From a virus (taxonomy: Duplodnaviria > Caudoviricetes): a stretch of DNA of 64,000 nucleotides. The translations under genes and the position numbers were made by a program. The stretch lies in the IMG/VR virus record IMGVR_UViG_3300021256_000056, positions 1 through 64,000 of that record; one strand, given 5' to 3'. Numbering within the stretch: position 1 is the first letter of the stretch; every line of letters starts with the position of its first letter. A model generated the notes under the pieces. The model saw nothing but the letters and a program-made list of their open reading frames with translations. It made no database searches and was not told the DNA's origin. This document shows, piece by piece, positions 1 through 64,000 of this stretch.

Positions 1-25
1 TTTTTCATGCTAATATAATGTTAGA

Positions 26-352
26 TTATACACCCGATTCTTTGAGTTTCCCCGCAAGTGTTATGGCTAATTTTACAGCGGTGTCCGTATCGACGTCTCT
101 CAAAAGAAGTTCTTTGGCTGTTTCAGCAATAAACTGACGCCAAAACACAAGGTCTTCGGGATTATCATTTTTAGGTGTATCACCCACTTGGAAATTACTG
201 AATTCCAGTTCGTCTTCACGGAATGTTCTAGCAGAAGTGTTATTGCTATCTTCTGCATATGCGATTTCAACCCCGACGGCATTGGAACTAATAAAGCGTG
301 TGAAGGGAAGTACATTAACAAGCTCTCCCGTAGATTTAACTTTTGCTATCAT
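26..352 (-). CDS. hypothetical protein
   Basis: 108 aa ORF, overlaps the upstream gene stop, on the operon strand. Confidence 0.7.
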   Translation of the reverse strand: MIAKVKSTGELVNVLPFTRFISSNAVGVEIAYAEDSNNTSARTFREDELEFSNFQVGDTPKNDNPEDLVFWRQFIAETAKELLLRDVDTDTAVKLAITLAGKLKESGV

Positions 353-1236
353 ATCTCAATTTGTATTTTCTTTTCAATTATTCTTTTTTTCTGTTCTAAA
401 GGTAGTTCGAAATACCAATCATCAACATCTTTCCTTGTGAAATAAGGCTCCCCAGGTGAGAATGGGTAATCTTTATCGGTGGTAATAAAAAGAAGCGTGA
501 GATTCTTAACTTTGGGCTCCTTATAACTACGCTCAACGGCCACCCAACTATTGGCCTTTGTTTGATTGAAGCCAGGCTTGGGGAGGTCTTCTATTGAATA
601 GCCCCTTGTATAAGTAACATCCCCTCTGCTGTTGGTTTTAGCAATCCATTTGGTGCCATTTAACATTTTCTCAAGATTCTCTCTATATACATTTCCTTCT
701 CGGGGGAATCTAATGTAATCATCAGGGAAATAGCAATACATGGATTTTTCAAGGAAACCACACTCCTTGGAGTTGTCGTCAAACCAAATGATTGTTAAGT
801 AGGTAGGCTTTCTAAATAATATTTGGAAATAGAAGCCGTAATTTATTGGATAGTATTTTTTTATTGTTACATCCAGAATGTTGGATTGGTTTGAAATATA
901 TGTAACAATTGCGTCAATGTTTGCTTTGTAAAGGCCCTCTTCATATGTGATTTCAGCTCTCACAATACGCATTTTAGCTTGCGAAATGGCATTGGTCTTG
1001 CTCTTAAAGTGAGATTTTCTTGAGTGCCTGCCTCGTATGGTTGAGGTTTGTATTATAGACTCGTCTTCTACCCAAACATCAACACCAGCCTTTTCGGCGG
1101 CGAGGCGCTCTGCGGCTTCTATGGCAGCTTCCTGACTTTTGTGGCTTATGCCAATGGCATTCACAAGAATATCCTTTCCCCAGCTAGGGGAGCTAACAAG
1201 GGAAAGGATTGATATGAAAAGGAAAATATGCTTCAT
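349..1236 (-). CDS. secreted hypothetical protein
   Basis: N-terminal signal peptide MKHIFLFISILSLVSSPSWG. Confidence 0.7.
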   Translation of the reverse strand: MKHIFLFISILSLVSSPSWGKDILVNAIGISHKSQEAAIEAAERLAAEKAGVDVWVEDESIIQTSTIRGRHSRKSHFKSKTNAISQAKMRIVRAEITYEEGLYKANIDAIVTYISNQSNILDVTIKKYYPINYGFYFQILFRKPTYLTIIWFDDNSKECGFLEKSMYCYFPDDYIRFPREGNVYRENLEKMLNGTKWIAKTNSRGDVTYTRGYSIEDLPKPGFNQTKANSWVAVERSYKEPKVKNLTLLFITTDKDYPFSPGEPYFTRKDVDDWYFELPLEQKKRIIEKKIQIEI

Positions 1237-1238
1237 GA

Positions 1239-1802
1239 TTACTTAGACTGAGCTTTAGCCATATTCTCTTCGTGACGGCGCTCGGACTGGCGGTCACTGA
1301 CGTAATTCTTTCGCGTGGTTTTGACCGACTTCTCGTAATAGTTGAGCATCTTCTTTTTGTCGGTTGTAAATCGTACCCAATACGAAATAGTGCCTTCTTT
1401 TTTATTCAGAACCTCACATTCAGTCATGTAAACTATATCCCCAGGGAAACTTACGTTAGAAATTGTCAGCACCCAAGAGGCAAATTCGGTGGAATATTCA
1501 TCATCACCAGAACCCCTAACGGCGCGTGTCTCATCATATGTCTGAATGTCAGCGTGAATCGCCTTTGCAAGTTCTCCACGCAGAATGTTCTTGAGCTCTG
1601 TCTGCTTGCTCATTATTTCGCCTATGCTTGCACCCTTCGTATACTCAACGTGGGCCTCCACAAAGGTAACGCCATTGTCTTTTACTGTAGGGAACGGTGA
1701 GCCTAACTTATTGTTAGACTGGGGTACATTTCTCATGGAGCTGCAGGCGTTAAACATAATTGCCGTAGCAAAGATAATAAGAATTGCATAAATCTTTTTC
1801 AT
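1239..1802 (-). CDS. lipoprotein
   Basis: signal peptide ending in lipobox FNA-C. Confidence 0.75.
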   Translation of the reverse strand: MKKIYAILIIFATAIMFNACSSMRNVPQSNNKLGSPFPTVKDNGVTFVEAHVEYTKGASIGEIMSKQTELKNILRGELAKAIHADIQTYDETRAVRGSGDDEYSTEFASWVLTISNVSFPGDIVYMTECEVLNKKEGTISYWVRFTTDKKKMLNYYEKSVKTTRKNYVSDRQSERRHEENMAKAQSK

Positions 1803-1840
1803 GTCTTTAAAGTATTAAAAGTTTAACAAATTTTCGTTTT

Positions 1841-1850
1841 GCAAATATAC
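1841..1850 (-). promoter_or_regulatory. Bacteroidota sigma-A -7 element (TAnnTTTG); representative of many copies (e.g. ~19275, 23401, 28621, 37058, 51727, 52885, 56856)
   Basis: GTATATTTGC on the minus strand about 40 nt upstream of ATG; recurs in intergenic gaps. Confidence 0.75.
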
Positions 1851-1919
1851 ATACAAAAATCGTGCCATTGTTCAAAAATTTTGAAAAAAATGACACGATT
1901 TCATACAAGTGGTTGATTA

Positions 1920-3002
1920 TCAATTAAAATAATTTTGTATCCAAACGATTGGCGTGGCGCGGTCTCCCGACCCTGAAACCAAATCCATTAATGATGCGAG
2001 GAGGTTTATGTATCTTCTTGGGGTTGTACCCATTGATGACATTTTTCCTTTTAGATTCTTCTTCTCTTCTTTTTGGAATCCAACCATTTTTCTTACCTCA
2101 GCATCTGATGCGGAATTATCTATGAGTGATTTTAGCTTAATTTCATTAGGAGTTGAATTGAGCAAATCTGCATTAGTGTAGCCAGGGCTTGAAACAGGGT
2201 CTGCCATCTCCCAAATACCAGCGTCAAGGTCTTTATATGAACCATCACCATAGGACATTACAATAACATCTACTCCCGTGATGCGCTTGAGCTCTGCTTT
2301 TACTCTCTCACATACATCTGTGGCTAGTTTTTCTGTTGGGAAAAGTTTAATCCTTTCTTCCGTTGCCTTATTGGAGCCCAAGACGCCAAATTCACTTTTG
2401 TCGGAGCAAATTTCGGCCAGAGTAATGTGCGTTTCATCATTCTTTTTGGCGTACTTTATTTTCCACTCATTGTAATCGTGAAGCCCGCAATAAATAAAAG
2501 GCACATGGTCAAATTCGCTGTCCTTAATGTTTTTAGTCGCCTCCCAGAGTTCTTTCCCAAAAACAGCATCACAATTTTCTGCTGCACAAATCTCAGCATA
2601 ATAATCACGAATATTCACACCAGTAAAGGGGTTGACTGTTGATGGATTGCCCACTTCATCATAAGGAGGCATCACAAAATAAATTCTTTTAGCTGCCCGT
2701 GCAATACCCTTCAAAATCATTGAAAACCTGTTTCTCGAATATATTGGAGAATCCAGTATAATTTCAGGGTCGTTTCCGAATTTTCTTCTAATATCTTCGG
2801 CGATTTCATCTACGGTAACATATAGGCCCGCAGAACGTGCAATGACACTTTCGGTTATTCCGAATATGTCATTCTTCTTTAATTCCCTTTTTGTAGCAGA
2901 AATGATGGAAGATACCGCGACATTAACTATGTCGTCGCCTTCTCTAATAAGAGGGCAAACTATGCCCCTGGCCGTCACGCCAAAATTTTCGTAATTATTC
3001 AT
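1920..3002 (-). CDS. coenzyme F420-0:L-glutamate ligase (CofE)-family protein
   Basis: ARGIVCPLIREGDD, GITESVIAR and DLVSGSGDRATPIVWIQNYF motifs. Confidence 0.75.
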   Translation of the reverse strand: MNNYENFGVTARGIVCPLIREGDDIVNVAVSSIISATKRELKKNDIFGITESVIARSAGLYVTVDEIAEDIRRKFGNDPEIILDSPIYSRNRFSMILKGIARAAKRIYFVMPPYDEVGNPSTVNPFTGVNIRDYYAEICAAENCDAVFGKELWEATKNIKDSEFDHVPFIYCGLHDYNEWKIKYAKKNDETHITLAEICSDKSEFGVLGSNKATEERIKLFPTEKLATDVCERVKAELKRITGVDVIVMSYGDGSYKDLDAGIWEMADPVSSPGYTNADLLNSTPNEIKLKSLIDNSASDAEVRKMVGFQKEEKKNLKGKMSSMGTTPRRYINLLASLMDLVSGSGDRATPIVWIQNYFN

Positions 3003-3796
3003 TATTTTAAAACTTCTATTTCAATTAATACTTCGTAATCTTCATCGTCATATTTTTCAAAAAGACAATCATATTCAAGCATTGGCTCGATAGTTGTGAA
3101 GTCAAGGTACGTACGCTTAAGAAGACTACTATTAATTAAGCTTGCCCCATTAATGGTTCTATGATACTTTCTTAATATATGCTGTTTCTTTGGTTCCTTC
3201 CAATAGTGCTTGTGGGGACTCTCGGTATCCCATATACAATCTAAGAAGAAAAGTTTGCCAGTTGGAAGGCCTAACCCCACGTTTGAATCTGAAGGCGAAA
3301 CGGAAGAAAAAAGTTTTGTGGGCCTGCAATATTGATAATGCGTTTTAGTGTTATCATAATCTTCCCATGCTTTTCCAGTGAAATCCTTTTTTATTAAATC
3401 ATATTCAGCTTTAATAGTAACTATTTTTTTATCGGGAGTAGCATCATTCCAACGAACAACATATGTCCTTCCTTTATATCTGTAATCTTCCCTATTATCG
3501 TAGCCATCCCAGGGATAAAATGTCTCTATTGATGGGAATAAGGAGTCTTTTTTACTGTCGAGGTATTCTTTTTTGATTTTGGCTAAGAAGTCAAAAATCC
3601 GAGGTTCCTTAATTTCCTTGAATCTCCAACCGTACTTTATTGGTATGGTTGTCAAAGCCTCGTCGATTGCCTTCTGGCACTCTGCACAGTATTCCATACT
3701 GCAGCCAGCTTCGGTTCCGTATTCTGGGCCATTACCATAGGTGCAGTATGTGTATTCTTTATGGCAATGTTTACAACGTAGATGAAAATGTTGCAT
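3002..3796 (-). CDS. hypothetical protein, N-terminal Zn finger
   Basis: CKHC...YCAEC. Confidence 0.65.
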   Translation of the reverse strand: MQHFHLRCKHCHKEYTYCTYGNGPEYGTEAGCSMEYCAECQKAIDEALTTIPIKYGWRFKEIKEPRIFDFLAKIKKEYLDSKKDSLFPSIETFYPWDGYDNREDYRYKGRTYVVRWNDATPDKKIVTIKAEYDLIKKDFTGKAWEDYDNTKTHYQYCRPTKLFSSVSPSDSNVGLGLPTGKLFFLDCIWDTESPHKHYWKEPKKQHILRKYHRTINGASLINSSLLKRTYLDFTTIEPMLEYDCLFEKYDDEDYEVLIEIEVLK

Positions 3797-3798
3797 AA

Positions 3799-4236
3799 TT
3801 AGTATAAATCTTCTGAAAATAATTTATTGAGTGGGGTTTCATCTTTATCATAATAACGCCTGGGCTCCGATTTCAGAAATCCCTCAAAATCAAAGTCGTT
3901 TCCCATCCATTTTTCACTCAAGGTGAAGGCTCGTTTTACGTTGACCTGTCCTGCAGTATACGCAATATACATTGCCTGCCATCTATCAACAAAACGCCCT
4001 TTGCTTGTTAAAAAACCTTGTGCTTTTTGCTGTAGCTTGTTGTGAAAGGTGTCGATAGTTCCTCCCATTAGCTCGGTTAATTGGCTGGCAATTGCAAAAC
4101 AGTTGTGGTGTCTATGTCCAGCAATGACAATACCAGTTTGAACTGGCATGAACTCATGTTTCTTGCCGTCATCAAACCATATTGCGGCGCAAATGATATA
4201 TTCGTCTTTTTCGTTATTCTTCATCGGTGAGAGCAT
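3799..4236 (-). CDS. conserved phage hypothetical protein
   Basis: ICAAIW...GHRHHNC...QGFLTSKGRFVDR...LFSEDLY. Confidence 0.7.
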   Translation of the reverse strand: MLSPMKNNEKDEYIICAAIWFDDGKKHEFMPVQTGIVIAGHRHHNCFAIASQLTELMGGTIDTFHNKLQQKAQGFLTSKGRFVDRWQAMYIAYTAGQVNVKRAFTLSEKWMGNDFDFEGFLKSEPRRYYDKDETPLNKLFSEDLY

Positions 4237-4693
4237 TCGCGCCAGGATTCAGCGATTCTAACTTTTCAAGAGCAAAATCCTTCATTCCATTGAGAATCGT
4301 TAGGGGGTGCCAGGTCGCGCCAATCAACAGTGCGTAAAATCCATCTAACACGTCATCCAGACTTGCATCTTCGTGGTCTAGTTCATAGATTTGTTTATGG
4401 CCATATGAGCTTTCATATGTCAGACGGGTAAAGTTTTCTTCTTTATTATACATTTTAGTTTCTTTTATATTTTTATTATTAAAAAGTTCTTCCTCAACGC
4501 TAGCGTGCTTGATAGGCGGACGGTTTGCTCGTTGTGTATCCTCATATTTAATGATGGCGTCTCTGAGCATATCTTCAAGCAGCAACGCAGTATCAGGTGC
4601 TTCCTGACACTTTCGCCCCCTTCGATTTGCGTTTACATATTTTTTCGCATAACTGATGATTGTATCAATATCATTCATGTTTAGGAACTGCAA
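4214..4693 (-). CDS. hypothetical protein
   Basis: ORF tiled in the operon. Confidence 0.6.
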   Translation of the reverse strand: MQFLNMNDIDTIISYAKKYVNANRRGRKCQEAPDTALLLEDMLRDAIIKYEDTQRANRPPIKHASVEEELFNNKNIKETKMYNKEENFTRLTYESSYGHKQIYELDHEDASLDDVLDGFYALLIGATWHPLTILNGMKDFALEKLESLNPGANALTDEE

Positions 4694-5024
4694 CTACACC
4701 TGTTATTTCGTAATCGATAATTTCCTCATTAATCATTCTACCAAGCCCATAAACTTGAAATGAAATAAAGTCCTTATCAAAGTCCAATAGTTCTTTTATT
4801 AATTTACCCTGGGGCGTATCCAAAAGCTGAATATCTCCCCACAAATTTCCCTCATTATCTAATTCAACTTTGTTTGCTGTTCCTACAACATTGTTTAAAT
4901 CTCCTGCATGGACTAATAGGCCCTTATCTTCAGTTTGCCTAAGCTTTTCCAATGCGCCCTCAATAACCCCGTCACCATATTTAAAGGTGTATGGGACGTT
5001 TTTGTCATATAATTTTACTTTCAT
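4671..5024 (-). CDS. short protein resembling prohead core protease (T4 gp21-like) fragment
   Basis: LWGDIQLLDTPQGKLIKELL motif. Confidence 0.45.
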   Translation of the reverse strand: MKVKLYDKNVPYTFKYGDGVIEGALEKLRQTEDKGLLVHAGDLNNVVGTANKVELDNEGNLWGDIQLLDTPQGKLIKELLDFDKDFISFQVYGLGRMINEEIIDYEITGVVAVPKHE

Positions 5025-5281
5025 CGTTGCTTAATTGGCGTTACGTAAATTTTATCCATTTTTTTCACCCAGGAACCGTCATAGAAACAGGTTTCATGTG
5101 TTTTCTTAAAACAATTATCTGAGCAGTATTTTTGATTTGGTGCATCTGGGATGAACGCACGACCGCACCTTTCACATATTGGCATATGCTCTATCTTCCA
5201 TTCATCGCTTTGCGAAAGAAACCAATCGCGATAATTAGCATGTTTTGCAAGAAAGCCTCTTTTTACTTTTTCGTTTGCCAT
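5021..5281 (-). CDS. small Zn-finger protein
   Basis: CERCG...QKYCSDNC. Confidence 0.65.
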   Translation of the reverse strand: MANEKVKRGFLAKHANYRDWFLSQSDEWKIEHMPICERCGRAFIPDAPNQKYCSDNCFKKTHETCFYDGSWVKKMDKIYVTPIKQR

Positions 5282-5691
5282 TTTTTTAATATGTTGTTAT
5301 ATTTTTGTTTTGCCCATGTTTTGGATTCTTTTGAGACACCTTTTATTTCAGCAAGAAATAGGCGCACATCCTCTTTTGTTTTAAGGTTGGCACGGCACAT
5401 TTGGTCAAAAATGCGCCCACCCTCGACTTCTGGGAGTACCACATTAATTTTGGCGTCCCGCTTGTAGGCCGCTATTAGTTTGTCTGTTTTTTTGTCATTA
5501 CCCTTGTACTCATGCGATGAAATGTGCCACCCACAACATGCGGGACAATAATAAACTCTCATGGTTCGGGTGCCATCAGGGTTAACCGCATCCATGTTGA
5601 ATTTAAGGAAGGTGTTTGCTTCTTTTTCGGTTTCGAAAAGCATTTTAGCTCTTCCGCAATCTGGGCACATTACGCGATTTTTTGGCTTCAT
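5263..5691 (-). CDS. Zn-ribbon hypothetical protein
   Basis: CPDCG and YYCPACCGWHISS; similar motif in 52267-52530. Confidence 0.7.
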   Translation of the reverse strand: MKPKNRVMCPDCGRAKMLFETEKEANTFLKFNMDAVNPDGTRTMRVYYCPACCGWHISSHEYKGNDKKTDKLIAAYKRDAKINVVLPEVEGGRIFDQMCRANLKTKEDVRLFLAEIKGVSKESKTWAKQKYNNILKKWQTKK

Positions 5692-6014
5692 AGGGTTTCC
5701 TCCTGGACTTTCCTGCCAACGGCGTATGCCAATTTATTGATAAAGGCGCAGTACCCGTTCTTGCAAATCTCTTCACAATGAGGGTTCTTGCCTATAATCT
5801 TTTCAACTTCCGAGTACTCAACTGCCAAATGCTCTCCCTCCTCATCATTACATCCAAAGAAATTGAACGGACACGACTCTCTTGCCGCATCAAAAATAAA
5901 CTGTGTGACATCTCCAGGCTTCATGAAGTTTTTTTTGGCGAACTTCTCCAAATCCTGTTTGGCTAAGGCCTCCCAACAAATCTTGTCTTGGGCAATGTTT
6001 TTCTCTTTTTCCAT
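5688..6014 (-). CDS. hypothetical protein
   Basis: ORF tiled in the operon. Confidence 0.6.
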   Translation of the reverse strand: MEKEKNIAQDKICWEALAKQDLEKFAKKNFMKPGDVTQFIFDAARESCPFNFFGCNDEEGEHLAVEYSEVEKIIGKNPHCEEICKNGYCAFINKLAYAVGRKVQEETL

Positions 6015-6016
6015 TT

Positions 6017-6817
6017 TTATTTTTCAATACCCTGAATAATGAGGTTCAGGTGGTTCTTAATGTCACTATTACACTTAACTTTGATGAACTTCTCAAAGTA
6101 GTAGTCATCAGTATGCGAATTGTAGAGCTCAAGCACTGGCGTGCCCTTATATTTCCCAATAGCGAACACAATGACTCCGTCCTGATTGCGTTTGAAGAAC
6201 CCCGATGCATCTACCATGTCTGCAGATGCATACTTGGATAGCTCGTCAACGTTTTCAATACCATATTTCTCTAATTGCCTGAATGCAATAGAGGCGGCGG
6301 CAAGACTGTCCTCATATGCAACGTGAGCGTTTTCCATGACCTGCCCAGTGAAATTCTTGTAAGTATGACTAAGGTCCCTGGGCTCAGCTTTTATGAGAAT
6401 CTTAAAGGCGTCGATGATGCGTCGGTTACTGTAACGGAATTTAAGCCCAACACGATTAAGTTCCTCAATGAGGAATGGTATATCGAATGTTGTGACGTTA
6501 TAACCACCAATATCGCACCCCTTCATGAAATTAAGGATTTCTTCTGCAACTTCACCGAACTTAGGCTTGTCTTTTACATCATCATAAGAGATGCTGTTAA
6601 CGTTTGTTGCCTCCTGGGGAATTGGTCGCTCGGGATTGATGAGGGTTCCATACTTCTCGACACTATAGTCAGGGTTTATTTTAACTCCCCCAAACTCAAT
6701 AATTTTGTCGTTAAGGACATCAGTACCCGTGGTCTCTAAATCGAAAAAGACAATCGGTTTGTCGAGCACAATCTTCTTGCTCTTAAGATAATCAATAATG
6801 TTATTGTAATCAACCAT
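6017..6817 (-). CDS. DEDDh 3'-5' exonuclease (DnaQ-like)
   Basis: FFDLETTG, GYNVTTFDIPFL and AHVAYED motifs. Confidence 0.9.
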   Translation of the reverse strand: MVDYNNIIDYLKSKKIVLDKPIVFFDLETTGTDVLNDKIIEFGGVKINPDYSVEKYGTLINPERPIPQEATNVNSISYDDVKDKPKFGEVAEEILNFMKGCDIGGYNVTTFDIPFLIEELNRVGLKFRYSNRRIIDAFKILIKAEPRDLSHTYKNFTGQVMENAHVAYEDSLAAASIAFRQLEKYGIENVDELSKYASADMVDASGFFKRNQDGVIVFAIGKYKGTPVLELYNSHTDDYYFEKFIKVKCNSDIKNHLNLIIQGIEK

Positions 6818-6838
6818 ATTTAAATTTTTTAGTAAGTT

Positions 6839-7195
6839 TTAATCTTTTGGAAAATAATAATCGCTACCTTCGGTGGCATTGCATGCGATTGCGGCCTGTT
6901 TGAGCCCGCCTGTTATGGCATCTTCGATACTCTTAACAAACGAGTCGTAAAATTTAATACCTCCTTCAACCGTAGATTCAACGTGATAGGCGAACTGTTT
7001 TTTTTTATCTGTTATTATAAGTTGCCAATTTTTCTCATCATACAGCCACGTTAGAAATTCAAGCAATGTAACTTGGCTGATTTTCCCGATATAGCCAAAA
7101 GTCTTGAATGGTTTCACTAATTTAGCTGGTAAAACCATATCCTTATATGCATTAAGGATGTCAGTCAAGGGATATTTCGCTGAGTCTTCCGCCAT
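6839..7195 (-). CDS. hypothetical protein
   Basis: 118 aa ORF. Confidence 0.6.
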   Translation of the reverse strand: MAEDSAKYPLTDILNAYKDMVLPAKLVKPFKTFGYIGKISQVTLLEFLTWLYDEKNWQLIITDKKKQFAYHVESTVEGGIKFYDSFVKSIEDAITGGLKQAAIACNATEGSDYYFPKD

Positions 7196-7640
7196 CTTCA
7201 GTGGTTGTTGTGTTAACTTGAATGTTTATACCTTTTTTACGTAAGTACCTGGCCGCAATTTCCATGTTGGAGATTTCTCCGCTTTCGCTTTTGGTGAATC
7301 CGACAGCACCGTGAAAATTGGCTTTGTTAAGCCTCCTGAAATACTTGATGAAGCCTTTGATTGTTTTCTTGTTTGACATGTTCCCTAATCTTTTTTTCAA
7401 AAATACAAACTTTTAATTTAAATGCAAAGAATTGTACGAAAAAATTAATCGTCAAAAAATAAATCTAGAAGAAGAGTTACTGGCCAAAAAATGGCAAGAA
7501 GCGCAACACTAACTCCATCAATTATTTCGAAATCTACAATGTCTCTTTCGAAGTCTTCTTCCATAAATTTTAAAGCAAAGCAAAATACGATAATGCAATA
7601 TACTATTATCGCGACTTTAATAATAAGGGTCATGGTGTAT

Positions 7641-8444
7641 CTATTTTTTGTCCTTAAGTACTGATTTATCTCCATGAATATTCCCGACAAAGCGGAATCC
7701 ATTACCTGATTTACTTATTTTATAGTCACTATAATGTGTGTCGTTCTCGTAATCGAGCTTACCGTCATTCATTATGTAGCCCCTTCCAGGGGTATAAAGG
7801 AGTTTCCTCCAGCCCCCATCTTTTTCTGCAATATAAACACCAGCGTCATCACCGTACCAAGAATAATACATTGATTCGGTCGGCTTCAGGTAAACAAAGA
7901 CAATATCTCCGTCAAAAAATGGCTTTTCCTCTTTGTCGCCATATTCTTTAATCTTACCGACTTGAGTGGCAACGCCAACAATGTGTACGTCTTTGCTTTG
8001 GACAAGTGCCGCGAGGCTAATAATATCGTCTTTATCTCTTAAGTTTATGTCTACAGAGTGGATTTCCGCTGTTTTTCTCTCTTCTTCTGTGTTGGCTCGT
8101 TTATAAAAATACCTCCGCCTATCAACATATCCATAAGAATAACTTTCTTCACTTACCCCCATAATTGACCTGTCCTCATATGGTTCTCTGTCCCCATAGG
8201 CTATTTCCGCAATCTCCAAGGCTTTGGGTAAATACTTTGAAAATTTTTCATTGTCGTTTGCTATTGCATAAGGGTAATTGTGAATAGTAGAAAATACCCC
8301 ATACATGGTCTCCAATTTTCGCTCATTGTCTATACCAAAATGAGCCTTTGCTGTAAGGAAAAACCTGTCCTTTGAGACATAATTGGCTATCTCATGTACT
8401 TTAATCAAATTAATGGCCGACTGTTTTAATTCTTTGTATGTCAT
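7641..8444 (-). CDS. hypothetical protein with YopX-like C-terminus
   Basis: FFDGDIV...FVGNIHGD. Confidence 0.55.
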   Translation of the reverse strand: MTYKELKQSAINLIKVHEIANYVSKDRFFLTAKAHFGIDNERKLETMYGVFSTIHNYPYAIANDNEKFSKYLPKALEIAEIAYGDREPYEDRSIMGVSEESYSYGYVDRRRYFYKRANTEEERKTAEIHSVDINLRDKDDIISLAALVQSKDVHIVGVATQVGKIKEYGDKEEKPFFDGDIVFVYLKPTESMYYSWYGDDAGVYIAEKDGGWRKLLYTPGRGYIMNDGKLDYENDTHYSDYKISKSGNGFRFVGNIHGDKSVLKDKK

Positions 8445-8652
8445 AATTTTTTTGTTAATACCTCTTCATTAGTTATTGTGTAGGAAGTGCCGTCGTCGCA
8501 AACAACTTGATATACAAATATAAAGTCAGATAGTTTACTTCCTAATATTCCAATACTGGATATTGTTCCCACTTTGGGGGTGGGGAATTTTAGTGGAAGG
8601 GTTAGAATTACTCTATCTCCTTCGTTAAACTTTGATTTTTGATTATTAAATG

Positions 8653-9525
8653 TCATCGTAGTTTAAGCGCAGGGACAATATCATAAAATCTTTCTTTACT
8701 GCCTTCAACGGTAAGAGGGAATGCGTTATGTGCGTCCCAGACCTTTCTCTTGAATTTAATCACTTGGTTGGCCCACTCTTTTTCCATATCCCTTTCTTCT
8801 TGGTAAATAAAGCGTCCATATTTTTCCCCGTCAGTAAAATCATGTTCCCATGATACGCCCTTCTCTTCCTTGAGAAGAGCAATTTGGGCGTCAGTGTCAA
8901 GGCCAAGAAGCTGTTTGTGAGATAGATATGTTTGCGCGGTTTGCTGTTTTGAGTTGCGAATGCAGTCTATCTGACGATAGAGGAACCAAGCAAAAGCATC
9001 ATTGCTGGATGGTACGGGCCAAACCTTGCAATCGAATTCAGCCAATTTCATATCTTCGATTGCTTTCACACAATCTCTACAGGTATATATTGCACCATCA
9101 AAATCCATAAGCTGATAATCATATGCCCTCTCTTTGATTTCATTCTCAATAAGAAGCTGGTTAAACTTTGCGGTTGCAAGAGACGCAATAATGCTCTGCA
9201 TTTTACAAAGTCTATAGCTGAAGAAAGAATCAGCCTCAGGAGTTTCATAGTCAGTGATAAGGAACGAGATTTCATCGCTTTGTACATATGCGAATTTACA
9301 ACCCTGTACGTGCTCACATACATACCTGGCGGTTTCGTTCATCATTTCGATGAATTTTTTATCAAACGGGAGCTTAAACCTTTTCTTTACAAGTTTTGAA
9401 AAGGCGCGTCCATCAACCATTGCGATAATGTTTGCGTTCGGAAGAATTCTGTAATCTGTGAGACCTCTATAATAGAGGCATTTCTCTTCAAGACTTTTAA
9501 AGTTCATAATTTTCGTATTTGCCAC
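8653..9525 (-). CDS. tRNA(His) guanylyltransferase Thg1-like protein (3'-5' polymerase)
   Basis: VDGRAFSK, YVQSDEISF and RQIDCIRNS motifs. Confidence 0.92.
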   Translation of the reverse strand: MANTKIMNFKSLEEKCLYYRGLTDYRILPNANIIAMVDGRAFSKLVKKRFKLPFDKKFIEMMNETARYVCEHVQGCKFAYVQSDEISFLITDYETPEADSFFSYRLCKMQSIIASLATAKFNQLLIENEIKERAYDYQLMDFDGAIYTCRDCVKAIEDMKLAEFDCKVWPVPSSNDAFAWFLYRQIDCIRNSKQQTAQTYLSHKQLLGLDTDAQIALLKEEKGVSWEHDFTDGEKYGRFIYQEERDMEKEWANQVIKFKRKVWDAHNAFPLTVEGSKERFYDIVPALKLR

Positions 9526-10365
9526 AAATATATGAAAACTTTGTGGTAAAACAAAAAAAAGTTATGACTTTTTGATTTTTTTAAGGATTTTCTCTGAAAG
9601 CGAAATTGCCCTCTGTATTAGTGCGTCGTCACCACTGAATTTTTGACCACTAACAATGAGGGCATTTACCATATTTGAAACGACGAATAATCTTGCAGTG
9701 TCTTCATCGTCTAATGTTATAGATAGTCGTGGGGCTTCCCCAACAGAATTAAATTTCTCAAAAAGAGTCTTGTCTGGTTCTATTGTACCTTTCATGTACA
9801 ATAAATAGAGGGATTATTGGATTTCTTTATATAAAACTGTCCAAGGATTATCTTGTGTGAAGCGAAAGGCATAGTCGTGCCAAAAACGGTCGTTGATAAC
9901 TGCAGTCACAAGTTTTCCTGTGTTTTCATTAAAACCCTTGGTAATTAAATAATAACGTCCCTTAGTATCTTTACAGAGAAGGCAGCCTTTTTCTGGACAC
10001 TCTGCTAATATAAATTTCCATAAATCTTCCATAACAATCCTTTAATCCTCATGACATTCCCCTTTAATAACAAAGCCTGCATCGACATATGTTTTCATGG
10101 ACACGCCGAAAATTGTTATCGAAGCAAACGCCTTGTCAAGTTTTAAGTCCGAAAGTATCAAGTTGGTTTTATTATACATATCGTCGGGAAGCCGCTTTTC
10201 AATTAATGATTTTATATCTTCAGGAGTAAGATTTTCAGAGTCATTCACTTCGAAGGAAACTGAAAACAATTCATAGGGGCAGTGCTTTCCGTCATCTGCC
10301 AACCTTATTGATGCGCTATATTCTATGTAACTTTTCATATTTCATTATATAATAAAAATGTCAAC

Positions 10366-11043
10366 CTATTCAAGTTCCTTACATTCTTCTTCGGTATATA
10401 AAGAATGGAGTTTTTCTAACCACCACTTCGTCTTAACTTTGACGGACGGACGACGCTGTCCCTTCATTAGGGTGCTACGCTTGAAGACCACACCTTCCTT
10501 GACTGTCGGAAGTTCCGCACCAGGTTGAGTCCAGTCATTGTTCTGTATCTTCTCCACTATATCTGAGTTGAGAGGGCCAGCATAAATCAGTTCAGGGATT
10601 TCTATATCACTGTCCTTGAAGAGGTTATAGTATTCCCTCGGCTCCATATAACCCTTCTTCTTCAGGAAAACATCAATGAGTGCAAGTTTCATCTCATCAC
10701 CCTCCTGGTGTTTTCCTGCAAAGGAATTATACCCGTACCACTCAAACACAAAGGTTACTTCATCAACGCCAGTGAACACATCTTTTTTGCCAGAATGTTC
10801 TTTTACAATTCTGGCAAGAATTTCGGGATAATTGGAATTTTTAAACCACTTTACAACTGGACCAAACTGTTCACTGTTCTCGTCAACAGTAACTGTCCTG
10901 GAGCCGAACGGGCCCCAGGTTTTCTTTCTACAGTTATATGCTGCAACAAAGTTCTGGCCATCCAGTTTATTGAACCCCCAGACAATATCTCCTTTCAGAG
11001 TACCATCATCCTGGATTCTTGGTATACTGTCGTAATGTTTCAT
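10366..11043 (-). CDS. Rnl2-like RNA ligase (nucleotidyltransferase domain)
   Basis: motif I KLDGQN, FEWYG, EGVVFK, KVKT. Confidence 0.75.
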   Translation of the reverse strand: MKHYDSIPRIQDDGTLKGDIVWGFNKLDGQNFVAAYNCRKKTWGPFGSRTVTVDENSEQFGPVVKWFKNSNYPEILARIVKEHSGKKDVFTGVDEVTFVFEWYGYNSFAGKHQEGDEMKLALIDVFLKKKGYMEPREYYNLFKDSDIEIPELIYAGPLNSDIVEKIQNNDWTQPGAELPTVKEGVVFKRSTLMKGQRRPSVKVKTKWWLEKLHSLYTEEECKELE

Positions 11044-11510
11044 AGCAAGCCTGAATTAGCCCATTCTTCAGAAAAATAAATGTTTTCGGGATATCCTCCG
11101 CTTTCTTTTGCGGCCCTTCTAAACATATCCATTAACTCTCCTCCCGCATAACCACAAAGCGTAACTTCATTCGGCTGATTGCGGTATGCAACTTTAAACT
11201 TTTTGTCTGGATTAGCCTTGGCACATTCAAACATTCGTTTAATATTTTCGATAATTTTTTGAGGGCTCATGGATTGTCTGGTATAATTAGAATCGCTTTT
11301 ATCCCAAAACTCATCCCTGACGTTCCAGCGGAGCTCAGTCGTCGGCAAGGCATACGCGTTACCTTGCAACCCCTCTCCTTGCCCATATATCGCCCCGAAT
11401 TGTAGCCTGGCAACTCTGGCGGAACCAGCGCCATGACGCCCCTCGGGGTTTGAGCCGAAAACGAATATTGTGTCTTCGGAGGGTGTGATATTTCCTTTAT
11501 AAGTATTCAT
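11040..11510 (-). CDS. A1S_2505-like phage protein (macrodomain-like)
   Basis: IFVFGSNPEGRHGAGSARVA...GEGLQGNAYALPT. Confidence 0.7.
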   Translation of the reverse strand: MNTYKGNITPSEDTIFVFGSNPEGRHGAGSARVARLQFGAIYGQGEGLQGNAYALPTTELRWNVRDEFWDKSDSNYTRQSMSPQKIIENIKRMFECAKANPDKKFKVAYRNQPNEVTLCGYAGGELMDMFRRAAKESGGYPENIYFSEEWANSGLL

Positions 11511-11514
11511 TTGT

Positions 11515-12744
11515 TTAGAAATTATAGAATTGTTTCCTTGCCTCAATAAGAAGGCCATTAATCTTTTCAAGGTCGAGTTCCTTGGGAATGGTCGTGGTCT
11601 TGATAGCCTCGTCCATTTCTTCCTTTTCCTTTGTAACGAATTCCATTAGCTCATCATATTCGTATTTGTGGTTGCGAATATCAAGAAGGAATTCGCGGTC
11701 CGCGTCCCTTGCCACATTGAAACCCTTACCCTGTGCAAGTTCCTTTGCCATACGGACAAGGCGCATACAGTGCATCATGTTCTTGGAGTCGTAGTTCGCA
11801 CCAAGATTTGACTCGTAGCGAACAGGATTACGCTTCTGTTTCCACTCAGCCCACTCTTTATAATCCCTGCAGTGGCTTGCATAGCCATCCTTGTTATAAG
11901 TCATGAAGCAGATAGGCCTCTCACCCTTAGGGATTGAAGAGAGGCGTACGTCGTTGGACTTTGTAATTTCGTCAGGCTCTACGATGCCTTTGTATTTGAA
12001 GAAAGCCCTGTCGGAAATTCTATCTTCAACGCCATCGCCAAGAATGTCATACAATATGAACTTGCTTGCGGAGCCAGAATTCGCTTGGAAAGTTTTATAA
12101 ATTTCAGCTCTTTCATCGTTTCCGACATTCTCAAACTTGAAATACGCTGCGAAGTCATAATAAACCCCGTAGGTGTCCTTCATGTTCGGGATATTCACGA
12201 GTCCGCAATACCTCTGGTCAAGATGATGCTCTTTCAAGAAATCTTTAATCGGCTGTGAGCCCTGATTCTTGAAGGTATAGCAGAAGTCAAGAATATCCTT
12301 GCGCTGAAAATCCTCGGGAATGTGACACTTCTTGTTGTATCCACGAGCCTTTCCGATTTGGGCGACGGCATAACCTCCAAGGCTATTGAAGGCATCCTGA
12401 CAAAGGAAGTCATAGCGATGCTTCCTTATGTACTTAATAATAGGATGCGGCTCTCCGATGATACAGTCATCTGGCATAAAGAGCCCTTCGAGGGCTGTAG
12501 GGTTGTTCTTGATAAGGAGTTCAATCCACCTGCCAAACTCATAGAATACGGTATCGTTCTTCTCATCTGCAACCTGTTCAACATAGTTGGAGCGAAGCCC
12601 AAGAAGCATTTCCTGGGGGCAAATAAATACGCCACCAATATCGATATCGCTGGTTTCTACATTCAAATGGTAAGAGTGTGAACCCCTAAGATATTCATAT
12701 ATAATGAGGTTGTTTTCTCTTAAATAATCAATTGTCCACTTCAT
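11515..12744 (-). CDS. Pol-beta superfamily nucleotidyltransferase (YcgL-like)
   Basis: RGSHSYHLNVETSDIDIGG, KNNPT and YDSKNMMHCMRL motifs. Confidence 0.85.
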   Translation of the reverse strand: MKWTIDYLRENNLIIYEYLRGSHSYHLNVETSDIDIGGVFICPQEMLLGLRSNYVEQVADEKNDTVFYEFGRWIELLIKNNPTALEGLFMPDDCIIGEPHPIIKYIRKHRYDFLCQDAFNSLGGYAVAQIGKARGYNKKCHIPEDFQRKDILDFCYTFKNQGSQPIKDFLKEHHLDQRYCGLVNIPNMKDTYGVYYDFAAYFKFENVGNDERAEIYKTFQANSGSASKFILYDILGDGVEDRISDRAFFKYKGIVEPDEITKSNDVRLSSIPKGERPICFMTYNKDGYASHCRDYKEWAEWKQKRNPVRYESNLGANYDSKNMMHCMRLVRMAKELAQGKGFNVARDADREFLLDIRNHKYEYDELMEFVTKEKEEMDEAIKTTTIPKELDLEKINGLLIEARKQFYNF

Positions 12745-12817
12745 AAATTATTTATTTACAGAAAGCTACTACAAAAATCGTGCCTAACTTTGCAAAAATT
12801 AGGCACCAAAATTACAA

Positions 12818-13138
12818 TTACTGAAGTTTTTCAAGAATTTCACTCTCGCCCACGGCTCCTACTGACCTTGCGTATTCAGTGCCATTTTTGTAATAAATAA
12901 GAACTGGAATGCCGCGAATGTTGAGTTCTGCAGTGATATCATCCATCTCTTCTTCGTCAACATTAACCTCGGCAAGCGCAGCGCCTTTTAGCTTCGTTAC
13001 ATCAAGATTTGCTAGGGTAGATTCGAGGACCCTACAGGGGCCACACCATTGGGCTCCAAATTTTACAATTGCTACTTCATTATTTTCAATAAAAGACTTA
13101 TAGTCTTCAGCCTTTGTAATGTTTCTAATTGTTGCCAT
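12818..13138 (-). CDS. trxA: thioredoxin
   Basis: WCGPC active site. Confidence 0.92.
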   Translation of the reverse strand: MATIRNITKAEDYKSFIENNEVAIVKFGAQWCGPCRVLESTLANLDVTKLKGAALAEVNVDEEEMDDITAELNIRGIPVLIYYKNGTEYARSVGAVGESEILEKLQ

Positions 13139-13223
13139 AATATCTAATTTTTTACAAATATACATAAATATCCTGAGAAAACAAACCTATTTAAACACTA
13201 TTTATTCAAAAACTCGATTAATT

Positions 13224-13664
13224 ATGAAAAAGAAAGGCTTTTTTTGGTGGGTGGTTTTCATCCTTTTATGTATATGGCAATTCCCTCAGCTATTAATTGG
13301 CCTTATTATGTGGCCCTTCCTAGGTAAAAAGAAACTCGCAGCCGACAGGCATTTCAACTTCTGCTGGAGAGGTGAAAAAATGAGCGGCGGCATTAGCCTT
13401 GGGCCTATCTCTTATGTTTCAAAGTGGTCAGGATATGCAAGCATTGCACATGAAGTTGACGGGCACACATGGGATAGCAAACTCATGGGGCCTTGTTATT
13501 TGCTCGTTGTAGGATTGCCCTCCATATTGAATGCAATGTTTAATTTTACAAAGTGCTATTATTCGTGGTACCCAGAGGTATGGGCAAATAAGCATGCTAA
13601 ACTCAAAGTAAATGAGCGCTGTTATCTCGATGTGACACCAGATACCATAATTCAAGACCTTTAA
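13224..13664 (+). CDS. membrane protein, possible metallopeptidase motif
   Basis: transmembrane segments, HEVDGH; preceded by ACTATTTAT. Confidence 0.6.
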   Translation: MKKKGFFWWVVFILLCIWQFPQLLIGLIMWPFLGKKKLAADRHFNFCWRGEKMSGGISLGPISYVSKWSGYASIAHEVDGHTWDSKLMGPCYLLVVGLPSILNAMFNFTKCYYSWYPEVWANKHAKLKVNERCYLDVTPDTIIQDL

Positions 13665-13668
13665 GAAA

Positions 13669-13692
13669 AAGCCGCAGGATTTCTTGCGGCTT
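13669..13692 (+). terminator. intrinsic terminator hairpin
   Basis: AAGCCGCAGGA-TT-TCTTGCGGCTT. Confidence 0.65.
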
Positions 13693-13848
13693 ATTCAGTT
13701 ACAAATTCAATATTTTCTTCTGTTGTACTATTAGTTACCCATTCTGGAATAACATTGGTGCTATAGCTCGTCGTCCACATATTGTTTTTTTTTAAAAAAT
13801 TAACTCAAAATATCCCCAAAAGCAAACTATTTATCTAAAAATATTATT

Positions 13849-14535
13849 ATGTGCCGTTGCGATTTTTTTAACAATCTTTTTAATAAGCCAATAAATACTG
13901 GTGAAACAGTTGAGACTGCGGAAACAACGTCCTCAACGGAGGTTGTTATTGCAACTCCTAAGCCTGAAGAGGAAGAAGAACCAATTTTAACAGAAAAAGA
14001 TATGGAGCGTCTCGAAATAGAAAAAGACATCATTGATTACGCACTCAAAATGGGCGAAGGAAAAGTGCGTTTTATTAATCAAATAGCTGTACATTGTACT
14101 GCCACTAAGGAAGGAAAGGAAGTTACAATTGAAGATATTGATGCCTGGCATAAAGCACGGGGGTTCAAGAAACAAAAAATCAGCGGACATTATTGTGGAT
14201 ATCATTATGTTATCGCTTTAGATGGTACTATAATGTGTGGACGAGTCTTAAGTGAAACTGGTGCGCACGTGTCTGGCTATAATTCAAATTCAATCGGTGT
14301 TTGTTATGTGGGCGGCCTTGATGGAAATATGAAACCAAAAGATACGCGCACTCCCGAACAAAAAGAGGCATTAAAATGGTTGATAGCAACACTCAAAAAA
14401 TATCTTGGTATAAAAATAGTGAAAGGCCACAGAGATTATTCCCCCGATACAAATAATAATGGAATAATTGAAGAATTTGAGTGGATTAAGAGTTGCCCTT
14501 GCTTTGATGCCATTCCTGAATATAAGACCATTTAA
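13849..14535 (+). CDS. N-acetylmuramoyl-L-alanine amidase (T7 lysozyme-like endolysin)
   Basis: AVHCTAT, GYHYVI, GAHVSGYN, GHRDYSP, KSCPCFD. Confidence 0.92.
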   Translation: MCRCDFFNNLFNKPINTGETVETAETTSSTEVVIATPKPEEEEEPILTEKDMERLEIEKDIIDYALKMGEGKVRFINQIAVHCTATKEGKEVTIEDIDAWHKARGFKKQKISGHYCGYHYVIALDGTIMCGRVLSETGAHVSGYNSNSIGVCYVGGLDGNMKPKDTRTPEQKEALKWLIATLKKYLGIKIVKGHRDYSPDTNNNGIIEEFEWIKSCPCFDAIPEYKTI

Positions 14536-14562
14536 AAAGCCTCGCATTTTGCGGGGCTTTCT
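14536..14562. terminator. bidirectional terminator between convergent genes
   Basis: AAAGCCTCGCA-TTT-TGCGGGGCTTT. Confidence 0.7.
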
Positions 14563-14815
14563 TTTTAGAATACGTCGGGTCTGAGATAATTCCAGCCACG
14601 TGTGGCTTCCCTCTCAAGGAGTCTTTTGAAGTCTTCCTGGAAATCCTGGTCAAGCAAACCGCCTTCCATATAAAAGACACCGTTGGTGAGGTAGATACTC
14701 GTACCTGCCTTAATCTTCTCGTCACCTCCGAGGGGGATATCCTTTACTAGTGTGTATTTTCCTTCTTTTACCATGGTATTTTTTTTTATAAAAAATAAGA
14801 GTTATTCTTTCTAAA

Positions 14816-15682
14816 TCAAGATAAAACCTGACGGAGTTTTTCTGTTACATTATCTATTGGAACAATCTCATAAGTTTTATCATCTTTAAGCCATATTATG
14901 CGCCTTGCCAATACTTTTAATCCAATATCTTCCAAAGGGATTTGATAAGCGGACAACTGAATTGTATATGCCCCGAGTGGTTCATCATAAAGATTGTCGA
15001 AGGGCGGTAACATCATTTTGTCGTTCATCCTAGAAAACTCCTTATATATGTCACCGTTTGTTTTCCAGTCACAAATGACAACGCCGCTTTTTGCAGGATT
15101 TGTTGGGTGTTTATAATATAGCAGTAAGTCGAACGTTCCAGCATAGTTTTCTCTAAACCGCGGGAGGTTTGGATTAGGGCTGCTATATATCCTCGTTTCT
15201 GGCAAAACAACCCAAGTGTTTTGGGGAAATTCATTCCAAAACTTTAATGCCGCTTCCTCTTTGGGACGTGTGGGTATAAGCCAATTCTTTTCTGGAATAT
15301 ACTTACACAGATTGTCTTCGGTTATGTTTTCTGGGTGTCCAGTATGCATCCAGCCAAGGCTCTCGGCATATGCATGAACTAATGTGCCAGTTGTTGTAGC
15401 TTTCAGATTTTTGAATTTCCATTGGTCCTGCCAATATTCGGGGGTTTCCCCGTGCTTTTCAGCGTAGGCTATGGATTTTTCAACGGCGTCAAACTCATGC
15501 TCATATCTGCTGGCAATGGCAGAAACTGATTGTAATTGTTCACCGTTTAAAAAATATTTATGCCCTTCTTCAATAAATTCCAAACCTTCAAAAGATGATA
15601 GAATTTTCTTTCGAATCTCTGTCACCTCTTTAGGTTCTCCAGGAACTACTATATTATACTTACTTTCGTCTCTACTCGGCAT
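14816..15682 (-). CDS. PD-(D/E)XK exonuclease
   Basis: GTLVHAYAE, AGTFDLL, ICDWKTN, YTIQLSAY. Confidence 0.85.
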   Translation of the reverse strand: MPSRDESKYNIVVPGEPKEVTEIRKKILSSFEGLEFIEEGHKYFLNGEQLQSVSAIASRYEHEFDAVEKSIAYAEKHGETPEYWQDQWKFKNLKATTTGTLVHAYAESLGWMHTGHPENITEDNLCKYIPEKNWLIPTRPKEEAALKFWNEFPQNTWVVLPETRIYSSPNPNLPRFRENYAGTFDLLLYYKHPTNPAKSGVVICDWKTNGDIYKEFSRMNDKMMLPPFDNLYDEPLGAYTIQLSAYQIPLEDIGLKVLARRIIWLKDDKTYEIVPIDNVTEKLRQVLS

Positions 15683-15909
15683 TTTTCTTAAAAATTTTCT
15701 TTGTATCCTCTTTTATTTCTTCCTCCAGGCTCTTATTGTCCTTGTTTCTTTGTAATTCCGCAACAAGAGCGTTTGCGAGCCTTACGGACTGTTTCGCCAC
15801 AATCTCTGGGGATAGTTCTAAAATCTCCCCGATGGTTCCACTCTCTAGTACGCCTTGTAATGCACTTATTGCCGCATTTACTTTAACATCTTCCCAATAA
15901 TTAACCGCT

Positions 15910-16305
15910 TCACCGTATCCCATGTTTAGCCTCCTGTATCTTTTCTTTTAAACGTCGCTGTTGCATTTTTCTCATAATAACTTCACCATGGCATGGAAGC
16001 GGAGCGCAAACACAGCCCAAATATATCTCCTCTCCCTTTACGTATTTATCGTAAATTTCATCAACCACTTTTTTAAACTCTTTATTGCCGCCATACATAA
16101 CATCAAAATAATGGGAATATTTTTCGATTGCTTCTTCTCTAGATTTAACAACAAATCTTGCAAGTGTTTGTCTATCTTTAATATGCGTGTATGGATTCCC
16201 AAGAATGTAAGGGCGATGAATAAAATAATTATTCTCGTCTTTTTCGTGGTTTTCTGTATTTATGTTGTAAACGTGAATCATATTCTGGAAAACAATTAAA
16301 ACCAA
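15910..16305 (-). CDS. DUF4326-like protein
   Basis: RPYILGNPY...LGCVCAPLPCHGEV. Confidence 0.75.
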   Translation of the reverse strand: MVLIVFQNMIHVYNINTENHEKDENNYFIHRPYILGNPYTHIKDRQTLARFVVKSREEAIEKYSHYFDVMYGGNKEFKKVVDEIYDKYVKGEEIYLGCVCAPLPCHGEVIMRKMQQRRLKEKIQEAKHGIR

Positions 16306-17081
16306 TCATTTCCTTCCCATACAGACGGGTCAAAAGAGGGGAGGTTTATTACCCTGCGTTTAAACTCAGATTTTTCATGCATGCGGTTTATCTTTTCGAG
16401 GACGCTTGGCTCGGGTTCTATTCCATCTCGAATATATTTATCCAGAGTCTCATAGGTAAAGCCGAATTTAGCCTCATCTGTCTGGCTATGCGGTAATCCA
16501 TCGTCGGGCGTTTTCCAAACCAGTTCACGTGGAAGCCCTAGTGCGTCTCCCAAATTACGTATCTCAGTAACAGTTAACTTTGCAAGAGGACTAAAATCCC
16601 CTACACTATCTCCCCAAATTGAACTATAGCCAAGAAAGTCTTCTGAGAGGTTACATGTGTTTGCTACTCTACCATTTAAACTTTGGGAAATATAATATAA
16701 GACACACATCCTAACCCTTGGAGGTAGATTCTGTTCGGCCTGTTTACGGTGTTTTATGCCGTCCTCGTTGCATCCTTCCCAATTAACCATTTTAGCATAA
16801 TTATAGAAGAATGAGTCCGTTATATTGTTGATAGGAAATGTGAAGAGTTTTATCCCAAGAACTTCGGCGACTTTTCTAGCTTCTTCGTCGCTTTGGCCCA
16901 CATCTGGTATGGAAACGCCTATTACCCTTTCAGGTCCGAGAGCCTCTACACACAGTTTGGCAACAATGGTAGAATCTTTACCGCCAGAAATACCGATAAT
17001 AGCATTACATTCGGGTCCATTGATTTTAAACCAGTCCCTAATCCACTGTATGCATTTTTCTTTTACTACATTATAATTCAT
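16296..17081 (-). CDS. nadE: NH3-dependent NAD+ synthetase
   Basis: GISGGKDS, RVRM, TCNLSEDFLGY...GD, KTPDDGL, SEFKR; no glutaminase domain. Confidence 0.93.
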   Translation of the reverse strand: MNYNVVKEKCIQWIRDWFKINGPECNAIIGISGGKDSTIVAKLCVEALGPERVIGVSIPDVGQSDEEARKVAEVLGIKLFTFPINNITDSFFYNYAKMVNWEGCNEDGIKHRKQAEQNLPPRVRMCVLYYISQSLNGRVANTCNLSEDFLGYSSIWGDSVGDFSPLAKLTVTEIRNLGDALGLPRELVWKTPDDGLPHSQTDEAKFGFTYETLDKYIRDGIEPEPSVLEKINRMHEKSEFKRRVINLPSFDPSVWEGNDWF

Positions 17082-17339
17082 AGTCCCGCTCTTTTTTTAA
17101 AATCTTCAATAATTTTTTCTATTTCTGATATGTCATCAATTGACCAGCTTTTAGTCTTGATATTTATGAATCTTGCCACCCCGTTGTTTCGGGCTGTAAG
17201 CGTCATTTCTTGTGCTTCTTCTTCCCCGTCCTCTCCCGAAGAATCAGACTTCTGAGCATAAGTGACAGAAACGGTATCTACAATAATTTCCCCATCCTCA
17301 TAACTACCTTCTTCGAAAGGCACTATTTTTGTTTCCATA

Positions 17340-17942
17340 TTAAAGATTTTTGTTTAATTTATTTTTGCTAAACTTATTAACGAAGTCGTGTAGGTTGTGT
17401 GCTCTTGTCAATGTCTGGCAATTAGATGCCTTTAGAATTTCTTTAATGTCCTTGTCTTTGTTATAAGGTGCGTCAATTAATATTCCGTGTTTGACATTTG
17501 AGCCGATGAAATTCCAATCATTATCATCAATGAGGTAGTCTGCATGTAATAACGTTTTATCTTTTAAAAAACAAATGCCATCACATTCAATACCGTTTTT
17601 TTCAAGCCATTGCAGAGTCTGCATTTTATTGTCATATGACTTTTGGTAAGTTAGAATGACCACTTTTCCATAATTCCGCAATGTTTCAATGTCCTCTTTG
17701 ATATAAGGGAATGGTTCTGTATTTAAAAATAGCTCAGTACTATGGTCCTGAAAAAACCACTGGCTGGCAGTAACGCCAGTCTGTGATTCAATTTCAGGAA
17801 ATGACTTTTCCACCTTAAAATCGGTAATGTCTTCGCGTTTTTTACTATTTTCGAAGTTATCATTATATAAAGCAATCATTTTGTCCAATAATTGCCTCAA
17901 TACTTCGTCACAATCAATAGCAAAGACGAGGTCTCGTTTCAT
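17340..17942 (-). CDS. 5'(3')-deoxyribonucleotidase (HAD)
   Basis: AIDCDEVL, YLIDD, APYN. Confidence 0.8.
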   Translation of the reverse strand: MKRDLVFAIDCDEVLRQLLDKMIALYNDNFENSKKREDITDFKVEKSFPEIESQTGVTASQWFFQDHSTELFLNTEPFPYIKEDIETLRNYGKVVILTYQKSYDNKMQTLQWLEKNGIECDGICFLKDKTLLHADYLIDDNDWNFIGSNVKHGILIDAPYNKDKDIKEILKASNCQTLTRAHNLHDFVNKFSKNKLNKNL

Positions 17943-18319
17943 AAATTTAAACTTTTGTTTGTTGTTTGAGAAAACAGTCTATCTGTTCCCCTGACATGCC
18001 CTGTCGCGCCCAGCCGTCTTCTAGTGTTTTCTCTATATACATCCATCGGCCACCGAGTTTGGCTGCAGTGCCTAGTCCACAAAAAAGGTGGTCTCCCATG
18101 TAATAACGCCAGGGTCCATTGGTACTTGATTCTGGTATCGCAACAATAAACGGGGCTTCTTCAAAAGGAACGTCACTCGGTTCACGCTCAGAAAGTGGAA
18201 TCCATTTTGAGTAATGTCCTGGGCGTAGAGCACCTAAATCAACAAGCTTTTCACCATCGTGCTGGTGTGCATAGTCCACATAAAGATGCTCGTAGCCCAC
18301 TTCGAGTTCGGGGTCAAAT

Positions 18320-18814
18320 TCACTTAACTTCTGAATCAATTCCTTTACTTTCATTTTCTTTTGCTTTAAGTTCTGACGGTTTAGCTTCAACAATTTCTAT
18401 GTACGCGCCGCAATAAGGACATGCAACATATGAAACTAGAGAATCATCCGCATCTAGCCCATACTCATCCAAAATTGGATTTCCGTTTTCGTCAAGCATT
18501 TCTGTGTCACCCCATACTTCGGAACGCATGAAATCGCTCTGCCATATGATATGACTACCACATTCGGGGCATTCCCCATCGTAACCATGACTGGAGTCAC
18601 AAAAGCCTTCCTGAAGTTTTTCGTTGAATGCGGGGTAGTTTTCCTTCTCTTCTGGGTCAACGGGTGTTACAGTATAATATGTTAAGCAATGTGGGCATTT
18701 GTATTCTGCCACACTACCAAAATTCTCTTCCTCATCGTAAGGAGGGGTGATACGGTCTTCATCATTAACCTTTATAAGCGGTTCACCACACCGCATGCAA
18801 CGTGGAGTTTCCAT
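18320..18814 (-). CDS. multi Zn-ribbon protein
   Basis: four CxxC motifs. Confidence 0.65.
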   Translation of the reverse strand: METPRCMRCGEPLIKVNDEDRITPPYDEEENFGSVAEYKCPHCLTYYTVTPVDPEEKENYPAFNEKLQEGFCDSSHGYDGECPECGSHIIWQSDFMRSEVWGDTEMLDENGNPILDEYGLDADDSLVSYVACPYCGAYIEIVEAKPSELKAKENESKGIDSEVK

Positions 18815-19296
18815 TATTCAGTCTTCTTTTTTCTTGTTGTGGTTTTCTTTCCGCCAGTCGCGGAGGCTTTCTTTGCCGTAGTATTCTTAGTGGCTTTCTT
18901 TGTAGGGGCCTCTGGCTCAGTAGTTACTACGGTTTCGCTGGGGGTGTCCTCGATGACGGTCCACATGCTTTGGAGCTTTTCAATGTCCCTGGGGGTAAAG
19001 AGAACAGAATCGTTAAGGAAGTCAATAATCTTATACTTATTGCCTTCGATTTCGACAACCCTAAATCCGTCTGGCTGTACCTCCTTTACGCATTGAACCA
19101 ACAGGGGGTCATGATACTTAATATTATCGTTGAGGTTCTTGCCGTGGGCTAAGAGCCAATCCACCATTTCTTTGGTGAGAGCATTTTTTGAAAGCGTTTT
19201 AACAACAACTTCGTGCCTTTTTACAACAGTTTCTTCTGCCATTTTACTTTGTTTTTATTTTATTATGTTTTGTGCAAATATATAAAAAAGTTTTGA

Positions 19297-20445
19297 TTAA
19301 TCAAAGCCTTCATTCTGATGTTCATTCAAGATTACAAATATTGAGATGCCTATATTATAAAGTAAGACTAATATTAAAAGGATAATATATCCAGTTTTAG
19401 TCATATCAACTTTAATATACTTGAAATCTTTAAATTCTTTCCTGTGCCACAAGTGTAAATTATCAATCGCCCAATCCTTAAATGAGAAAAGGTCTAACTT
19501 TTGTTGTTCCAGAAAGAAATTTTTAGTATTAACCGCCATTTCGGGCGCATCTTCCCAAGAAAAGACATAACACCAATCAATTTTTCTGTCAGGTTTTACT
19601 CCAAGGCAAATAACTAACTCATTTTTGTTGCCACCATCCCAATAAGATTGTTGTTTAAATGCTGTTTCAATGCCTTTTCTATAGTCAAAAAGCAATATAA
19701 ACAAACGTATTTGATGTTTGGCACCGTAATATCCGTTAATGTATTTTATTGCATCAATTTCTGAGGATAACGGCAGGACATCGCATTTTGACAAAACGGG
19801 CAATTGGTCTTGAGAAGAAATTTTTGGATAATCAAACAAGCCGTATTCTTTAGCATCTTCTTTACTTATTTCGTCTAATTTAAAAATCGACTTAGAGCAT
19901 CGCACCCTATTTTCGTATTGGTGGTCAATCGTCAGCGTACGAATAGTATTTTCAGTACCTAGCCAAAAGTAATCTTGTGCATCACCATCTTTTGTGTAAT
20001 AGTGCCTGTGCATATCAACAAACACCATGGGACTACCAAAACGCATTCTTATTGCATTAAACTCCCTCTCATATAGTGAGGCTTCATAATTAAAACTGCT
20101 GAAGTATGTCCATCGCTCTGGATGATACTCCCTATATGAGCAGTCATATGTTTCGGTTTCGTAAATTGTATTACCGTCTTTATCTCTTCCAACTGGAACT
20201 TCTCTGGTGCATCTACGTTCTATCCACTCGTCCCAATCGTCGTAGTGTCTCACTTTGGTTACATATCCTCCGAGATACTCGGTGTCCGTCATTCTGACGG
20301 AGACTGAAATTGCCTTTGTTAATACCGCAAATAAGAGGGAGGGTACAATTACAAGGACATACTCCCACCATGTGGCTTGCTTTCTAAACAGAGCAAACAA
20401 AATGATGGAAGTAATAAAAGGAATAGCGTATAAAACGATTTCCAT
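19297..20445 (-). CDS. membrane protein
   Basis: two N-terminal and one C-terminal transmembrane helices. Confidence 0.7.
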   Translation of the reverse strand: MEIVLYAIPFITSIILFALFRKQATWWEYVLVIVPSLLFAVLTKAISVSVRMTDTEYLGGYVTKVRHYDDWDEWIERRCTREVPVGRDKDGNTIYETETYDCSYREYHPERWTYFSSFNYEASLYEREFNAIRMRFGSPMVFVDMHRHYYTKDGDAQDYFWLGTENTIRTLTIDHQYENRVRCSKSIFKLDEISKEDAKEYGLFDYPKISSQDQLPVLSKCDVLPLSSEIDAIKYINGYYGAKHQIRLFILLFDYRKGIETAFKQQSYWDGGNKNELVICLGVKPDRKIDWCYVFSWEDAPEMAVNTKNFFLEQQKLDLFSFKDWAIDNLHLWHRKEFKDFKYIKVDMTKTGYIILLILVLLYNIGISIFVILNEHQNEGFD

Positions 20446-20457
20446 TAACTAGCCCAA

Positions 20458-20991
20458 TTAAAAGAGTGAGACGTCATCATCGAGACCTGTTTCCATGGTT
20501 CGTTTAGCCTTTGTTGATGATATAATCGTATAATCTATAGGGGTTTTATTTGTGACAAACCATTTACTAGGATAAGTAGAAATAAGGACTTCATGCTCCC
20601 TTATCAAATCTATCATCCTTTCCTGGGAATGCTGAAATTCGGTCCTAAGGATTTCAATAGACTGCATCAAGTCTTTGTAAAGTGAAGCATCAAACTGGGG
20701 ATTGGCTTCGTGAATAACTTTGAGCAGAGGGTCGCTTTCGCCAGAATACCTGCCGCCAATAATATCAGCATAAATCTCATGGAACGATTCTTTATATTCG
20801 TTCGATACCTGGGCCTTTTGCTGAACAACCTTCCACATCTTGTCGTAGACGCCTTCAACCTTCCCCTTTTGGGCATCACATTCTTTCCTCAGGGAAATTT
20901 CCCTATTGTTATAAGAAAAATACATTGAGGCTAGAACTATCCCTCCAAGGGCAACCACCACGATTAAAATAAGACTAACAATTCTATTCAT
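20458..20991 (-). CDS. membrane-anchored LemA-like protein
   Basis: N-terminal transmembrane helix, then SYNN...KMWKVVQQKAQV helical domain. Confidence 0.55.
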   Translation of the reverse strand: MNRIVSLILIVVVALGGIVLASMYFSYNNREISLRKECDAQKGKVEGVYDKMWKVVQQKAQVSNEYKESFHEIYADIIGGRYSGESDPLLKVIHEANPQFDASLYKDLMQSIEILRTEFQHSQERMIDLIREHEVLISTYPSKWFVTNKTPIDYTIISSTKAKRTMETGLDDDVSLF

Positions 20992-21002
20992 GATTCTAAT
21001 TT

Positions 21003-22565
21003 TTAAAAATTACTACCATTAAGCCTCTGGCGAATATCGCTAAGAGTCTCTTCTTTTGTAAGTTTTCCGTTCACAAAAATTGTTTCGAGCAGAGTGTCTT
21101 TCCTGGATTCATCCCAAGTAAGTCCATCCTGATATTTGATTGTGCCATCTTCGGAATAGACCCTGCAGCAGCCTTTCTGAGACTTCTTGAAGTTTCCTCC
21201 ACCATCTTCTCTGTCGGTCTTGGGGTCCTTATAGACAGGCATTTTATGGACATGGCCGTTCTCGTCTGTGAATTCAGCGTAAATGGCCTTAATTGCAGCT
21301 CCGAAGGTGTCTCGCGTGAAGGGCAAGAGGTCCGTTTCAAAAGTTCCGTCGAGTCTATCCTCTTCAATGCAATGCATAGAGAAAGAACCGACGCCAAGGC
21401 TTACATTTTGGGCAGCAAATCCGTTCTCGGCAAGAATCTCATAGATTCTTTCGGCCCTCTGGATGGTAATAGAGTCGCCATAAAGCGCCTTTACATGCGG
21501 ATTGAGTACTTTGTATCCTTTTGAGTTAACAGTGCCGCCAAACGTCTTCCAAAGTTCAAAAACAGTTTCAGTGACAACCTTCACACAGTCTCCGCTATCC
21601 CCGCGGACAAGGAAGCACCCATTGTGGGCAAGAATCTCGTCCTTAAGAGTGGGTAAAATATTCTTAACAACGTTCCAGTAGTCATAAGAATCACAAACAC
21701 AGCTGAATGAGGCGTTGGGATAATATTCCGTTAAAAGTTTCTTAAGGAATACCCTTTCCCTATGCGGGTCAATGGCTTCGTACTCGTAATTCTTTTCCCT
21801 AGCACAATCAAAAGCTGAATTAGAGCACATTACGAAATGCTCAGTGGAAATTGCGCCGAAAGCCACCTCCTCTCTCTCACAATCGCAATTGTAGTTTTGC
21901 TCAAGATAAGGAATTACTGGAACTGTTGCGCTGTTAACGAAAGACAAGCACCAACCAGCACCTGCCTTCAATGCTGCATCAAGACCCTGGTCCCCGCGAA
22001 AGTCGAAATTTCCGAGAGCCCTTCTGCGCGGAACGTTATCTTCACAGGTCTTGTCATACCACTTATCCACAATCTCCCTATAAGAATGTCCTACGGTTGC
22101 ACAAATCATAGGATACCACATTTCCGCAGAAATCAAGGATTCAAGAGCCTGCCCGAGCCAGGCAAAGTCGGGATGCGTGTTGGTTATACCGAAAACTGGT
22201 ACATGGATTGGAACTACCGTTCCCTCGGGAAGCGATACTATTTCAATGGGAAGATAGCCAAGCTGGTGAAGTTTTCTAACTTTCTCGAAGTCGGCAATTC
22301 CCTTGCCCATGGTAAGCTCGATGTAGTGTTTATACTCCTCCACAACCTCATTTTCGGGGCGATTGAAGAAGTTCTCGTTGAAATAATCAATGAGGTAGGT
22401 TTTGCAGAACGCCTGCAGACCGAAATTAACTACACCGTTCCACCTTCTTACGCGACTCATTCTGGGGGTGTAATATGACACAGATTTCGTCATCCCCTTA
22501 GGGAGTAATTCGCAGTGAATCGCTTTATAGAAATCTTTAAGTAAAAGTGCGTTTGTTTTAAACAT
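21003..22565 (-). CDS. Nampt/Namat-family phosphoribosyltransferase (possibly nicotinate-specific)
   Basis: DFYKAIH, FDFRG, STEH, CDSYD, VRGDSGD, YGDSIT, KDPKTD. Confidence 0.88.
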   Translation of the reverse strand: MFKTNALLLKDFYKAIHCELLPKGMTKSVSYYTPRMSRVRRWNGVVNFGLQAFCKTYLIDYFNENFFNRPENEVVEEYKHYIELTMGKGIADFEKVRKLHQLGYLPIEIVSLPEGTVVPIHVPVFGITNTHPDFAWLGQALESLISAEMWYPMICATVGHSYREIVDKWYDKTCEDNVPRRRALGNFDFRGDQGLDAALKAGAGWCLSFVNSATVPVIPYLEQNYNCDCEREEVAFGAISTEHFVMCSNSAFDCAREKNYEYEAIDPHRERVFLKKLLTEYYPNASFSCVCDSYDYWNVVKNILPTLKDEILAHNGCFLVRGDSGDCVKVVTETVFELWKTFGGTVNSKGYKVLNPHVKALYGDSITIQRAERIYEILAENGFAAQNVSLGVGSFSMHCIEEDRLDGTFETDLLPFTRDTFGAAIKAIYAEFTDENGHVHKMPVYKDPKTDREDGGGNFKKSQKGCCRVYSEDGTIKYQDGLTWDESRKDTLLETIFVNGKLTKEETLSDIRQRLNGSNF

Positions 22566-23438
22566 ATTTGTCTTTTTTTTAAAAGTCTTTATAGAGTTTT
22601 TCTTCACGAGGAATGAACCAGTCGTCATAGAGAAAGTTCCCTATGCCAATAATGGCGTCACCAAGTTGGCCGTTTCCTTCGAACTTTGCCCTTATGGGTG
22701 CCCCTTTTAAATCTTTTAGATTTGTGACTCCACAGATGTCCATAATACGTTTTACCGAATAAGCAAAAGTGTTTTTATGAAAATCCCCACTATATGGCCC
22801 CCAAACGCTAAATACTACTCCCCCTCCGTCCTGGAGGTCTAATTCCAAGCACAGTTCAAGACTCATAGAATATTGTTCCGATATCCTGAGCCAATAGTCC
22901 CTAATTACGGCGTTCTTGGGGTTCATCGTGTAATCCTCTTGGTGTACTTCTGGTTATGGGATACAATTACCCTAGACTTGAAGGTAAATTCATTGGCCAT
23001 TAGGGATGCGGCACTAAGAGCTCGGCAGACTTTAAGAAGTCTCCTGGTTATCCTCCTGCATGCCGTGTTATATGCTTTTGATTCAGCGATGGTCCTGGCG
23101 ACTTTCTTGCCCGTCAAGATGTTAAAGGTGTCACCGTGTTTACAGGTTGCTACGCCCACAGAAACATCTCCCATGAGAGAATCGTTACCTGTTAACTTGA
23201 AGATGTTTCGCATTGCGCTGGGAACATTGATTGAATAGTTAAGGCGGCACTCTACGATTCCCTTGTCGGAATCTACGAAATAATTTTCGGCCCGAAAACT
23301 AAGCTTGATGTTTGACCTGTCAAAAAGTAATTTGTTCATATTTTTAAAAATTTTGTAGTATAAAATAAAAACGGTAGTCAAGGCATCTTTCTTGACCACC
23401 GCAAATATACGAAAAAAAATTATACTACCAAAAAAAAA

Positions 23439-24125
23439 TTAATTATTATCAACTTTTTTCCCGTTAGCAGATTCAAAATCTGCTGTAAGGGTGTTGCACT
23501 CCTGAGCAATAGCACATGACATTGCCAAAGATTTTGTTTCACTACTGCCACTCATGGTACGATAAGAATAAAGGGCCGTATTTACTACGTCATAATTGCT
23601 TGACACGTTAGCTTTTGATGAGTATCCTCGATTCTTGAAGCCGTAACTTTTGGCTGTACTTGCATCGGTAATGTCGGTTCCGAGATACATGAAAGTCCAG
23701 TTATATTTCTCTTCCTGATGCTTAATCATCTCCTTTACCTTTTCGAAAGAATATTCCTTTGAATTATTCTCCTCTCCGTCGGTCATGATAACGATAAGGT
23801 TTTTCTCTGGCTTGTCTTCTTCTTTCATTCCATCAAGCCATTTGCCAACTGTGTCGATGGCTATACCGATACCGTCATTCATGGCGGTCATTCCGCCAGG
23901 GGCATACTTGCCATCAAGGTAATCGACTTCGTTTACATCTTTCCCAAGATAAACTTCTTTTACATCGGTTTCAAACTTAAAAAGTGATACGGAGCATGTA
24001 CCGTCTTTGATAGCTTTCTGCTCGTCCACTACGCGTTTAAATCCGCCAATAACGTCTTCTTCGGAGCCACTCATTGACCCACTTTCGTCAATGACGAAAC
24101 ATACATGAATGTAGTTGTGTTTCAT
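23439..24125 (-). CDS. standalone vWA domain protein
   Basis: MIDAS DESGSM, GGMTAMNDGI, IMTDGEEN. Confidence 0.88.
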   Translation of the reverse strand: MKHNYIHVCFVIDESGSMSGSEEDVIGGFKRVVDEQKAIKDGTCSVSLFKFETDVKEVYLGKDVNEVDYLDGKYAPGGMTAMNDGIGIAIDTVGKWLDGMKEEDKPEKNLIVIMTDGEENNSKEYSFEKVKEMIKHQEEKYNWTFMYLGTDITDASTAKSYGFKNRGYSSKANVSSNYDVVNTALYSYRTMSGSSETKSLAMSCAIAQECNTLTADFESANGKKVDNN

Positions 24126-24156
24126 TTAATTGTGCAATTTTATTTTTATTATTATT

Positions 24157-25032
24157 TTAAAGAACTGTAATTTTTTTGTGTTTAAGTGAGAAAATGCTGT
24201 CGGTTGTGTACAAACCCTCTACAGTATTATCGTTCAACACTTTAATAAAAGAACCTTTTTCTTCGTCTAGAATGCTGTTCTCTGTATGGGTAGCATATGC
24301 ATAAATCTTATCCGCCCCCAATTCCTTGAGACGTAGCGCACTGTAATATAAGGTACCGCCATAAGAAATGATATCATCAATCATTACGATAATTTTTCCT
24401 TTAAGCGCATCTTCTCCGTCTATTGCGGTTGCATTTTCATCAACCACACGAAGGGATTCGATTGCTCCAGTTTCCCAATTACGTACTTTTTGACCATATA
24501 CTTTCTTGTAAGATTTTAAACAATCCATCTCCCGATATCTTTTATATGCACCAGCATCAGGAAAATAGATAACAAATGCATCGACTGGTGGTAATTCCGC
24601 TTGGCGTCCTCTTATGCTAGTTAAAACATATTTTATGTGACGCTCGGGACTGTCCACACAAACGTGATTAAGAAGTGCAACGCCTACGTCTGAGTGGGGG
24701 TCAAGAACATGTACCTGCCTAAAATTTAATGAATTGATAAATTCGCAGAAATATTTTAAGGTAAACACCTCATTTTCGTGCTTAACCCTATCCATTCGTG
24801 CGTTGGGGAGATATTTCATAACCAAGTCTATTGGAGTATTTTCACCCTTTACACTTCTGATATGCTTTACAAGGAAAAACAATGTCATGCATTCCTCGTC
24901 ATTCTCGTAATGCCAGAAGATTTGGTCCACAAATTCCGAGCCAGTACACAAGCCCTCAATATTGAGGAGCATTTGTGTACCATCAGGGAAATGGGTGTGA
25001 CCAATTTTATTAAACGCGTTAAGGCTAAGCAT
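24157..25032 (-). CDS. ribose-phosphate pyrophosphokinase-like protein (possible ADPR-PP synthetase, Adps)
   Basis: FPDG, YLPNARMDR, LDPHS, FPDAGA, IDDIISYGGT. Confidence 0.85.
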   Translation of the reverse strand: MLSLNAFNKIGHTHFPDGTQMLLNIEGLCTGSEFVDQIFWHYENDEECMTLFFLVKHIRSVKGENTPIDLVMKYLPNARMDRVKHENEVFTLKYFCEFINSLNFRQVHVLDPHSDVGVALLNHVCVDSPERHIKYVLTSIRGRQAELPPVDAFVIYFPDAGAYKRYREMDCLKSYKKVYGQKVRNWETGAIESLRVVDENATAIDGEDALKGKIIVMIDDIISYGGTLYYSALRLKELGADKIYAYATHTENSILDEEKGSFIKVLNDNTVEGLYTTDSIFSLKHKKITVL

Positions 25033-25582
25033 CTTCGTTTATGATATTAATTTGACACATTTTCATTGTTGTGAGCGCAGCTTTGTGTGTTTCGGGAGTG
25101 ACACCAGCACAACAAGCCGCATCGACGGTGATTTCGGACTTCTCATAAAGTGCCGTCTTCGCAAGTAGTGCGTTAGAAACAACACATATGTCAGTGCAAA
25201 AACCTACGAATTCCACGTCACACTCTCTGTTATCAAAACAGTCGAGAAAATCAAAGAGTTCCACGCTGCCAAACGTTGGTTTATTAAAATATGTTACTGG
25301 AATATTACGAAGCGTGGCGTCGTCGAGCGCGGCTTTTACATTGCTTTCTATATTCCAGCCTTCCGTATCTTTGATACAATGCGTTACTGGAAGCTTTTGC
25401 CCTTCCTTGGTCTCAAGATAATTTTCTGGATGTGTATCCTGAGTGACAAAAATGAGGTCGCCGTTGAATTCCCTAATTTTTTTAACGATGTTGGGAACTT
25501 TCTTAATGGCCTCTTCGTTACGCAGTGAACCTGTAATGAAGTCATTCTGAACGTCAATTACTACAAGGATTTTCTTTTTCAT
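25025..25582 (-). CDS. pncA: nicotinamidase (cysteine hydrolase)
   Basis: VIDVQNDF, TQDTH, HC...GW, KPTFGS, GFCTDICV. Confidence 0.85.
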   Translation of the reverse strand: MKKKILVVIDVQNDFITGSLRNEEAIKKVPNIVKKIREFNGDLIFVTQDTHPENYLETKEGQKLPVTHCIKDTEGWNIESNVKAALDDATLRNIPVTYFNKPTFGSVELFDFLDCFDNRECDVEFVGFCTDICVVSNALLAKTALYEKSEITVDAACCAGVTPETHKAALTTMKMCQINIINEDA

Positions 25583-25592
25583 ATTATACTAT

Positions 25593-26255
25593 TTAAAACT
25601 TTATTAAAAATGATGTTCCTAATATATGTTTATTCCTCTCCCAATCATACTGATATAGGCCAGAAAAACCATATTTATCCTCAAAGAATATACCAGCTTG
25701 CCCTAAGACACTTGAAGAGGACGTTACGCCTGCACCAACAAATGGCGAATATTTTTTAATGCGCTGAGGCTCTACAACCGTTTTTACCATTGGCACAAAC
25801 GTAGCACTAAGCCAGGTCAAACGATTATATTGGGTTTTTGCTCTAACAGTTGCACTACCAACGGTATCAATGTCAAAAACTTTCTTTTCATAAATGCGCT
25901 CAGTAGCCCAATCGCGTATTACCGCAGAAGAATCCTCTTTGCTTACATATATAACGGAATCCCTTACTTTCTCTGGGAAGAGGTCATAATAAAGACCGTT
26001 TTTAATGCAAGCCAAAATGACATTTGCAGTATCAATTGGCTTGTTTACCGCAACGGGTACAGGATAGGGAACCTGCACTGTTACTGTGTCCCCAGGAGAA
26101 TATGTTGGTGGCCCAGGAGGCGTTGGTTTAACTGTTTTCCTACCCATTGCAAACCCCCATATAAATATCCCTATTGCGATTGCCGCAATAAAGCTGACTT
26201 TCCACCAATTTATTGTTGATTTATCACTCATACTTAAAAAAAACTTTAACCCCAT
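25593..26255 (-). CDS. membrane-anchored hypothetical protein
   Basis: N-terminal transmembrane helix, beta-rich C-terminus ending in F. Confidence 0.55.
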   Translation of the reverse strand: MGLKFFLSMSDKSTINWWKVSFIAAIAIGIFIWGFAMGRKTVKPTPPGPPTYSPGDTVTVQVPYPVPVAVNKPIDTANVILACIKNGLYYDLFPEKVRDSVIYVSKEDSSAVIRDWATERIYEKKVFDIDTVGSATVRAKTQYNRLTWLSATFVPMVKTVVEPQRIKKYSPFVGAGVTSSSSVLGQAGIFFEDKYGFSGLYQYDWERNKHILGTSFLIKF

Positions 26256-26276
26256 CTAATAGACGGGGTATTATTA

Positions 26277-28160
26277 TTACGAAACAGGACCATTATTGCC
26301 AGTAAACCCTGAGAATGCATCTCCAAAGTTAAATCCTCCTGTGCCGCCGCCATTGGGGCCTGCCTGCTTATAAAGATTGTCCGTGACAGAATGCCAGGTT
26401 GCTTCAAGGGTGGTTCTTGCATTATCAATTTTGGCGATATCTCCGTCCTTTAAAGCATCTTTAAGTGCTTGGGTCTCACTTTCAAGTTTTGCTTTTTCTT
26501 CCTCCGAAATTTTACCTTCAAGGTCTTTGAGCTGCCTTTCGGTCTGGAATACAAGAGCATCGGCCTGATTAACCTTGTCTACTCTTTCCTTGGCCTGCCT
26601 GTCAGATTCAGCATTTTCCTCGGCCTCCTTTCTCATGCGTTCAATCTCCGCGTCCGAAAGGCCAGATGATGCCTCAATCTTGATGTGCTGTTCCTTGCCT
26701 GTTGCCTTGTCTGTGGCAGAAACACTAAGGATACCATTGGCATCAATATCGAATGTTACCTCGATTTGAGGAATGCCTCGCATAGCGGGGGCGATGCCAT
26801 CCAGGGTAAACACGCCAATCTGCTTATTGTCCTTTGCCATAGGGCGTTCACCCTGACAGACAACAATCGTAACGGCGGGCTGATTATCTGATGCCGTAGA
26901 GAAGATTTCACTCTTCTTGACTGGAATGGTGGTGTTGGCGTCGATAAGCTTTGTCATAACGCCGCCCATCGTTTCGATACCGAGTGAAAGTGGTGTTACG
27001 TCAAGAAGAAGGACATCCTTCACATCACCAGCAAGGACCCCACCCTGAATTGCCGCACCCATTGCAACAACCTCATCAGGATTGACACTCTTATTAGGCT
27101 CCTTACCAAAGAAATTCTTCACTGCTTCCTGTACCTTCGGAATACGCGTTGAACCACCGACAAGGATAACTTCGTCAATATCACTTGTGGAGATTTTTGC
27201 ATCGGCAACGGCCTTTCTGCAGGGAACAATAGTCTTTTCTACCAAATCATCAGTAAGCGCCTCGAACTTTGCCCTCGTAATTGTCTGTACAAGGTGCTTA
27301 GGAACGCCGTCAACAGCCGTGATATATGGAAGATTAACTTCGGTGCTTAGCTGGCTAGAAAGCTCAATTTTGGCCTTCTCTGCAGCTTCCTTGAGGCGCT
27401 GATGAGCCATCGGGTCTTTACGAAGGTCAATACCCTCAGATTTCTGGAACTCATCGGCGAGATAGTCGATGAGCTTTTGGTCGAAATCATCGCCACCAAG
27501 ATGAGTATCACCATTAGTTGACACCACTTCGAACACTCCATCCCCCAATTCAAGTATTGAAATGTCCATAGTTCCTCCGCCAAGGTCGTAAACGGCGACC
27601 TTTATATTCTTGTCGGTTTTATCGAGGCCATAGGCAAGGGCCGCTGCCGTAGGTTCGTTGATGATGCGCTTCACATCAAGACCCGCAATTTTGCCTGCTT
27701 CCTTAGTGGCCTGACGCTGAGAATCTGAGAAATATGCAGGAACGGTAATGACCGCCTCTGTTACTTTCTGTCCGAGATATGCCTCGGCGCTTGCTTTAAG
27801 GTTTTGAAGAATTACAGCGGAAATTTCCTGAGGGCTATAAAGTTTATCCCCAATTTCTACTCTTGGAACATTACCATCACCCTTGGTGACTTTATATGAA
27901 ACTCTCTTAGTTTCTTCTGAAACTTGTTCCATTGTTTCGCCCATGAAGCGTTTAATTGAATAAACGGTTTTTTGAGGATTAGTGACAGCTTGCCTTTTTG
28001 CTGGATTTCCTACCTTTCTCTCATCTCCATCGGTAAAGCCAACAACCGAGGGCGTTGTCCTACTTCCTTCATTATTAACAATAACGGTGGGCTGCCCACC
28101 TTCCATGACCGCTACGCAGCTGTTCGTAGTTCCGAGGTCGATTCCAATAATCTTACTCAT
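26277..28160 (-). CDS. dnaK: Hsp70 chaperone DnaK
   Basis: [28 protein letters not shown]; full length. Confidence 0.98.
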
Positions 28161-28163
28161 GTT

Positions 28164-28616
28164 TTATGCTAATTTTTCTTTAATATATGTACTAGCGGTT
28201 TTTCCGTCGTACTGATTAGGATATTTTTCTTTAAGAACCTTCATTACATTTCCCATATCTTTCATAGTGGCAAACCCATTGTTGAGAACAATTTCATCAA
28301 TTGCTGACTTGAGTTCGCTTTCCGAAAGCATTTTTGGAAGATAGTTCATGAGTGCAAACATTTCCTGCTGCTCCTTATCTGCAAGCTCGTGCCTACCAGC
28401 CTGGGAGTAGATATCCATGCTTTCTTTCCTCTGTTTAACTAACTTCTGAATAATGGCGACAATGTCGGTGTCGTCCAGCTCACGCTTTCCATTCGGTGCG
28501 GTTTTGGTTTCCATAATTGCAGTCTTGAGAGACCTCAATGCCGCAACCGTGTTTTCCTGGTGAAGCTTCATTGCGCTTACCAATTCTGTTTGGATTTTAT
28601 TTTCTAATGTATTCAT
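28164..28616 (-). CDS. GatB/YqeY domain protein
   Basis: KLVKQRKES...GRHELADKE...YLPK...MKDMGNVM. Confidence 0.9.
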   Translation of the reverse strand: MNTLENKIQTELVSAMKLHQENTVAALRSLKTAIMETKTAPNGKRELDDTDIVAIIQKLVKQRKESMDIYSQAGRHELADKEQQEMFALMNYLPKMLSESELKSAIDEIVLNNGFATMKDMGNVMKVLKEKYPNQYDGKTASTYIKEKLA

Positions 28617-28654
28617 TTGTGCAAATATACAATTTTTTTAAACAAAAAACAATA

Positions 28655-29290
28655 TTACCACCTTTCGGCAAGAATTTTTAATTTTTCTTTATTTTCGTGC
28701 TTTGCAAAAGAATTTTCAATCTTGTCATAATCTTCAGCATCATTTTCCCATTCTTTTATGCTTTCGATTTCTTTGTCAATATATTCCTCCTCTTTTGGCT
28801 TGGCTGGTTTTTCTGGTTCTACATAGCCAATTGCGTTCTTTCCGTCTCCCCATCTGTATTGGAGCCATCCCTCATATTCACCGTTATCCCACTTGTAATT
28901 TTCTGGAATTTCGTCTTTTCCTCTAAAGAGATAGTCCTTAACTCTAAGAGTGTTGTCCTTCTTTGAAATATTATACATTCCCAAGCCACCCCACTTTAAT
29001 ACGGTGCAAGTTTCTACGTCACCAAGAACCCATCCCCACGCTCTTTCGTTTGGGCTTTTAAAATCGTAAAATATTTTGTTTGGGAAAATGTCCTTGTGCC
29101 CACCCTTTGACTTAATCGCGGGTATATCATATGTTTTGCAAATTTCTTCAAATAGGGTGATATATTCGTTAGCTTCCGCTTTTGTATCAAAATATTCTTT
29201 TTCCTCCTTAAATACTTCCCTGAGGAGGTCGCCACATTTAGGGTTTGGCTTTTTTCCCCAAATATTTGTTATCACAAGATACTTTTTCAT
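28655..29290 (-). CDS. hypothetical protein
   Basis: 211 aa ORF. Confidence 0.65.
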   Translation of the reverse strand: MKKYLVITNIWGKKPNPKCGDLLREVFKEEKEYFDTKAEANEYITLFEEICKTYDIPAIKSKGGHKDIFPNKIFYDFKSPNERAWGWVLGDVETCTVLKWGGLGMYNISKKDNTLRVKDYLFRGKDEIPENYKWDNGEYEGWLQYRWGDGKNAIGYVEPEKPAKPKEEEYIDKEIESIKEWENDAEDYDKIENSFAKHENKEKLKILAERW

Positions 29291-29967
29291 TTCTTTTCTT
29301 TTTCTTTTCTAAACGAGTATTTCGGGTCGAATCCATGGGCAATAATCTTCTCCATATCTGTTTGGAATCTTGGCCCCTTTGGATTGCCAAAAAGTGTGGT
29401 ATAAAGTTCTCTTTTAAACTTATTGAGAGGAACATACGAATCTGTATTGGATAGATAGTAGTCAAATTTTGGCTTTTTCACATTTTTGACTTTGTTATCT
29501 TCCATTATTGCAAAGAGATGCTCGCATTCGGTTAAAAGTGAATTCAACATATTGTCAGAAAAATCCTTATCTCCTTTACATATGTCCCACGGGCGCGGCC
29601 CATCTTCAGCGCCCTTCACCATATTGTCATCGTATTGTGTATAAAACTTCAATTGGTAATCAGTCTTTTCGTCACCCTTGAATGTCAATACAAATACACT
29701 CCTCTGCCCACAAGCATTCGAATGCTTATCGATTTGATGATAAATCTTTTTCGTATAATAAAACCCGAGTGGAGATGCCTTCTTCTCTTCAGTAACAACT
29801 GTTGTGGATGGTTTCTGTTTCCAGTTTGAAAGCATGTCGTATTTCCTCATTTCGGTATACAACCCTGTTGCGATTGGTGTATCCCCACAGGGTCGCTGCG
29901 GATTTTCAATCTTCAGAATCTCAACATGATTCTTATTGAATAAATGTGTTATTTTCTCTTTTGGCAT
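29287..29967 (-). CDS. hypothetical protein
   Basis: ORF downstream of a -7 promoter; C-terminal KIIAHGFDPKYSFRK. Confidence 0.65.
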   Translation of the reverse strand: MPKEKITHLFNKNHVEILKIENPQRPCGDTPIATGLYTEMRKYDMLSNWKQKPSTTVVTEEKKASPLGFYYTKKIYHQIDKHSNACGQRSVFVLTFKGDEKTDYQLKFYTQYDDNMVKGAEDGPRPWDICKGDKDFSDNMLNSLLTECEHLFAIMEDNKVKNVKKPKFDYYLSNTDSYVPLNKFKRELYTTLFGNPKGPRFQTDMEKIIAHGFDPKYSFRKEKEKK

Positions 29968-30033
29968 ATCAAAGACTCCTACAAAAAACATGCCAAATAT
30001 ACAAAAAAAAACGGGAAATTGCAAAGAATTTCC

Positions 30034-30939
30034 CTAAAATACTTCCGCTAATTTCAACAAATATTTTCCATATTCGTTTTTTGACATCAATTGGCCGCTT
30101 TCTACTAATTGTTCCTTTGTAATCCAATCTTTATTATAAGCGATTTCTTCTGGACAGGCAATCATGGTTCCGCTACGTTTTTCAATCGTCTCAACGAATG
30201 CGGATGCTTCATAGAGACTATCGAACGTACCAGTATCAAGCCAAACACTGCCTCTCTGCATTTTAGTCAATCTCAAGTTTCCCTCTTTAAGATACATTTG
30301 ATTTATTGACGTTATTTCAAGTTCGCCACGTGTCGAAGGTTTTACTTCATGCGCTTTTTCAAGAATATCGCCAGGATAAAAATATAATCCAGTAACACAA
30401 ATATTGGATTTTGGCTTAACTGGCTTTTCTTCAATACTGACAATATATTCGCCATATCCATCATTGGCAACTTCTACAATACCGTAGCGCTCGGGGTCTT
30501 TCACTGTTATGCCAAAGATTGTCGCAAGAGGGACTTTGGTGCTATGTGCAAACCCCATAGCTTCATCAAGACAATCTACAAGACCTGCACTATAAAAAAT
30601 GTTATCCCCAAGGATTAGAGCACACGGGTCCCCTGGTTTTAAGAACCCTGTTTCTTCGGCAATTAAAAACGCCTGTGCGAGTCCTTCAGGGTGGGGCTGT
30701 GTTGCGTAATATAGCTTTACGCCAAACTGCCTTCCATCAAAAAGAAGTCTTTTAAAAGAATCTTGGTCTTCAGGGGTTGTTATAATTAGAATATCTTTAA
30801 TGCCCGCTAACATAAGTGTTGAAAGTGGGTAGTATATCATTGGTTTATCATAAATAGGCAAAAGCTGCTTACTTACGCCCTTGGTGATTGGATGGAGTCG
30901 CGTTCCCGCACCACCAGCCAGAATTATTCCTTTGCACAT
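30034..30939 (-). CDS. rmlA: glucose-1-phosphate thymidylyltransferase
   Basis: GIILAGGAGTRL, SKQLLPIYDKPMIYY, EKP, RGELEIT, WLDTGT. Confidence 0.96.
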   Translation of the reverse strand: MCKGIILAGGAGTRLHPITKGVSKQLLPIYDKPMIYYPLSTLMLAGIKDILIITTPEDQDSFKRLLFDGRQFGVKLYYATQPHPEGLAQAFLIAEETGFLKPGDPCALILGDNIFYSAGLVDCLDEAMGFAHSTKVPLATIFGITVKDPERYGIVEVANDGYGEYIVSIEEKPVKPKSNICVTGLYFYPGDILEKAHEVKPSTRGELEITSINQMYLKEGNLRLTKMQRGSVWLDTGTFDSLYEASAFVETIEKRSGTMIACPEEIAYNKDWITKEQLVESGQLMSKNEYGKYLLKLAEVF

Positions 30940-31856
30940 GTGTCCTCGGGGTCTCTATGTAATTCAATGATTTTATCAACGGTAAGCTCTAACATATATT
31001 TCCAGTCATGCCTATAAACGTCCTGCATCATTTTTAAATTATTAGGAAGCCTGTCGTCCATTACGCTGTAGTGAGGACGTTTAGCTTTAAACTTAAGGGA
31101 GAGGTCGGAGCTATGACAAGGAAGAATGCTTGCACGCATATCGAGCTTTTCTGCTATGGCGCGGGCCATATCGTATCTACTAGCGCAACCGCTATCACAA
31201 TAATTTATTGTTTCATAAAAAAATTCACCATTATAGCGGTCAATAAATTCGTGTATGAAAAGAGCGAGGCTGGCTGCGCTCGTTGGACTACCTATTTCAT
31301 CATATACAAAACGAAGTAAATTGCCAGACATTATTTTACTGTATAATTTAGTAACAAAATTATTCCCGTACTCACTATGAAGCCACGACGTCCTTATTAT
31401 TAAGTGTCTACAATTCCATTCTTTTATTGCTAACTCGCCAAGCCGTTTCGATAACCCATACATATTTATCGGTTTGCATTTCTCAGCGTCTTCAACCTTA
31501 AACGGGCTTCCATCCCATCCGTCATAAGGTGCATAAACATAATCAGTAGAAATGTGAATGAGAAATCCATTTACTCTCTCCATTACGCAAGCCAAACAAG
31601 AGGCTCCCCAGGCGTTAACCCTGAATGCTTCAGCGGTATCTTCTTCGGCTTTTTCAACATCAGTATAAGCAGCACAGTTAACCACCATTTTTATCCCGTG
31701 TTCATCAACAAACTTACCGAGTTTGTTTACATCTGTGATATCTACCTCATCGTGAGAAGCAAAAATGAAGTTATGTTTTCCTACGTTGTAATGTTTAACA
31801 ACATCCTTGAGGCTTCGGCCTAATTGCCCGTTAGCTCCCGTTACTAATATATTCAT
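30924..31856 (-). CDS. rmlD: dTDP-4-dehydrorhamnose reductase
   Basis: GANGQLG, NCAAYTDV, ISTDYV, YGLSK. Confidence 0.94.
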   Translation of the reverse strand: MNILVTGANGQLGRSLKDVVKHYNVGKHNFIFASHDEVDITDVNKLGKFVDEHGIKMVVNCAAYTDVEKAEEDTAEAFRVNAWGASCLACVMERVNGFLIHISTDYVYAPYDGWDGSPFKVEDAEKCKPINMYGLSKRLGELAIKEWNCRHLIIRTSWLHSEYGNNFVTKLYSKIMSGNLLRFVYDEIGSPTSAASLALFIHEFIDRYNGEFFYETINYCDSGCASRYDMARAIAEKLDMRASILPCHSSDLSLKFKAKRPHYSVMDDRLPNNLKMMQDVYRHDWKYMLELTVDKIIELHRDPEDTCAKE

Positions 31857-32385
31857 CGTATGTCTGTCTGTTCTTGTCTTTATTTGATAATAGAATACTT
31901 TCTTGTGGGAGGCACCAAATAACATTGACGGTCTTGTCGTCCCACGCAATTCCATTCTCAGATTCGGGGTGATAATAGTTATCACACTTATATTGAAAGA
32001 TGGCTTCTTCACTTAATACTGCAAAGCCATGGGCAAATCCCTTGGGAATGAACAACTGTAAGTGATTGTGCTCGGTTAACAAAACAGAAAAATACTGACC
32101 ACGTGTCTTACTATGGGGCCGTAAATCTACCGCGACATCTAGTACCGCACCCTTCACGACCCGTACTAATTTGGCCTGTTCATAAGGCGGATTTTGAAAA
32201 TGTAATCCCCTAATAACACCAAACGAGGACTTGCTTTGATTATCTTGAACTGGTTTAAAATTGATACCAGTTAAACTCTTAAACTCCTCTTCACTAAAAG
32301 ACTCATAAAAATAACCGCGTTCGTCTTTATATACGCTGGGTTTTAATACGAAAACCCCATCAATGTCTGTCTTAATTGCCTTCAT
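31831..32385 (-). CDS. rmlC: dTDP-4-dehydrorhamnose 3,5-epimerase
   Basis: DERGYFYE, QDNQS, RGLHFQ, FAHGF, YKCDNYY. Confidence 0.95.
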   Translation of the reverse strand: MKAIKTDIDGVFVLKPSVYKDERGYFYESFSEEEFKSLTGINFKPVQDNQSKSSFGVIRGLHFQNPPYEQAKLVRVVKGAVLDVAVDLRPHSKTRGQYFSVLLTEHNHLQLFIPKGFAHGFAVLSEEAIFQYKCDNYYHPESENGIAWDDKTVNVIWCLPQESILLSNKDKNRQTYDEYISNGS

Positions 32386-32791
32386 TTTCTATGGGCTGTT
32401 CTTGTAATTCTTGAGCAGTGATTTCTGATTCTTCCCCAGGGACATTCTCGTTCTCGTTATAAAGTTCAAAGAACCTCCAAATTTCAGGCCCCCATAATCC
32501 AAAGGTGTTTTGAGGGTTAAGCTCGGTTATGAGCACTTCCATTTGTTCGAAAGGTTCACTTGTAAAACCGTCATAAATTTCAACACAAGACAAATCACTT
32601 TTTACAAGGAATGTGGTTTTATCAATTTGAAACCTGTCACCTAACTTAACAATCCTGTCGGTAAACTTCTTATCCTCTTTCGTGGGGTCATAATAAATTA
32701 AATAAACTTTCGCCATTTCTTTATTTGTTTTATTAAAAAGTAATTATTTGCGTTGTTAAAATCAACAAAAACCGTAGTTTCCTACGGTTTT

Positions 32792-33547
32792 TTAAAGGCT
32801 GTCTGGTGTTTCGAACATCGGATAGGAACAATCAAGTATTGTCTTGTCTTTATACTCGAATACTAGCGAATTGTTGACGGGGTAATATCTTTCATTAACA
32901 AAAGACACGTTCGCCATATAAGTATCGCCCACTTTGGAGAAATTGTGATTTCCACTATGAATATGTCCACAGAAGAAAATGGTCGGCTTTTTTTGCAAAA
33001 TTGCCGAGTCTAAAATTGTATTACCCGCTTGCGTGCCCTGATTGTATCCTTCCTGAATAAGTCCCAGGTCTCCAAGTGTGGGAGCGTCATGACTGATAAG
33101 AATATCAAGTCCCTCGGGTATTTCAGAATACTTTCGCTCTAGCCTGTCATTAGGAACCATGAAGGCCCAACTCCCAAATATCTTGCAATATGGTGTTCCG
33201 AAAATCTTAACTGATTCCTCACCACGCTTAAATTCGTATCCTTCATTTTTGAGCATCACTAACCGTCCCTCAGTTATTTCAGTAAAATCTTTTCTTTCTT
33301 TTTTGGAATAACGCTCAGGTGCAAAATCATGGTTTCCTGGTATCATAACCACCTTAGAATTTTCATCTTTAAATGGCAGACCCTTTATCCAATCAACAAA
33401 CTCTGTGCGTAACCATCTGTCTTGGTAGGCAAAATAATGGTCGTGTGCAGGACAAGCGTCCCCACAATGCAAGAGCAGGTCAAACGGCTCATTAACCACG
33501 GGTAAATACCCGTGTGTATCACTAAATGCTATTATCTTCATAATCAA
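32792..33547 (-). CDS. metallophosphoesterase
   Basis: SDTHG, HCGD, PGNHD, SHDAP, GHIH. Confidence 0.88.
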   Translation of the reverse strand: MIMKIIAFSDTHGYLPVVNEPFDLLLHCGDACPAHDHYFAYQDRWLRTEFVDWIKGLPFKDENSKVVMIPGNHDFAPERYSKKERKDFTEITEGRLVMLKNEGYEFKRGEESVKIFGTPYCKIFGSWAFMVPNDRLERKYSEIPEGLDILISHDAPTLGDLGLIQEGYNQGTQAGNTILDSAILQKKPTIFFCGHIHSGNHNFSKVGDTYMANVSFVNERYYPVNNSLVFEYKDKTILDCSYPMFETPDSL

Positions 33548-34496
33548 AAATCAATGGCTTGTCAAATGTTGCAATTTGGTCCTCAAAATAGAATTTCAAG
33601 TCCCTTGGGTCGCTGGGCTTTTTCTTCCAATATTTATATACCTGAGGATAAAATATTGCGGAAACACTCTTTAGTACTTCCTCGCCAGTATTTAAATTTC
33701 TCTTAATATAACAATCCACGTTATTTCCCCTTGCGTTTGTCACTTTCATTTTTTCAATAGTGAAACATTCGCCACGAACCTTGAAACCGAAAGTATTCTC
33801 AATGGCGCTTTCAATATGGGTAATATCTTCTCCCGAAATAGGACTGTCTAGTTCCCAAATAAGTTCATCACTCTTAAACGCAACGACCTTTCCGTTAACC
33901 TTGCTAATATATCCCCAATCAATGCCAAGAATCTTTGACATCATATAATGTTCCACATTTATGGTGCGTTTCGGATTGAGTTTTCCGAAAATAACTTGAC
34001 GTGTATACTTGGATTTCTTGAAGTAAAATGATTTATCATATTTATCAATGAAATCTTCATACGTTGCATCTGAAATTACGCCAGCATACTTCAGTGCCTG
34101 AAAATTTGCCTTCTTAAGGTCTAAAGATAGGAAAGTTTTACCAGCGCACTCTTCGTTATAGATATTTCTATCGGGGTAATTTCTAAGATTGGGGGAAATC
34201 ACATATTGACTCATATCACATGAGTTGAAATTCTTATATTCTTCAGAACTCTCTAGCGTTTTGATAATAACATCCCTAACCTGAGCATAATGCTCAAGCC
34301 AGAGGTCCATGTTACCACCATAGTCTTCGTTTATTTCCTTGTTAAGTGCTACCCACTCATCTTCGGGCCAAATACCACCTTTATATATTGTGTGGTAGTA
34401 TTCAAACATATCATCATTGAATATGTTTATAGGAAGGTTGAAATCTTTAGAAAATCTTTGATTTATACGTTCTTTACCAGTCATATCCGTAAACAT
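33522..34496 (-). CDS. hypothetical protein
   Basis: long ORF with SLDLKKANFQAL, RQVIFGKLNPKR. Confidence 0.65.
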   Translation of the reverse strand: MFTDMTGKERINQRFSKDFNLPINIFNDDMFEYYHTIYKGGIWPEDEWVALNKEINEDYGGNMDLWLEHYAQVRDVIIKTLESSEEYKNFNSCDMSQYVISPNLRNYPDRNIYNEECAGKTFLSLDLKKANFQALKYAGVISDATYEDFIDKYDKSFYFKKSKYTRQVIFGKLNPKRTINVEHYMMSKILGIDWGYISKVNGKVVAFKSDELIWELDSPISGEDITHIESAIENTFGFKVRGECFTIEKMKVTNARGNNVDCYIKRNLNTGEEVLKSVSAIFYPQVYKYWKKKPSDPRDLKFYFEDQIATFDKPLIFDYEDNSI

Positions 34497-34788
34497 TTTT
34501 AGAAGTCGTATCTTCTTCGGGTTTATAAACAACAACCACAGTATCACGAACGGTCTCCTTTTGGCAGACACAGTTGGGGTCATGAACTATCCCGCCGTCA
34601 TATCCCGCATAGCCTCCATTACAAGACCTAAACCATATGTATTGGTGCTCCTCGAATTTAAATTTAATTATTTCATTGAATAGGTCTTTTGTTACCTCTT
34701 CCCTTTTGGTAACGGGCGTTTGTTGTGGCCCCGTAACACAAGAAGATAGAAATAACAAAGTCGCAATAATTATGACAATCTTTTTCAT
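34474..34788 (-). CDS. lipoprotein
   Basis: lipobox LSS-C. Confidence 0.6.
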   Translation of the reverse strand: MKKIVIIIATLLFLSSCVTGPQQTPVTKREEVTKDLFNEIIKFKFEEHQYIWFRSCNGGYAGYDGGIVHDPNCVCQKETVRDTVVVVYKPEEDTTSKNVYGYDW

Positions 34789-34997
34789 ATTTTTTCTATT
34801 GTACATGTTGAGGATGAACTATATGTTATTTCCCCTTCGGGTATGGGTTTAACACATTCAGCACAAGCCTCGGGGCTTGTGTATTTATCCCTCTCAGCCA
34901 TCATACTGGCTAATTCTTTTTTGTGCATTTCATGTACATATTAAATCGTTCTTCCCATGTCTGGGGAACAATTTGAAGATAATTTGTTTGTTCCATA

Positions 34998-35219
34998 TCA
35001 ATAACGGGAAAGCCACGCACCGATTAATATCAATACTACCACAAGGATAATAAATAAGGCAAATCCACCCCAAAGCGGTGCTGTAATCCACCACCACGAC
35101 CAATCAATGACGTGTGTAAGTTTAAGCACAAGGAGTGCTATAAAAAGAAGACCACAGAATCCTACGCCACCGCTTGCAGTTGCTTTGCTTGAGCTGGAGT
35201 TGTTAATATAAGTTCCCAT
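34998..35219 (-). CDS. small membrane protein
   Basis: LKLTHVIDWSWWWITAPLW, a common phage transmembrane family. Confidence 0.75.
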   Translation of the reverse strand: MGTYINNSSSSKATASGGVGFCGLLFIALLVLKLTHVIDWSWWWITAPLWGGFALFIILVVVLILIGAWLSRY

Positions 35220-35556
35220 TTTTAATATTATTTAAATAAAATTTATTATATGAATCTAAAAGACTAAGTATATTTTGTTTCCCAACAGGATTTTGACTCT
35301 GACTATGGTATTCTGGCAGTGCCAACCCTCTGTCGAGGCAATAATCAACAAGAAAATTTGCACATTCCTTCCCGTTTTCATGTTCCCCAAGGTCATGGTC
35401 GAACCATATCTCATCAGGTAGGGCATATTTTGTTATAGCGTTTTTAAACTCTTCAAAGGTCTTTAACCACATAACAGTATCACCTTTTCGCCTGTTGAGA
35501 AAAACTTTGGGGTCTCTCTGGTCATCAAGCCAATATATAATCTTGGGTTCAAACAT
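35203..35556 (-). CDS. cyclic-phosphate-processing receiver-domain protein
   Basis: WLDDQRDP...FDHDLG...NG...SQNPVG. Confidence 0.8.
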   Translation of the reverse strand: MFEPKIIYWLDDQRDPKVFLNRRKGDTVMWLKTFEEFKNAITKYALPDEIWFDHDLGEHENGKECANFLVDYCLDRGLALPEYHSQSQNPVGKQNILSLLDSYNKFYLNNIKNGNLY

Positions 35557-36070
35557 GTCTTGTTAAAATTTTTCTCGCCTTATCAATATGCTCCTGGGTT
35601 ATTCCGTGTCTTCCGTCTACCCACACAAAATTCTCTGCCTGTCCTAAAAGCATATCTTTGTCATCATCAAAAATCACATATTCATAATCTACGCTTGAAG
35701 GAAGTATGTAGTATTCCATGTCATCTTTGTAAAGCCACTCATTACCGTATTTTGTGCCTATCCCTTCGCAATGTTCTTGTATCCATTTTTCAATTTCATT
35801 GCCTCTGCAGAGCCAATTCTGGTGAAAATGTTCGGTATGTCCAACAATAGGTAGTTTCAATCCAACATCCTGCAACATCTTGTCCGCCGATTCGCCCCAT
35901 GAAGAAGAGATGACAACTTCAGCACTGATGTTACTTAAAGAATTAAGCAACTCAACCACCCTAGGGTCGCAATCGCCGCACTTATAATTCTTCTCCACAA
36001 CACGGTTCTGGTAATACCAATCCTCGTGATTGCAGACACCATCTATGTCAAGGAATATGTACCTCTTCAT
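35549..36070 (-). CDS. HAD domain protein (RNA-repair, Swiss-army-knife type)
   Basis: FLDIDGV, VISSSW, RGNEIEKW, YVIFDDD. Confidence 0.8.
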   Translation of the reverse strand: MKRYIFLDIDGVCNHEDWYYQNRVVEKNYKCGDCDPRVVELLNSLSNISAEVVISSSWGESADKMLQDVGLKLPIVGHTEHFHQNWLCRGNEIEKWIQEHCEGIGTKYGNEWLYKDDMEYYILPSSVDYEYVIFDDDKDMLLGQAENFVWVDGRHGITQEHIDKARKILTRHV

Positions 36071-36232
36071 GCTTATAAAAAATCTCGTTAAAATTTTCCT
36101 TGCTTTCTTCTAAGTTCCCGCATTTTGAACACTTGTATTCATATATTGCGGGATATGTCAAAAATACAGTCCCCGTTGGGACCATTTCTCCGCCACATTT
36201 TTCACAATACCCAACTTTTACTTCTTTTATTC

Positions 36233-36670
36233 TCATAACCATAAATTATCTTTCAATATTCTTGTCGCCATGGGACTAGCGTCAATTGCACCTATCCTAC
36301 CGCCAGCGTCCTCGTACCTTCTAAGAAACTGCGCAATTTCCATTATCTGTTGACGACCCATATTAATAAACTTTACATAATCTCGCTCTTTCCCTTTTAT
36401 GGAAATTACCGCCCAGGAATCTGTATTCTGATGGATATCTGCACTAATGGCTACCTTCCCACCCCCAAGCATATAACGAATATTGTCGAGTTCTTCCAAT
36501 TCCTCCGCACATGCCCACCTGCCAATCTTCCGAAGAATCCTACGAAAGAACTCCGAAACGGATTTTGCTAGTTTTTTAAAGAATTTACATGCCCACCTGC
36601 CAATCTTCCGAAGAATCCTACGAAAGAACTCCGAAATGGATTTTGCTAGTTTTTTAAAGAATTTCTTCAT
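36233..36670 (-). CDS. hypothetical protein with duplicated basic amphipathic N-terminus
   Basis: two copies of KFFKKLAKS(I/V)SEFFRRILRKIGRWAC. Confidence 0.65.
   Translation of the reverse strand: MKKFFKKLAKSISEFFRRILRKIGRWACKFFKKLAKSVSEFFRRILRKIGRWACAEELEELDNIRYMLGGGKVAISADIHQNTDSWAVISIKGKERDYVKFINMGRQQIMEIAQFLRRYEDAGGRIGAIDASPMATRILKDNLWL
36509..36664. repeat. 78-bp tandem duplication (2 copies)
   Basis: copies begin at 36509 and 36587 and are near-identical. Confidence 0.95.
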
Positions 36671-37116
36671 CGTATTTTATCTCTCTGTCTAAAAACTTTG
36701 TTATTGCCGCTTTGGTTTTAGGTAATTTTGCTATATTTTCCATTAGAATGTCTGTGATGTGACCAATATTCATTTTTATCTGGTCCCATACATCAATCTT
36801 TTTCTCCTTTTTCTGACACGGCCAATCAACTAAGACTATTTCATATTCACAACGTGCCCAAAATTGATACCTCGATTCATCTTCAACAAATTTAAGAAAG
36901 TCTTCTTTGGTTATAGGTAATTCCTTATATTTCTTTGTTTTGCAATTAACATATGCCCTAATTAAATATGGCATTATATCATACGCAACAAAGGCGTTTT
37001 TGTTTACATCGAAAACTATGACGTTAAATGTTTTTAACATATTATTTCCTATTTGTGGCAAATATACAAAACTTTTTTTATAAAACAAAAAAAGCGGAGA
37101 AATTCTCCGCCTTGAT

Positions 37117-37974
37117 TTAGAATCTAATATTGCAACAGTCATCAGGGTTACAGTTGTAATGCTCCTGCCAATACTTCCAGTGTTCCTCCACGTCTTCACA
37201 TACAGATTTTTCCTTGAATCCCGTGATTTTATCCAGGTATTCCTTCTTTAATTCAAGCGGGAGGTGTTTGTAACCAGAACTCTTGAGCGTGTACTTGGAA
37301 AGGTCCACAGGCGCATTGAGATTGGTAAGCCATTTCTCAATCCACGTATTAACCCGCAGAAACTCCACCAGAATTTTATCGCACTTGACGTTGTTAATGA
37401 TGTCGAGGTCAACAAAATCTGGAATAAACGGCGATAGGCGTAACGTCACGTCGAAACCGTTGGCCTGTAGTTTTTCAATGCCCTTGATTTTCTCCTTATA
37501 GGAAGGTGCACCTGGTTCAACACGCTTGCCAAGTTCTTCGTCGGTGTTGGTGACTGATACCTGAATATGAGCCAGCTTCTTATCGAGCACAGCCATATAA
37601 TCGTCTCTCGAAATGAGGTCGGCGTTCTTGGTCACAATAAGATAATGAACACCACGCTCATTAAGGGCCTTTATCGTTTCCATGGTAACGTGATAAGTAT
37701 CTTCGCAGTTCTGGAAACAGTCGGTCATGCCACCAAGCCTGACTACCTCCCCTGGTTGTAACTTCTTGTTGATAACTCGCTTGATTTTCTCTATGTTTGC
37801 CACTGATGGTTCGGCGGGATTCCATAACTTCCTGAACGCCAGAAGTGACCTGGCATAGCAATAACCACAATTATTGGCGCACCCGCAGCCGTAGGTATCG
37901 AGCCTGGTTGGATAGTGACATCTGTCACCCTCGTTGCCTTCTACTTTCTTAAAAAAACTATTAAACTCCTTCAT
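37117..37974 (-). CDS. radical SAM protein (spore photoproduct lyase-like)
   Basis: GCANNCGYCYAR, GGMTDCFQ, IVTK, RLSP. Confidence 0.85.
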   Translation of the reverse strand: MKEFNSFFKKVEGNEGDRCHYPTRLDTYGCGCANNCGYCYARSLLAFRKLWNPAEPSVANIEKIKRVINKKLQPGEVVRLGGMTDCFQNCEDTYHVTMETIKALNERGVHYLIVTKNADLISRDDYMAVLDKKLAHIQVSVTNTDEELGKRVEPGAPSYKEKIKGIEKLQANGFDVTLRLSPFIPDFVDLDIINNVKCDKILVEFLRVNTWIEKWLTNLNAPVDLSKYTLKSSGYKHLPLELKKEYLDKITGFKEKSVCEDVEEHWKYWQEHYNCNPDDCCNIRF

Positions 37975-38047
37975 CTTATTAGTGTTTACTAAAAGATAAA
38001 GGAGTTCGACAAAAAATCAATGCAATAATGAGATAAAATTACCTATG

Positions 38048-38136
38048 CGGAGGGTGGGAGATTCGAACTCCCGCGACCTTTAACAGCCCTACTGGTTTAG
38101 CAAACCAGCCCCTTCAGCCAGCTTGGGTAACCCTCC
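38048..38136 (-). tRNA. tRNA-Ser(GCT)
   Basis: cloverleaf, CTGGT-TTGCTAA-ACCAG, long variable arm. Confidence 0.92.
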
Positions 38137-38145
38137 GTTATTTTG

Positions 38146-38220
38146 AGCCCATGACTGGATTCGAACCAGTGAAAAATCGGTTTTGCAGACCGACCGTTTA
38201 GACCACTCGCGCACATGGGC
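38146..38220 (-). tRNA. tRNA-Cys(GCA)
   Basis: TCGGT-CTGCAAA-ACCGA. Confidence 0.92.
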
Positions 38221-38235
38221 ATAGTTTTTAATTTG

Positions 38236-38308
38236 AGCCGAGGACAGGAGTCGAACCTGCAACCCCCTGATTACAAGTCAGGTGCTCTACCATTAAAGCT
38301 ACCTCGGC
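38236..38308 (-). tRNA. tRNA-Thr(TGT)
   Basis: CCTGA-CTTGTAA-TCAGG. Confidence 0.92.
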
Positions 38309-38640
38309 AAAAACCTCGCGTATTTTTCGCCCCGCGAGGTGAGCTCCTTGCACGCCTATTTATATACCGTCCGCCAGAATTACGGTGGTGCCCCATTTTG
38401 GCGCCTTCGGGGCAATTGGGGGTTGGCCCTTCTGAAGAAAACGCTTTGCGAATATCCTCAATGGCGGCCAATACCATAAAAATAAGTCACAACATTGCAC
38501 CATCACGCCTTCCACGGTTGAATGTCGCACAGGTGGTTTCTATAATCTAATTTCAGCCGAAACTAGGCTTGCACCTGTGAAGTTTATCCGCGCTAACGTC
38601 TCCAGTTTATTAAGACTGGTGTGCTACTTGTGACTTTAAC

Positions 38641-38763
38641 AGAAAATCATTTAAAAGACTGGATTCGAACCAGCGTTTCCCCTGCTTTCCAGAGGCGTTC
38701 TGACCCCTAAACTACATGTCCGAAGTTTTGGTGGACACAGGTAAAACTTGCTGTTGGTTTTCT
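38641..38763 (-). ncRNA. ACAGCAA-helix RNA enclosing a permuted tRNA (acceptor 3' strand plus CCA first)
   Basis: AGAAAACC-AACAGCAA...TGTGTCCACCA-linker-GGACATG-D arm-stem-T arm...GATTTTCT. Confidence 0.7.
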
Positions 38764-38832
38764 TTATTTAAGAATATATCAAAATTGTCAAAAAATCAAT
38801 GAAAATGATAGATTTCTAATAAAGTGTCAAAA

Positions 38833-39321
38833 TTAAACTTTTAACCCGAATTTTTTGATTAAATAGCTCTTTTTTTCATCTTTGGGCATGGATACCATGT
38901 AAAGAAAATCATCACCGTGCTTATTGATATAAGCTTCTAATGTACAAATTGTTTTACAAGGAACGCCAGCAGCAACCGTATTGCTTGGTATGTCTCTGTT
39001 CACTACACTTCCCGCCCCAATAATGCTGTTATCTCCAATGGTTACTCCAGGTAAAATAACGCTCCTGCAGCCAATAAAACAATTTTTGCCAATTTTAATT
39101 GGAGCATATATTACCGTTTCTTTGTTTCCATTGGGTAAATTCCTGATAACCCTCGTAGCAGCATCGTGTGTCACAAAGGCGACATCAAAACTCACAGTTG
39201 TATTATCCCCAATCTCAATGAGATACGGCTCAGAGCCGAAATTGCATGTGCCCCCAAAACTAACGTTTTTACCAAGTCTTAAACCGTTGTTAACCGCTTC
39301 TTTTAAATTTGTTACATCCAT
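38833..39321 (-). CDS. hexapeptide-repeat sugar acetyltransferase
   Basis: FGSEPYLIEIGDN, IGKNCFIG, IIGAGSVV. Confidence 0.88.
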   Translation of the reverse strand: MDVTNLKEAVNNGLRLGKNVSFGGTCNFGSEPYLIEIGDNTTVSFDVAFVTHDAATRVIRNLPNGNKETVIYAPIKIGKNCFIGCRSVILPGVTIGDNSIIGAGSVVNRDIPSNTVAAGVPCKTICTLEAYINKHGDDFLYMVSMPKDEKKSYLIKKFGLKV

Positions 39322-39333
39322 AAATTATTGATT

Positions 39334-39409
39334 TGGAGCCCCATATTGGACTTGAACCAATAACCTCCTGATTACGAAACAGGTACTCTACCAATTGAGC
39401 TAATGGGGC
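39334..39409 (-). tRNA. tRNA-Thr(CGT)
   Basis: loop TTCGTAA; CCA encoded. Confidence 0.9.
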
Positions 39410-39414
39410 GAAAA

Positions 39415-40140
39415 CTATTCATCTTTGTCTTTTAGCGTTTTCTTTTTTCGATGAAACCTTTTACTATTCTTATTTAATGAGCCAAAGTTGGGGGTTAGGC
39501 TATGGCAATTAGGGCACAGTAGTTGCAAGTTTTCAATACGGTTATTTGTACAATCACCATCAATATGGTGAACTTCGAGAGGAACATTCCCCGTAAATTC
39601 GTTAACTTCGCCCCAGTGACATTTTTCGCATTTATTGTCGTGAAGGCTCATTAAGTATTCCTTAATAAACACTGGCACCTGTGAAGCTCCCCTCAAAAAA
39701 TTTTCTCCCCCTAGCCACCTTTCTAATTTGCTTATTTTTGGTGGGGTTTCATTTGTATATTCTTCGTATTCTCTTTCTGGAAACTTTGAACGTATGGAAT
39801 CTGAAATTTTTTTCTTGGTTTCAAAACTGCGTGGGCCACGTTTTACGTTATTATATTTCGCGGCACATGACGAGGAACAAAACTTATTGAATCTTTGTTC
39901 AAAACTCAATTTTCTCCCGCATTCTTCACAATACCTGGGATTTTTATCATATGTTTCCCTTGTTTGTTTGTTTTGATAATATTGTCCAGTAATATTCGCT
40001 TTCTGTTTTATCCTATTAATAAAACGCCAAGAAGCGCCATTGGGCCTCCTTCCAAAATAATTTATAACCTCTTTCTCGGAACAACATGCCTCGAACGCAG
40101 ATATTATTTCTTCAATAGAAATCTCTTCGACCTTTTTCAT
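39415..40140 (-). CDS. free-standing HNH homing endonuclease
   Basis: LEVHHIDGDCTNNRIENLQLLCPNCHS. Confidence 0.92.
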   Translation of the reverse strand: MKKVEEISIEEIISAFEACCSEKEVINYFGRRPNGASWRFINRIKQKANITGQYYQNKQTRETYDKNPRYCEECGRKLSFEQRFNKFCSSSCAAKYNNVKRGPRSFETKKKISDSIRSKFPEREYEEYTNETPPKISKLERWLGGENFLRGASQVPVFIKEYLMSLHDNKCEKCHWGEVNEFTGNVPLEVHHIDGDCTNNRIENLQLLCPNCHSLTPNFGSLNKNSKRFHRKKKTLKDKDE

Positions 40141-40203
40141 ACTCTTTTTTATAATAAATAGTATAAAAGGGTGAAAAAGTCAAGTCGAACCATTGTTTTT
40201 GTG

Positions 40204-40277
40204 GGTGAGTAGTCGGATTCGAACCGACGTAAACCACATCCACAGTGTGGCCCCTAAACCTCTCGGGCATACTCACC
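40204..40277 (-). tRNA. tRNA-His(GTG), G-1 genomically encoded
   Basis: CCACA-CTGTGGA-TGTGG; G-1:C73. Confidence 0.92.
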
Positions 40278-40418
40278 ATGTTTGCTGCATTAGTTATACG
40301 TATGCTGCCTGCAGCGAGCCCACGCATGGGTCCCTTATTCCGTTTCGCGGCTAACCCATGAACCGTCGTAGCATGTACCTGACTTCTGCTACGCTGTTCC
40401 TGTGCGTCAGGGTGGTTG

Positions 40419-40491
40419 AGCAGCGTAGCAGAATCGAACTGCCATCTCTAGCATGGCAAGCTAGTATAATCAACCATTATACGAACGCTGC
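40419..40491 (-). tRNA. tRNA-Gly(GCC)
   Basis: CTAGC-TTGCCAT-GCTAG. Confidence 0.9.
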
Positions 40492-40613
40492 AAATACTTC
40501 TTTTAGAACAACCCCAGAGAAGTTTAGAACTGTGCCGACCTACGATTCGGACGCTCATTTGACTTTCGTCAGGGAAGGCGCATCTTCGTTCCCGCCGCGG
40601 ACGGGCCAATAGA

Positions 40614-40889
40614 TTATTTAATTAATCGTTTCCGTTCTTCTTTGATAATCTCAAGTCCTGTTTCAATCTGTCTTAACCATTTCCCTTGTTCAGTAATTTT
40701 CGTCTCGGGAAGAGCATTCTTAAACTCGTTAAGGCTCTTTTCGGCATAATCACAGGACTCTTCGTCAAGTAAACTGTCCGCGCTAATTAAAGAAACATAA
40801 TAGAGGTTTAATAACCCAGTCTCGAACATTGTGTTGAGAAGAGTTATTATATCATTCCTAATTTCTTTTTCTGTTCTTTTCTTTTCCAT
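40614..40889 (-). CDS. hypothetical protein
   Basis: AT-rich ORF between tRNAs, start MEKKRTE. Confidence 0.6.
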   Translation of the reverse strand: MEKKRTEKEIRNDIITLLNTMFETGLLNLYYVSLISADSLLDEESCDYAEKSLNEFKNALPETKITEQGKWLRQIETGLEIIKEERKRLIK

Positions 40890-40891
40890 TG

Positions 40892-40963
40892 AGCGGGATA
40901 GCAGAATTGGACTGCCATCTTCAGCTTGGAAGGCTGACATAATAACCGTTATACGAATCCCGC
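40892..40963 (-). tRNA. tRNA-Gly(TCC)
   Basis: TCAGC-CTTCCAA-GCTGA. Confidence 0.88.
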
Positions 40964-40969
40964 AATTAG

Positions 40970-41042
40970 TTGTCGTTACCTGATTCGAACAGATATTTCC
41001 AGGTTCAGAGCCTGGCGTCCTCAACCGTTGGACGAAACGACA
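40970..41042 (-). tRNA. tRNA-Gln(CTG)
   Basis: CCAGG-CTCTGAA-CCTGG. Confidence 0.9.
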
Positions 41043-41422
41043 ATTTTAGTAATCCAAATCACTTCTGGGTGTTCTCCAAAAACCGTGTGTGTGACATTAC
41101 ATAGCCATACGGTTAAAATGGGGGCAGCGTCCTCAGAGACTACGGCATCCATTATCTCATTAAATAAATAGCCACTTAATGAATATGTTGCTCCATCATC
41201 ATCATGTTTAAGTCTCGTTAACTTCAATAAACACTGCTTCGGCTCATCAATATTTAGAATAAATCCCGATTCCATTTCAACTTCGAAAGAATCTTTTCCC
41301 TTCGAGAGCAGCTCACACATTTCATCGGCCCCTAAAACCATCTCATTATCTTCAAGACTATGCTCTGGAACGTCGGCATACCAACGCCCGTCTTGCTTGA
41401 AAAATTTGAGTTTCGTTTTCAT
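41021..41422 (-). CDS. conserved hypothetical protein
   Basis: WYAD.P...EMVLGAD...WLCNVTHTVFGEHP; ends inside tRNA-Gln. Confidence 0.7.
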   Translation of the reverse strand: MKTKLKFFKQDGRWYADVPEHSLEDNEMVLGADEMCELLSKGKDSFEVEMESGFILNIDEPKQCLLKLTRLKHDDDGATYSLSGYLFNEIMDAVVSEDAAPILTVWLCNVTHTVFGEHPEVIWITKIVVSSNG

Positions 41423-41426
41423 ATCG

Positions 41427-41502
41427 TCGAGTAGACAGGGCTCGAACCTGCATGAATCTCCACATCCCAAATGTGGCGAGGAACCAATTCCTCCACTACT
41501 CG
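41427..41502 (-). tRNA. tRNA-Pro(TGG)
   Basis: CCACA-TTTGGGA-TGTGG. Confidence 0.9.
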
Positions 41503-42101
41503 ATATGTGGACTCGATTTTTGGTTTTGTATAGCGGTACCAACTACTACGTATTCCACATGTTTTATCGTGCCAAGTCCTCACACGAACCGATATTTTAA
41601 GTGCTCGGTATGCAGTATCGTCCTTCCTGCTTCCATTACACTTTGCGCAACCGTTGGGCGTCGAACCCAAAGCCTTCTGTAGTACTTTCGCCATTAAGCT
41701 GTTAGCAAAAGCAGGTGGTATTGCACTCACCGCGACGGGAGCTACCCGTAATCCATTGTTCGGTTGCGTTTGCCAAGGAAGATGGATTCGAACCATCATT
41801 CACGCATTGTGTGATTGCGCCACCGCTTATTCCTTATTATTTACACACAAAGTAATATTCAGCGGAATCCCCTTGTGGATAGGGGCGGTTTGCCATTGTC
41901 CTACTCCTTGTTTAAATGCATTACCTGCCCTGACCTCTATATGCTTTTACATAATGTTTTGAATTCTTCAATTTTGAAGTTCTGCATTTTGATACAATGC
42001 CTGGGCGCTTCTTGTGAAGCCTTTGGGTTGCCGATGTTGCTCTGTTTGCCATTTTCTTAATTTTTCACAAATATACATTTATTTTTTATAAAAATCAATA
42101 G

Positions 42102-42216
42102 TCGGGGAAGAAGGAATCGAACCTCCGCTAACGGCACCCAAAGCAATTTGACGCTGCTGTTAGTTTTCAATACTGAAAACATTTAAAACGTCGTGCTACC
42201 ACTACACTATTCCCCA
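42102..42216 (-). tRNA. tRNA-Pro(TGG) interrupted by a 44-nt ACAGCAG-helix insert (42145-42188) at position 29/30
   Basis: removing the insert restores ACG|GC-TTTGGGT-GCCGT. Confidence 0.85.
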
Positions 42217-42223
42217 AAATTTG

Positions 42224-42340
42224 TGAGGAGGATGGGACTCGGACCCATGACCCACGGGTTAAAAGCCAAGGTGAGGTTGCTGTTAGTTTTCAGTACAGAA
42301 AACGTTTTATACGTTGCTCTACCAACTGAGCTACCTCCTC
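42224..42340 (-). tRNA. tRNA-Lys(TTT) interrupted by a 44-nt ACAGCAA-helix insert (42268-42311) at position 29/30
   Basis: removing the insert restores ACG|GG-CTTTTAA-CCCGT. Confidence 0.87.
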
Positions 42341-42347
42341 AAAATTG

Positions 42348-42393
42348 CGACGATAGGAGGAGTCGAACCTCCAATCATGCCAAATCTATCGTC
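42348..42393 (-). ncRNA. tRNA minihelix (acceptor stem and T arm only)
   Basis: GACGATA-14nt-GGAGG TTCGACT CCTCC-TATCGTC-G. Confidence 0.65.
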
Positions 42394-42428
42394 AACCGTC
42401 AACTTAAGACAACGTGTTACCACGTTTG

Positions 42429-42511
42429 TGGCCCCTGTGGGACTCGAACCCACACCCCATTGCTGGGAGTAGATTTTGAGTCTACCGCGTATACCATTCC
42501 GCCAAGGGGCC
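42429..42511 (-). tRNA. tRNA-Leu(CAA)
   Basis: GTAGA-CTCAAAA-TCTAC. Confidence 0.93.
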
Positions 42512-42615
42512 ATAAATAAAGAAGCCAGGCAACACTGCGACATTTTCAGAGTTTTTGTGACCACTTTGCTGGTACCCTACTTAAGTGGTTGCCCTACCAA
42601 CCTCGGGCTTCTTAG

Positions 42616-42689
42616 TACCCCCTGTAGGATTCGAACCTACGACCCGCAGATTAGAAATCTGCTGCTCTGTCCAACTGAGCTAAGAGGGC
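42616..42689 (-). tRNA. tRNA-Arg(TCT)
   Basis: GCAGA-TTTCTAA-TCTGC. Confidence 0.93.
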
Positions 42690-42694
42690 TTTTG

Positions 42695-42769
42695 TGCTCC
42701 TAGAAGGACTCAAACCTTCAACCTTATCCTTAGGACGGATTTGCGCTGATTCAATTGCGCCATAGGAGC
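42695..42769 (-). tRNA. tRNA-Arg(CCT)
   Basis: loop GTCCTAA. Confidence 0.85.
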
Positions 42770-42777
42770 ATTTGTTG

Positions 42778-42880
42778 CGGCAGTAAACCGAATCGAACGG
42801 CTATCAACCACCGACGGTGGTCATTCTTCGTGCGGGTTTCATTTAATTGCAGCTGCACAATACCCATTAAACTATACTGC
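42778..42880 (-). ncRNA. aberrant tRNA-like RNA
   Basis: GGCAGTA/TACTGCC acceptor and T arm; central region non-canonical. Confidence 0.55.
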
Positions 42881-42886
42881 CATTTG

Positions 42887-43010
42887 TTGCGGGTGAGGGA
42901 GTCGAACCCCCGTCTTTTCGTTATGGGTGAAATTACGATGTAAGTTGCCGCAAGATTTCCATGCGAAAACCTTTTTTGCTTTTACATGCTAACCATTGCA
43001 CTAACCCGCA
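42887..43010 (-). tRNA. tRNA-Met(CAT)-like with a variant helix insert (GCGGCAA) before the anticodon arm
   Basis: TGCGGGT/ACCCGCA; GGTTTTC-GCAT-GGAAATC-TTGCGGCAA; loop CCCATAA. Confidence 0.65.
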
Positions 43011-43018
43011 ATATTGTG

Positions 43019-43421
43019 TGGAGATGGGCGGACTCGAACCGCCGTTTTTCAAGCTTGCAAACTGCTTTCTACGCGCTTAGTTTTCTTTATGATTCGTTGG
43101 GCACTGGTGGAAAACACACCTGAGTACTCAATATATCATTCTGGAAACGTAGCCAAACCAGACGAATGAAACTGGCCTGCCGCTCTCGATTTGATGATGC
43201 CCTCATATTGTGAATTCAACCAAGACCAAACATTCACGAGGACAATCGTCCCGACACATCCTAGGTGCCGATGGATTAGGCTTATTTGCTTAGCAAATTA
43301 AGCGGCGATTGCATAGGTGTTGTTGCCAACTAATTTTTTTGATATTTGTTTAAAGGCTAAAAATCAAAACGCCTGCGTGCTTACAATCCTCATAGATTGA
43401 AATCAAAACCAAAACATCCCC
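43019..43421 (-). ncRNA. ssrA: tmRNA, tag (A)GNNTYAIAA
   Basis: 5' GGGGATG, 3' GGTTCGAGTCCGCCCATCTCCA with G3:U70; tag ORF GGC AAC AAC ACC TAT GCA ATC GCC GCT TAA. Confidence 0.95.
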
Positions 43422-43430
43422 ATGTTTTTG

Positions 43431-43503
43431 TACCCGATACAGGACTCAAACCCATACTCTGGGAGCCGTATTCCCAAGTTCTATTCAGTTAAACTAATCG
43501 GGC
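43431..43503 (-). tRNA. tRNA-Arg(ACG)
   Basis: TGGGA-ATACGGC-TCCCA. Confidence 0.85.
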
Positions 43504-43645
43504 TTTTTATTTTATTTTCATTTTCTCTATATTCCTTTTTTCTATATCTTCTTACCGAAGAATCATTCCTGCTTCCAAAATTTTCTGTCATTGCATGGCA
43601 ATTTGGACATAAAACTTCTATGTTTTCTTCTGTTACATTTGTTTA
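43494..43645 (-). pseudogene. HNH endonuclease C-terminal remnant
   Basis: translates TNVTEENIEVLCPNCHAMTENFGSRN; N-terminus missing. Confidence 0.8.
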
Positions 43646-43676
43646 TTAATAAATAATTAGATAAGAAAGATTTGAG

Positions 43677-43750
43677 AGCCCTCAGTCGGAGTCGAACCAA
43701 CACTTCATCCATACCACAGATGCGTACTCAGCCTTTAATACGATGAGGGC
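43677..43750 (-). tRNA. tRNA-Thr(GGT)
   Basis: CATCT-GTGGTAT-GGATG. Confidence 0.85.
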
Positions 43751-43855
43751 AAATCGCCAGGTGAAGCTAACCTGGCCCCCGTGAACTACCAGCCAGCCCT
43801 GCACCACGGGTGTTGATATGAGTACTGGTTGCATATCAACTTACAAGCTTACTTG

Positions 43856-43930
43856 TGCTCCCGATGGGACTCGAACCCATAACCCACTGTTTAAGAGACA
43901 GTTGCGCTCAACCAATTGCGCCACGAGAGC
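43856..43930 (-). tRNA. tRNA-Lys(CTT)
   Basis: ACTGT-CTCTTAA-ACAGT. Confidence 0.93.
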
Positions 43931-43940
43931 AGTTATTATG

Positions 43941-44012
43941 TAGCGGATAGGAGAGTCGAACTCCTCTCTCAAGATTGAGAATCTTACGTCCTAACCGATA
44001 GACTAATCCGCC
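43941..44012 (-). tRNA. tRNA-Glu(CTC)
   Basis: loop TTCTCAA; near-duplicate of Glu(TTC) at 47243. Confidence 0.9.
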
Positions 44013-44214
44013 ATTATCATATTACACAATGTTACATGTTTTATAAAAAATAAAGCATTGCGGATTTCCGTAGTCACCGCAATCGTTCTCCTCCTGCTAC
44101 CGTATACGACAGGCTAAGGCGAACTATAAGAACTTACCTATATTCGAACCTTTTCCTCTTAATCCACTTTATAAGAGTATGCTATAGGGTTCCCCACCTT
44201 GGTACTTTGATTTG

Positions 44215-44371
44215 TCGCGCATCTTGGAATCGAACCAAGTTCCTCTGGGGTTAGCAGCCCAGCGAGTTTTGTGTCTCCGCAGACTTGCAATCTACAATTA
44301 AGCGTCGTTGCAACTCAACTTAATCTGAATGTAGTATCCGCTTCTGTGCGTCTCCAACACTCTCATACGCG
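44215..44371 (-). ncRNA. initiator-like tRNA body with ~80-nt D-loop insertion and 8-nt anticodon loop
   Basis: CGCGTAT/ATGCGCG; CTGGG-CTGCTAAC-CCCAG; T arm intact. Confidence 0.6.
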
Positions 44372-44505
44372 GACAAGGCAGCGTGTATGCATCACCTTCT
44401 GACCTTGTAGAACGGACTTATATACATACCGTAACATTTTCGTAGTATGTAATTTCATCTGTTTTGTGTCTCCGACGAGGCTCGAACTCGTGACCCCCAC
44501 ATTAA

Positions 44506-45341
44506 CCTACCCAATATAGTTGCCTATACCATCTTACGATGTTTGAGTTTGGACCATTTCTTATCCATGCCACTTCGTGGTTTAGGTGGTGGTGTATGGC
44601 CTCTACACATTTATGCAAAAAAGCAATTTAGCCCGACGTTTTCCCAGGGGGATGTTCGTCGAATTAGCCACCATTCACGACAAGGGTTTCCCCTCGTGTG
44701 CTCCTTTCTTAGATTCACGTAAACATGAAATGCATAACCCGCTTTTAGTTTCCCTATGAAGCGGTTTTCCACATTTTTTGCACACGTGTTTGTACGTGTG
44801 GGTGTGTGTGGTTGTTTTAACCCCCTTCATATTTTTCTTTCCAGCGTAACTATCTGTTTGTGAATGGCAATTAGGACACAAAATCACTAGATTGTCGAGT
44901 TCATTATTAAAATGGTCTCCATCTTTATGATGAACTTGCAACGTTATGCTTTTACCATGCCACTCAGAAATTCCGCATTCTGGATTTTCGCACTTATATT
45001 CTTTCAGCCCCAATGAAATTAGTTTTTTCATTAATTCCGAAGATTTTATAAGTTTGTCTTTAACAAAAAAATCCTCTTTGTCTAGACCGTTGTGATTTTT
45101 ATTTCCGATGTTCGATTTTTGTCCAGTGAAATGTGAGGTATCTAGGTCGTATTCTTTCACGTATTTGTAAAACGTTCTATAATTACCACCAACAGGTTTC
45201 CATCCCACAGCACGACAAAAATCAGCAACACTAAAAACACGTTTACATATCTCTATTGCCTCTTCTTTACCAATTACATTTTTTGTCATAATAACACTTT
45301 TATAATAAATAGTGTTTAATTGGTAAAAGTAAGAAGATTTG
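44506..45341 (-). mobile_element. group I intron (IC3-like) with HNH ORF
   Basis: P/Q/R/S-like AATTCGACGAA, GTCGGGCTAA, GTGTAGAGGCC, AAGAAATGGTCC; terminal G after GGTAG. Confidence 0.85.
44675..45289 (-). CDS. intron-encoded HNH homing endonuclease
   Basis: LQVHHKDGDHFNNELDNLVILCPNCHS. Confidence 0.92.
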   Translation of the reverse strand: MTKNVIGKEEAIEICKRVFSVADFCRAVGWKPVGGNYRTFYKYVKEYDLDTSHFTGQKSNIGNKNHNGLDKEDFFVKDKLIKSSELMKKLISLGLKEYKCENPECGISEWHGKSITLQVHHKDGDHFNNELDNLVILCPNCHSQTDSYAGKKNMKGVKTTTHTHTYKHVCKKCGKPLHRETKSGLCISCLRESKKGAHEGKPLS

Positions 45342-45399
45342 AAGTGTGGTGCTCTACCAACTGAGCTACGGAGACTTTCCTTAAATTACCATAAAATTG

Positions 45400-45475
45400 T
45401 TGCGCAGGACGGGCTCGAACCGACGACTTCCAGGATATGAATCTGGTGCTCTACAACCAACTGAGCTACTGCGCA
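45400..45475 (-). tRNA. tRNA-Met(CAT)
   Basis: loop TTCATAT. Confidence 0.85.
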
Positions 45476-45483
45476 ATATTTTG

Positions 45484-45556
45484 CGGAGACGGGCGGAGTC
45501 GAACCACCGACGCGGGGCTCTTCAGGCCCCCGCTCTACCAACTGAGCTACGTCTCC
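45484..45556 (-). tRNA. tRNA-Phe(GAA)
   Basis: GGGGC-CTGAAGA-GCCCC. Confidence 0.93.
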
Positions 45557-45662
45557 AAAAAAAAGGTAAAATCTTCGAAGATTGCTGCAGCGGAAGTCCC
45601 CGAGTCGAACGGTGGTTACCTGGTGCCCCTTGCATACAATACTGCAACAAATTTTACCTTTG

Positions 45663-45738
45663 TGGGTGTCCTGAGACTCGAACTCAGAAACCTCTTGTGT
45701 ATCAGACAAGTGCTCTCAACCAATTGAGCTAGGCACCC
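45663..45738 (-). tRNA. tRNA-Ile(GAT)
   Basis: CTTGT-CTGATAC-ACAAG. Confidence 0.92.
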
Positions 45739-45748
45739 AGAAATTTTG

Positions 45749-46466
45749 TGGGACAGGAGGGACTCGAACCCTCACCCTCCTTAGAGGACTGGTTCCTCGT
45801 ACCACTATGGCTTTCGCCACCAAAACAACTTCGAACTTGCGGGTTGGATTTTCAAGGCTTGTACACCCCCAGGTTGTCTTGTTTGTGGTCTGGACTGTAT
45901 CTTAACCATATTGAAATCTAGCTAGTAAACATCCTTATACTTATAGTCTCGTAGTTTAATGTGGGTCACGCGACCACCCCTAGCTCATATAAGCATGTTA
46001 TTTCAACTTAGGCTCCTCCTGTATCTCGTCTCTACACACTGTCTATTATTCTATATCTGCGGTCCCTTGTTCTCAGGCTATATTCATTACTGAAGTATAG
46101 TCTTGCAGTATAGATTTTAACATTGGCTCGGCATTAGCATATTATTCCTATTGGGGTTTTACAAGTTTCGCTTATAGTTTTATTCCGATATTCACGGTGT
46201 CCCACAAAACCAATATTTGAATAACTTAGCTTTCACCGAATTAGGAAGGTTCTACATAACGGGTTTCCCCGCGTCCACAGGCTACTCTCCCGTTTGGGAT
46301 TGTTTACCTTATCTATCACGCTTCGCAGCGTCCTGTGGTATGCACTCAAGTTAAACGGGCGCCTATCCGCATACAGAGTGTCTCAGTCTGTAATCTCCAA
46401 GTATAGGTTATCAGTATAAGCCCGTTGTTCATAAGACCAGCGCGTCTACCATTCCGCCACTGTCCC
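45749..46466 (-). tRNA. tRNA-Leu(TAG) split by a group I intron
   Basis: exons CTGGT-CTT | AGGA-ACCAG. Confidence 0.9.
45798..46432 (-). mobile_element. group I intron (IC3-like), no recognisable ORF
   Basis: AATTCGGTGAA, AATGCCGAGCC, GTGTAGAGACG, AAGATACAGTCC; ends GGTACG. Confidence 0.9.
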
Positions 46467-46605
46467 AAAATTAGATAAGGGTGTATAATGCTGCCCTTGC
46501 TATATTGTGTGGCAACCCTTAAATGAGATTTTCCAAATACCTTTGTCTGCCATATTCTCAGGTGCTCATTACTGTAGCATTGATTATGTATATGAAGGTT
46601 ACCAC

Positions 46606-46691
46606 TGGTGCGGCAGGTGAGACTCGAACTCACACGGGATTGCTCCCACCACCCCCTCAAAGTGGCGCGTCTACCATTCCGCCACTGCCGC
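46606..46691 (-). tRNA. tRNA-Leu(GAG)
   Basis: CCACT-TTGAGGG-GGTGG; CCA encoded. Confidence 0.92.
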
Positions 46692-46857
46692 ATAAATATA
46701 TTGTTTTTAAATGGCCCTGGAATCTGTATTGACCACTAAGGGGGTAATCCTCCATCTACAGAATCTGTACCATCAGGTTTATCCCATTGGTTCCCTAAGA
46801 CCCATTCTTTTTCTCGGTGCGTGGTGACACCTCAAACCGTGAATATATACCTAGTTG

Positions 46858-46930
46858 TGGAGGATACGAGACTCGGACTCGTGACCCCCTGCTTGCAAAG
46901 CAGGTGCTCTACCGACTGAGCTAATCCCCC
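46858..46930 (-). tRNA. tRNA-Ala(TGC)
   Basis: CCTGC-TTTGCAA-GCAGG; G3:U70. Confidence 0.93.
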
Positions 46931-47242
46931 TTCATGGTCCTCTTTTAATCGCTATTCATTTAGGGAGCAGGAAGGACCAGTCCTATGACGTGTTAGCCTC
47001 AAACGCCATTCTAAGAGGTTCCTCAAAAATGCACTGCAGTATATGGTGTCCACCATTGCCCCTAATCGCCACCGCTTTCGGAGGGGTTTTGATACCATAG
47101 CATCATCGGAGAAATAAACGGGTTACTTAGTTATCGCTTGGCGCATAGACGCCTCAAACTTGCCTGTTGGCCACCCTTCGTGAGGTACAGAATAACTTAC
47201 TGTTTCTATGCCTTCAGTTACTGCCTCACCCTCACCCGTTCG

Positions 47243-47314
47243 TAGCGGATAGGAGAGTCGGACTCCTCTCTCAAGAATGAAAATCTTGCGTCCTAACCGA
47301 TAGACTAATCCGCC
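47243..47314 (-). tRNA. tRNA-Glu(TTC)
   Basis: CAAGA-TTTTCAT-TCTTG. Confidence 0.9.
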
Positions 47315-47321
47315 ATAAATT

Positions 47322-47452
47322 AAGAGCATAACGGTGTTTCGAACCACCGTTAATTGTTACCAGCGTGCGTTTCCTCTAATACACCAACCGAGTTTATTGT
47401 TTGCTCTGGGACCGTGGCCTTTAGTCCATTATCGAGCCCTCTGGTATCTCTT
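47322..47452 (-). ncRNA. unknown ~135-nt tRNA-trailer RNA, copy 1
   Basis: AAGAGA-TACCAG...GCACG-CTGGTA-ACAA-T-loop hairpin-CTCTT. Confidence 0.65.
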
Positions 47453-47453
47453 G

Positions 47454-47519
47454 TGCGTAAACATGGAGTCGAACCACGTTATTTCTAGGATTGCATTGCC
47501 TCTATATGCTATTTTACGC
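47454..47519 (-). ncRNA. tRNA-like RNA lacking a paired anticodon arm
   Basis: GCGTAAA/TTTACGC acceptor; D and T arms present. Confidence 0.6.
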
Positions 47520-47523
47520 AAAT

Positions 47524-47664
47524 AAGAGCATTATGAAGTCTCGAGCCTTCATAAATTGTTACTTAGCGTGCTCGTCCATCTTTACACTATTCCCGTTAAG
47601 AGTCCTTCCTTTTCACGTTGCCTAGAACTTTTCCGAAAAGAGAACTCACCTCTAAGTATCTCTT
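47524..47664 (-). ncRNA. unknown ~135-nt tRNA-trailer RNA, copy 2
   Basis: AAGAGA-TACTTAG...GCACG-CTAAGTA-ACAA-hairpin-CTCTT. Confidence 0.65.
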
Positions 47665-47665
47665 G

Positions 47666-47748
47666 TGGGCAGGGAGGGATTCGAACCCCCGAAGCCGTGA
47701 GGCAGCAGATTTACAGTCTGCCCGTTTTGACCGCTTACCTACCTACCC
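47666..47748 (-). tRNA. tRNA-Tyr(GTA)
   Basis: GCAGA-CTGTAAA-TCTGC, long variable arm. Confidence 0.92.
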
Positions 47749-47880
47749 ATAAAAAAACTTAAGCCACTCGCGTCCCACAGGTCTGTTCTCGCTTTTATTA
47801 AGAGGTGCACACGAGATTACTCTCCCTCCTTTAAAGTAAGTCGCCCTCCTAAGCCTTGTCCGCTTAAGTTAAAAAACAAC

Positions 47881-47947
47881 GGGAAACATTTTTACGTATG
47901 TTCAGAAAGAAAGTCGGAATTTTAGTAAATTTTGCTGTTAGTTTCCC
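47881..47947 (-). ncRNA. ACAGCAA-helix RNA with Glu(TTC)-like loop
   Basis: GGGAAAC-TAACAGCAA...TTCCGA-CTTTCTT-TCTGAA...GTTTCCC. Confidence 0.7.
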
Positions 47948-47952
47948 TTTAG

Positions 47953-48074
47953 AGCTGATGCAAGGAATCGAACCTCGGTCTGCGGCTTGGAATGCATTTC
48001 TTGATTTTTGCTGTCCGTAACCTTGTCAGAATACCTTATTTGAAAACGCTGTGCTACCACTACACCACATCAGC
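47953..48074 (-). tRNA. tRNA-Gly(TCC) interrupted by a 51-nt ACAGCAA insert (47996-48046) at position 29/30
   Basis: removing the insert restores GCG|GC-ATTCCAA-GCCGC. Confidence 0.83.
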
Positions 48075-48254
48075 TTATATTAAAATCTCCTGTTTGCCTC
48101 GGGTGGACGCGTCGGGCTGAATCCGCCCATCACCCTTAACACCTCGCCATTATGCTATGGCTTTATTCCATACTGCATAAAGGTTTTCCTACCACGTGGG
48201 TCACATAATGTCAACCTGATTGTTGGTTATGTAGCTCCCTCAGAGATAATAAAT

Positions 48255-48332
48255 TGGCGGTGCGTACGGGATTCGAACCCGTGAACTCCACCGTGACAGG
48301 GTGGCATGATAGACCAGCTTCACCAACGCACC
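48255..48332 (-). tRNA. tRNA-Asp(GTC)
   Basis: CCACC-CTGTCAC-GGTGG; CCA encoded. Confidence 0.94.
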
Positions 48333-49020
48333 GTATGCTTTTTCGGTTTAACATTAACCGTATTACTGGCGGTTTTGGTATCGCACTTTTCCGCCTTAGT
48401 GCGTCCGAATTTCACGGAAGCCTTACTATCGCGAATAATGTACTTAAGGCTACTACCAAGGTGACTTGTGGAGCAGCCCTTCGCGATTATGATGCCACAA
48501 TGCACTTGGTTTATAATTTAAGGTTACCTAAAGTAGATGTGCCTTGGATTCGCACCTCTCACGGAGACTTTTTACACCAAAACCACTATAGTCAATTTTG
48601 GATATTAAGTTACTCAGCCTTTGACCCGATATACCATTTCACACCACTGCAGCTGGCGGCGATTTTGTACCTGGCCATACTCATTGTCACTTTAGTTTTT
48701 CGCGCTCGGGCTCCCTGCCCGTGTTGGCGTTGCAACCTCTGACTACTCTCACGGTTAAAACTGTGGGGGGTTCTTGGGAGCAAACACAAAGTGCTTTGGG
48801 AAGCATAGCCTATTGGCTTACTTTAACTCCACACAGGGGTAGTCCTCCCCTGTCCCAAATACATGTTTAGCCCTTGGTTTTCAGGCTTGTATTCTCGTTT
48901 TTTCGAGGTAAATTCGCCCCTTTTTGGTACCCAACGCATTGGAGAGTCGAACTCCGCTGCTTGCATATTCGAAAACACGCCCAAGGGGACCCTACTACCG
49001 TTCGGGATTACTGCTAAATT

Positions 49021-49156
49021 AAGAGCCATAGCATATTCGAATTCCGCTATGTTGTTACCGAATGTGCGAACGTCTCTTGCATTTCACACCGCTGCTAATC
49101 GTACTCCATTGCTATACGCGTAATAGCAACTTAAGGAGCCCTTTCCAGTATCTCTT
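49021..49156 (-). ncRNA. unknown ~135-nt tRNA-trailer RNA, copy 3
   Basis: AAGAGA-TACTGG...GCACAT-TCGGTA-ACAA-TTCGAAT hairpin-CTCTT. Confidence 0.6.
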
Positions 49157-49157
49157 G

Positions 49158-49232
49158 TGGGAGTGGAGGGATTCGAACCCCCGACATCTACCTTGTAAGG
49201 GTAGCGCTCTAAACCAGCTGAGCTACGCTCCC
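49158..49232 (-). tRNA. tRNA-Val(TAC)
   Basis: CTACC-CTTACAA-GGTAG. Confidence 0.93.
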
Positions 49233-49564
49233 GTTTCTCACCTAAGACTAACGCGCTAATCTGTCATTCGCAATGCACTAGGTGTATAACTTTTTTTATA
49301 CGTGCAGTTCTAACCCCCTTCGTGACCCCTCAGTGCTACTATAGTCGCCCTATATTTGGATTACTGACGATACCCTACACCTACTCATCACGCCATTTAA
49401 CCGTGGCTCTCTCGCATTGTTCCAATCTACGAGAGGCCCCCCCACGGTGAGGCCGTTAGTCGGATTTGACTTGAGCAAGAAGTCTGAATTGAACAGCAAG
49501 TTCCGTCCTTACGTAGCGAACAAGGGACGGACGTCTCCCGAACCTGGGTATCTTGCTAAAAAAT

Positions 49565-49716
49565 GTGTAACCAGAAATCAGAAATGTTTTACTCTACCTA
49601 CTGAGCTACATGGGAAGAATACCGTAACTCCCACGGAGGGACTCGAACCCTCGTCCTTAGTTTTACAGACTTACAAACAATTAATGAACTTGCTGTAAGA
49701 TTTCTTCACGTTACAC
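49565..49716 (-). ncRNA. ACAGCAA-helix RNA enclosing a circularly permuted tRNA-Tyr(GTA)-like module
   Basis: order: helix, ACAGCAA, CTGTAAA loop, T arm, acceptor hairpin, D arm, helix. Confidence 0.8.
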
Positions 49717-49732
49717 GGTGATGGTATTTTTG

Positions 49733-49806
49733 CGGGAAGAGAGGGGCTCGAACCCTCGACCTAAGGATTAACAGTCCTTTGCTACCACCAGCTGAGCTAC
49801 CTTCCC
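49733..49806 (-). tRNA. tRNA-Asn(GTT)
   Basis: AAGGA-CTGTTAA-TCCTT; G73. Confidence 0.9.
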
Positions 49807-50123
49807 GAAATTACAGGCACGTAAACGAAATGCCCTCAGACTTCCCAATGGTTTATAGATTAAAGACCTAAAACCATTATGCGGCTCCTTCACACCTACG
49901 AAAAACAGTCTTTGTCAACTACCACGTGTTATAGTATTGTAGGCAAGTTATTCTAACGTCAAACTGCCATGACGATGGTTGCTATTACGCCACACCAAAA
50001 ATAGCGGGTCTGTTTACTAAACAAGAAATTGACCGCAGGTTGGATTTACACCAACTTACTCCCAGTAAAATCCAGGGCTTCAAATTACAAAAGCCTCGCA
50101 CGGTTGATTCCTTGTAGAAATAC

Positions 50124-50235
50124 GGGAAGCGTTTTACGTCCAACGGACGGGGGCGGACTTGAACCGCCGAACCTCTCAAGTTCTGATTTTCAGTCGGAAT
50201 TGTTAAACCTTTGTTGAGATTGCTGTGTGCTTCCC
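50124..50235 (-). ncRNA. ACAGCAA-helix RNA with Phe(GAA) loop, T arm and closed acceptor-like hairpin
   Basis: GGGAAGC-ACACAGCAA...CTGAAAA...GGCGG TTCAAGT CCGCC...CGTCC-GTT-GGACG...GCTTCCC. Confidence 0.78.
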
Positions 50236-50240
50236 TGTTG

Positions 50241-50325
50241 CAGGCGCTGGAGGATTCGAACCCCCGAGGAATTTAATCCTGCTGGTTTTGGAGACCAGTG
50301 CCTTCGACCGCTCGGCCAAGCGTCT
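50241..50325 (-). tRNA. tRNA-Trp(CCA) with long variable arm
   Basis: CTGGT-CTCCAAA-ACCAG; A1:U72, G73; 16-nt variable region. Confidence 0.85.
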
Positions 50326-51028
50326 GTATATATTCCATTAATCCTTTTTTATCGAATGGTAGTCCGTAATGCTTAAACCATTTTCTTATAGCATTATCCG
50401 ACACTCCAAAAGACTTTCCGACTTGTAAAAAACTTCTTTTAACTAAAAAAAGATTAATTAAAGTTTCTTTTGATGGGTGATTTCTTTCCCATGCGCATTC
50501 TCGCGCTTCTATCCAATCTTCTTTGTTTGTGTGTCTTTTCTTTACTATGGTTTTAGTAGTGGATTCGTATTTATTTGAATTTTTTCCTGCATAAGTATCC
50601 GTTTGTGAATGACAATTTGGGCATAATAACATGAGATTTTCAATCCTATTATCGTCATGTATACCATTGATATGGTGGAGTTGTAATGATATCGGTTTAC
50701 CATTCCATTCGCAAATTCCACATTGTGGATTCTCACACTTATTTTCTTTTAAGCCACACTCAATTAGTCTTTTTTTTAGCCGACTTTTGTTTGTGTATAA
50801 ACTATGTTCAACTAGAATGTCATCCATGGGAATTTTTTCTCTGTAGCTTTTTGTCATTCGTTTATAAGAGAATCTTAATTCCAGCCCGAGTTCCTTTGCA
50901 AGCGCCCTTACCTCTTTATAATCTTCCCCGCCAACGTTTTCTATTCCGAGTCTATGACAAAGGTCCAACATATTAACACATTTGTCGTAATTTTCAATTA
51001 ACCTGTCTATCGCGTATTCTCGATTCAT
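50273..51028 (-). CDS. free-standing HNH homing endonuclease with C-terminal HTH
   Basis: LQLHHINGIHDDNRIENLMLLCPNCHS; FGVSDNAIRKW; ORF runs into tRNA-Trp. Confidence 0.92.
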   Translation of the reverse strand: MNREYAIDRLIENYDKCVNMLDLCHRLGIENVGGEDYKEVRALAKELGLELRFSYKRMTKSYREKIPMDDILVEHSLYTNKSRLKKRLIECGLKENKCENPQCGICEWNGKPISLQLHHINGIHDDNRIENLMLLCPNCHSQTDTYAGKNSNKYESTTKTIVKKRHTNKEDWIEARECAWERNHPSKETLINLFLVKRSFLQVGKSFGVSDNAIRKWFKHYGLPFDKKGLMEYIQTLGRAVEGTGLQNQQD

Positions 51029-51216
51029 AATATTCTTTTTATTATAAATAGTATGAAAAGAGAAAAATCGAACCTTTTTGGAAATTTTTATTTAGTTCGA
51101 ATATATAATGAAAAATGAATTTTCCTCTAAGGGGAGTAGTCTAACTCCCCAGTGTGTTTTATGACCTTTTCAGCAAACCAATGTAAAAACCCAATAACTA
51201 TGGTTGTAAAAATTTC

Positions 51217-51281
51217 GGAAATCTGTTTTTCAGAATATTAGATTAAAAGTCTAGTCCTTGATAAATTGCTGTAAGATTTCC
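51217..51281 (-). ncRNA. ACAGCAA-helix RNA with Lys(TTT) anticodon stem-loop
   Basis: GGAAATCT-TACAGCAA...TAGA-CTTTTAA-TCTA...AGATTTCC. Confidence 0.8.
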
Positions 51282-51283
51282 TC

Positions 51284-51374
51284 TGGCGGAGAGGCTGGGA
51301 TTCGAACCCAGGGGACGCTCAACACGCCCAACGGTTTTCAAGACCGCCGCTATCGACCACTCAGCCACCTCTCC
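51284..51374 (-). tRNA. tRNA-Ser(TGA)
   Basis: GCGGT-CTTGAAA-ACCGT; CCA encoded. Confidence 0.93.
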
Positions 51375-51383
51375 ATTAAATTT

Positions 51384-51453
51384 GAACTGCAAAAGGATTC
51401 GAACCTTTACCCGTGGACTATGCCCGCGTGTCCTGTCCATTAGACGATACAAT
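51384..51453 (-). pseudogene. degenerate tRNA
   Basis: D and T arms intact; loop GCATAGT lacks U33. Confidence 0.55.
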
Positions 51454-51525
51454 TTTTTATCGCAGTAAAGAGGCCACCACTGATTTAACACGGCATCAGC
51501 AATGACAACCACTACGCCACGTGTG

Positions 51526-51604
51526 CTGGGGTATGGTGATTCGAACACCAATTATTCTCACGCCCTTAGGGCTTGAGGCGGTACTACCGTTGTACTACAC
51601 CCCA
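51526..51604 (-). ncRNA. Gln-type tRNA body with extended anticodon arm (CCCTAAG apex)
   Basis: U1:A72, G73; CTCAAGCCCTAAGGGCGTGAG. Confidence 0.65.
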
Positions 51605-51725
51605 GTTTATGTCTCTCCAAAGTCACGCCACTTTTGGGTATTTATATCGCGGGGGCAGGTGTCGCCCTCGCTTATGGTAATTTATCTCAATATTGTCAAA
51701 GAACGTGTGTTCCGAAGAACTCTGG

Positions 51726-51778
51726 TGCAAATATATATGTAATTTTTCAAACTACAAAATATTTTTGCATTTTTTTTT
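51726..51778 (-). promoter_or_regulatory. duplicated promoter of the RNA island (second copy ~56856-56906)
   Basis: about 50-bp near-identical repeat with TTTG (-33) and TATATTTG (-7), followed by boxA-like GTTCTTTGA. Confidence 0.75.
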
Positions 51779-51780
51779 TG

Positions 51781-51857
51781 TCTAGGAGATGAGACTCGAA
51801 CTCACATTATCCTGGCTCCTGACCAGGCAACCTCACATCCAATTGGTTTACTCCTAG
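51781..51857 (-). tRNA. tRNA-Pro(AGG)
   Basis: CCTGG-TCAGGAG-CCAGG; C1:G72, A73; C33. Confidence 0.75.
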
Positions 51858-51872
51858 TTATATTTCAATTTG

Positions 51873-51956
51873 TGGCCCCGACGGGACTCGAACCCGTAAC
51901 CCTCGGTTTAAAAGACCGATGCGCTCGCTTTCGCTATCCATTTGCGCCACGAGGCC
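51873..51956 (-). tRNA. tRNA-Lys(TTT) with 10-nt D-loop expansion
   Basis: TCGGT-CTTTTAA-ACCGA; D loop carries GCGAAAGCGA. Confidence 0.82.
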
Positions 51957-52052
51957 GTTCCATTTTTCTCGGAAGCCTCGCATCACAATCGGGGCTTCAC
52001 ATTAATATTTCTGTTTTATACGTTTCATGTTTCTATTTTATTTCTTTTCTTG

Positions 52053-52140
52053 CTGGCCAGGAAGGATTCGAACCTCCAACCTTTGACACATCTAAAGCCT
52101 TTAGGGCAGTGCCTGCTCTCCCATTTGGAGCTACTAGCCA
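52053..52140 (-). ncRNA. Gln-type tRNA body with extended anticodon arm (CCCTAAA)
   Basis: TGGCTAG/CTGGCCA-G; GGCACTGCCCTAAAGGCTTTAGATGTGTC. Confidence 0.65.
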
Positions 52141-52184
52141 GTTCTTTTGACAGTTTTTGGCATGCCACTGACAAACCGACAGGT

Positions 52185-52258
52185 ACTGGGTGACGGAATC
52201 GAACCGACATCAGATGCTTGAAAGGCACCTCGCCTCAACCATTAGCAGATTAACCCAG
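52185..52258 (-). tRNA. divergent tRNA-Glu(TTC)-like gene
   Basis: AGGTGC-CTTTCAA-GCATCT; imperfect acceptor stem. Confidence 0.55.
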
Positions 52259-52266
52259 CATGTATT

Positions 52267-52530
52267 TTAATGAACTAAATGTTTAAATTTTTCCAATTTC
52301 AATTTCGCTTCTTCTCTATCTTCCTCGGTCAAAAGTCTATTTGTACTCCCCACGTGCCACTTATCACACTTTGAACATTTATAAGCCACCATCTTATGTA
52401 ATATGTTTTCACAAGTATTAAGGAACCTGGCCGTTGTCAGAGCATCCATCTCAGTATCGTAGCTCTTTTTGGGGACCAATTTGTCTCCCTCAATCTTATA
52501 ATGGCTTCTTATTGTTCTTTTTTCATCCAT
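52267..52530 (-). CDS. small Zn-ribbon protein
   Basis: AYKCSKCDKWHVG; preceded by a sigma54-like promoter. Confidence 0.7.
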   Translation of the reverse strand: MDEKRTIRSHYKIEGDKLVPKKSYDTEMDALTTARFLNTCENILHKMVAYKCSKCDKWHVGSTNRLLTEEDREEAKLKLEKFKHLVH

Positions 52531-52544
52531 ACGAAATTCATAAT

Positions 52545-52560
52545 GCAAATTTCGTGCCAA
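52545..52560 (-). promoter_or_regulatory. sigma54 (-24/-12) promoter
   Basis: TTGGCACGAAATTTGC. Confidence 0.7.
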
Positions 52561-52984
52561 AGTTTTCTTTTTCTAAAAATTTCTTCAAAAAAACCTCCAG
52601 AGAGTTTTGGGGAACATCTTTGGAGGCGTGGAATATAGTGTCGGTCTAAACCGTGTGGTGCTATGTATTATGCATCTGTTCCCATTATTCCTCCTCCTAG
52701 TCCTTTAAATGGCCATGCGCCGAGGCGTTCCTCTGACTTTCTAATGCTGACATATAGGCATGGGCAATCAAGGCTGCTCTTGTGGGAGCCTCCCATGACG
52801 TTTGTATTATTGCTCAGCATAACCATTTTGTACCTATTTTTCAATTATAAATATATGATAAAATCGAAAAAACTAAAATTCTGTGCAAATATATATGCTT
52901 TTTTTGTAAAAATCAACAAAAAACAAAAAAAAAGAGCGAATTTTTTAGATTCGCTCAATACGTTTATCACTGTTTATTCAAATC

Positions 52985-53323
52985 TTACCTACCAGCAGCG
53001 AGTATGTATGAGGCAATCATTTTTCCCCAAGCATCGTCTCTAGGGATTGAGAATTCACCACCGTTATCCCAATCGTACCCTGTTGGTGCCCACATAATTG
53101 TTATGTGGTCGTAACTTGGCATAAGACGGTACATCTTTCCAGACTTTCCCCTTACCTCAAAATCTTGGTGTCCTTCTTTTGATACACGTTCTCCGTAGAT
53201 GTCGTCCATTATTTCTTTTGAAGGAATGGGGTTATCTGTCCACTCATTTAGCACTTTTTTAACGCTTTCTTTAACTATTTTACGAAGCTGTGATTCGTTG
53301 AGATTTATAGTATTCTTTTTCAT
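52985..53323 (-). CDS. hypothetical protein with large-phage N-terminal LNESQLRKIVKESV motif
   Basis: motif, upstream ACTATTTAT. Confidence 0.7.
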   Translation of the reverse strand: MKKNTINLNESQLRKIVKESVKKVLNEWTDNPIPSKEIMDDIYGERVSKEGHQDFEVRGKSGKMYRLMPSYDHITIMWAPTGYDWDNGGEFSIPRDDAWGKMIASYILAAGR

Positions 53324-53395
53324 GTGCTTTTAATTTTCTTATAAATAGTTTGTTGAAACAAAAAAGCCTCAGATTTATCTGAGGCTTATAGGAAC

Positions 53396-53462
53396 GGAAA
53401 ACTTTTTGTTAAAATTCGAAGTTTGGAATCGGATTTGGTCTAATATTTGCTGTCGGTTTTCC
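53396..53462 (-). ncRNA. ACAGCAA-helix RNA with Trp(CCA)-like loop
   Basis: GGAAAAC-CGACAGCAA...TTCCAAA...GTTTTCC. Confidence 0.68.
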
Positions 53463-53476
53463 TATTTTTGTCTGTT

Positions 53477-53794
53477 TTAGTCTTCAAAGTATTCCTTGAT
53501 AAGTGCCTTAATGGTTTCAAGTTCTACTTCCCTGTCGCGGAGTTCGAGAGCGAGATTGATACGTTTGCGTACCCAGTCCTTGGTGTTGAGGTTTTCTCCG
53601 ACGATGAGGCTCTGTGTGCTTCTCACTGAGAGGTCTTCCATGGAGACAATCTCATTGTTGATGGTGCGGATGCACTTTTCGACTGAACGCTTTTCATCTT
53701 CAAAGACGTCCTTGGTCTCTTCGGTGACATTCTGTGCCCTTTTCTGAATAAGGTTGTCACCAGTGTTTGTTAAGATTTGAGTAAATTTTCCCAT
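53477..53794 (-). CDS. coiled-coil hypothetical protein
   Basis: 105 aa ORF. Confidence 0.65.
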   Translation of the reverse strand: MGKFTQILTNTGDNLIQKRAQNVTEETKDVFEDEKRSVEKCIRTINNEIVSMEDLSVRSTQSLIVGENLNTKDWVRKRINLALELRDREVELETIKALIKEYFED

Positions 53795-53795
53795 A

Positions 53796-54137
53796 TTATT
53801 TGCTGTTTATTACGTGTCTATGCTGGAGTTTATAAAGTCCTGGAACGATTTCGATGCTTGCGTGCGATTCTGATTCCCAGTCTTCGATTGTGTTATCAAT
53901 CTTCTCGATTATGCTTCCTCCGTCGTGTCGCAAAACTTCGTGCATGATTGCAATCTCACGTTTAGTTTCTAATTCCCGATGGACTTTCTCTGGGAGGGCT
54001 GCAGCAAGTGTTGCGTAGTCATTAGAGCTAAGGCTGACCTGCACTGTTACGTTATGGTCTCTCGCATCGCTTTCGCAAGTCACAAGGACGTTATCTCCGT
54101 AATCGTTAGTCGCAGTTAAGTTATTAATATTAGTCAT
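53796..54137 (-). CDS. hypothetical protein
   Basis: 113 aa ORF. Confidence 0.6.
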   Translation of the reverse strand: MTNINNLTATNDYGDNVLVTCESDARDHNVTVQVSLSSNDYATLAAALPEKVHRELETKREIAIMHEVLRHDGGSIIEKIDNTIEDWESESHASIEIVPGLYKLQHRHVINSK

Positions 54138-54154
54138 GTTTTTCGTAAATTTTG

Positions 54155-54226
54155 TGCTCCATACAGGAATCGAACCCGTCTAAGAACGTTTTAGGGACGC
54201 CCGCTCGGCCACTGAGCCAATGGAGC
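54155..54226 (-). tRNA. amber suppressor-like tRNA (CTA)
   Basis: GCTCCAT/ATGGAGC-A; GGCGT-CCCTAAA-ACGTT; C33. Confidence 0.75.
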
Positions 54227-54234
54227 AGAAAGAC

Positions 54235-54295
54235 AGGAAACATTAAAATCAACATTATCAGTGTTTATTTGACGAAAGGTTGCTGTGTGTTTCCT
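54235..54295 (-). ncRNA. ACAGCAA-helix RNA with Ile(GAT) anticodon stem-loop
   Basis: AGGAAACA-CACAGCAA...AACA-CTGATAA-TGTT...TGTTTCCT. Confidence 0.78.
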
Positions 54296-54311
54296 TATCT
54301 TAATGTTTCGT

Positions 54312-54602
54312 TTATTGAACCAACTTAAGTCCTTTAAACATTTCACCCGAATCTTCAACCGCAATTGCCGTAAGGCTATTGTTTAAATCGGGCTCGTAGA
54401 ACGCAGAATAAGTCTTATGTTTGTCCCTCAATCTCTGTCTCCATTTCTCAACGTCGGCGTAGAGATATATAAGGTACTCATTATTCCATTGTTGCTGTGG
54501 GTTATCCAAAAGATATTGTGCAACTGCGTGCCCACCTTGAACGCAGGCGTAAACGGGGTTGAGTCGTTTACTCACCAGCACGTACAATCTCTTCGCAGAC
54601 AT
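54312..54602 (-). CDS. peptidyl-tRNA hydrolase PTH2-like protein
   Basis: LYVLVSKRL...VQGGHAV...FYEPDLNNSLTAIA. Confidence 0.7.
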   Translation of the reverse strand: MSAKRLYVLVSKRLNPVYACVQGGHAVAQYLLDNPQQQWNNEYLIYLYADVEKWRQRLRDKHKTYSAFYEPDLNNSLTAIAVEDSGEMFKGLKLVQ

Positions 54603-55023
54603 CGGTATACACTTTAATCGTTTCTTCCCCCCAGTATGTTTTACAATTTTTTTCCTCATAGACTTTTAACTGATAACCATAGGTTTTCAGATAACTATTA
54701 ATCTCATCAGAATAAAGGAACAAGGGGTGTTTTCCTTCGAGGTGGTCAGCCAAGCGATATCCAGTTTGGCGGTAGTAGTCTTCTTTGTTAAGAGGCTTCG
54801 CCTTATTTTCTATCTGCTCAAACTTTCTTCCTCTCATTAACCCATATGCCGCATACATTGCCCTTAGGGTGTCTTTATTACTAGAAACCTTCCAGCAGGC
54901 TTCATACGGTTGCATTGTCCTTTCGGTCTTTAGGTTAACAGTTTTTCTTTGTTCTTTTGCTTTTCTTTGTTCCACCTCCAAGGCGGCGATTTCCTTACGG
55001 AATTCAATAATTTCTTGTTTCAT
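54568..55023 (-). CDS. hypothetical protein
   Basis: LRAMYAAYGLMRGRKFEQIE; directly upstream of the PTH2-like gene. Confidence 0.7.
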   Translation of the reverse strand: MKQEIIEFRKEIAALEVEQRKAKEQRKTVNLKTERTMQPYEACWKVSSNKDTLRAMYAAYGLMRGRKFEQIENKAKPLNKEDYYRQTGYRLADHLEGKHPLFLYSDEINSYLKTYGYQLKVYEEKNCKTYWGEETIKVYTDVCEEIVRAGE

Positions 55024-55093
55024 AATGTTGTTTGGTTTTAATCATTTTATTTTTGGCTCTCGCCGACAAATTCCACTTTCAAATCAAACACCA

Positions 55094-55126
55094 TTAAGGT
55101 GGAACTGGATTAACCTAGTGTTTCAT
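55094..55126 (-). promoter_or_regulatory. leader uORF MKH-amber-VNPVPP-ochre
   Basis: ATG AAA CAC TAG GTT AAT CCA GTT CCA CCT TAA with A-rich leader. Confidence 0.55.
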
Positions 55127-55158
55127 AACGATAATTGTTAAGTTTGTTATTAAAAATA

Positions 55159-55468
55159 AAAAGAACACTACGGTAGGATTACTGATTACCTACAAATACT
55201 CTACAAGCGCGTTATTCAGTCACACCCAAGAAGGTTAGCTACGCCTACTTTTAAAAGGGTGAGGGGAATGCTTACCCCCAAACGGATACAGCCATCAGTC
55301 ACTGTAACTACGATTTGTCCGTTTCTTACGTCACTCTCGGTTGGCCAACCGAGGCTACTTCAACCTTACGCTTCGTGTTGCCCTCTAACCGCCTCCTGAA
55401 CTTTTCAGTCCAGGCTAACGTACCTTATGGGCAGGCTACCCATTGTTCGGTCACAAAGTGTTCTTTTT
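55159..55468 (-). ncRNA. candidate ~300-nt structured RNA
   Basis: terminal pairing AAAAGAACACT/AGTGTTCTTTT, GC-rich hairpins, own promoter, no credible ORF. Confidence 0.55.
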
Positions 55469-55567
55469 ATGATGGGTCGCCCCGCCATAAATTTTCTTTT
55501 TTTTAAAGAGCTTTTACAAAAATACGACCTTTTAATTAAAAAAGCAAGGTCTTTTAATAAAAAAAAC

Positions 55568-55625
55568 GGAAAACTTTTTTGTGACGCAGTATTATCAGTA
55601 CTTCCAAAATTGCTGTAAGTTTTCC
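55568..55625 (-). ncRNA. ACAGCAA-helix RNA with Ile(GAT) anticodon stem-loop
   Basis: GGAAAACT-TACAGCAA...AGTA-CTGATAA-TACT...AGTTTTCC. Confidence 0.8.
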
Positions 55626-55646
55626 TGCCTTGCCAGGTCGAGTTTG

Positions 55647-55827
55647 TTGCGGGGGCAGGAATCGAACCTGCGACCTTCAGCTTAGGATTGGTAGGAGGAA
55701 TCGAACCTCCGTTTTCACGTGCCTTACTAGGGCTAGATGTCCTGTACCACTAGACGACACCAATCTGGTTCGTTACAGTGAACCACGCTGTATTGAGGCT
55801 GACGAGCTACCGCTGCTCCACCCCGCA
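55647..55827 (-). tRNA. fMet-like tRNA(CAT) whose anticodon contains a 109-nt insert holding a second tRNA-like gene
   Basis: TCAGC-CTCA|insert 55685-55793|TAA-GCTGA. Confidence 0.8.
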
Positions 55828-55982
55828 ATATATTTCAAAATAAAGACTGCCCTTAGATTTAAACTTACCTACGCACAGTGAGGTACTAAGGCGGTTCGTT
55901 CAGGTTGCCCGATTTCGTCTAGAATGTTACGGGCCCTCGTGCGTGTCAAACGGGAATTGGCCGTCGCCTTCCACAGTCTTTG

Positions 55983-56090
55983 TTGCGATGGTAGGATTCG
56001 GACCTACGCTCTGAAACGATGTTTCATATCCTTGGCGCCCCAGGAAACACGGGAGTTGCCCCGCTGCTCTGACCACTGAGCTACACCGCA
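55983..56090 (-). ncRNA. tRNA-like RNA with three hairpins replacing the anticodon/variable arm
   Basis: intact acceptor, D and T arms. Confidence 0.65.
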
Positions 56091-56129
56091 AAGTAAATAT
56101 ATGATAAAAGTTAAAGGTTTCTTAAAAAA

Positions 56130-56830
56130 ATCAGCGTTGTCAAAAGCGCGTGGCCGCTACGCTGATTATAATGTCTAATTAAGCACTATTTTGCCACATT
56201 GGCGTCCATAACCTCCCCTGTAGTGTGATGGACAAACATCACAAAGTCACAGTAACTCAAACAGGTTCCCTCTTGCTACGGCTTACTCTCTCCTTTACCG
56301 CGGGGTCAACGCCATGTCCGCGAGGATTCAGCCTTTACTCATGCACACTCCCGCATCCTACTGATAAACTGCATTACAGTCTCGCTGAGCGGGCCCAGCA
56401 CTAACCAACTACAGAGCACGTGCACATCTCTCATGTTGGTCTGGGAAATAACTCCTCCGATTTCCCGTTGTCAGGTTTCCATCCTAATAAACCCCGCCTA
56501 CTCTATGGGGCAACGAAATACGGCCAGTTACGCATTCATTCCAGAATCCGAGAAGCATTTACGATACACTTCTAAAAACGTTTGAATCATTCGAGCCGAA
56601 AAACTTATTACTTATAGGTTTTATTATATCCTATCGCCCTATAAGATAAAATTCAGCACTTAAAGATAGGATTGCGCCTTAATTCCCCTGTGCAATAATA
56701 CGAGGGTTTAATCCCAACTCGGACTTTTCAAAATGTCTATCCAAGTAGCACTTTTGTTTTCGGGCGTACGAATCGACGTTTTACGAGCATCTTCTGCTCA
56801 CCTTACTTTTCCGACTGCGCGGATTGGATT
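56130..56830 (-). ncRNA. candidate large (~700 nt) structured ncRNA
   Basis: no ORF of 60 aa or more in any frame, hairpin-rich, directly downstream of promoter plus boxA. Confidence 0.55.
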
Positions 56831-56907
56831 TATCTTTCAAAGAACTTTTCTGGATGCAAATATATATGTAATTTTTTAAACTACAAAATATTTTTGCATT
56901 TTTTTTG

Positions 56908-56978
56908 TTGTGGCGCCGAGATTCGAACTCAGAACGCAAGTGCCAAAAACTTGTGTGTTACCATTACACCACGCCACA
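56908..56978 (-). tRNA. tRNA-Gln(TTG)
   Basis: CAAGT-TTTTGGC-ACTTG. Confidence 0.9.
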
Positions 56979-57063
56979 ATATCCAAAAAAAACTGTCTGC
57001 ATTGTTTCTTGGTCACAAAGATACAGACAGTTTTTTAATTTTCAAAATATTTTTTAAAAAAAT

Positions 57064-58608
57064 TTACACTGTCCGTCTTTTTATGTATTGTTGAAGAGCT
57101 TCTTTTACCATAATTTTTACATCGTCTTCCTTAATATATATAGTTTCATTTACACTATTTGCTGCATAAGTTTTAAATTTTGCATCAATTACTTCATCGC
57201 TCCACTTAGGGAAGCGTTGTTTCATTTGTTGTTTAGCTTCTTCCTCGGTTGCGTTATTGATAGTGAAAGTTGTTGGCACACCTTGGCTCATAACCTTCAT
57301 TGTAAAAGTATAACGCTTGGGCTGTTGTGCCGCTTTTTGCTGGGCATACTGTAAATGTGGGTTGCCAGTATTTCCGTATAAAAATGACGCAAGGCTATCG
57401 AGTCGAAAATCGGCATTTGTTATTTCATCGTTATAAAGTACATTGAATTCTCCTTTTCTGACATCTGTTAAGATATTATCAAAATTATTAGTTAAATAAT
57501 TACTCGTTCCTTTATTAGGCTTGTGTCTTAATATTGCTCCGTCGTAAATCTCGCACCAGTCGGCATAACTAAATTTGTCCCGAGAATTCAATATATCTTC
57601 CTTTGCATCATACCATCCGTTGGTTGCAACAATTCTATATGCATATTTATATGTTTCTTTTAGTCTGGAGGAAGTGTATGGTTGATTATATTTCATCCTA
57701 AAAAGATACCATGGTGATTTCATTTCTTTTCCACTGGCTATAATTTCACGTTGATAGTCAACTTTAACATCTGGCAGCACACCTTCTATCGAATCTGAGG
57801 TTGTATAATAATATGCCCCAATGTTATTGACTCTGTGATATCTCTTTATATTTCCGTCGGTGGTTACACATAGTATAAGTCTTGCGATATTTGAAGCTGG
57901 GTTAGATTCATAATAACGTATGTAATCATCTGCTTTGTTTTGTGGCGGTATAATGTATCCATAATTAAATACCTTTCCTGTGCGTCTTCCAGTCTCGGGT
58001 GCAGAGAATTGTATTTTAAAGAATTTTATGCCCTTTGACGCCGCCCTGTTGAACTTTTCTTTCATTGCGTCCGTAAAATCCATCTGTTCCATCTGTTCAG
58101 CTTTGGCGATTCTTTCAACGGTGAAGAATTCATTAGATTTCAGGGATACTTGTTCCGCTATCCTCATAAAATCGGGCCCGTGGTGTATAAATTTTTGACG
58201 TGTTGCGGCGAAGAAACCGAAAACGTGCTGACGATAGTGGCACATCTCGTGCACCAATGTGCTTAAAGCTGCTTTTTCAGTCCAATTGTAATTGCCATTT
58301 AGCTGGATTTCGGGATTCATATAATATTCGAAATCCATTGGCTCCATGCTATCTTCCCCATCTATATAATATTGATAACCACTCCCCTCTCGGCTATAGG
58401 GAACCCACTTGTGTTTTACTTGCCAACTGGGCCTTACCTTAAACCATCCTAACGTGCGACCCTGACTTCCCTTACCAGTAGTAAAAAGTGTGAGCTTACA
58501 TTTAGGAAGTATACCATTAAAGAGAAGTTTGTTCATTTCATCAAACTTCTCGGCCATCCATTCTGGGGTAATGGTAATGAGGGTTTTATCGTCTACTTCG
58601 TTAAGCAT
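57064..58608 (-). CDS. SprT-like zinc metalloprotease
   Basis: FDEMNKLLFNG.LP, TLVHEMCH, HGPDF. Confidence 0.85.
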   Translation of the reverse strand: MLNEVDDKTLITITPEWMAEKFDEMNKLLFNGILPKCKLTLFTTGKGSQGRTLGWFKVRPSWQVKHKWVPYSREGSGYQYYIDGEDSMEPMDFEYYMNPEIQLNGNYNWTEKAALSTLVHEMCHYRQHVFGFFAATRQKFIHHGPDFMRIAEQVSLKSNEFFTVERIAKAEQMEQMDFTDAMKEKFNRAASKGIKFFKIQFSAPETGRRTGKVFNYGYIIPPQNKADDYIRYYESNPASNIARLILCVTTDGNIKRYHRVNNIGAYYYTTSDSIEGVLPDVKVDYQREIIASGKEMKSPWYLFRMKYNQPYTSSRLKETYKYAYRIVATNGWYDAKEDILNSRDKFSYADWCEIYDGAILRHKPNKGTSNYLTNNFDNILTDVRKGEFNVLYNDEITNADFRLDSLASFLYGNTGNPHLQYAQQKAAQQPKRYTFTMKVMSQGVPTTFTINNATEEEAKQQMKQRFPKWSDEVIDAKFKTYAANSVNETIYIKEDDVKIMVKEALQQYIKRRTV

Positions 58609-58674
58609 TTATTATAAATAGGCAAATAAAAAGAAAAACCACCATTTACACTTGTGTGTATTTGGTGGTTTTTG

Positions 58675-59289
58675 TGGCCCAGGCGGGACTCGAACCCGCA
58701 CGGCCCTTGCGGGCCAGCAGATTTTCTTACCACTATAGCTTTCACTACCTAAACAACTTCGAACAATCGGGTTGGATTTTCAAGGCTTTATACCCCCAGG
58801 TTGTATAGTTTGTGGTCTGGACTGTATCTTAACCATATTGAAATCTTGCAAGTGTCATACGCATAGTAAACTATAAACATTATAGGTGGAGTCTCTCAGG
58901 TTCCGCTCTTCCTATAAGAGGCTATAGTCTGTTGCCGTAATTCTATTTCAACTTAGGCTCCTCCTGTATCTCGTCTCTACACACATACGTTGCGGGGATG
59001 TCCCGAAAACAAGGCTACTTGCTGCCCTCTGCTACCTTATTAGGGTAGATAGCGTTGCAATTACTTGTTCGTACTTGGCTCGGTATTACCAACAGCGTTA
59101 ATTTTCTCCACTCCATAGAATTCAACTCATTGGCAGTAATCTTCCAATGCTTCACATCTACTTCAACGCTTCCTTGAATTTTAACCTGCTAAGGTTTCAC
59201 CGAATTAGGGAGGTTCTACATCTCTTGTTTCCAAGAGCGCACTCAAATTTTCATTAAGTCTGCCGCGTATACCATTCCGCCACTAGGCC
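58675..59289 (-). tRNA. tRNA-Leu(TAA) split by a group I intron
   Basis: exons GCAGA-CTT | AAAA-TCTGC. Confidence 0.92.
58726..59255 (-). mobile_element. group I intron (IC3-like), no recognisable ORF
   Basis: same P/Q/R/S core as 45798-46432; U34/A35 site as in cyanobacterial and plastid trnL(UAA). Confidence 0.9.
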
Positions 59290-59512
59290 ATAATTTAGTC
59301 TCATATTTAGAGGTATGGTAATTAGCTTTACGACCTGCGTTCATACTCGGTGGGGCGACCATGCCCACCTTTCTTACTGGCGACCCGCATCATTTCATCG
59401 GAGGTCAACATTGTGAATCAGCATTACCTGGTCTTCAACATTAGTATCTTCTTTCCGTCATTCGGAATCTTTTGCCAATCTCTAAACGTTTATTTTCAAA
59501 GAACTTCTTTTG

Positions 59513-60250
59513 TGGTCCCTGTAGGACTTGAACCTACGACCATCTGATTCGTACCACCATAGCTTTTACTACCAAAATTGATTACATGAACAAATCCTAA
59601 GTACCGTATCAGCCTTAAGCCGATTATGCCTACATTATGACCGTCCTACTATAACGGTGTAATCAGTCCTAACATTGCTTCATCCTATTAGGGCACTTTA
59701 ATTTTGTTTGTGGTCTGGACTGTCTCTTAACCATATTGAAATCTTGCAAGTAAGTATTGATGTTTCGAGCATCTACCTCGCTCTTATCGAGCGGATATTC
59801 CATTACCTTCGGAAAATACAATTTCAACTTAGGCTCCTCCTGTATCTCGTCTCTACACACTGTCTAAACAAATAATTGAAATGTAGCTTAGATGTTCTAT
59901 TCTGTAATTCAAACATCAACGACTTTTCATTACATTTCCAACTAACATCGTACCTACAGACGCGATGAATTCATTTGTTTTAACATTGGCTCGGTATTAG
60001 CATATTTGGACTGTCTTCTTACACATAGATTCTAAACGACTGCTATCATTACTGAAATTCAGTTAACTATGTACTACTGTTGACAATACACCAACTAATT
60101 TAGACGATTATCCGATATATTCCTGTACATCCAAACTATAGCTTTTACCGAATTAGGGAGGTTCTACATCCAAGGTTTCCCTTGGTGCACACAATTTCTT
60201 TTCAAAGAACTAATGAGTCAGGTGCTCTAACCAAACTGAGCTAAGGGACC
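59513..60250 (-). tRNA. tRNA-Ile2/Met(CAT) split by a group I intron
   Basis: exons CCTGA-CTCAT | AA-TCAGA. Confidence 0.87.
59550..60212 (-). mobile_element. group I intron (IC3-like) at position 36/37
   Basis: shared core AAGAGACAGTCCAGACCACAAAC and GTGTAGAGACGAGATACAGG; ends GGTACG. Confidence 0.88.
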
Positions 60251-60267
60251 GTTATTGGTGATATCTA

Positions 60268-60283
60268 GCAAAAATCGTGCCAA
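60268..60283 (-). promoter_or_regulatory. sigma54 (-24/-12) promoter at the head of the RNA island
   Basis: TTGGCACGATTTTTGC, 18 nt upstream of the first tRNA. Confidence 0.75.
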
Positions 60284-60298
60284 AGTATCACCATTTTT

Positions 60299-60652
60299 TT
60301 AAGCGGCCTGTTTCTTTACCGTATTACCGCCGAAAATTCGGGTAATAGCATCAAAAATAGCCTTAATGCTCTCCCAGTCGTAAACACCATTTGCTGATGC
60401 GCCGACGATGAGACCACATACGCCACCAACCGCATAATCCCAGGCTCCGAGTCCAAAGGTGAGGCCGTTGAAGAATACAAACCCCTCTGCGCAAAGGACT
60501 GCTACAACCCAAGATACGATGTGCGCCACAGAAGGCTTTTCAATCTTGAAGAGGCCCTTGATGGCCGCGGTAAGAGTGCAGGTTGCTGCGATGATTGAAG
60601 GGATGACATAAGTCATCTGCTTAATCAAATCAATAACATTAATGTCAGTCAT
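60299..60652 (-). CDS. small membrane protein, holin-like
   Basis: three hydrophobic helices, GASANGVYD. Confidence 0.5.
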   Translation of the reverse strand: MTDINVIDLIKQMTYVIPSIIAATCTLTAAIKGLFKIEKPSVAHIVSWVVAVLCAEGFVFFNGLTFGLGAWDYAVGGVCGLIVGASANGVYDWESIKAIFDAITRIFGGNTVKKQAA

Positions 60653-60756
60653 AAATAATACTGTTTTTAAAATTTTATTATCGGTGTTGCAAAAATACGT
60701 TCTTTTTTTTTAAAAACCAAACAATGATGACTATTTATAATAAACTATTCATCAAA

Positions 60757-61083
60757 ATGACACAGGAAGAAATCGTAGCCTTCGTTGAGAGTAGCGTGCT
60801 TTATGGTGATAATGATATTAAAATCATGGATGGATACACTGTTTCCAAGAAGGATTATGATGCCATTTTAAAATGTATTTATGATTCACATCCTGATTCA
60901 CCCGTTTTAACAAACAGATGCTGGGGTAACATTAAGTGCGAGTGGGCAACACATAGCTTCCTATATAAACGTGGTTTATGGGTGTCCCACACTAAGGACG
61001 TTGATATTAATTATCCTTTGAGCGTTTTTGAAAAAATAGCTTACGCCATATTTGGCACAATATGTAAATGGTTAATAAAATAG
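60757..61083 (+). CDS. hypothetical protein
   Basis: ORF after ACTATTTAT; EWATH motif. Confidence 0.6.
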   Translation: MTQEEIVAFVESSVLYGDNDIKIMDGYTVSKKDYDAILKCIYDSHPDSPVLTNRCWGNIKCEWATHSFLYKRGLWVSHTKDVDINYPLSVFEKIAYAIFGTICKWLIK

Positions 61084-61099
61084 GAAAACATTATAAGTA

Positions 61100-61249
61100 A
61101 TGGCTTGTTCATGCAAACAATCGGGTAATCGTCAACCTGCAGGCGTAAAACAGGTTGTAAAAAGAGTGCCAACCAATAAAGAATTGGAGGCTCGCAGAAA
61201 ATCATCAACTACACCTCTTAAAAGAAACGTAGTGAGACGCCCTATTTAA
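61100..61249 (+). CDS. small basic protein (49 aa; not in the ORF track)
   Basis: MACSCKQSG...KRNVVRRPI; follows the upstream + strand gene. Confidence 0.5.
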   Translation: MACSCKQSGNRQPAGVKQVVKRVPTNKELEARRKSSTTPLKRNVVRRPI

Positions 61250-62183
61250 GCGTCTCACCTTCTTTAATATATCCTCTTTCGATAAATTGCTGCTTCAATG
61301 AATCGGCAATTATTTTTATATCTGGGTGTGCGGGGCCAGTTGATTCATCACTTCTTTGCGCCAGGAAATGTTTCCAATCAGACAAATAAGCTGTATGAAC
61401 CATAACTGTATTCGTATCCAGAGGGAGAATTCTTCTTGCCCGTTGCGCTTTCCACCCGAATCTCTGTGTCAATTTAAGATAGCAGAACTCACAAAAGTCA
61501 TTAGCCATTACCCAGTAGTCTATGGGGTGTACTGATTCAACCAAATCATTGCCCATGAAATCTTGAAAAATATATTCAGCCCCGTTGGATTCCCTAAATC
61601 TCTTATAAGACTCTTGGATTGCTTCTTCGGTTATATCCTCATCGTTGGGAAGGCTAATGCTAATGTTATTTCCGAACTTGTCTTTGGAATAATTACAATA
61701 CCTTGTACTCCTTTGTCCTTTAGAGTTCTTTCGGTAGCGATTGATTTCGCTGGCAATCACAATCTGTGTGGCAAATTCAACACTAATTCTCAATTCATGT
61801 TTATCCTCTACGGGAGCGCAAATATACTGCAGGTCATCTAGCCAATTGTTATCAATTATAACCCTGTAGTTAGTAGTTACATAACAGAACGTATCCGATT
61901 CATAAGTTTTTACCCTGGAATATTCATTGTGTTTGTAACGACGATACCTATTGTGGTCATAATCTTCAGTAACTAAATCCCATTTAAGGTATATTGCATT
62001 ACATTCTACGGGTTCCCCGTGACCAGATTGTACAAGATTTTGTACAAATTCTGCTGTGTTGGCTTTGCCCATCTTGTCAGTCGAAGCGTAACAAGTACGG
62101 GCGGCGTATTCAGACATTTTAAGAGCCCCCTCAAGGGTGGGCTCTTGGTCAAGTATTCTTACTGATGGTTTTACTATTTGCAT
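61242..62183 (-). CDS. thyX: FAD-dependent thymidylate synthase
   Basis: AARTCYAS, SGH, STRYCNYSKDKFG, ARRILP, AHPDI. Confidence 0.85.
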   Translation of the reverse strand: MQIVKPSVRILDQEPTLEGALKMSEYAARTCYASTDKMGKANTAEFVQNLVQSGHGEPVECNAIYLKWDLVTEDYDHNRYRRYKHNEYSRVKTYESDTFCYVTTNYRVIIDNNWLDDLQYICAPVEDKHELRISVEFATQIVIASEINRYRKNSKGQRSTRYCNYSKDKFGNNISISLPNDEDITEEAIQESYKRFRESNGAEYIFQDFMGNDLVESVHPIDYWVMANDFCEFCYLKLTQRFGWKAQRARRILPLDTNTVMVHTAYLSDWKHFLAQRSDESTGPAHPDIKIIADSLKQQFIERGYIKEGETLK

Positions 62184-62185
62184 AA

Positions 62186-62866
62186 CTACTTCGTAGATTC
62201 AACCACATTATCAATAAGCCCAAATTCGAGTGCGTCCTTAGCGGTGAACCAATTGTCTCTATCTACTGCCTCTGCGATTTCTTCGATACTCTTTCCTGTG
62301 TTGTTCGCAAGGATTTCATTAAGTGTTTGCTGGAGTCTTTCAGAATGCTGAAGGTTGATTTTCATGTCAGCGAATACGCCTTCATTGTAACCCCTTAGCT
62401 GATGAATCATTATTTCGCCATGAGTAAGTGAGTTTCGCCTCCCCTTTGTACCAGATGAAAGGAGTACCGCTCCCATTGAGGCACACATACCAACACAATA
62501 GGTAGAAACATCGGGCTTTACATATTTCATGATATCATATATTGCCAAGCCGTCAATAACTGAACCTCCTGGACTATTGATGAAGAGTTTAACTTCCTCA
62601 TCGCCAACTGAATTTAGGTACATGAGCTGCGCCACAACAATATTCGCAACATCTTCGTCAATCGCAGTTCCAAGATACAGCACTCTGTCATAAAGTAAGC
62701 GTGAAAAGACGTCGAGTCCAATGACGTTCATCTCCCTCTCCTCCAAAATCATAGGGTTGATTCCCCCATAATTCTTGAAATTAAATTTATTATAGCCATT
62801 CAGGGTGTTAGTGCTGATTCCCTTTGATACTGCAAATTTTTCAAACTCGTTTAACTTTGTGTTCAT
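62186..62866 (-). CDS. clpP: ATP-dependent Clp protease proteolytic subunit
   Basis: DVFSRLL, INSPGGSV, CASMG, IMIHQ, DRDNW. Confidence 0.95.
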   Translation of the reverse strand: MNTKLNEFEKFAVSKGISTNTLNGYNKFNFKNYGGINPMILEEREMNVIGLDVFSRLLYDRVLYLGTAIDEDVANIVVAQLMYLNSVGDEEVKLFINSPGGSVIDGLAIYDIMKYVKPDVSTYCVGMCASMGAVLLSSGTKGRRNSLTHGEIMIHQLRGYNEGVFADMKINLQHSERLQQTLNEILANNTGKSIEEIAEAVDRDNWFTAKDALEFGLIDNVVESTK

Positions 62867-62916
62867 GTTTATAAAATTTTTAACAAAAATACATACTAAA
62901 ATTGAGAAATCCAAAA

Positions 62917-63750
62917 CTAGTAGTTTAATAATTCTTCCTTATCTTCCTCAATATCCTTAATATCATTGATTTGAAATTTATAGAAAGCGTTATCAGGGTT
63001 CTCTACTTCTATGAATTCATAGGTATTTTCGTCCCCAAGTGTCCATAAAACAAATCCATGTTGAGTGATTGTTTCACCAAAATCCTTTTGTTTAATGCTG
63101 GAACAATATACAACCCTTACACCATTCTTCTTTATTTCTTGATACTTATGGATATGTCCAGCGATAACAAAATCCAGGCCCTTAAAGACGCCTGCGTCAA
63201 GGCCGTTTTCCGTAATTCTACCATTAAACGCGCTGGCTCCATTAACGTCTCCGTGTACTAATCCGATTAATTTTTTACCTGGATAACGAAGTTTTGCTTC
63301 CTCAATATCGGGGCGGTTGTAATCATTAAATATTGAATATAGACACCACACAATATTATCGTCTTCATATAATCCAGATTGATAATCCAGTGCTGCATCA
63401 AGATACGTTATATTTTCATAATCCCCTATCTGGAAGATTGGACTTATTGAATCAACTCTCTGTAAGTTATATAAGACAAGGTCATGGTTCCCCGCTATAA
63501 CAATTGTTTTACAGATTGAATTGAGTTCCCTTAAAAACCAGCCAACAGCAAGAAAGCTTTCATTGCTGGCATTTATTTTACTTTCAAAAATATCTCCACC
63601 GACGACAATTCTTACATTGTCGGGAGACTCCTCTTTTGAAACTATTTCTCTACATTTATCAAGAAATGTCGTTAGAACTTCCTGGAGGTCGGTAAGACCT
63701 TCGAGATTCCTAAAATGTATGTCCGCGCAAGCGATAATTTTTTTTACCAT
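62917..63750 (-). CDS. SbcD/gp47-like metallophosphoesterase nuclease
   Basis: ADIH, GGDIF, GNHD, HG, GHIH, QKDFGE. Confidence 0.85.
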   Translation of the reverse strand: MVKKIIACADIHFRNLEGLTDLQEVLTTFLDKCREIVSKEESPDNVRIVVGGDIFESKINASNESFLAVGWFLRELNSICKTIVIAGNHDLVLYNLQRVDSISPIFQIGDYENITYLDAALDYQSGLYEDDNIVWCLYSIFNDYNRPDIEEAKLRYPGKKLIGLVHGDVNGASAFNGRITENGLDAGVFKGLDFVIAGHIHKYQEIKKNGVRVVYCSSIKQKDFGETITQHGFVLWTLGDENTYEFIEVENPDNAFYKFQINDIKDIEEDKEELLNY

Positions 63751-63751
63751 A

Positions 63752-64000
63752 TTATATTATTAATTCAAAATCAGTAAATGTTCTTTGGTCTTGGAGGATT
63801 TCGATAATGGCTTCTTTCCCTCCAGCTTCATACGCTTCACCAAAGTCCTTATATTTGTCCATTCTAATGTAACGAATTTTCCCTTTCAATCTCCCCCAAT
63901 CAAGAATTTTATATATCCGTTTTGTTTCCTGTATTTGCGTATCGGCGTCCAAACATATAATAATATTGGCGTTGGCTTTCTCATATAGTTTTTGATATAG
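63752..64000 (-). CDS. DNA primase, TOPRIM C-terminal part (truncated by the window edge)
   Basis: frame open to the edge: ANANIIICLDAD...KDFGE. Confidence 0.7.
   Translation of the reverse strand, partial: LYQKLYEKANANIIICLDADTQIQETKRIYKILDWGRLKGKIRYIRMDKYKDFGEAYEAGGKEAIIEILQDQRTFTDFELII

What the first reader, a model, noticed from the sequence alone, without database searches (positions are those of the whole stretch)
51217..55625. Minimal ~60-nt RNAs consisting of clamp plus anticodon stem-loop
Seen: TAGA-CTTTTAA-TCTA (Lys, 51217), AACA-CTGATAA-TGTT (Ile, 54235) and AGTA-CTGATAA-TACT (Ile, 55568). Weaker Trp (53396) and Glu (47881) examples also occur. The two Ile copies have different stems but an identical canonical loop, which points to selection on the loop. 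The phage's functional tRNA-Ile has the variant loop CTGATAC. Inference: the decoy keeps a host-like cleavable loop while the working tRNA has escaped.
Basis: partly seen in the sequence, partly recalled or inferred. Interest (0 to 1): 0.78.

Follow-up and report, generated by a model that had tools for sequence, protein, structure and literature searches.

The report
Phage Y-like RNAs displaying anticodon loops
The ~60-base hairpins are real small-RNA genes of a widespread, apparently undescribed phage family: a conserved "handle" (clamp helix plus ACAGCAA) that travels with a Ro60-like ring protein and carries a copy of a tRNA anticodon loop at its tip, whose three anticodon letters change fast between related phages.

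Summary
Observation confirmed. Five ~60-68-nt RNAs lie on the tRNA (minus) strand. Each has a 7-9-bp terminal clamp, an invariant ACAGCAA and an apical hairpin. Three carry canonical anticodon loops: Lys CUUUUAA once and Ile CUGAUAA twice. The "Trp" and "Glu" copies are not canonical.

They belong to a family of at least 73 distinct members in large gut and rumen phage contigs. Members always sit in tRNA arrays on the tRNA strand, with strong covariation. Canonical loops occur in 54-64% of members, against about 6% by chance. Between orthologs the whole RNA is conserved more than its flanks, yet the anticodon triplet switches.

The same handle is inserted in three tRNAs of the window and closes a permuted, YrlA-like tRNA mimic.

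All five relatives tested encode a DUF2828/DUF7788 protein that folds like Ro60. In five distant loci, handle RNAs sit directly beside that gene. The best reading is therefore Y-RNA-like partner RNAs of a phage Ro60-like protein, with the anticodon loop as a tRNA-mimicking bait or specificity module.

Only tRNA-Ile differs here; phage Lys, Tyr, Asn and Cys tRNAs keep the same loops as the small RNAs.

The handle also matches Dictyostelium Class I RNAs. The scan found this family before on other DNA. This record (53% complete) shows no Ro60-like gene. Binding and function are untested.

The parts
51216..51281 (-). Short handle RNA. 8-bp clamp, UACAGCAA, P2 (AGGA/UUCU), apical UAGA-CUUUUAA-UCUA (Lys UUU-like). 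It starts 2 nt after tRNA-Ser(UGA).
   Evidence: R1 67.6 bits; sequence and fold; 2-nt gap to the tRNA; best Rfam look-alike RF01414, 23.3 bits
54234..54295 (-). Short handle RNA. Clamp (A)GGAAACA/UGUUUCC(U)G, ACAGCAA, apical AACA-CUGAUAA-UGUU (Ile GAU-like). It ends 7 nt before the suppressor tRNA(CUA).
   Evidence: R1 49.7 bits
55567..55625 (-). Short handle RNA. Clamp GGAAAACU(U)/(A)AGUUUUCC-G, ACAGCAA, apical AGUA-CUGAUAA-UACU (Ile GAU-like).
   Evidence: R1 49.7 bits
53395..53462 (-). Short handle RNA with a non-canonical apical hairpin (loop contains UUCCAAA). It lies between the stop codon of ORF 53477-53794 and an intrinsic terminator.
   Evidence: R1 54.7 bits; terminator-like site 53387-53364 on the minus strand
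47880..47947 (-). Short handle RNA with a non-canonical apical hairpin (UUCCGA-CUUUCUU-UCUGAA, one mismatch). It directly follows the insert-bearing tRNA-Gly.
   Evidence: R1 62.6 bits
49573..49705 (-). Long member. The handle closes a permuted tRNA mimic in the order anticodon-like loop CUGUAAA, T arm, closed acceptor, D arm.
   Evidence: Rfam YrlA RF02553, 31.4 bits, E 1e-3, below the gathering score of 69; clamp AGAAAUC/GAUUUCU plus ACAGCAA
50124..50235 (-). Long member. Handle, then a Phe-like loop CUGAAAA, a T arm and a closed hairpin. A look-alike exists in another phage (L077:6377-6494).
38641..38763 (-). Long member. Handle (weaker clamp AGAAAA/UUUUCU) with tRNA-like D, anticodon and T arms inside.
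   Evidence: partial R1 hit 38705-38760
42102..42340 (-). Two adjacent tRNAs, Lys(UUU) at 42224-42340 and Pro(UGG) at 42102-42216. Each carries a 44-nt insert in the 5' strand of the anticodon stem: 8 nt + GUUUUC-N6-GAAAAC + UAACAGCAR + 9 nt.
   Evidence: Sequences. Removing the inserts in silico gives tRNAs that ARAGORN calls Lys(UUU) and Pro(UGG).
47953..48074 (-). tRNA-Gly(UCC) with a 51-nt insert containing ACAGCAA at the same place in the anticodon stem.

Best explanation
The ~60-nt elements are genes for small structured RNAs of a Y-RNA-like family. They are transcribed with the phage tRNAs and probably trimmed by the tRNA-processing nucleases. Each RNA has two parts. The first is a conserved 'handle': a 6-9-bp helix joining the 5' and 3' ends, (A)G...C(U)G termini, an unpaired ACAGCAA just after the 5' strand, and a short U-rich/A-rich second helix. 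By inference this is the binding site for a phage-encoded, divergent Ro60-like ring protein (Pfam DUF2828 + DUF7788/vWA). This parallels the terminal stem of Y RNAs, which binds Ro60/Rsr. The second part is a variable distal module that mimics part of a tRNA. In these minimal forms only the anticodon stem-loop is present. In sister copies there is also a T arm or a whole permuted tRNA, as in bacterial YrlA. By analogy with Ro60-Y RNA particles, where the RNA tethers or gates other proteins, the anticodon-loop mimic would recruit or trap a factor that reads anticodon loops. That factor could be a host anticodon nuclease, a modification enzyme or a repair enzyme. The fast-changing triplet would set which one. 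Shown: the RNA family, its structure, its tRNA-array context, selection on the loop, and genomic linkage to the Ro60-like gene in relatives and in distant loci. Inferred: expression, protein binding and what the loop captures.
For: Family and structure. 73 distinct members were collected from dozens of phage and metagenome contigs, and the metagenome scan added more. Five relative records of 275-413 kb, four of them 100% complete, hold 2-7 members each. All 12 modelled base pairs show changes on both sides, 95.4% of cells are paired, and 0 of 500 shuffles reach this. G.U pairs occur on the tRNA strand only.

Context. Members are always on the strand of neighbouring tRNAs. 21 of 54 lie within 25 nt of a tRNA, often 1-7 nt away.

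Selection. L018/L028 are identical over 61 nt except the anticodon GUA to GCU, while the flanks are about 90% identical. L023/L104 are identical over 63 nt except UAU to UGA, with flanks about 85% identical. In the four closest pairs the anticodon changed at 5 of 12 sites against 4 of 238 elsewhere (p = 1e-5). A Lys(UUU) lineage keeps UUU while the rest of the RNA diverges.

Protein link. DUF2828 hits were found in 4 of 4 complete relatives and DUF7788 in the fifth, against no control genome over the curated cut-off (DUF2828 0 of 14; DUF7788 one weak match below it). An AlphaFold model of one of these proteins has all top 11 Foldseek hits and all top 10 VIA-align hits in Ro60/Rsr/TROVE. VIA-align gives Z 12.4-15.7; the six longest of these ten alignments cover 331-369 residues and both domains (the other four only 234-260 residues), standing above vWA-only matches at Z 11.3 or less. 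A 43-nt handle-only member ends 4 nt before the ATG of this gene in one relative. Five independent loci encode homologs only 28-35% identical. In four of them handle RNAs (E 1e-5 to 0.014) lie on the gene's strand directly beside the gene, as arrays of up to five. In the fifth only weak hits (E 0.6-0.8) lie about 3 kb away.

tRNA mimicry as in YrlA. The sister copy 49573-49705 matches Rfam YrlA weakly.

RNA-repair context. RtcB is present in 3 of 5 relatives, 8-10 kb from the Ro60-like gene. Rnl2-type ligase domains are present in 4 of 4 relatives tested.
Against: This phage record has no DUF2828, DUF7788 or TROVE match in its 195 kb. It is only about 53% complete, so the partner is inferred from relatives. 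In this megaphage lineage the RNA genes lie 10-100 kb from the protein gene, not beside it. The Pfam TROVE model does not hit the protein, and the full-length fold match has low TM (0.26-0.33) on a middling model (pLDDT 67). The handle motif ACAGCAA differs from the known Ro60-binding motifs GNCGAA(N)G and CGAA (PMC4201824, PMC12135203). Nothing shows what, if anything, the anticodon loop binds. About a third of short members have no canonical anticodon loop.
Confidence: 0.55

Rival explanations
1. Free-standing decoys. The RNAs act alone as competitive substrates or inhibitors of host anticodon nucleases such as PrrC-, PARIS- or colicin-E5-like enzymes. The phage's own tRNAs carry loop variants that escape.
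For: Canonical loops occur far above chance. Lys(UUU) is about 9-fold enriched, and Tyr, Asn, His and Asp (GUN) loops are present. The anticodon triplet changes rapidly between orthologs, as an arms race would predict. The window's tRNA-Ile has C38 where the small RNAs have A38. Relatives encode RNA ligases.
Against: Phage Lys, Tyr, Asn and Cys tRNAs keep exactly the same loops as the small RNAs, and C38 in tRNA-Ile occurs in only 5 of 11. A pure decoy does not explain the invariant ACAGCAA handle, its insertion into tRNAs, its T-arm-only members or its linkage to the Ro60-like gene. Known anticodon nucleases depend on base modifications (established for PrrC), and it is unknown whether a bare hairpin acquires them. 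No nuclease was identified.
Confidence: 0.12
2. The handle is a processing (cleavage and ligation) signal, a phage analogue of the archaeal bulge-helix-bulge. It marks inserts in tRNAs for excision and permuted tRNAs for circularisation, with RtcB as ligase. The minimal forms are by-products, regulators or relics of that pathway.
For: The same handle forms 44-51-nt inserts in the anticodon stems of three tRNAs. Removing the inserts restores perfect tRNAs. The handle also closes a permuted tRNA-like gene. RtcB is present in 3 of 5 relatives. Lak megaphages are reported to have 'enigmatic' tRNA introns (PMC6784885).
Against: The minimal forms have no exons, yet they are more conserved than their flanks, and their anticodon triplet appears to be under selection. 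Arrays of handle RNAs sit beside Ro60-like genes far from any tRNA. No splicing endonuclease was found and no spliced product could be looked for. The distance from ACAGCAA to the loop varies from 7 to 18 nt.
Confidence: 0.1
3. Class-I-type protein sponges that do not involve Ro60. The handle binds a host RNA-binding protein, for example the RRM proteins that Bacteroidota use as RNA chaperones. The apical loops are incidental remains of tRNA-derived sequence.
For: The architecture equals that of Dictyostelium Class I RNAs, which bind the RRM protein Rnp1A (PMC7919456). B. thetaiotaomicron has RRM_1 proteins (control row).
Against: No RRM gene was found in the five phage records searched, including this one. 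The host is unknown. The loops are not incidental, because they show canonical frames, covarying stems and selected triplets. This reading does not explain the linkage to the Ro60-like gene.
Confidence: 0.05
4. Arm-less minimal tRNAs that are charged and used in decoding. The clamp serves as acceptor stem with G as discriminator.
For: A 7-bp terminal helix is followed by a conserved G. The anticodon loops are canonical. The position and spacing inside tRNA arrays are tRNA-like. The anticodon shifts resemble tRNA remoulding.
Against: There are no D or T arms and no CCA. The same discriminator and near-identical clamps go with many different anticodons. Many members lack an anticodon-like loop or carry only a T arm. 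The bacterial ribosome and EF-Tu are not known to use such RNAs (established knowledge). ARAGORN and the Rfam tRNA model do not call them.
Confidence: 0.02

Closest known systems
Ro60/Rsr with Y RNAs, especially the tRNA-like YrlA of bacteria and mycobacteriophages (Rfam RF02553; Chen et al. 2014, PMC4201824) and phiLo phage Ro60 with Yrl1/Yrl2 (PMC12135203)
   Same: The RNAs are small and their 5' and 3' ends pair in a terminal stem. A conserved motif sits on the 5' side of that stem. The distal module is variable and mimics tRNA parts; the sister copy 49573-49705 has the YrlA order T arm, closed acceptor, D arm. The RNA genes are encoded beside or in the same genome as a ring-plus-vWA protein that folds like Ro60, and RtcB is often nearby, as in the Salmonella rsr-yrlBA-rtcBA operon.
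   Different: The protein is not recognised by the TROVE model and belongs to DUF2828/DUF7788. The RNA motif is ACAGCAA, unpaired, not GNCGAA(N)G or CGAA. The Rfam YrlA model does not reach its threshold on any copy. The minimal forms carry an anticodon arm, which YrlA lacks, and no T or D arm. In this lineage the RNAs are scattered through a tRNA array and the handle is also inserted into real tRNAs.
Class I RNAs of dictyostelid social amoebae (Rfam RF01414; Kjellin et al. 2021, PMC7919456)
   Same: Length is similar: median 66 nt here against about 60. GC is similar: median 32% against 32-41%. Both have a short terminal stem kept by compensatory changes, a conserved 5' G with (A)G...C(U)G ends, and the motif (C)UUACAGCAA at the same offset (8-9 nt) directly after the 5' stem strand. 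Both follow the motif with a U-rich stretch that can pair with a purine-rich stretch (UAAGAAAA or UAGAAAA) before the 3' strand. The rest is variable.
   Different: The Rfam model gives only 23.3 bits (gathering score 41.5) on one copy and nothing on two others. There is no DUSE promoter. The host is a phage, not an amoeba. Class I RNAs are not known to carry anticodon-like loops, although a few printed sequences have U-run/A-run hairpins with 7-nt loops such as CUGAUUA. They are reported to bind the RRM protein Rnp1A. Whether the likeness reflects common descent or a shared partner is open.
Phage tRNAs that counter anticodon nucleases (T5 tRNA-Lys against PARIS, PMC11464382) and loop-variant phage tRNAs
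   Same: The RNAs are encoded in phage tRNA clusters. Lys(UUU) is the dominant specificity. The anticodon loop is the part that matters.
   Different: Those are complete, functional tRNAs that replace or resist cleavage. These are hairpins without a tRNA body, attached to a conserved protein-binding handle, and no nuclease link has been shown.
Disrupted tRNA genes: permuted and intron-containing tRNAs processed at bulge-helix-bulge motifs (PMC3978253), and the 'enigmatic introns' of Lak megaphage tRNAs (PMC6784885)
   Same: Short non-group-I inserts occur in the anticodon arm of phage tRNAs. One tRNA is nested in another at 55645-55820. There is a permuted tRNA-like gene.
   Different: The minimal forms have no exons. 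No bulge-helix-bulge motif or splicing endonuclease was identified. The insert carries the same handle as the free RNAs.

Membership tests
tRNA (Rfam RF00005) | Cloverleaf with acceptor, D, anticodon and T arms | tested here: not met
   Neither ARAGORN nor the Rfam tRNA model calls any of the five short elements. Only a terminal helix and an anticodon-like hairpin are present.
Y RNA / YrlA (Rfam RF02553) | Terminal stem formed by the 5' and 3' ends, kept by covariation | tested here: met
   All 7 clamp pairs change on both sides and 99.5% of cells are paired.
Y RNA / YrlA (Rfam RF02553) | Ro60-binding motif GNCGAA(N)G or CGAA near the 5' end (PMC4201824, PMC12135203) | tested here: not met
   The conserved motif is ACAGCAA in 72 of 73 members. 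No CGAA motif is conserved.
Y RNA / YrlA (Rfam RF02553) | tRNA-like domain (T arm, closed acceptor, D arm) and a score above the Rfam threshold | tested here: not met
   The short forms give no YrlA hit. The sister copy 49561-49677 has the domain but scores 31.4 bits against a gathering score of 69.
Y RNA / YrlA (Rfam RF02553) | Encoded near a Ro60 (TROVE) gene on the same strand | tested here: inconclusive
   This record has no TROVE, DUF2828 or DUF7788 match in 195 kb and is 53% complete. All five relatives carry a Ro60-like gene in the same genome. Handle RNAs lie directly beside the gene in 4 of 5 distant loci and in one relative.
Y RNA / YrlA (Rfam RF02553) | Physical binding to Ro60 | not testable with these tools
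   This needs EMSA, co-immunoprecipitation or CLIP.
Ro60 / TROVE (partner protein of relatives) | Sequence match to Pfam TROVE PF05731 | tested here: not met
   No hit in the own record or in the five relatives, while the controls D. radiodurans and B. thetaiotaomicron do hit. The proteins match DUF2828 + DUF7788 (+ weak VWA_2).
Ro60 / TROVE (partner protein of relatives) | Helical-repeat ring followed by a vWA domain | tested here: met
   The AlphaFold model (pLDDT 67) has 11 Ro60/Rsr/TROVE entries as its top Foldseek hits, E 1.6e-6 to 1.3e-4. VIA-align gives Z 12.4-15.7; six of the ten alignments cover 331-369 residues across both domains and four cover 234-260 residues. vWA-only matches score Z 11.3 or less. 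TM is low (0.26-0.33), so ring closure itself is not shown.
Dictyostelium Class I RNA (Rfam RF01414) | 42-65 nt, short terminal stem with compensatory changes, conserved 5' G | tested here: met
   Median length is 66 nt. The first two nucleotides are GG or AG in 69 of 73 members. The stem covaries.
Dictyostelium Class I RNA (Rfam RF01414) | 11-nt motif CCUUACAGCAA next to the 5' stem strand, and a CUGU 3' end | tested here: met
   ACAGCAA is invariant at offset 8-9, preceded by C-W-U (CUUACAGCAA in several copies). The last three nucleotides are CUG in 20 members and CCG in 46 of 73. All six Dictyostelium sequences tested align to the phage profile at the same position. Five of the six score above the 99.9th percentile of shuffles and the sixth equals it, though the scores are low at 2.6-7.9 bits.
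Dictyostelium Class I RNA (Rfam RF01414) | Score at or above the Rfam gathering threshold (41.5 bits) | tested here: not met
   23.3 bits, E 0.01, on 51231-51280 with the 3' stem misaligned. No hit on 55558-55636 or on L106:4842-4914.
Dictyostelium Class I RNA (Rfam RF01414) | DUSE promoter about 60 nt upstream; occurrence in Dictyostelia | tested here: not met
   The elements lie 1-7 nt from tRNAs in a phage tRNA array, which also holds a tmRNA and HNH endonuclease genes.
Anticodon-nuclease decoy (no curated family) | Loop identical to the targeted host tRNA, and bound or cut by the nuclease | not testable with these tools
   The host is unknown. CUUUUAA and CUGAUAA equal the usual bacterial Lys and Ile loops (textbook knowledge) and the loops of most phage tRNAs in this clade. 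Cleavage and binding need experiments.

The most novel reading that the evidence does not exclude
The handle RNAs are programmable baits of a viral Ro60-like particle. The hypervariable anticodon triplet chooses which anticodon-reading host factor is captured on the ring and neutralised, for example a PrrC-, PARIS- or VapC-type tRNA nuclease. Alternatively it chooses whose damaged tRNA is handed to RtcB. On this reading the orphan Class I RNAs of Dictyostelium are the eukaryotic branch of the same RNA-protein family, with a DUF2828 protein as their missing partner.
Probability: 0.2. Interest if true: 0.9.

Novelty: new variant of a known kind. Interest (0 to 1): 0.8.

Why it matters
If the reading holds, Ro60-Y RNA particles have a large unrecognised viral branch. 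So far they are known from animals, about 5% of bacteria and a few phages. This branch would have its own protein family (DUF2828/DUF7788, more than 2,600 sequence clusters) and its own RNA handle. The minimal forms studied here reduce the 'tRNA mimic' half of a Y RNA to a bare anticodon arm. They also show that the anticodon triplet is the selected, fast-changing part. That gives a concrete handle on the long-open question of what the tRNA-like module of bacterial Y RNAs is for. It further links phage tRNA arrays, 'enigmatic' inserts in megaphage tRNAs and RNA-repair ligases in one picture. Finally, it offers a testable partner for the Dictyostelium Class I RNAs, whose mechanism is unexplained and which were thought unique to social amoebae.

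Tried and rejected
- Read evidence: RNA runs from ruminant gut samples hold 6-19% of the region's words. So there are no expression, end-mapping or splicing data.
- Rfam at gathering thresholds finds only tRNAs and the tmRNA. E-value scans give nothing for the elements except the weak RF01414 hit. Weak plus-strand similarity to the Bacteroides GibS/FopS 5' ends (E 1.7-4.8) was judged not significant.
- The Pfam TROVE search was negative everywhere. I first took this as evidence against a Y-RNA reading. It was overturned when DUF2828/DUF7788 proteins were found and folded.
- RRM_1 is absent from the five phage records searched. The T4 Rnl1 search was uninformative because the control rang nowhere.
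- Megablast of 47-56 kb against GenBank phages gave no match.
- Neighbour proteins: only HNH endonucleases and one 115-aa ORF recur near members. That ORF (54312-54659) looked PTH2-like by eye. It has only a PHROG 'hydrolase' hit and no PDB sequence match.
- The single prokaryotic-genome hit of the strict pattern (Rossellomorea aquimaris, L139) is a 12-bp perfect palindrome that pairs part of the motif. About 0.5 hits are expected by chance, so it was rejected as a member.
- Considered and set aside for lack of matching core motifs (from memory, not tested): small self-cleaving ribozymes, kink-turn or box C/D, the preQ1 aptamer, REP/MITE-like DNA elements, and terminators. Only one element is followed by a terminator.
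- No intron-less orthologs of the three insert-bearing tRNAs were found in the fetched loci.

Full report
**Setting.** The window is the first 64 kb of a 195-kb virus record, about 53% complete and 40% GC. Runs from ruminant and other animal gut samples hold parts of it. From 38 to 57 kb the minus strand carries 36 ARAGORN genes: 35 tRNAs, among them a CUA suppressor, and one tmRNA. Rfam adds tRNA hits of 108-122 nt (three of them shown below to carry inserts). HNH endonuclease genes and small ORFs are interspersed.

**The observation.** The three quoted elements are present as described. Each has a clamp helix and a 4-bp hairpin with loop CUUUUAA (51216-51281) or CUGAUAA (54234-54295 and 55567-55625). 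The two further copies, 53395-53462 and 47880-47947, have non-canonical apical hairpins. All five also share an invariant ACAGCAA 1-2 nt after the 5' clamp strand, and a G after the 3' strand.

**The family.**
- I scanned viral contigs with a pattern that fixes only GGAAA, ACAGCAA and UUUCCG.
- Of 98 unique hits, 25 form a clamp of at least 7 bp. All 25 lie within 1.5 kb of tRNA genes, always on the tRNA strand.
- 14 of these 25 have a canonical Y-U-NNN-R-N 7-nt loop on a stem of at least 4 bp, against 3 of the 73 other hits (p = 6e-8).
- A covariance model (R1, from alignment A1) recovers the five window copies and no others.
- R1 finds 57 distinct members in 29 loci of other phages. It finds 2-7 per genome in five relatives of 275-413 kb.
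- Strict-pattern scans add metagenome members and essentially nothing from 185,579 prokaryotic genomes.
- All 12 modelled pairs covary.
- A second helix joins the U-rich stretch after ACAGCAA to the A-rich stretch before the 3' clamp strand. It changes in a compensatory way: AGGA/UUCU, UAGU/ACUG, UUUAAAC/GUUUAAA.
- 21 of 54 members abut a tRNA, often with gaps of 1-7 nt. One window copy sits just before an intrinsic terminator. Co-transcription and trimming with the tRNAs is therefore the natural inference.

**Loops.**
- 33 of 61 short members have a canonical loop hairpin, against 5.8% of shuffled interiors.
- Lys(UUU) leads with 10, followed by GCA with 8 and GAU with 3. Tyr, Asn, His, Asp, Ser, Thr, Phe, Pro and Gly triplets also occur.
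- Lys(UUU) is about 9-fold enriched over its share of tRNA genes.
- Between orthologs the RNA is far better conserved than its flanks, but the triplet switches. L018 and L028 differ only by GUA to GCU. L023 and L104 differ only by UAU to UGA. The flanks are about 90% and about 85% identical.
- In the four closest pairs, 5 of 12 anticodon sites changed against 4 of 238 others (p = 1e-5). That is also more than the flank divergence predicts (p = 0.013).
- A Lys lineage keeps UUU while its other parts drift.
- So the triplet is functionally read. It is neither neutral nor a relic.

Across the clade, however, phage tRNA loops equal those of the small RNAs: Lys 7/7, Tyr 6/6, Asn 10/10, Cys 5/5. Ile is split 6 to 5.

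**Sister forms.**
- The same handle, closed by a hexaloop, forms 44-, 44- and 51-nt inserts in the 5' strand of the anticodon stem of tRNA-Lys(UUU), Pro(UGG) and Gly(UCC). Deleting the inserts gives perfect tRNAs.
- The handle closes a permuted tRNA mimic at 49573-49705, which matches Rfam YrlA weakly.
- It also closes forms with an anticodon arm plus a T arm, or with a T arm only.
- The constant part is the handle. The variable part is a piece of tRNA.

**What the handle resembles.**
- An E-value scan of one element gave a single notable hit: Dictyostelium Class I RNA, RF01414, at 23.3 bits and E 0.01, below the threshold of 41.5. Two other members gave no hit.
- Feature by feature the likeness is close: length, GC, a covarying terminal stem, (A)G...C(U)G ends, (C)UUACAGCAA at the same offset, and U-rich/purine-rich pairing (PMC7919456).
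- I treat this as a real resemblance of unknown cause, not as membership.

**The protein partner.**
- My first TROVE searches were negative.
- Notes from earlier follow-ups of this scan on other genomes reported the same handle beside a DUF2828 'Ro60-like' protein. I tested that lead here.
- DUF2828 or DUF7788 is present in all five relatives and in no control genome over the cut-off (one weak DUF7788 match in Lactococcus lactis).
- The protein family is large: 2,603 clusters.
- An AlphaFold model of one member finds Ro60/Rsr/TROVE structures as all its top full-length matches. These include the phage phiLo Ro60.
- A handle-only RNA ends 4 nt before the start codon of this gene in one relative.
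- In five independent loci the homologs are only 28-35% identical. Handle RNAs lie beside the gene on its strand in four of them and weakly in the fifth, some with CUGAUAA loops or T arms.
- RtcB lies 8-10 kb from the Ro60-like gene in three relatives.
- I found no paper that describes DUF2828 as Ro60-like or describes these RNAs.

**Conclusion.** The minimal RNAs are best explained as Y-RNA-like partners of a divergent phage Ro60-like protein. The anticodon arm is a tRNA-mimicking module whose triplet sets specificity.

Weak points are:
- This incomplete record shows no Ro60-like gene.
- There are no expression data.
- Nothing is known about binding.

Noticed in passing
window 55645-55820 (-): A tRNA-Met-like gene is split in its anticodon loop (CUCA|UAA) by about 109 nt. 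The insert holds AUACAGCG, a hairpin and a complete inner tRNA-Thr(AGU)-like gene (55685-55764). This is the same oddity reported for Lak megaphages (PMC6784885).
   Followed up: partly
window 42102-42340 and 47953-48074 (-): Three tRNAs (Pro UGG, Lys UUU, Gly UCC) carry handle-containing inserts of 44, 44 and 51 nt in the 5' strand of the anticodon stem. In-silico removal gives perfect tRNAs. Whether the inserts are spliced is unknown.
   Followed up: partly
window 54154-54226 (-) and 43016-43421 (-): A suppressor tRNA(CUA), which suggests TAG recoding in part of the genome, and a phage tmRNA with tag GNNTYAIAA. Relatives L090 and L009 hit the permuted-tmRNA model.
   Followed up: no
window 54312-54659 (-): A 115-aa ORF with a PHROG 'hydrolase' hit. 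It looks PTH2-like by eye but has no Pfam or PDB sequence support. Homologs 54-63% identical lie near handle RNAs in five other phage loci.
   Followed up: partly
family members, e.g. L077:9885-9954, L097:342-412, L150, window 50124-50235: The middle pair of the anticodon-like stem (position 29:41) repeatedly shows a C.A or A.C mismatch, as in UCCGA...UCAGA. This is the place where the handle is inserted in the three tRNAs.
   Followed up: no
family members: Many apical loops contain the palindrome UGCA, for example CUGCAAA, UUGCAAC and UUGCAAU. They read as Cys GCA but could also allow loop-loop dimers.
   Followed up: no
window 48340-48900 and 55160-55480: Long, gene-free, GC-richer stretches lie between tRNAs and look structured. 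The second gives only a weak manA-RNA hit (E 0.1). They may be further non-coding RNAs.
   Followed up: no
window 51384-51454, 51780-51857, 51872-51956 (-): ARAGORN calls tRNA-Tyr(AUA), tRNA-Pro(AGG) and a tRNA-Met with non-canonical anticodon loops (GCAUAGU, UCAGGAG, CGCAUCG). They may be tRNA-like RNAs or miscalled genes.
   Followed up: no
L174:83-1420 (relative G003): The ORF just upstream of the Ro60-like gene has a treble-clef zinc-finger domain (DUF4379). It is itself preceded by another ACAGCAA element at the edge of the locus.
   Followed up: no
Dictyostelium Class I sequences printed: A few Class I RNAs (DdR-31, -33, -60, -28) have U-run/A-run hairpins with 7-nt loops that begin with CU (CUGAUUA, CUGAAUA, CUUCACA). 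This faintly recalls the phage anticodon-like loops.
   Followed up: no

What the first reader, a model, noticed from the sequence alone, without database searches (positions are those of the whole stretch)
54155..55126. Translation-termination module: amber/PP-stop leader, PTH2-like gene and CUA tRNA
Seen, in transcription order: uORF ATG-AAA-CAC-TAG-GTT-AAT-CCA-GTT-CCA-CCT-TAA, a 151-aa protein, a PTH2-like protein, an Ile ACAGCAA RNA, and a tRNA with CTA anticodon. Known: Pro-Pro-stop stalls ribosomes at termination, and PTH recycles peptidyl-tRNA. Inference: amber readthrough moves the ribosome onto a stall site, so the leader could sense RF1 or suppressor activity and control the downstream genes.
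Basis: partly seen in the sequence, partly recalled or inferred. Interest (0 to 1): 0.72.

Follow-up and report, generated by a model that had tools for sequence, protein, structure and literature searches.

The report
Amber-gated stalling leader before suppressor tRNA
A giant rumen phage has a tiny leader gene whose ribosome-stalling Pro-Pro-stop end is reached only if a UAG stop is read through by the phage's own UAG-reading tRNA; the stalled ribosome would then uncover the start of two downstream genes, which looks like a natural, apparently unpublished sensor of stop-codon readthrough.

Summary
On the minus strand lie a mini-ORF (55126-55094, M-K-H-UAG-V-N-P-V-P-P-UAA), a 151-aa gene, an overlapping 96-aa gene with a confident PTH2 fold, and tRNA(CUA). 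Only the 'Ile ACAGCAA RNA' is not confirmed. The window is a Lak-like rumen megaphage fragment that reads in standard code.

The leader is not chance. I collected 32 leaders (IMG/VR, metagenome, MAG bins, Lak phages; 16 protein clusters at 60% identity). Most keep M-x(1-5)-gate stop-(V/I)-x(2-6)-[R]-(P/G/S)-P-UAA just upstream of the 151-aa-family gene. All four Pro codons and both Arg codon families are used. Elsewhere the pattern occurs about once per 400 kb.

The gate is UAG beside tRNA(CUA) and UAA in two Lak phages whose module tRNA is UUA. Folding predicts that a ribosome held at the second stop, not the first, unpairs the downstream start site (+0.32 against +0.04 for shuffled spacers; window +0.52). 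Where the PTH2-like gene is not coupled to the gated gene, it begins M-K-UAG itself.

This scan noted the same design before on other genomes. I found no publication. What the two proteins do remains open.

The parts
55094..55126 (-). Leader mini-ORF M-K-H-UAG-V-N-P-V-P-P-UAA
   Evidence: Read directly. Homologous leaders occur in 31 other loci. Background rate is about 1 per 400 kb.
55115..55117 (-). Gate codon UAG (codon 4), followed by G
   Evidence: The gate is TAG in all 30 leaders that lie beside a tRNA(CUA), or in loci where no tRNA was found, and TAA in the 2 Lak leaders beside a tRNA(UUA).
55094..55102 (-). CCA CCU UAA: Pro-Pro-stop, the proposed stall site
   Evidence: Of the 25 leaders with at most 12 codons after the gate, the last sense codon is Pro in 23, using CCT, CCA, CCG and CCC. 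The terminal stop is TAA in 25 of the 28 leaders, TGA in 2 and TAG in 1 (a two-gate leader).
55079..55096 (-). 5' arm of the leader hairpin; it begins with the UAA of the mini-ORF
   Evidence: MFE structure of 55140-55021. A mask at this position raises the unpaired probability of the start site from 0.32 to 0.84. 0 of 20 spacer shuffles reach the observed gain.
55023..55041 (-). 3' arm of the hairpin; it ends on the A of the AUG of the 151-aa gene
   Evidence: The leader from the UAA to the AUG is about 97% identical to L032, against roughly 80% (estimated by eye) for the coding sequence.
54568..55023 (-). 151-aa gene of an unnamed family (motif LRxMYAAYGxxRGKxFSQIE), the gene directly behind the leader
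   Evidence: Alignment A5. 1577 cluster representatives at E<=0.001. No Pfam or PHROG family. Model pLDDT 92.9 with no informative structural match.
54312..54602 (-). 96-aa PTH2-fold gene; its start overlaps the end of the 151-aa gene by 35 nt
   Evidence: phrog_3668 'hydrolase' at 8e-9. Model pLDDT 92.6. The top Foldseek hits 2gax, 2zv3, 3erj, 1q7s and 1xty have TM 0.68-0.72. 5 of 36 relatives hit Pfam PF01981.
54227..54311 (-).
   Evidence: No tRNA is predicted here. The stem is kept in L032 and L040. No minus-strand terminator-like site lies between the leader and the tRNA.
54154..54226 (-). Suppressor tRNA, anticodon CUA, anticodon loop CCCUAAA (C33)
   Evidence: ARAGORN; Rfam tRNA 46.2 bits. 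It is the only suppressor among the 35 tRNAs of the contig.

Best explanation
The stretch is one operon of a Lak-like megaphage: leader mini-ORF, 151-aa gene, overlapping PTH2-fold gene, then tRNA(CUA). The leader works as a translational switch that reports whether UAG is being read as sense. Without active suppressor tRNA, ribosomes end at the UAG (codon 4), 19 nt before the hairpin. The hairpin, which pairs the UAA region with the AUG region of the 151-aa gene, stays closed. With charged tRNA(CUA) outcompeting RF1, ribosomes read on for six codons to Pro-Pro-UAA. Release after C-terminal Pro-Pro is slow, which is established for E. coli and inferred here. The waiting ribosome covers the 5' arm, so the start site of the 151-aa gene is freed, and the PTH2-like gene is translated by coupling. 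Shown: the anatomy, its conservation at the peptide level, the match between gate codon and anticodon, and the predicted structural effect. Inferred: translation of the leader, the stall, the direction of control, and the roles of the proteins. My leading guess for the proteins is that they handle consequences of suppression, such as recycling peptidyl-tRNA. This is the weakest step.
For: The leader is conserved. 28 leaders are tabulated and 4 more come from an independent collection. In one search the last codon is Pro in 23 of the 25 short leaders, with all four Pro codons. The codon before it is Pro in 18, Gly in 3 and Ser in 2. The third-last codon is Arg in 15, spread over AGA, AGG, CGA, CGC and CGT. 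The 25 aligned 151-aa-family proteins fall into 16 clusters at 60% identity.

Position is specific: all 19 strict-pattern hits in related loci sit at the leader position, against a background of 2 per 390 kb.

The gate matches the tRNA: TAG beside tRNA(CUA), and TAA in Lak-B5 and Lak-A1, where the only tRNA within 4 kb is Sup(UUA).

The three parts travel together despite shuffled gene order. A PTH2-like gene is present in 33 of 34 loci found with the 151-aa family, and a tRNA(CUA) in 28. The converse holds from the PTH2 side.

Where the PTH2-like gene is not behind the gated gene, it starts M-K-TAG-(V/I) itself (18 lineages).

Structure prediction agrees. Mean unpaired probability of the start site is 0.37 free, 0.36 with a ribosome at the gate and 0.64 with a ribosome at the second stop. 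The gain is +0.32 against +0.04 with shuffled spacers, Wilcoxon p=1.3e-5, and +0.52 against -0.01 for the window.

No minus-strand terminator lies inside the operon. Contigs from RNA libraries cover 54306-55135.

Established knowledge: RAPP/RGPP arrest cores (PMC10951233, PMC12992588), and stalling at termination after C-terminal Pro (Hayes et al. 2002 and TnaC, from my own knowledge).
Against: There is no experiment. The window's hairpin is AU-rich and no more stable than shuffled sequence (z -0.12; z +0.21). It shows no compensatory change against L032.

The window's clade has V-P-P or A-P-P, not the R-x-P core, so its stall may be weak. A 10-residue peptide cannot reach far into the exit tunnel.

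The transcription start is unknown. RNA and DNA contigs both break at 55134/55135, so that break says nothing about it.

The leaders are related by descent, so the counts overstate independence. Six of 21 leaders show little predicted opening.

In Lak-B5 the gate and the terminal stop are both UAA.

The contig shows no other amber-containing gene, so what the suppressor is for is unexplained.
Confidence: 0.7

Rival explanations
1. Same amber-gated stall, but the output is transcription, as in tnaC. The ribosome parked at Pro-Pro-UAA blocks Rho or an attenuator, so RNA polymerase reads on into the 151-aa gene, the PTH2-like gene and the tRNA(CUA) itself. That would give positive feedback on the suppressor.
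For: TnaC also stalls with peptidyl-tRNA(Pro) in the P site and a stop codon in the A site (own knowledge). A synthetic UAG-in-leader transcriptional switch works (Liu et al. 2011, cited in PMC6412442). In many loci the tRNA(CUA) lies 25-160 nt behind the gated gene.
Against: The pairing between the region after the second stop and the downstream start site is specific and beats shuffled controls. The spacer is AU-rich rather than C-rich. No terminator-like hairpin with a U run follows the leader. The two modes could coexist.
Confidence: 0.15
2. The leader mainly reads host RF1 capacity rather than the phage tRNA. For example, it might detect RF1 depletion or inhibition during infection.
For: Readthrough at UAG is a competition between RF1 and tRNA(CUA), so the leader cannot tell the two apart (inference).
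Against: The gate codon changes to UAA exactly where the neighbouring tRNA is UUA. UAA is read by both RF1 and RF2. The tRNA is physically linked to the leader in 28 of 34 loci found with the 151-aa family.
Confidence: 0.08
3. The conserved letters are an RNA or DNA motif (promoter, processing site) or a chance ORF, and are not translated.
For: The leader region is about 97% identical to L032 at the nucleotide level. The leader follows directly after a ROOL-like RNA.
Against: Across lineages only the reading frame and the amino acids are kept. All four Pro codons and two Arg codon families are used, codon numbers vary but stay in frame, and the stops are kept. The background rate is about 1 per 400 kb.
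Confidence: 0.04
4. Inverse logic: readthrough and stalling repress the downstream genes, through ribosome queuing or mRNA cleavage at the stall. That would give negative feedback on suppression.
For: Stalled ribosomes can trigger mRNA cleavage and tmRNA action, and the phage carries a tmRNA. AMD1-type readthrough-then-stall is repressive (own knowledge).
Against: The second stop lies 55-147 nt before the start codon in most leaders, too far to occlude it. Masking the second stop opens the start site rather than closing it.
Confidence: 0.03

Closest known systems
RAPP/RGPP-type arrest peptides (ApdA, ApdP, ApcA; SecM RAGP) (PMC7897499, PMC10951233, PMC12992588)
   Same: Both are small upstream ORFs ending in an R-x-P core next to the A site, placed so that the stalled ribosome remodels mRNA structure and exposes the next gene's start. 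Relatives carry R-P-P-stop, R-G-P-stop, R-S-P-stop or a full R-G-P-P (L010, L072), with Arg three residues before the A-site position, as in RAPP.
   Different: Here the motif lies behind an in-frame stop codon and can be reached only by suppression. Most members stall at a stop codon rather than at Pro-tRNA. The peptides are 8-13 residues and have no secretion signal. The quantity sensed is stop-codon readthrough, not protein export. The window itself has V-P-P, without Arg.
TnaC leader of the tna operon
   Same: Both are regulatory leader peptides that stall at termination with peptidyl-tRNA(Pro) in the P site and a stop codon in the A site.
   Different: TnaC needs free tryptophan and a 24-residue peptide, and it acts through Rho. 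There is no gate codon.
prfB (RF2) autoregulatory in-frame UGA
   Same: Both use an early in-frame stop codon as a gauge of the balance between termination and an alternative decoding event.
   Different: In prfB the alternative event is a +1 frameshift within the gene itself. There is no suppressor tRNA, no arrest peptide and no hairpin switch.
erm/cat leader-peptide translational attenuation
   Same: In both, a ribosome paused in a short leader opens a hairpin that hides the start site of the next gene.
   Different: In erm/cat the pause is drug-induced. Here it is conditional on reading through a stop.
Phage 'code-change modules' (suppressor tRNA + aaRS + release factor; Borges et al., bioRxiv 10.1101/2021.08.26.457843)
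   Same: Both are standard-code gene clusters in large gut phages built around a suppressor tRNA with translation-related partners.
   Different: The partners here are a PTH2-fold protein and an unnamed 100-150-aa protein. That paper mentions no peptidyl-tRNA hydrolase and, in the passages I searched, no leader switch.
Synthetic UAG-containing leader switches (Liu, Qi, Yanofsky and Arkin 2011, as reviewed in PMC6412442)
   Same: In both, a UAG placed in a regulatory leader peptide makes downstream expression depend on amber suppression.
   Different: Those were engineered from tnaC and trp leaders and have a transcriptional output. The present element is natural and widespread.

Membership tests
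PTH2 peptidyl-tRNA hydrolase (PF01981) | PTH2 alpha/beta fold | tested here: met
   Model pLDDT 92.6. The 13 best-ranked listed PDB matches are all PTH2 or DUF2000 structures, with TM 0.57-0.72 and probability 1.00.
PTH2 peptidyl-tRNA hydrolase (PF01981) | Sequence match to the Pfam model at its gathering score | tested here: not met
   The window protein gives no PF01981 hit. 5 of 36 relatives hit it, best E 6.6e-5. The profile against PDB sequences finds only Pth2 chains, at E 0.58 and 1.9.
PTH2 peptidyl-tRNA hydrolase (PF01981) | Conserved Q-x-x-H-A helix motif and catalytic Lys/Asp | tested here: inconclusive
   QGGHA aligns with AQGGHA of M. jannaschii Pth2. Q22, H25, A26, E70, P71, D72 and L73 are invariant. 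The Lys of the GKGK loop has no conserved counterpart in the short form. Whether D72 is equivalent to the catalytic Asp was not aligned residue by residue.
PTH2 peptidyl-tRNA hydrolase (PF01981) | Hydrolysis of peptidyl- or N-acyl-aminoacyl-tRNA | not testable with these tools
   Needs an enzyme assay or complementation of pth(ts).
RAPP-like arrest peptide | R-(A/G)-P-P core at the C-terminal end | tested here: not met
   The window has V-P-P-stop and L032 has A-P-P-stop. Relatives have R-P-P-stop (12 leaders), R-G-P-stop, R-S-P-stop or R-G-P-P.
RAPP-like arrest peptide | Upstream ORF whose stall site abuts a structure hiding the next gene's start | tested here: met
   By prediction only.
RAPP-like arrest peptide | Demonstrated ribosome arrest | not testable with these tools
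   Needs toeprinting or peptidyl-tRNA detection.
Amber suppressor tRNA | Cloverleaf with anticodon CUA | tested here: met
   ARAGORN; Infernal tRNA 46.2 bits against a gathering score of 29.
Amber suppressor tRNA | Canonical U33 and a known amino-acid identity | tested here: not met
   The anticodon loop is CCCUAAA, so position 33 is C. The tRNA has G1-C72 and A73, unlike the phage's tRNA-Gln. Its nearest phage tRNAs are Cys, Lys and Arg at 0.67-0.70 identity. The charged amino acid is unknown.
TAG-recoded (code 15) phage | In-frame TAG in many genes | tested here: not met
   Standard code gives 91% ORF coverage of the 195-kb contig. TAG ends 23 of 156 long ORFs. The one candidate split gene I tested with Pfam is two separate genes. 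There is no excess of amber-gated starts. The contig may be only part of the genome.

The most novel reading that the evidence does not exclude
The module is a self-checking commitment switch for a change of genetic code. The leader measures suppressor tRNA against RF1. Its two gated products are the effectors that reinforce the new decoding state or make it tolerable. For example, the unnamed helical-hairpin protein might act on RF1 or on the suppressor tRNA, and the PTH2-fold protein might act as a dedicated recycler of suppressor or dropped-off peptidyl-tRNAs. Once suppression starts, it would then lock in.
Probability: 0.25. Interest if true: 0.9.

Novelty: new variant of a known kind. Interest (0 to 1): 0.8.

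Why it matters
Leader-peptide switches are known to sense amino acids, antibiotics and protein export. None is known to sense whether a stop codon is being read as sense. Such a switch would show how phages that carry suppressor tRNAs time or check a change in decoding inside a standard-code host, which is an open question in work on stop-codon recoding in gut phages. It ties two uncharacterised but widespread protein families to that process: the 151-aa family has 1577 cluster representatives, and there is also a miniature PTH2-fold family. It offers a compact natural part, about 100 nt, for reporting amber suppression. It also makes the biology directly testable with simple reporter fusions.

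Tried and rejected
1. My first conservation test used a fixed-spacing pattern and found nothing in 31 loci. That was a false negative caused by variable codon numbers. Variable-length scans reversed it.

2. tblastn and the search for related loci with the single 151-aa protein found no relatives in phage records or IMG/VR. Only the family alignment did.

3. Exact-pattern scans of viral contigs for the leader and for the upstream ncRNA core found nothing.

5. Complex prediction of the 151-aa protein with the PTH2-like protein returned no answer. This says nothing either way.

6. For the 151-aa model, Foldseek gave no match with E<=0.001. VIA-align wide gave only generic antiparallel helical hairpins, Z<=8.1, over residues 1-66. 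The protein atlas gave no usable hit.

7. Read laying: all runs are contigs, so no start, strand or level can be read. The contig ends at 55135 (RNA) and 55134 (DNA) coincide, so they are no hint of a transcription start. Runs X3 and X4 give identical numbers and are probably one data set.

8. The sigma-70 promoter scan does not apply to Bacteroidota. I found no clean TTTG/TAnnTTTG promoter by eye.

9. I considered an RNase P-like reading of the upstream ncRNA and dropped it. No RNase P family appears even at E<=10, whereas ROOL and manA do.

10. I checked the idea that TAG splits genes in this contig. It is not supported.
Full report
**What the window is.** The window carries 36 tRNA/tmRNA genes on the minus strand between 38 and 57 kb, including a tmRNA. 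Its only DNA matches among 50,697 phage records are Prevotella Lak megaphages and two uncultured huge phages. Its contig is 195 kb. Near-identical DNA occurs in bovine, goat and sheep gut runs.

Under the standard code, stop-to-stop ORFs of 100 aa or more cover 91% of the contig. TAG ends 23 of 156 long ORFs. The one candidate TAG-split gene that I tested with Pfam is two separate genes. Amber-gated gene starts are not enriched. So this fragment, unlike classical Lak phages, reads as standard code, yet it has one suppressor tRNA(CUA) among its 35 tRNAs.

**The observation.** On the minus strand, in order:
- The mini-ORF ATG AAA CAC TAG GTT AAT CCA GTT CCA CCT TAA at 55126-55094.
- A 151-aa ORF at 55023-54568.
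- A 96-aa ORF at 54602-54312, whose ATG lies inside the end of the previous ORF.
- An 85-nt spacer.
- tRNA(CUA) at 54226-54154.

The 96-aa protein has no Pfam hit of its own but matches phrog_3668 'hydrolase'. With an alignment of 36 relatives it folds at pLDDT 92.6. Its best PDB matches are all PTH2 or DUF2000 structures (2gax, 2zv3, 3erj, 1q7s, 1xty; TM 0.68-0.72). Five relatives hit Pfam PTH2 directly. A profile search of PDB sequences returns only Pth2 chains, aligned over the shared QGGHA helix. 'PTH2-like' is therefore right at the level of fold. Catalytic competence is open, because the lysine of the GKGK loop is not kept.

The 'Ile ACAGCAA RNA' is not a tRNA by ARAGORN or Infernal. Those letters lie in a spacer bracketed by a conserved GGAAAC/GUUUCC stem.

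**The three parts travel together.** Relatives of the PTH2-like protein of the short form (85-105 aa) lie next to a tRNA(CUA) on the same strand in IMG/VR loci of 37-70% identity. In several of these it is the only tRNA within 3 kb. A longer form (130-250 aa) shows no such link.

The 151-aa protein at first seemed an orphan, with one 77% relative in a metagenome (L032). Reading the DNA upstream of PTH2-like genes showed diverged homologues. An alignment of these (A4) then retrieved 34 IMG/VR loci. Of those 34 loci, 33 hold a PTH2-like gene and 28 hold a tRNA(CUA), all on the same strand. Gene order varies:
- Order A: leader, 151-aa gene, PTH2-like gene, tRNA. The window has this order.
- Order B: PTH2-like gene, leader, 151-aa gene, tRNA.
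- Order C: tRNA, PTH2-like gene, leader, 151-aa gene.

The 151-aa family has 1577 cluster representatives at E<=0.001 in a library of 1.84 billion. It has no Pfam or PHROG family. Among 185,579 prokaryote species genomes it occurs only in five MAG contigs of scattered taxonomy, which are probably mis-binned phage.

**The leader is conserved as a peptide.** Directly upstream of nearly every 151-aa-family gene (55-147 nt in most) is a mini-ORF of the same design. It runs ATG, 1-5 further codons, a stop, then a codon for Val or Ile in most leaders, 2-6 more codons, and an end such as R-P-P-TAA. Examples are MKH*VNRPP*, MRHL*MTTRPP*, MKDT*FTARPP*, MKTSHW*INNRPP*, MK*ISKSRGP* and MTH*IRSP*.

Among the 25 short leaders:
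- The last sense codon is Pro in 23 (CCT 9, CCA 7, CCG 5, CCC 2).
- The codon before it is Pro in 18, Gly in 3 and Ser in 2.
- The third-last codon is Arg in 15, spread over AGA, AGG, CGA, CGC and CGT.

The terminal stop is TAA in 25 of 28 leaders. It is TAG only in one leader that has two gates. Synonymous variation at fixed amino acids, in-frame length changes and kept stops are the marks of a translated peptide, not of an RNA motif.

The strict pattern occurs twice in 390 kb of the window's own contig, one of them being the finding, and never with TAA or TGA as the first stop. In related loci all 19 hits sit at the leader position.

As an out-of-sample test, all four genome-collection loci with enough upstream DNA carry such a leader (MNEP*MLVRPP*, MKDK*INIRPP*, MKHL*MTTRPP*, MKDT*IKIRSP*) and a tRNA(CUA).

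The window's clade (window, L032, L040) ends V-P-P or A-P-P, without the Arg. L010 and L072 have a full R-G-P-P followed by more codons. L003 and Lak-A1 have R-G-S-P followed by more codons. L002 looks decayed: a TGA interrupts the leader and the 151-aa homologue is frameshifted.

**The gate codon follows the tRNA.** In Lak-B5 and Lak-A1 the only tRNA within 4 kb of the PTH2-like gene is a suppressor with anticodon UUA. Their leaders read MELQHW-TAA-VTCDRGP-TAA and MKLQHW-TAA-VTLSRGSP.... So the gate is TAA where the tRNA reads UAA, and TAG in the 30 leaders that lie beside a CUA tRNA or in loci where no tRNA was found. Earlier notes of this scan suggested this test. I carried it out here on two Lak lineages.

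**The PTH2-like gene is gated either way.** In orders B and C the PTH2-like ORF itself begins M-K-TAG-(V/I)-..., with the conserved first strand following the TAG (18 lineages). Others carry a TAG in mid-gene (L006, L007, L049, L072, L073). In order A, as in the window, it has no TAG, but its start lies inside the end of the leader-controlled gene. Both proteins are thus made only when the stop is read through.

**How the switch would work.** In the window the minimum-energy fold pairs 55096-55079 with 55041-55023. The first segment begins with the UAA of the mini-ORF. The second ends on the A of the AUG of the 151-aa gene.

I modelled a ribosome as 27 unpaired nucleotides around the A-site codon. 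Over 22 leaders, the start region (-18 to +6) is unpaired with mean probability 0.37 when free, 0.36 with the ribosome at the gate stop, and 0.64 with it at the second stop. The gain is +0.32 against +0.04 when the spacer is shuffled (21 leaders, Wilcoxon p=1.3e-5). For the window it is +0.52 against -0.01, with 0 of 20 shuffles reaching it.

Some relatives have very strong hairpins. In L010, 17 bp hide a GGAGG, with z=-6.9. The window's hairpin is weak and AU-rich (z about 0). That is the main caveat for this particular locus.

Slow release after C-terminal Pro-Pro, and arrest by R-x-P cores, are established for model bacteria (PMC10951233, PMC12992588; Hayes 2002 and TnaC from my own knowledge). 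Arg sits three residues before the A-site position, as in RAPP.

No minus-strand terminator-like site lies between the leader and the tRNA. Contigs from RNA libraries cover 54306-55135, but they cannot show transcript ends or translation.

**What remains open.**
- The direction and level of control. A tnaC-like transcriptional output would feed back on the tRNA itself.
- The amino acid carried by the tRNA. It has G1-C72, A73 and C33, and is not like the phage's tRNA-Gln.
- What the suppressor is for in a standard-code contig.
- What the two proteins do. The 151-aa model (pLDDT 92.9) is a long helical hairpin plus a small mixed domain, with no informative structural match.

**Novelty.** Full-text searches combining suppressor tRNA, arrest or leader peptide, readthrough, phage and Pth2 found no description. 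The main survey of recoded phages describes a tRNA + aaRS + RF module and does not mention a peptidyl-tRNA hydrolase. A synthetic analogue exists, with UAG placed in tnaC and trp leaders. Earlier agents of this scan reported the same design on eight other genomes. Those are unchecked AI notes, not independent evidence. What this window adds is a rumen Lak-like member with a termination-type V-P-P-UAA leader whose stop codon pairs with the next gene's start codon, and the UAA/UUA match in Lak phages.

Noticed in passing
window 55152-55520 (-): A structured ncRNA of about 300-370 nt lies directly 5' of the leader. It is conserved in L032, L040, Lak-A1, Lak-B1 and LR756501, inside their tRNA arrays. 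It gives weak hits to ROOL (26 bits, E 0.002, gathering score 99) and manA (19.9 bits) and shares the 3' motif GUGACUGAAUAA...GUAGGUAAUCAGUAAUCCUACC followed by a U run. RNA-library contigs cover 55166-55462 at depth about 200, against 7.8 for the operon; the DNA ratio is only 2-3 fold. It is probably a miniature ROOL/manA-like phage RNA.
   Followed up: partly
window 55646-55827 (-): A tRNA whose anticodon loop is interrupted by a 109-nt insert that itself contains a complete tRNA-Thr(AGU) (55685-55764). By eye the outer tRNA looks like an initiator-type tRNA(CAU).
   Followed up: partly
window 42102-42216, 42224-42340, 47953-48074, 55983-56090 (-): Four more tRNAs of 108-122 nt with inserts of 10-44 nt. 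Infernal finds them, and ARAGORN finds them only in intron mode.
   Followed up: no
window 54154-54226 (-); also L001, L010, L032: The suppressor tRNA has C at position 33 (loop CCCUAAA) instead of the near-universal U33. Other lineages of the module have U33.
   Followed up: no
window 43018-43421 (-): A phage-encoded tmRNA (tag GNNTYAIAA) lies within the tRNA array. This may be relevant if suppression produces ribosomes that run off message ends.
   Followed up: no
window 56180-56900 (-): About 700 nt have no long ORF and no Rfam hit, between tRNAs. The stretch looks structured by eye.
   Followed up: no
window 51384-51454, 51780-51857, 55685-55764 (-): tRNAs with A at the first anticodon position: Tyr(AUA), Pro(AGG) and Thr(AGU). 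This is unusual, especially for Tyr.
   Followed up: no
L002:2608-3023: An apparently decaying copy of the module. A TGA interrupts the leader before its S-P-TAA end, and the 151-aa homologue is split by a frameshift.
   Followed up: partly
L066/L067:1549-2489; L062: The amber/R-P-P leader sits right after the PTH2-like gene but is followed by an extra ORF of about 300 aa or less before the 151-aa-family gene.
   Followed up: no

Follow-up and report, generated by a model that had tools for sequence, protein, structure and literature searches.

A candidate tRNA-shaped intron in a phage tRNA-Met gene and the structural rule that it shares with other huge-phage inserts

The tRNA genes of Lak megaphages carry what have been called 'enigmatic introns' without an Rfam hit, one of which 'may encode a tRNA' (Devoto et al. 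2019, PMC6784885). These introns are about 80-115 nt long and reside in the anticodon loops of tRNAs from huge phages in which TAG is recoded (PMC6784885). The remark was repeated for recoded jumbo phages in a 2026 survey, which reported introns in the tRNAs of 77% of such phages, and so the class seems to be common (PMC13037316). Both accounts come without a structure rule, a splice-site rule or a mechanism (PMC6784885, PMC13037316).

The case described here lies in a 64,000-nucleotide stretch of DNA, hereafter 'the window', which is part of G000, an IMG/VR virus record with a length of 195 kb and a completeness of about 53%. A tRNA-Met gene in the window is interrupted in its anticodon loop by 109 nt, composed of a 5' module, a tRNA-like structure (TLS) and a single terminal C. 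We know of no tRNA splicing in bacteria and phages besides that of self-splicing group I introns.

When inspected by eye, all four Lak introns printed in Table S6 (PMC6784885) obey the same rule that is given below for the window insert and its relatives, namely a tRNA-like stack of 8 + 5 bp followed by a single C. Their 5' hairpin begins with ACAG... in three cases and with ACAAUC... in the Thr intron, and an A-rich linker comes next (Table S6, PMC6784885). The window insert resembles them in its anticodon-loop site, its 5' hairpin starting with AC, its 8 + 5 stack and its single C. Unlike the Lak hairpin, its module includes a nested second helix that would create a pseudoknot, and it comes from a different phage lineage (40% G+C in the window phage versus about 26% in the Lak lineage). 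Judged by its sequence features, which include a restored loop, an 8/8 and 5/5 paired stack plus C, and a start of the form AU ACAG...CUGU, we assign the window insert to the Lak-type introns built from a module and a TLS. It is a member of a class that has already been reported and is mechanistically unexplained, and what is new here is the set of explicit structural rules. The published Lak 'Tyr(GTA)' gene also reads better as Asn(GUU), with the loop CUGU^UAA, G73 and a short variable loop.

The split tRNA-Met gene and its surroundings

First-pass annotation of the window had described a tRNA body split at CTCA/TAA by 109 nt. This arrangement is borne out on the minus strand by ARAGORN in intron mode, which calls c[55646,55827] as a tRNA gene with a 109-nt intron, and by uninterrupted homologues. 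When the 5' half served as the query in a viral-contig scan, 63 viral loci were recovered, and in 60 of these TAAGCTG(A/G) is directly next, making a plain tRNA-Met(CAU). Because 60/63 loci with the same 5' half run straight into this sequence, we read the outer gene as a tRNA-Met split at CUCA/UAA (35/36). ARAGORN sets the junction elsewhere and thereby reads the gene as Arg(CCU); this reading is ruled out by the uninterrupted homologues together with the C74 rule described below, and the structural rules thus correct an automatic call from Arg(CCU) to Met(CAU). The features of the locus are as follows.

55647..55827, minus strand: outer tRNA-Met(CAU) gene with an initiator-like body, split at 35/36 (ARAGORN in intron mode, uninterrupted homologues)
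55794..55827, minus strand: 5' exon, ending ...UCAGC CUCA (A35) (segmentation script)
55647..55684, minus strand: 3' exon, starting UAA GCUGA (U36) (segmentation script)
55685..55793, minus strand: 109-nt candidate intron, made of the 5' module, the TLS and a single C (ARAGORN, segmentation script)
55766..55793, minus strand: 5' module, AU plus a candidate H-type pseudoknot, 28 nt (covariation, 25/28 identity to the G001 copy)
55788-55791 with 55775-55778, minus strand: module helix S1, ACAG with CUGU (covaries across the family)
55780-55785 with 55766-55771, minus strand: module helix S2, UGGUUC with GAACCA (covaries; in the minimum-free-energy fold)
55685..55765, minus strand: inner TLS, with acceptor, D arm, odd anticodon region, T arm and C74 (Rfam tRNA, 38.6 bits)
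55758-55765 with 55686-55693, minus strand: 8-bp acceptor of the TLS, including G-1:C73 (8/8 paired)
55694-55710, minus strand: T arm of the TLS (T stem 5/5 paired)
55685, minus strand: C74 tail of the TLS, a single C (layout script)
54568-55023, minus strand: P0001, a conserved neighbour of 151 aa

On the minus strand the 5' exon reads UGCGGGG UG GAGC AGCGGUA GCUC G UCAGC CUCA and the 3' exon reads UAA GCUGA AGGUC GCAGG UUCGAUU CCUGC CCCCGCA A. Removal of the insert at CUCA^UAA yields the 7-nt loop CUCAUAA, which has U33 and, in position 37, a purine, and ARAGORN calls the in-silico spliced gene tRNA-Met(cat). The earlier description of the body as fMet-like holds in part. The A11:U24 pair is present and is initiator-like, but two hallmarks of bacterial initiators are absent: the 1:72 pair is U1:A72 rather than a C1xA72 mismatch, and in the anticodon stem UCAGC/GCUGA only G30:C40 fits the pattern of three G:C pairs (29-31:39-41). 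The outer body is initiator-like and lacks the full set of initiator features. Further Met(CAU)-type tRNAs are present in the window, and as a result the split gene might be dispensable.

All of the elements that had been noted in the insert are present, including ATACAGCG, the GGTTC/GAACC hairpin, the ATTGGTG/TACCAAT helix and G-1:C73. The insert opens with AUACAGCG and continues with the hairpin UGGUUC/GAACCA, which is also found in the minimum-free-energy fold of the insert. The inner tRNA-like fold, earlier described as having D and T arms and an odd GCCCTAG anticodon arm, is matched by the Rfam tRNA model at 55686-55764 (38.6 bits). It has the acceptor AUUGGUG/UACCAAU plus the additional G-1:C73 pair, a D arm and the T arm GGAGG UUCGAUU CCUCC, and its anticodon region is a non-canonical 27-nt stretch containing GCCCUAG. 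ARAGORN calls this fold Thr(AGU), with only GCC/GGC plus mismatches as the stem within the 27-nt region. The acceptor and T stem form a 13-bp stack (8 + 5) with one C beyond. The insert starts 28 nt before the 5' end of the inner fold and ends with N73-C74 followed by UAA, lacking CCA. As the first reading had held, there is no group I core: neither group I nor any other Rfam family apart from tRNA matched the insert region at E up to 10. The folding energy of the insert is unexceptional (z = -1.1).

A minus-strand tRNA array occupies 38-57 kb of the window (38047-56978), with 35 tRNAs and a tmRNA according to ARAGORN and 36 Rfam matches. One of its tRNAs is a CUA suppressor, and the tmRNA is indicative of a bacterial host. 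A conserved trio of P0001, P0002 and suppressor tRNA(CUA), located downstream of the split tRNA (54154-55023, minus strand), is found in both G000 and the related record G001; G004 has a weaker P0001 similarity, and the contigs L260-L263 carry a P0001 homologue and then a suppressor tRNA. P0001 has no match in Pfam, PHROG, PDB-sequence or Atlas searches, and its confident structural model (pLDDT 85.6) has no Foldseek match in the PDB. P0002 looks PTH2-like, which we treat as a lead only.

Other tRNA genes near the split gene and elsewhere in the window are also unusual. Adjoining it is an odd tRNA-like gene of 108 nt (55982-56090, minus strand; Rfam 44.7 bits) with about 50 nt in its anticodon region, a start of GCGGGGCAACUCCCG and a homologue at G001 13432-13545. 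Three tRNAs at 42101-42340 and 47952-48074 (minus strand) carry inserts of 44, 44 and 51 nt at 29/30, past the third anticodon-stem base, each consisting of a hairpin and then (U)A ACAGCA; relatives are found in G001 at 4345, 10715, 10835 and 12934, and this intron type differs from that of module plus TLS. Longer tRNA inserts of about 0.6-0.9 kb at 44440-46490 and 58650-60270 (minus strand) resemble group I introns at their ends (exon U, ...GGUACG) and gave no Rfam Intron_gpI match at the gathering score. Finally, the motif GGAAAYC-NN-ACAGCAA occurs at 55610-55625 and at about nine other minus-strand sites, lying 12-36 nt past tRNA 3' ends (30 nt in the case of the outer tRNA-Met) and in front of ORFs. 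The motif may serve in processing or as a promoter, and NN-ACAG is common to this motif and the intron start.

A family of inserts and its structural rule

Conservation in related phages had been suggested as a check on the locus, and it is evident: 14 further inserts of the same build occur in other huge-phage contigs, and the tRNAs concerned serve about ten amino acids. The resulting 15 members come from seven records, which are G000, G001, G004, G006 and the loci L261-L263. The closest counterpart is L047 (record G001), where the same Met gene has the same kind of insert. Module searches gave further inserts in G001 (Asn), in G004 (two tRNAs) and in G006/L255, and intron-mode ARAGORN runs over whole records contributed the Tyr and Pro inserts of G001 and the Leu insert of G004. 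P0001 has 114 homologues, and four of their contigs are L260-L263, giving seven more candidates. In L261, an uninterrupted tRNA-Met is found at about the same place in a conserved gene order (SprT-like gene, tRNA-Gln, tRNA-Met, P0001 homologue).

Other searches were less productive. The region had no BLAST match in the phage collection. The loose pattern GGTTCACTG..ACGAAC returned chance matches from viral contigs, apart from two possible hairpins in L126 and L144, and module scans of metagenomes and genome collections yielded mostly chance matches, the genuine ones being duplicates plus L093. An insertion of the IS200/IS605 type was ruled out, as the target sequences differ.

Comparison of the two Met copies reveals how the parts of the insert have changed. 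Between the window and G001, 25/28 positions of the module are identical, whereas the TLS helices retain only 4/8, 5/8 and 2/5 identical positions with all pairs kept. In addition, the outer T stem exhibits three fully compensatory pair changes.

We used a layout script that accepts a candidate only if the outer anticodon stem is paired, if an 8-bp helix, a 5-bp stem and a 7-nt loop come next and are followed by one C, and if the loop remnants on either side total 7 nt. A solution was obtained for 15/16 candidates; the exception, L262 4412-4591, has the module and no 7/8 TLS solution, and it was left out of the family. The outer anticodon stem is 5/5 paired in 15/15 members, the TLS acceptor is paired 8/8 in 14 members and 7/8 in one, with sequences that differ in nearly all, and every member has a T stem with at least 4/5 pairs and the tail C. 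Two statements summarize the rule, each of which holds for 15/15 members. On the 5' side, a short helix, AC(A/G)G : C(U/C)G(U), begins after the first 2-3 nt of the intron. On the 3' side, it ends one C past the 13-bp stack. The full rule was satisfied by 20 of 4500 shuffled inserts (0.44%), and the architecture of module plus TLS is thus far beyond chance.

The position of the split within the anticodon loop varies among members (33/34, 34/35, 35/36 and 36/37), and a 7-nt loop is restored every time. Because the split position varies, the presumed splice sites are set by the structure of the intron and not by the outer tRNA. In-silico splicing gives ordinary tRNAs according to ARAGORN in 15/15 members, with the identities Met (two), Asn (two), Tyr, Pro (two), Arg (four), Leu, Thr, Trp and Phe. 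By eye, features of the tRNA bodies agree with the predicted anticodons, such as C1:G72 in both Pro members and G73 in both Asn members, and the Tyr and Leu members have long variable arms.

The module begins with two lead-in nucleotides, mostly AU. Helix S1 occurs as ACAG:CUGU, CAG:CUG, CGG:CCG (a compensatory change), ACAAG:CUUGU and ACAGGAG:CUUCUGU. In the window and ten relatives, S2 is nested with S1 as an H-type pseudoknot, with covarying forms GGUUC/GAACC, AUGC/GCAU, AUCC/GGAU and AGUUC/GAACU. In the G001 Tyr member and three L263 members, S1 is a plain hairpin of 4-7 bp followed by an A-rich linker. In all 15 members, module and linker place 24-31 nt between the 5' splice site and the TLS, and the module is near-identical in G004, G006, G005 and L093.

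The window's inner fold is the sole TLS among the 15 that ARAGORN calls a tRNA; its G001 homologue and the 13 others are uncalled. The other 14 inner folds are tRNA-like minihelices in which 10-68 nt replace the D and anticodon arms, and 14/15 members contain a GG there. Given that 14/15 family members are not called, the inner fold may be a tRNA-like handle and not a decoding tRNA.

Several related sequences were encountered outside the family. A module of the form AUACAGAGUGGUUCACUGACGAAC is free-standing between tRNA genes in L073 6894-7040 (provirus G005) and L093 3026-3300, with a tRNA about 45 nt downstream in L073 and tRNA-like T arms after it in L093; neither is inside another tRNA. 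A 21-nt stretch at L065 2527-2547, in a phage that is complete at 46 kb, is identical to the S2 hairpin of the window (TGGTTCACTGTAACGAACCAG); it falls between genes in a structured region that has no tRNA close by. At the same CUCA/UAA site, the tRNA-Met of L035 (minus strand, near 649-700) has a 27-nt insert that is a plain hairpin. In the corresponding stretch of the conserved gene order in L260 (8015-8840), tRNA-Met is broken by an insert of about 750 nt with an HNH ORF. This insert starts with UU ACGG...CCG like the module, and it was not counted as a member, since it has no standard TLS end.

Removal of the insert and competing explanations

All of the plain tRNAs in the window (35/35) end with N73-C74, and only 5/35 have an encoded CCA; the spacer past C74 of the array tRNAs is mostly A-rich. 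The last base of the intron is C74 of the inner fold, and therefore the 3' splice site coincides with the place where every tRNA of this phage must be cut before CCA completion. We consider this coincidence to be the strongest hint to the mechanism.

With moderate confidence, we propose that the insert is a genuine tRNA-shaped intron of huge stop-codon-recoded phages, removed by one cut that is guided by the TLS and another that is guided by the module, and then by ligation. A tRNA 3'-end endonuclease, the same enzyme that serves the array tRNAs, would read the TLS and cut past C74. We envisage an enzyme of the RNase Z/BN type, probably supplied by the host; an RNase Z-type cut at C74 is assumed here, because the 13-bp stack is one pair longer than that of a standard tRNA. 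A second activity would read the module and cut 2-3 nt upstream of S1, and a separate cut by RNase P would split module and TLS apart. The outer tRNA fold would meanwhile hold the two halves until an RNA ligase seals them, giving a tRNA-Met with the predicted junction ...CAGCCUCA-UAAGCUGA.... If the two ends of the intron come together, a small bulge made of the C and the two lead-in nucleotides would separate the TLS acceptor from S1, and given this bulge the two cut sites may be close in space. The rules for the 5' site, the 3' site and the N73-C74 match predict exact cleavage products and mutants.

Candidates for the ligase are a phage enzyme of the Rnl2 type, as in the relative G006, or a host ligase. 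G006, itself a carrier of such inserts, encodes two RNA ligases of the PF09414 family together with an AAA_33 kinase. The first-pass annotation had invoked a phage RNA ligase, and this was not found: domain searches of the 195 kb of G000 (about 53% complete) detected no RtcB, Rnl1-type or Rnl2-type ligase. The same record (about 53% complete) has no EndA splicing endonuclease (PF01974), Lactamase_B_2 (RNase Z type), PolyA_pol (CCA enzyme) or AAA_33/Pnk. The available parts of G001 and G004, each at most 57% complete, likewise have no RtcB/Rnl1/Rnl2, RNase Z-type or CCA-adding enzyme. Because the records are about half complete or less, these absences are weak evidence.

The module might instead do the cutting itself, as a small self-cleaving or self-splicing RNA that acts on its own 5' edge while the TLS provides the scaffold. 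The conservation of the module is well above the needs of pairing (25/28 between diverged phages, and near-identity among G004, G006, G005 and L093), its pseudoknot topology is compact, and the cut site is at a constant 2-3 nt from S1, all of which would suit such an RNA. We nevertheless regard self-processing as unlikely, because the plain hairpin of 4-7 bp in some members provides hardly any conserved nucleotides from which to build a catalytic core, no Rfam ribozyme matched at E up to 10, no guide pairing of the intron to the variable exon ends could be seen by eye, and the 3' site is left unexplained.

A precise DNA insertion without target duplication would equally leave a restorable 7-nt loop, which counts against the splicing proposal. 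Perhaps, then, there is no splicing at all, and a selfish DNA element made of module and tRNA-like gene disables tRNAs at the anticodon loop, such that only the inner RNA is released and used. The free-standing modules and tRNAs between the tRNA genes of G005 and L093 fit this explanation, as do the other Met tRNAs in the window and the fact that exons are restorable after precise insertion. However, the outer exons remain intact with compensatory changes between diverged phages, and anticodon and body identity agree in every member. About a third of G001 tRNAs are interrupted (13/35 ARAGORN calls, some doubtful), with many amino acids hit, and intron-plus and intron-minus allele pairs exist (L261; PMC6784885 Fig. 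4). These observations make this explanation improbable.

Excision by RNase P and 3' processing, followed by ligation, had been suggested at the outset. Part of this suggestion survives in our proposal, in that end-processing enzymes plus a ligase offer the most plausible route, with the 3' site at N73-C74. The TLS does offer the acceptor, T arm and elbow that are read by RNase P and 3' enzymes. The 5' splice site, however, is out of reach for RNase P acting alone, because the module separates this site from the TLS: a cut 28 nt downstream of the 5' splice site would leave the module on the 5' half, and for this reason RNase P and 3' processing alone give no ligatable CUCA and UAA ends. One could suppose a cut by RNase P on the 5' side of the inner fold and 3' processing beyond it, with exonucleases trimming the module back to A35 and a ligase joining the ends. 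We find this quite unlikely, since 24-31 nt of module and linker intervene in 15/15 members, the structured module would block trimming, and nothing at the exon end, which lies anywhere between positions 33 and 36, would tell an exonuclease to stop.

Nothing beyond the odd arrangement would suggest an assembly chimera or a single recombination relic, both raised by the first-pass annotation. Both are refuted and have a negligible probability, because the same arrangement with covarying helices and compensatory changes is conserved in independent assemblies from other samples (L047/L085, L074/L101, L255 and L261-L263).

Comparison with known routes of tRNA cutting and joining

If the insert is indeed removed as an intron, then its removal can be compared with several established systems. 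The group I introns of bacterial and phage tRNAs share with the window insert the anticodon-loop site and a presence/absence polymorphism between related genomes. In contrast to these introns, the window insert is only 109 nt long, its exon ends in A and not U, its last base is C and not G, and it has no conserved core and no RF00028 match (E up to 10).

Archaeal and eukaryal bulge-helix-bulge introns, which are processed by a splicing endonuclease and RtcB or Trl1, are similar in that cutting and joining would depend on proteins and that sites extend beyond 37/38. The 3' end of the window intron pairs inside the TLS and not with the exon; held in the acceptor helix of the TLS, it is unavailable for the 4-bp exon-intron helix at the centre of such introns. 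No PF01974 endonuclease was found in G000, and, whereas bulge-helix-bulge systems are archaeal and eukaryal, the tmRNA in the window array points to a bacterial host.

Precedents for the individual steps exist elsewhere. In MALAT1/mascRNA and in mitochondrial tRNA punctuation, RNase P and RNase Z are drawn to a long transcript by a tRNA-shaped fold within it and so set the ends of the RNAs. The flanks stay separate in these cases, whereas those of the window insert must be ligated to make a working tRNA. Phage T4 Pnk and Rnl1 repair the anticodon-loop breaks made by PrrC, and, as in the sealing that we propose, an anticodon-loop nick is closed while the tRNA body holds the halves. The T4 reaction is damage repair, whereas the window case would be the removal of an encoded insert, and the G000 fragment has no Rnl1/Pnk.

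Beyond the proposal that the insert is an intron, we put forward more tentatively, and with some doubt, that the TLS borrows the tRNA 3'-end endonuclease of the cell, that the module either directs a new nuclease or is a tiny ribozyme, and that a repair ligase joins the halves, which would constitute a third, bacterial and phage-borne, route of tRNA splicing. If true, a protein-dependent route assembled from ordinary tRNA-trimming enzymes and a ligase would add a new branch to RNA processing.
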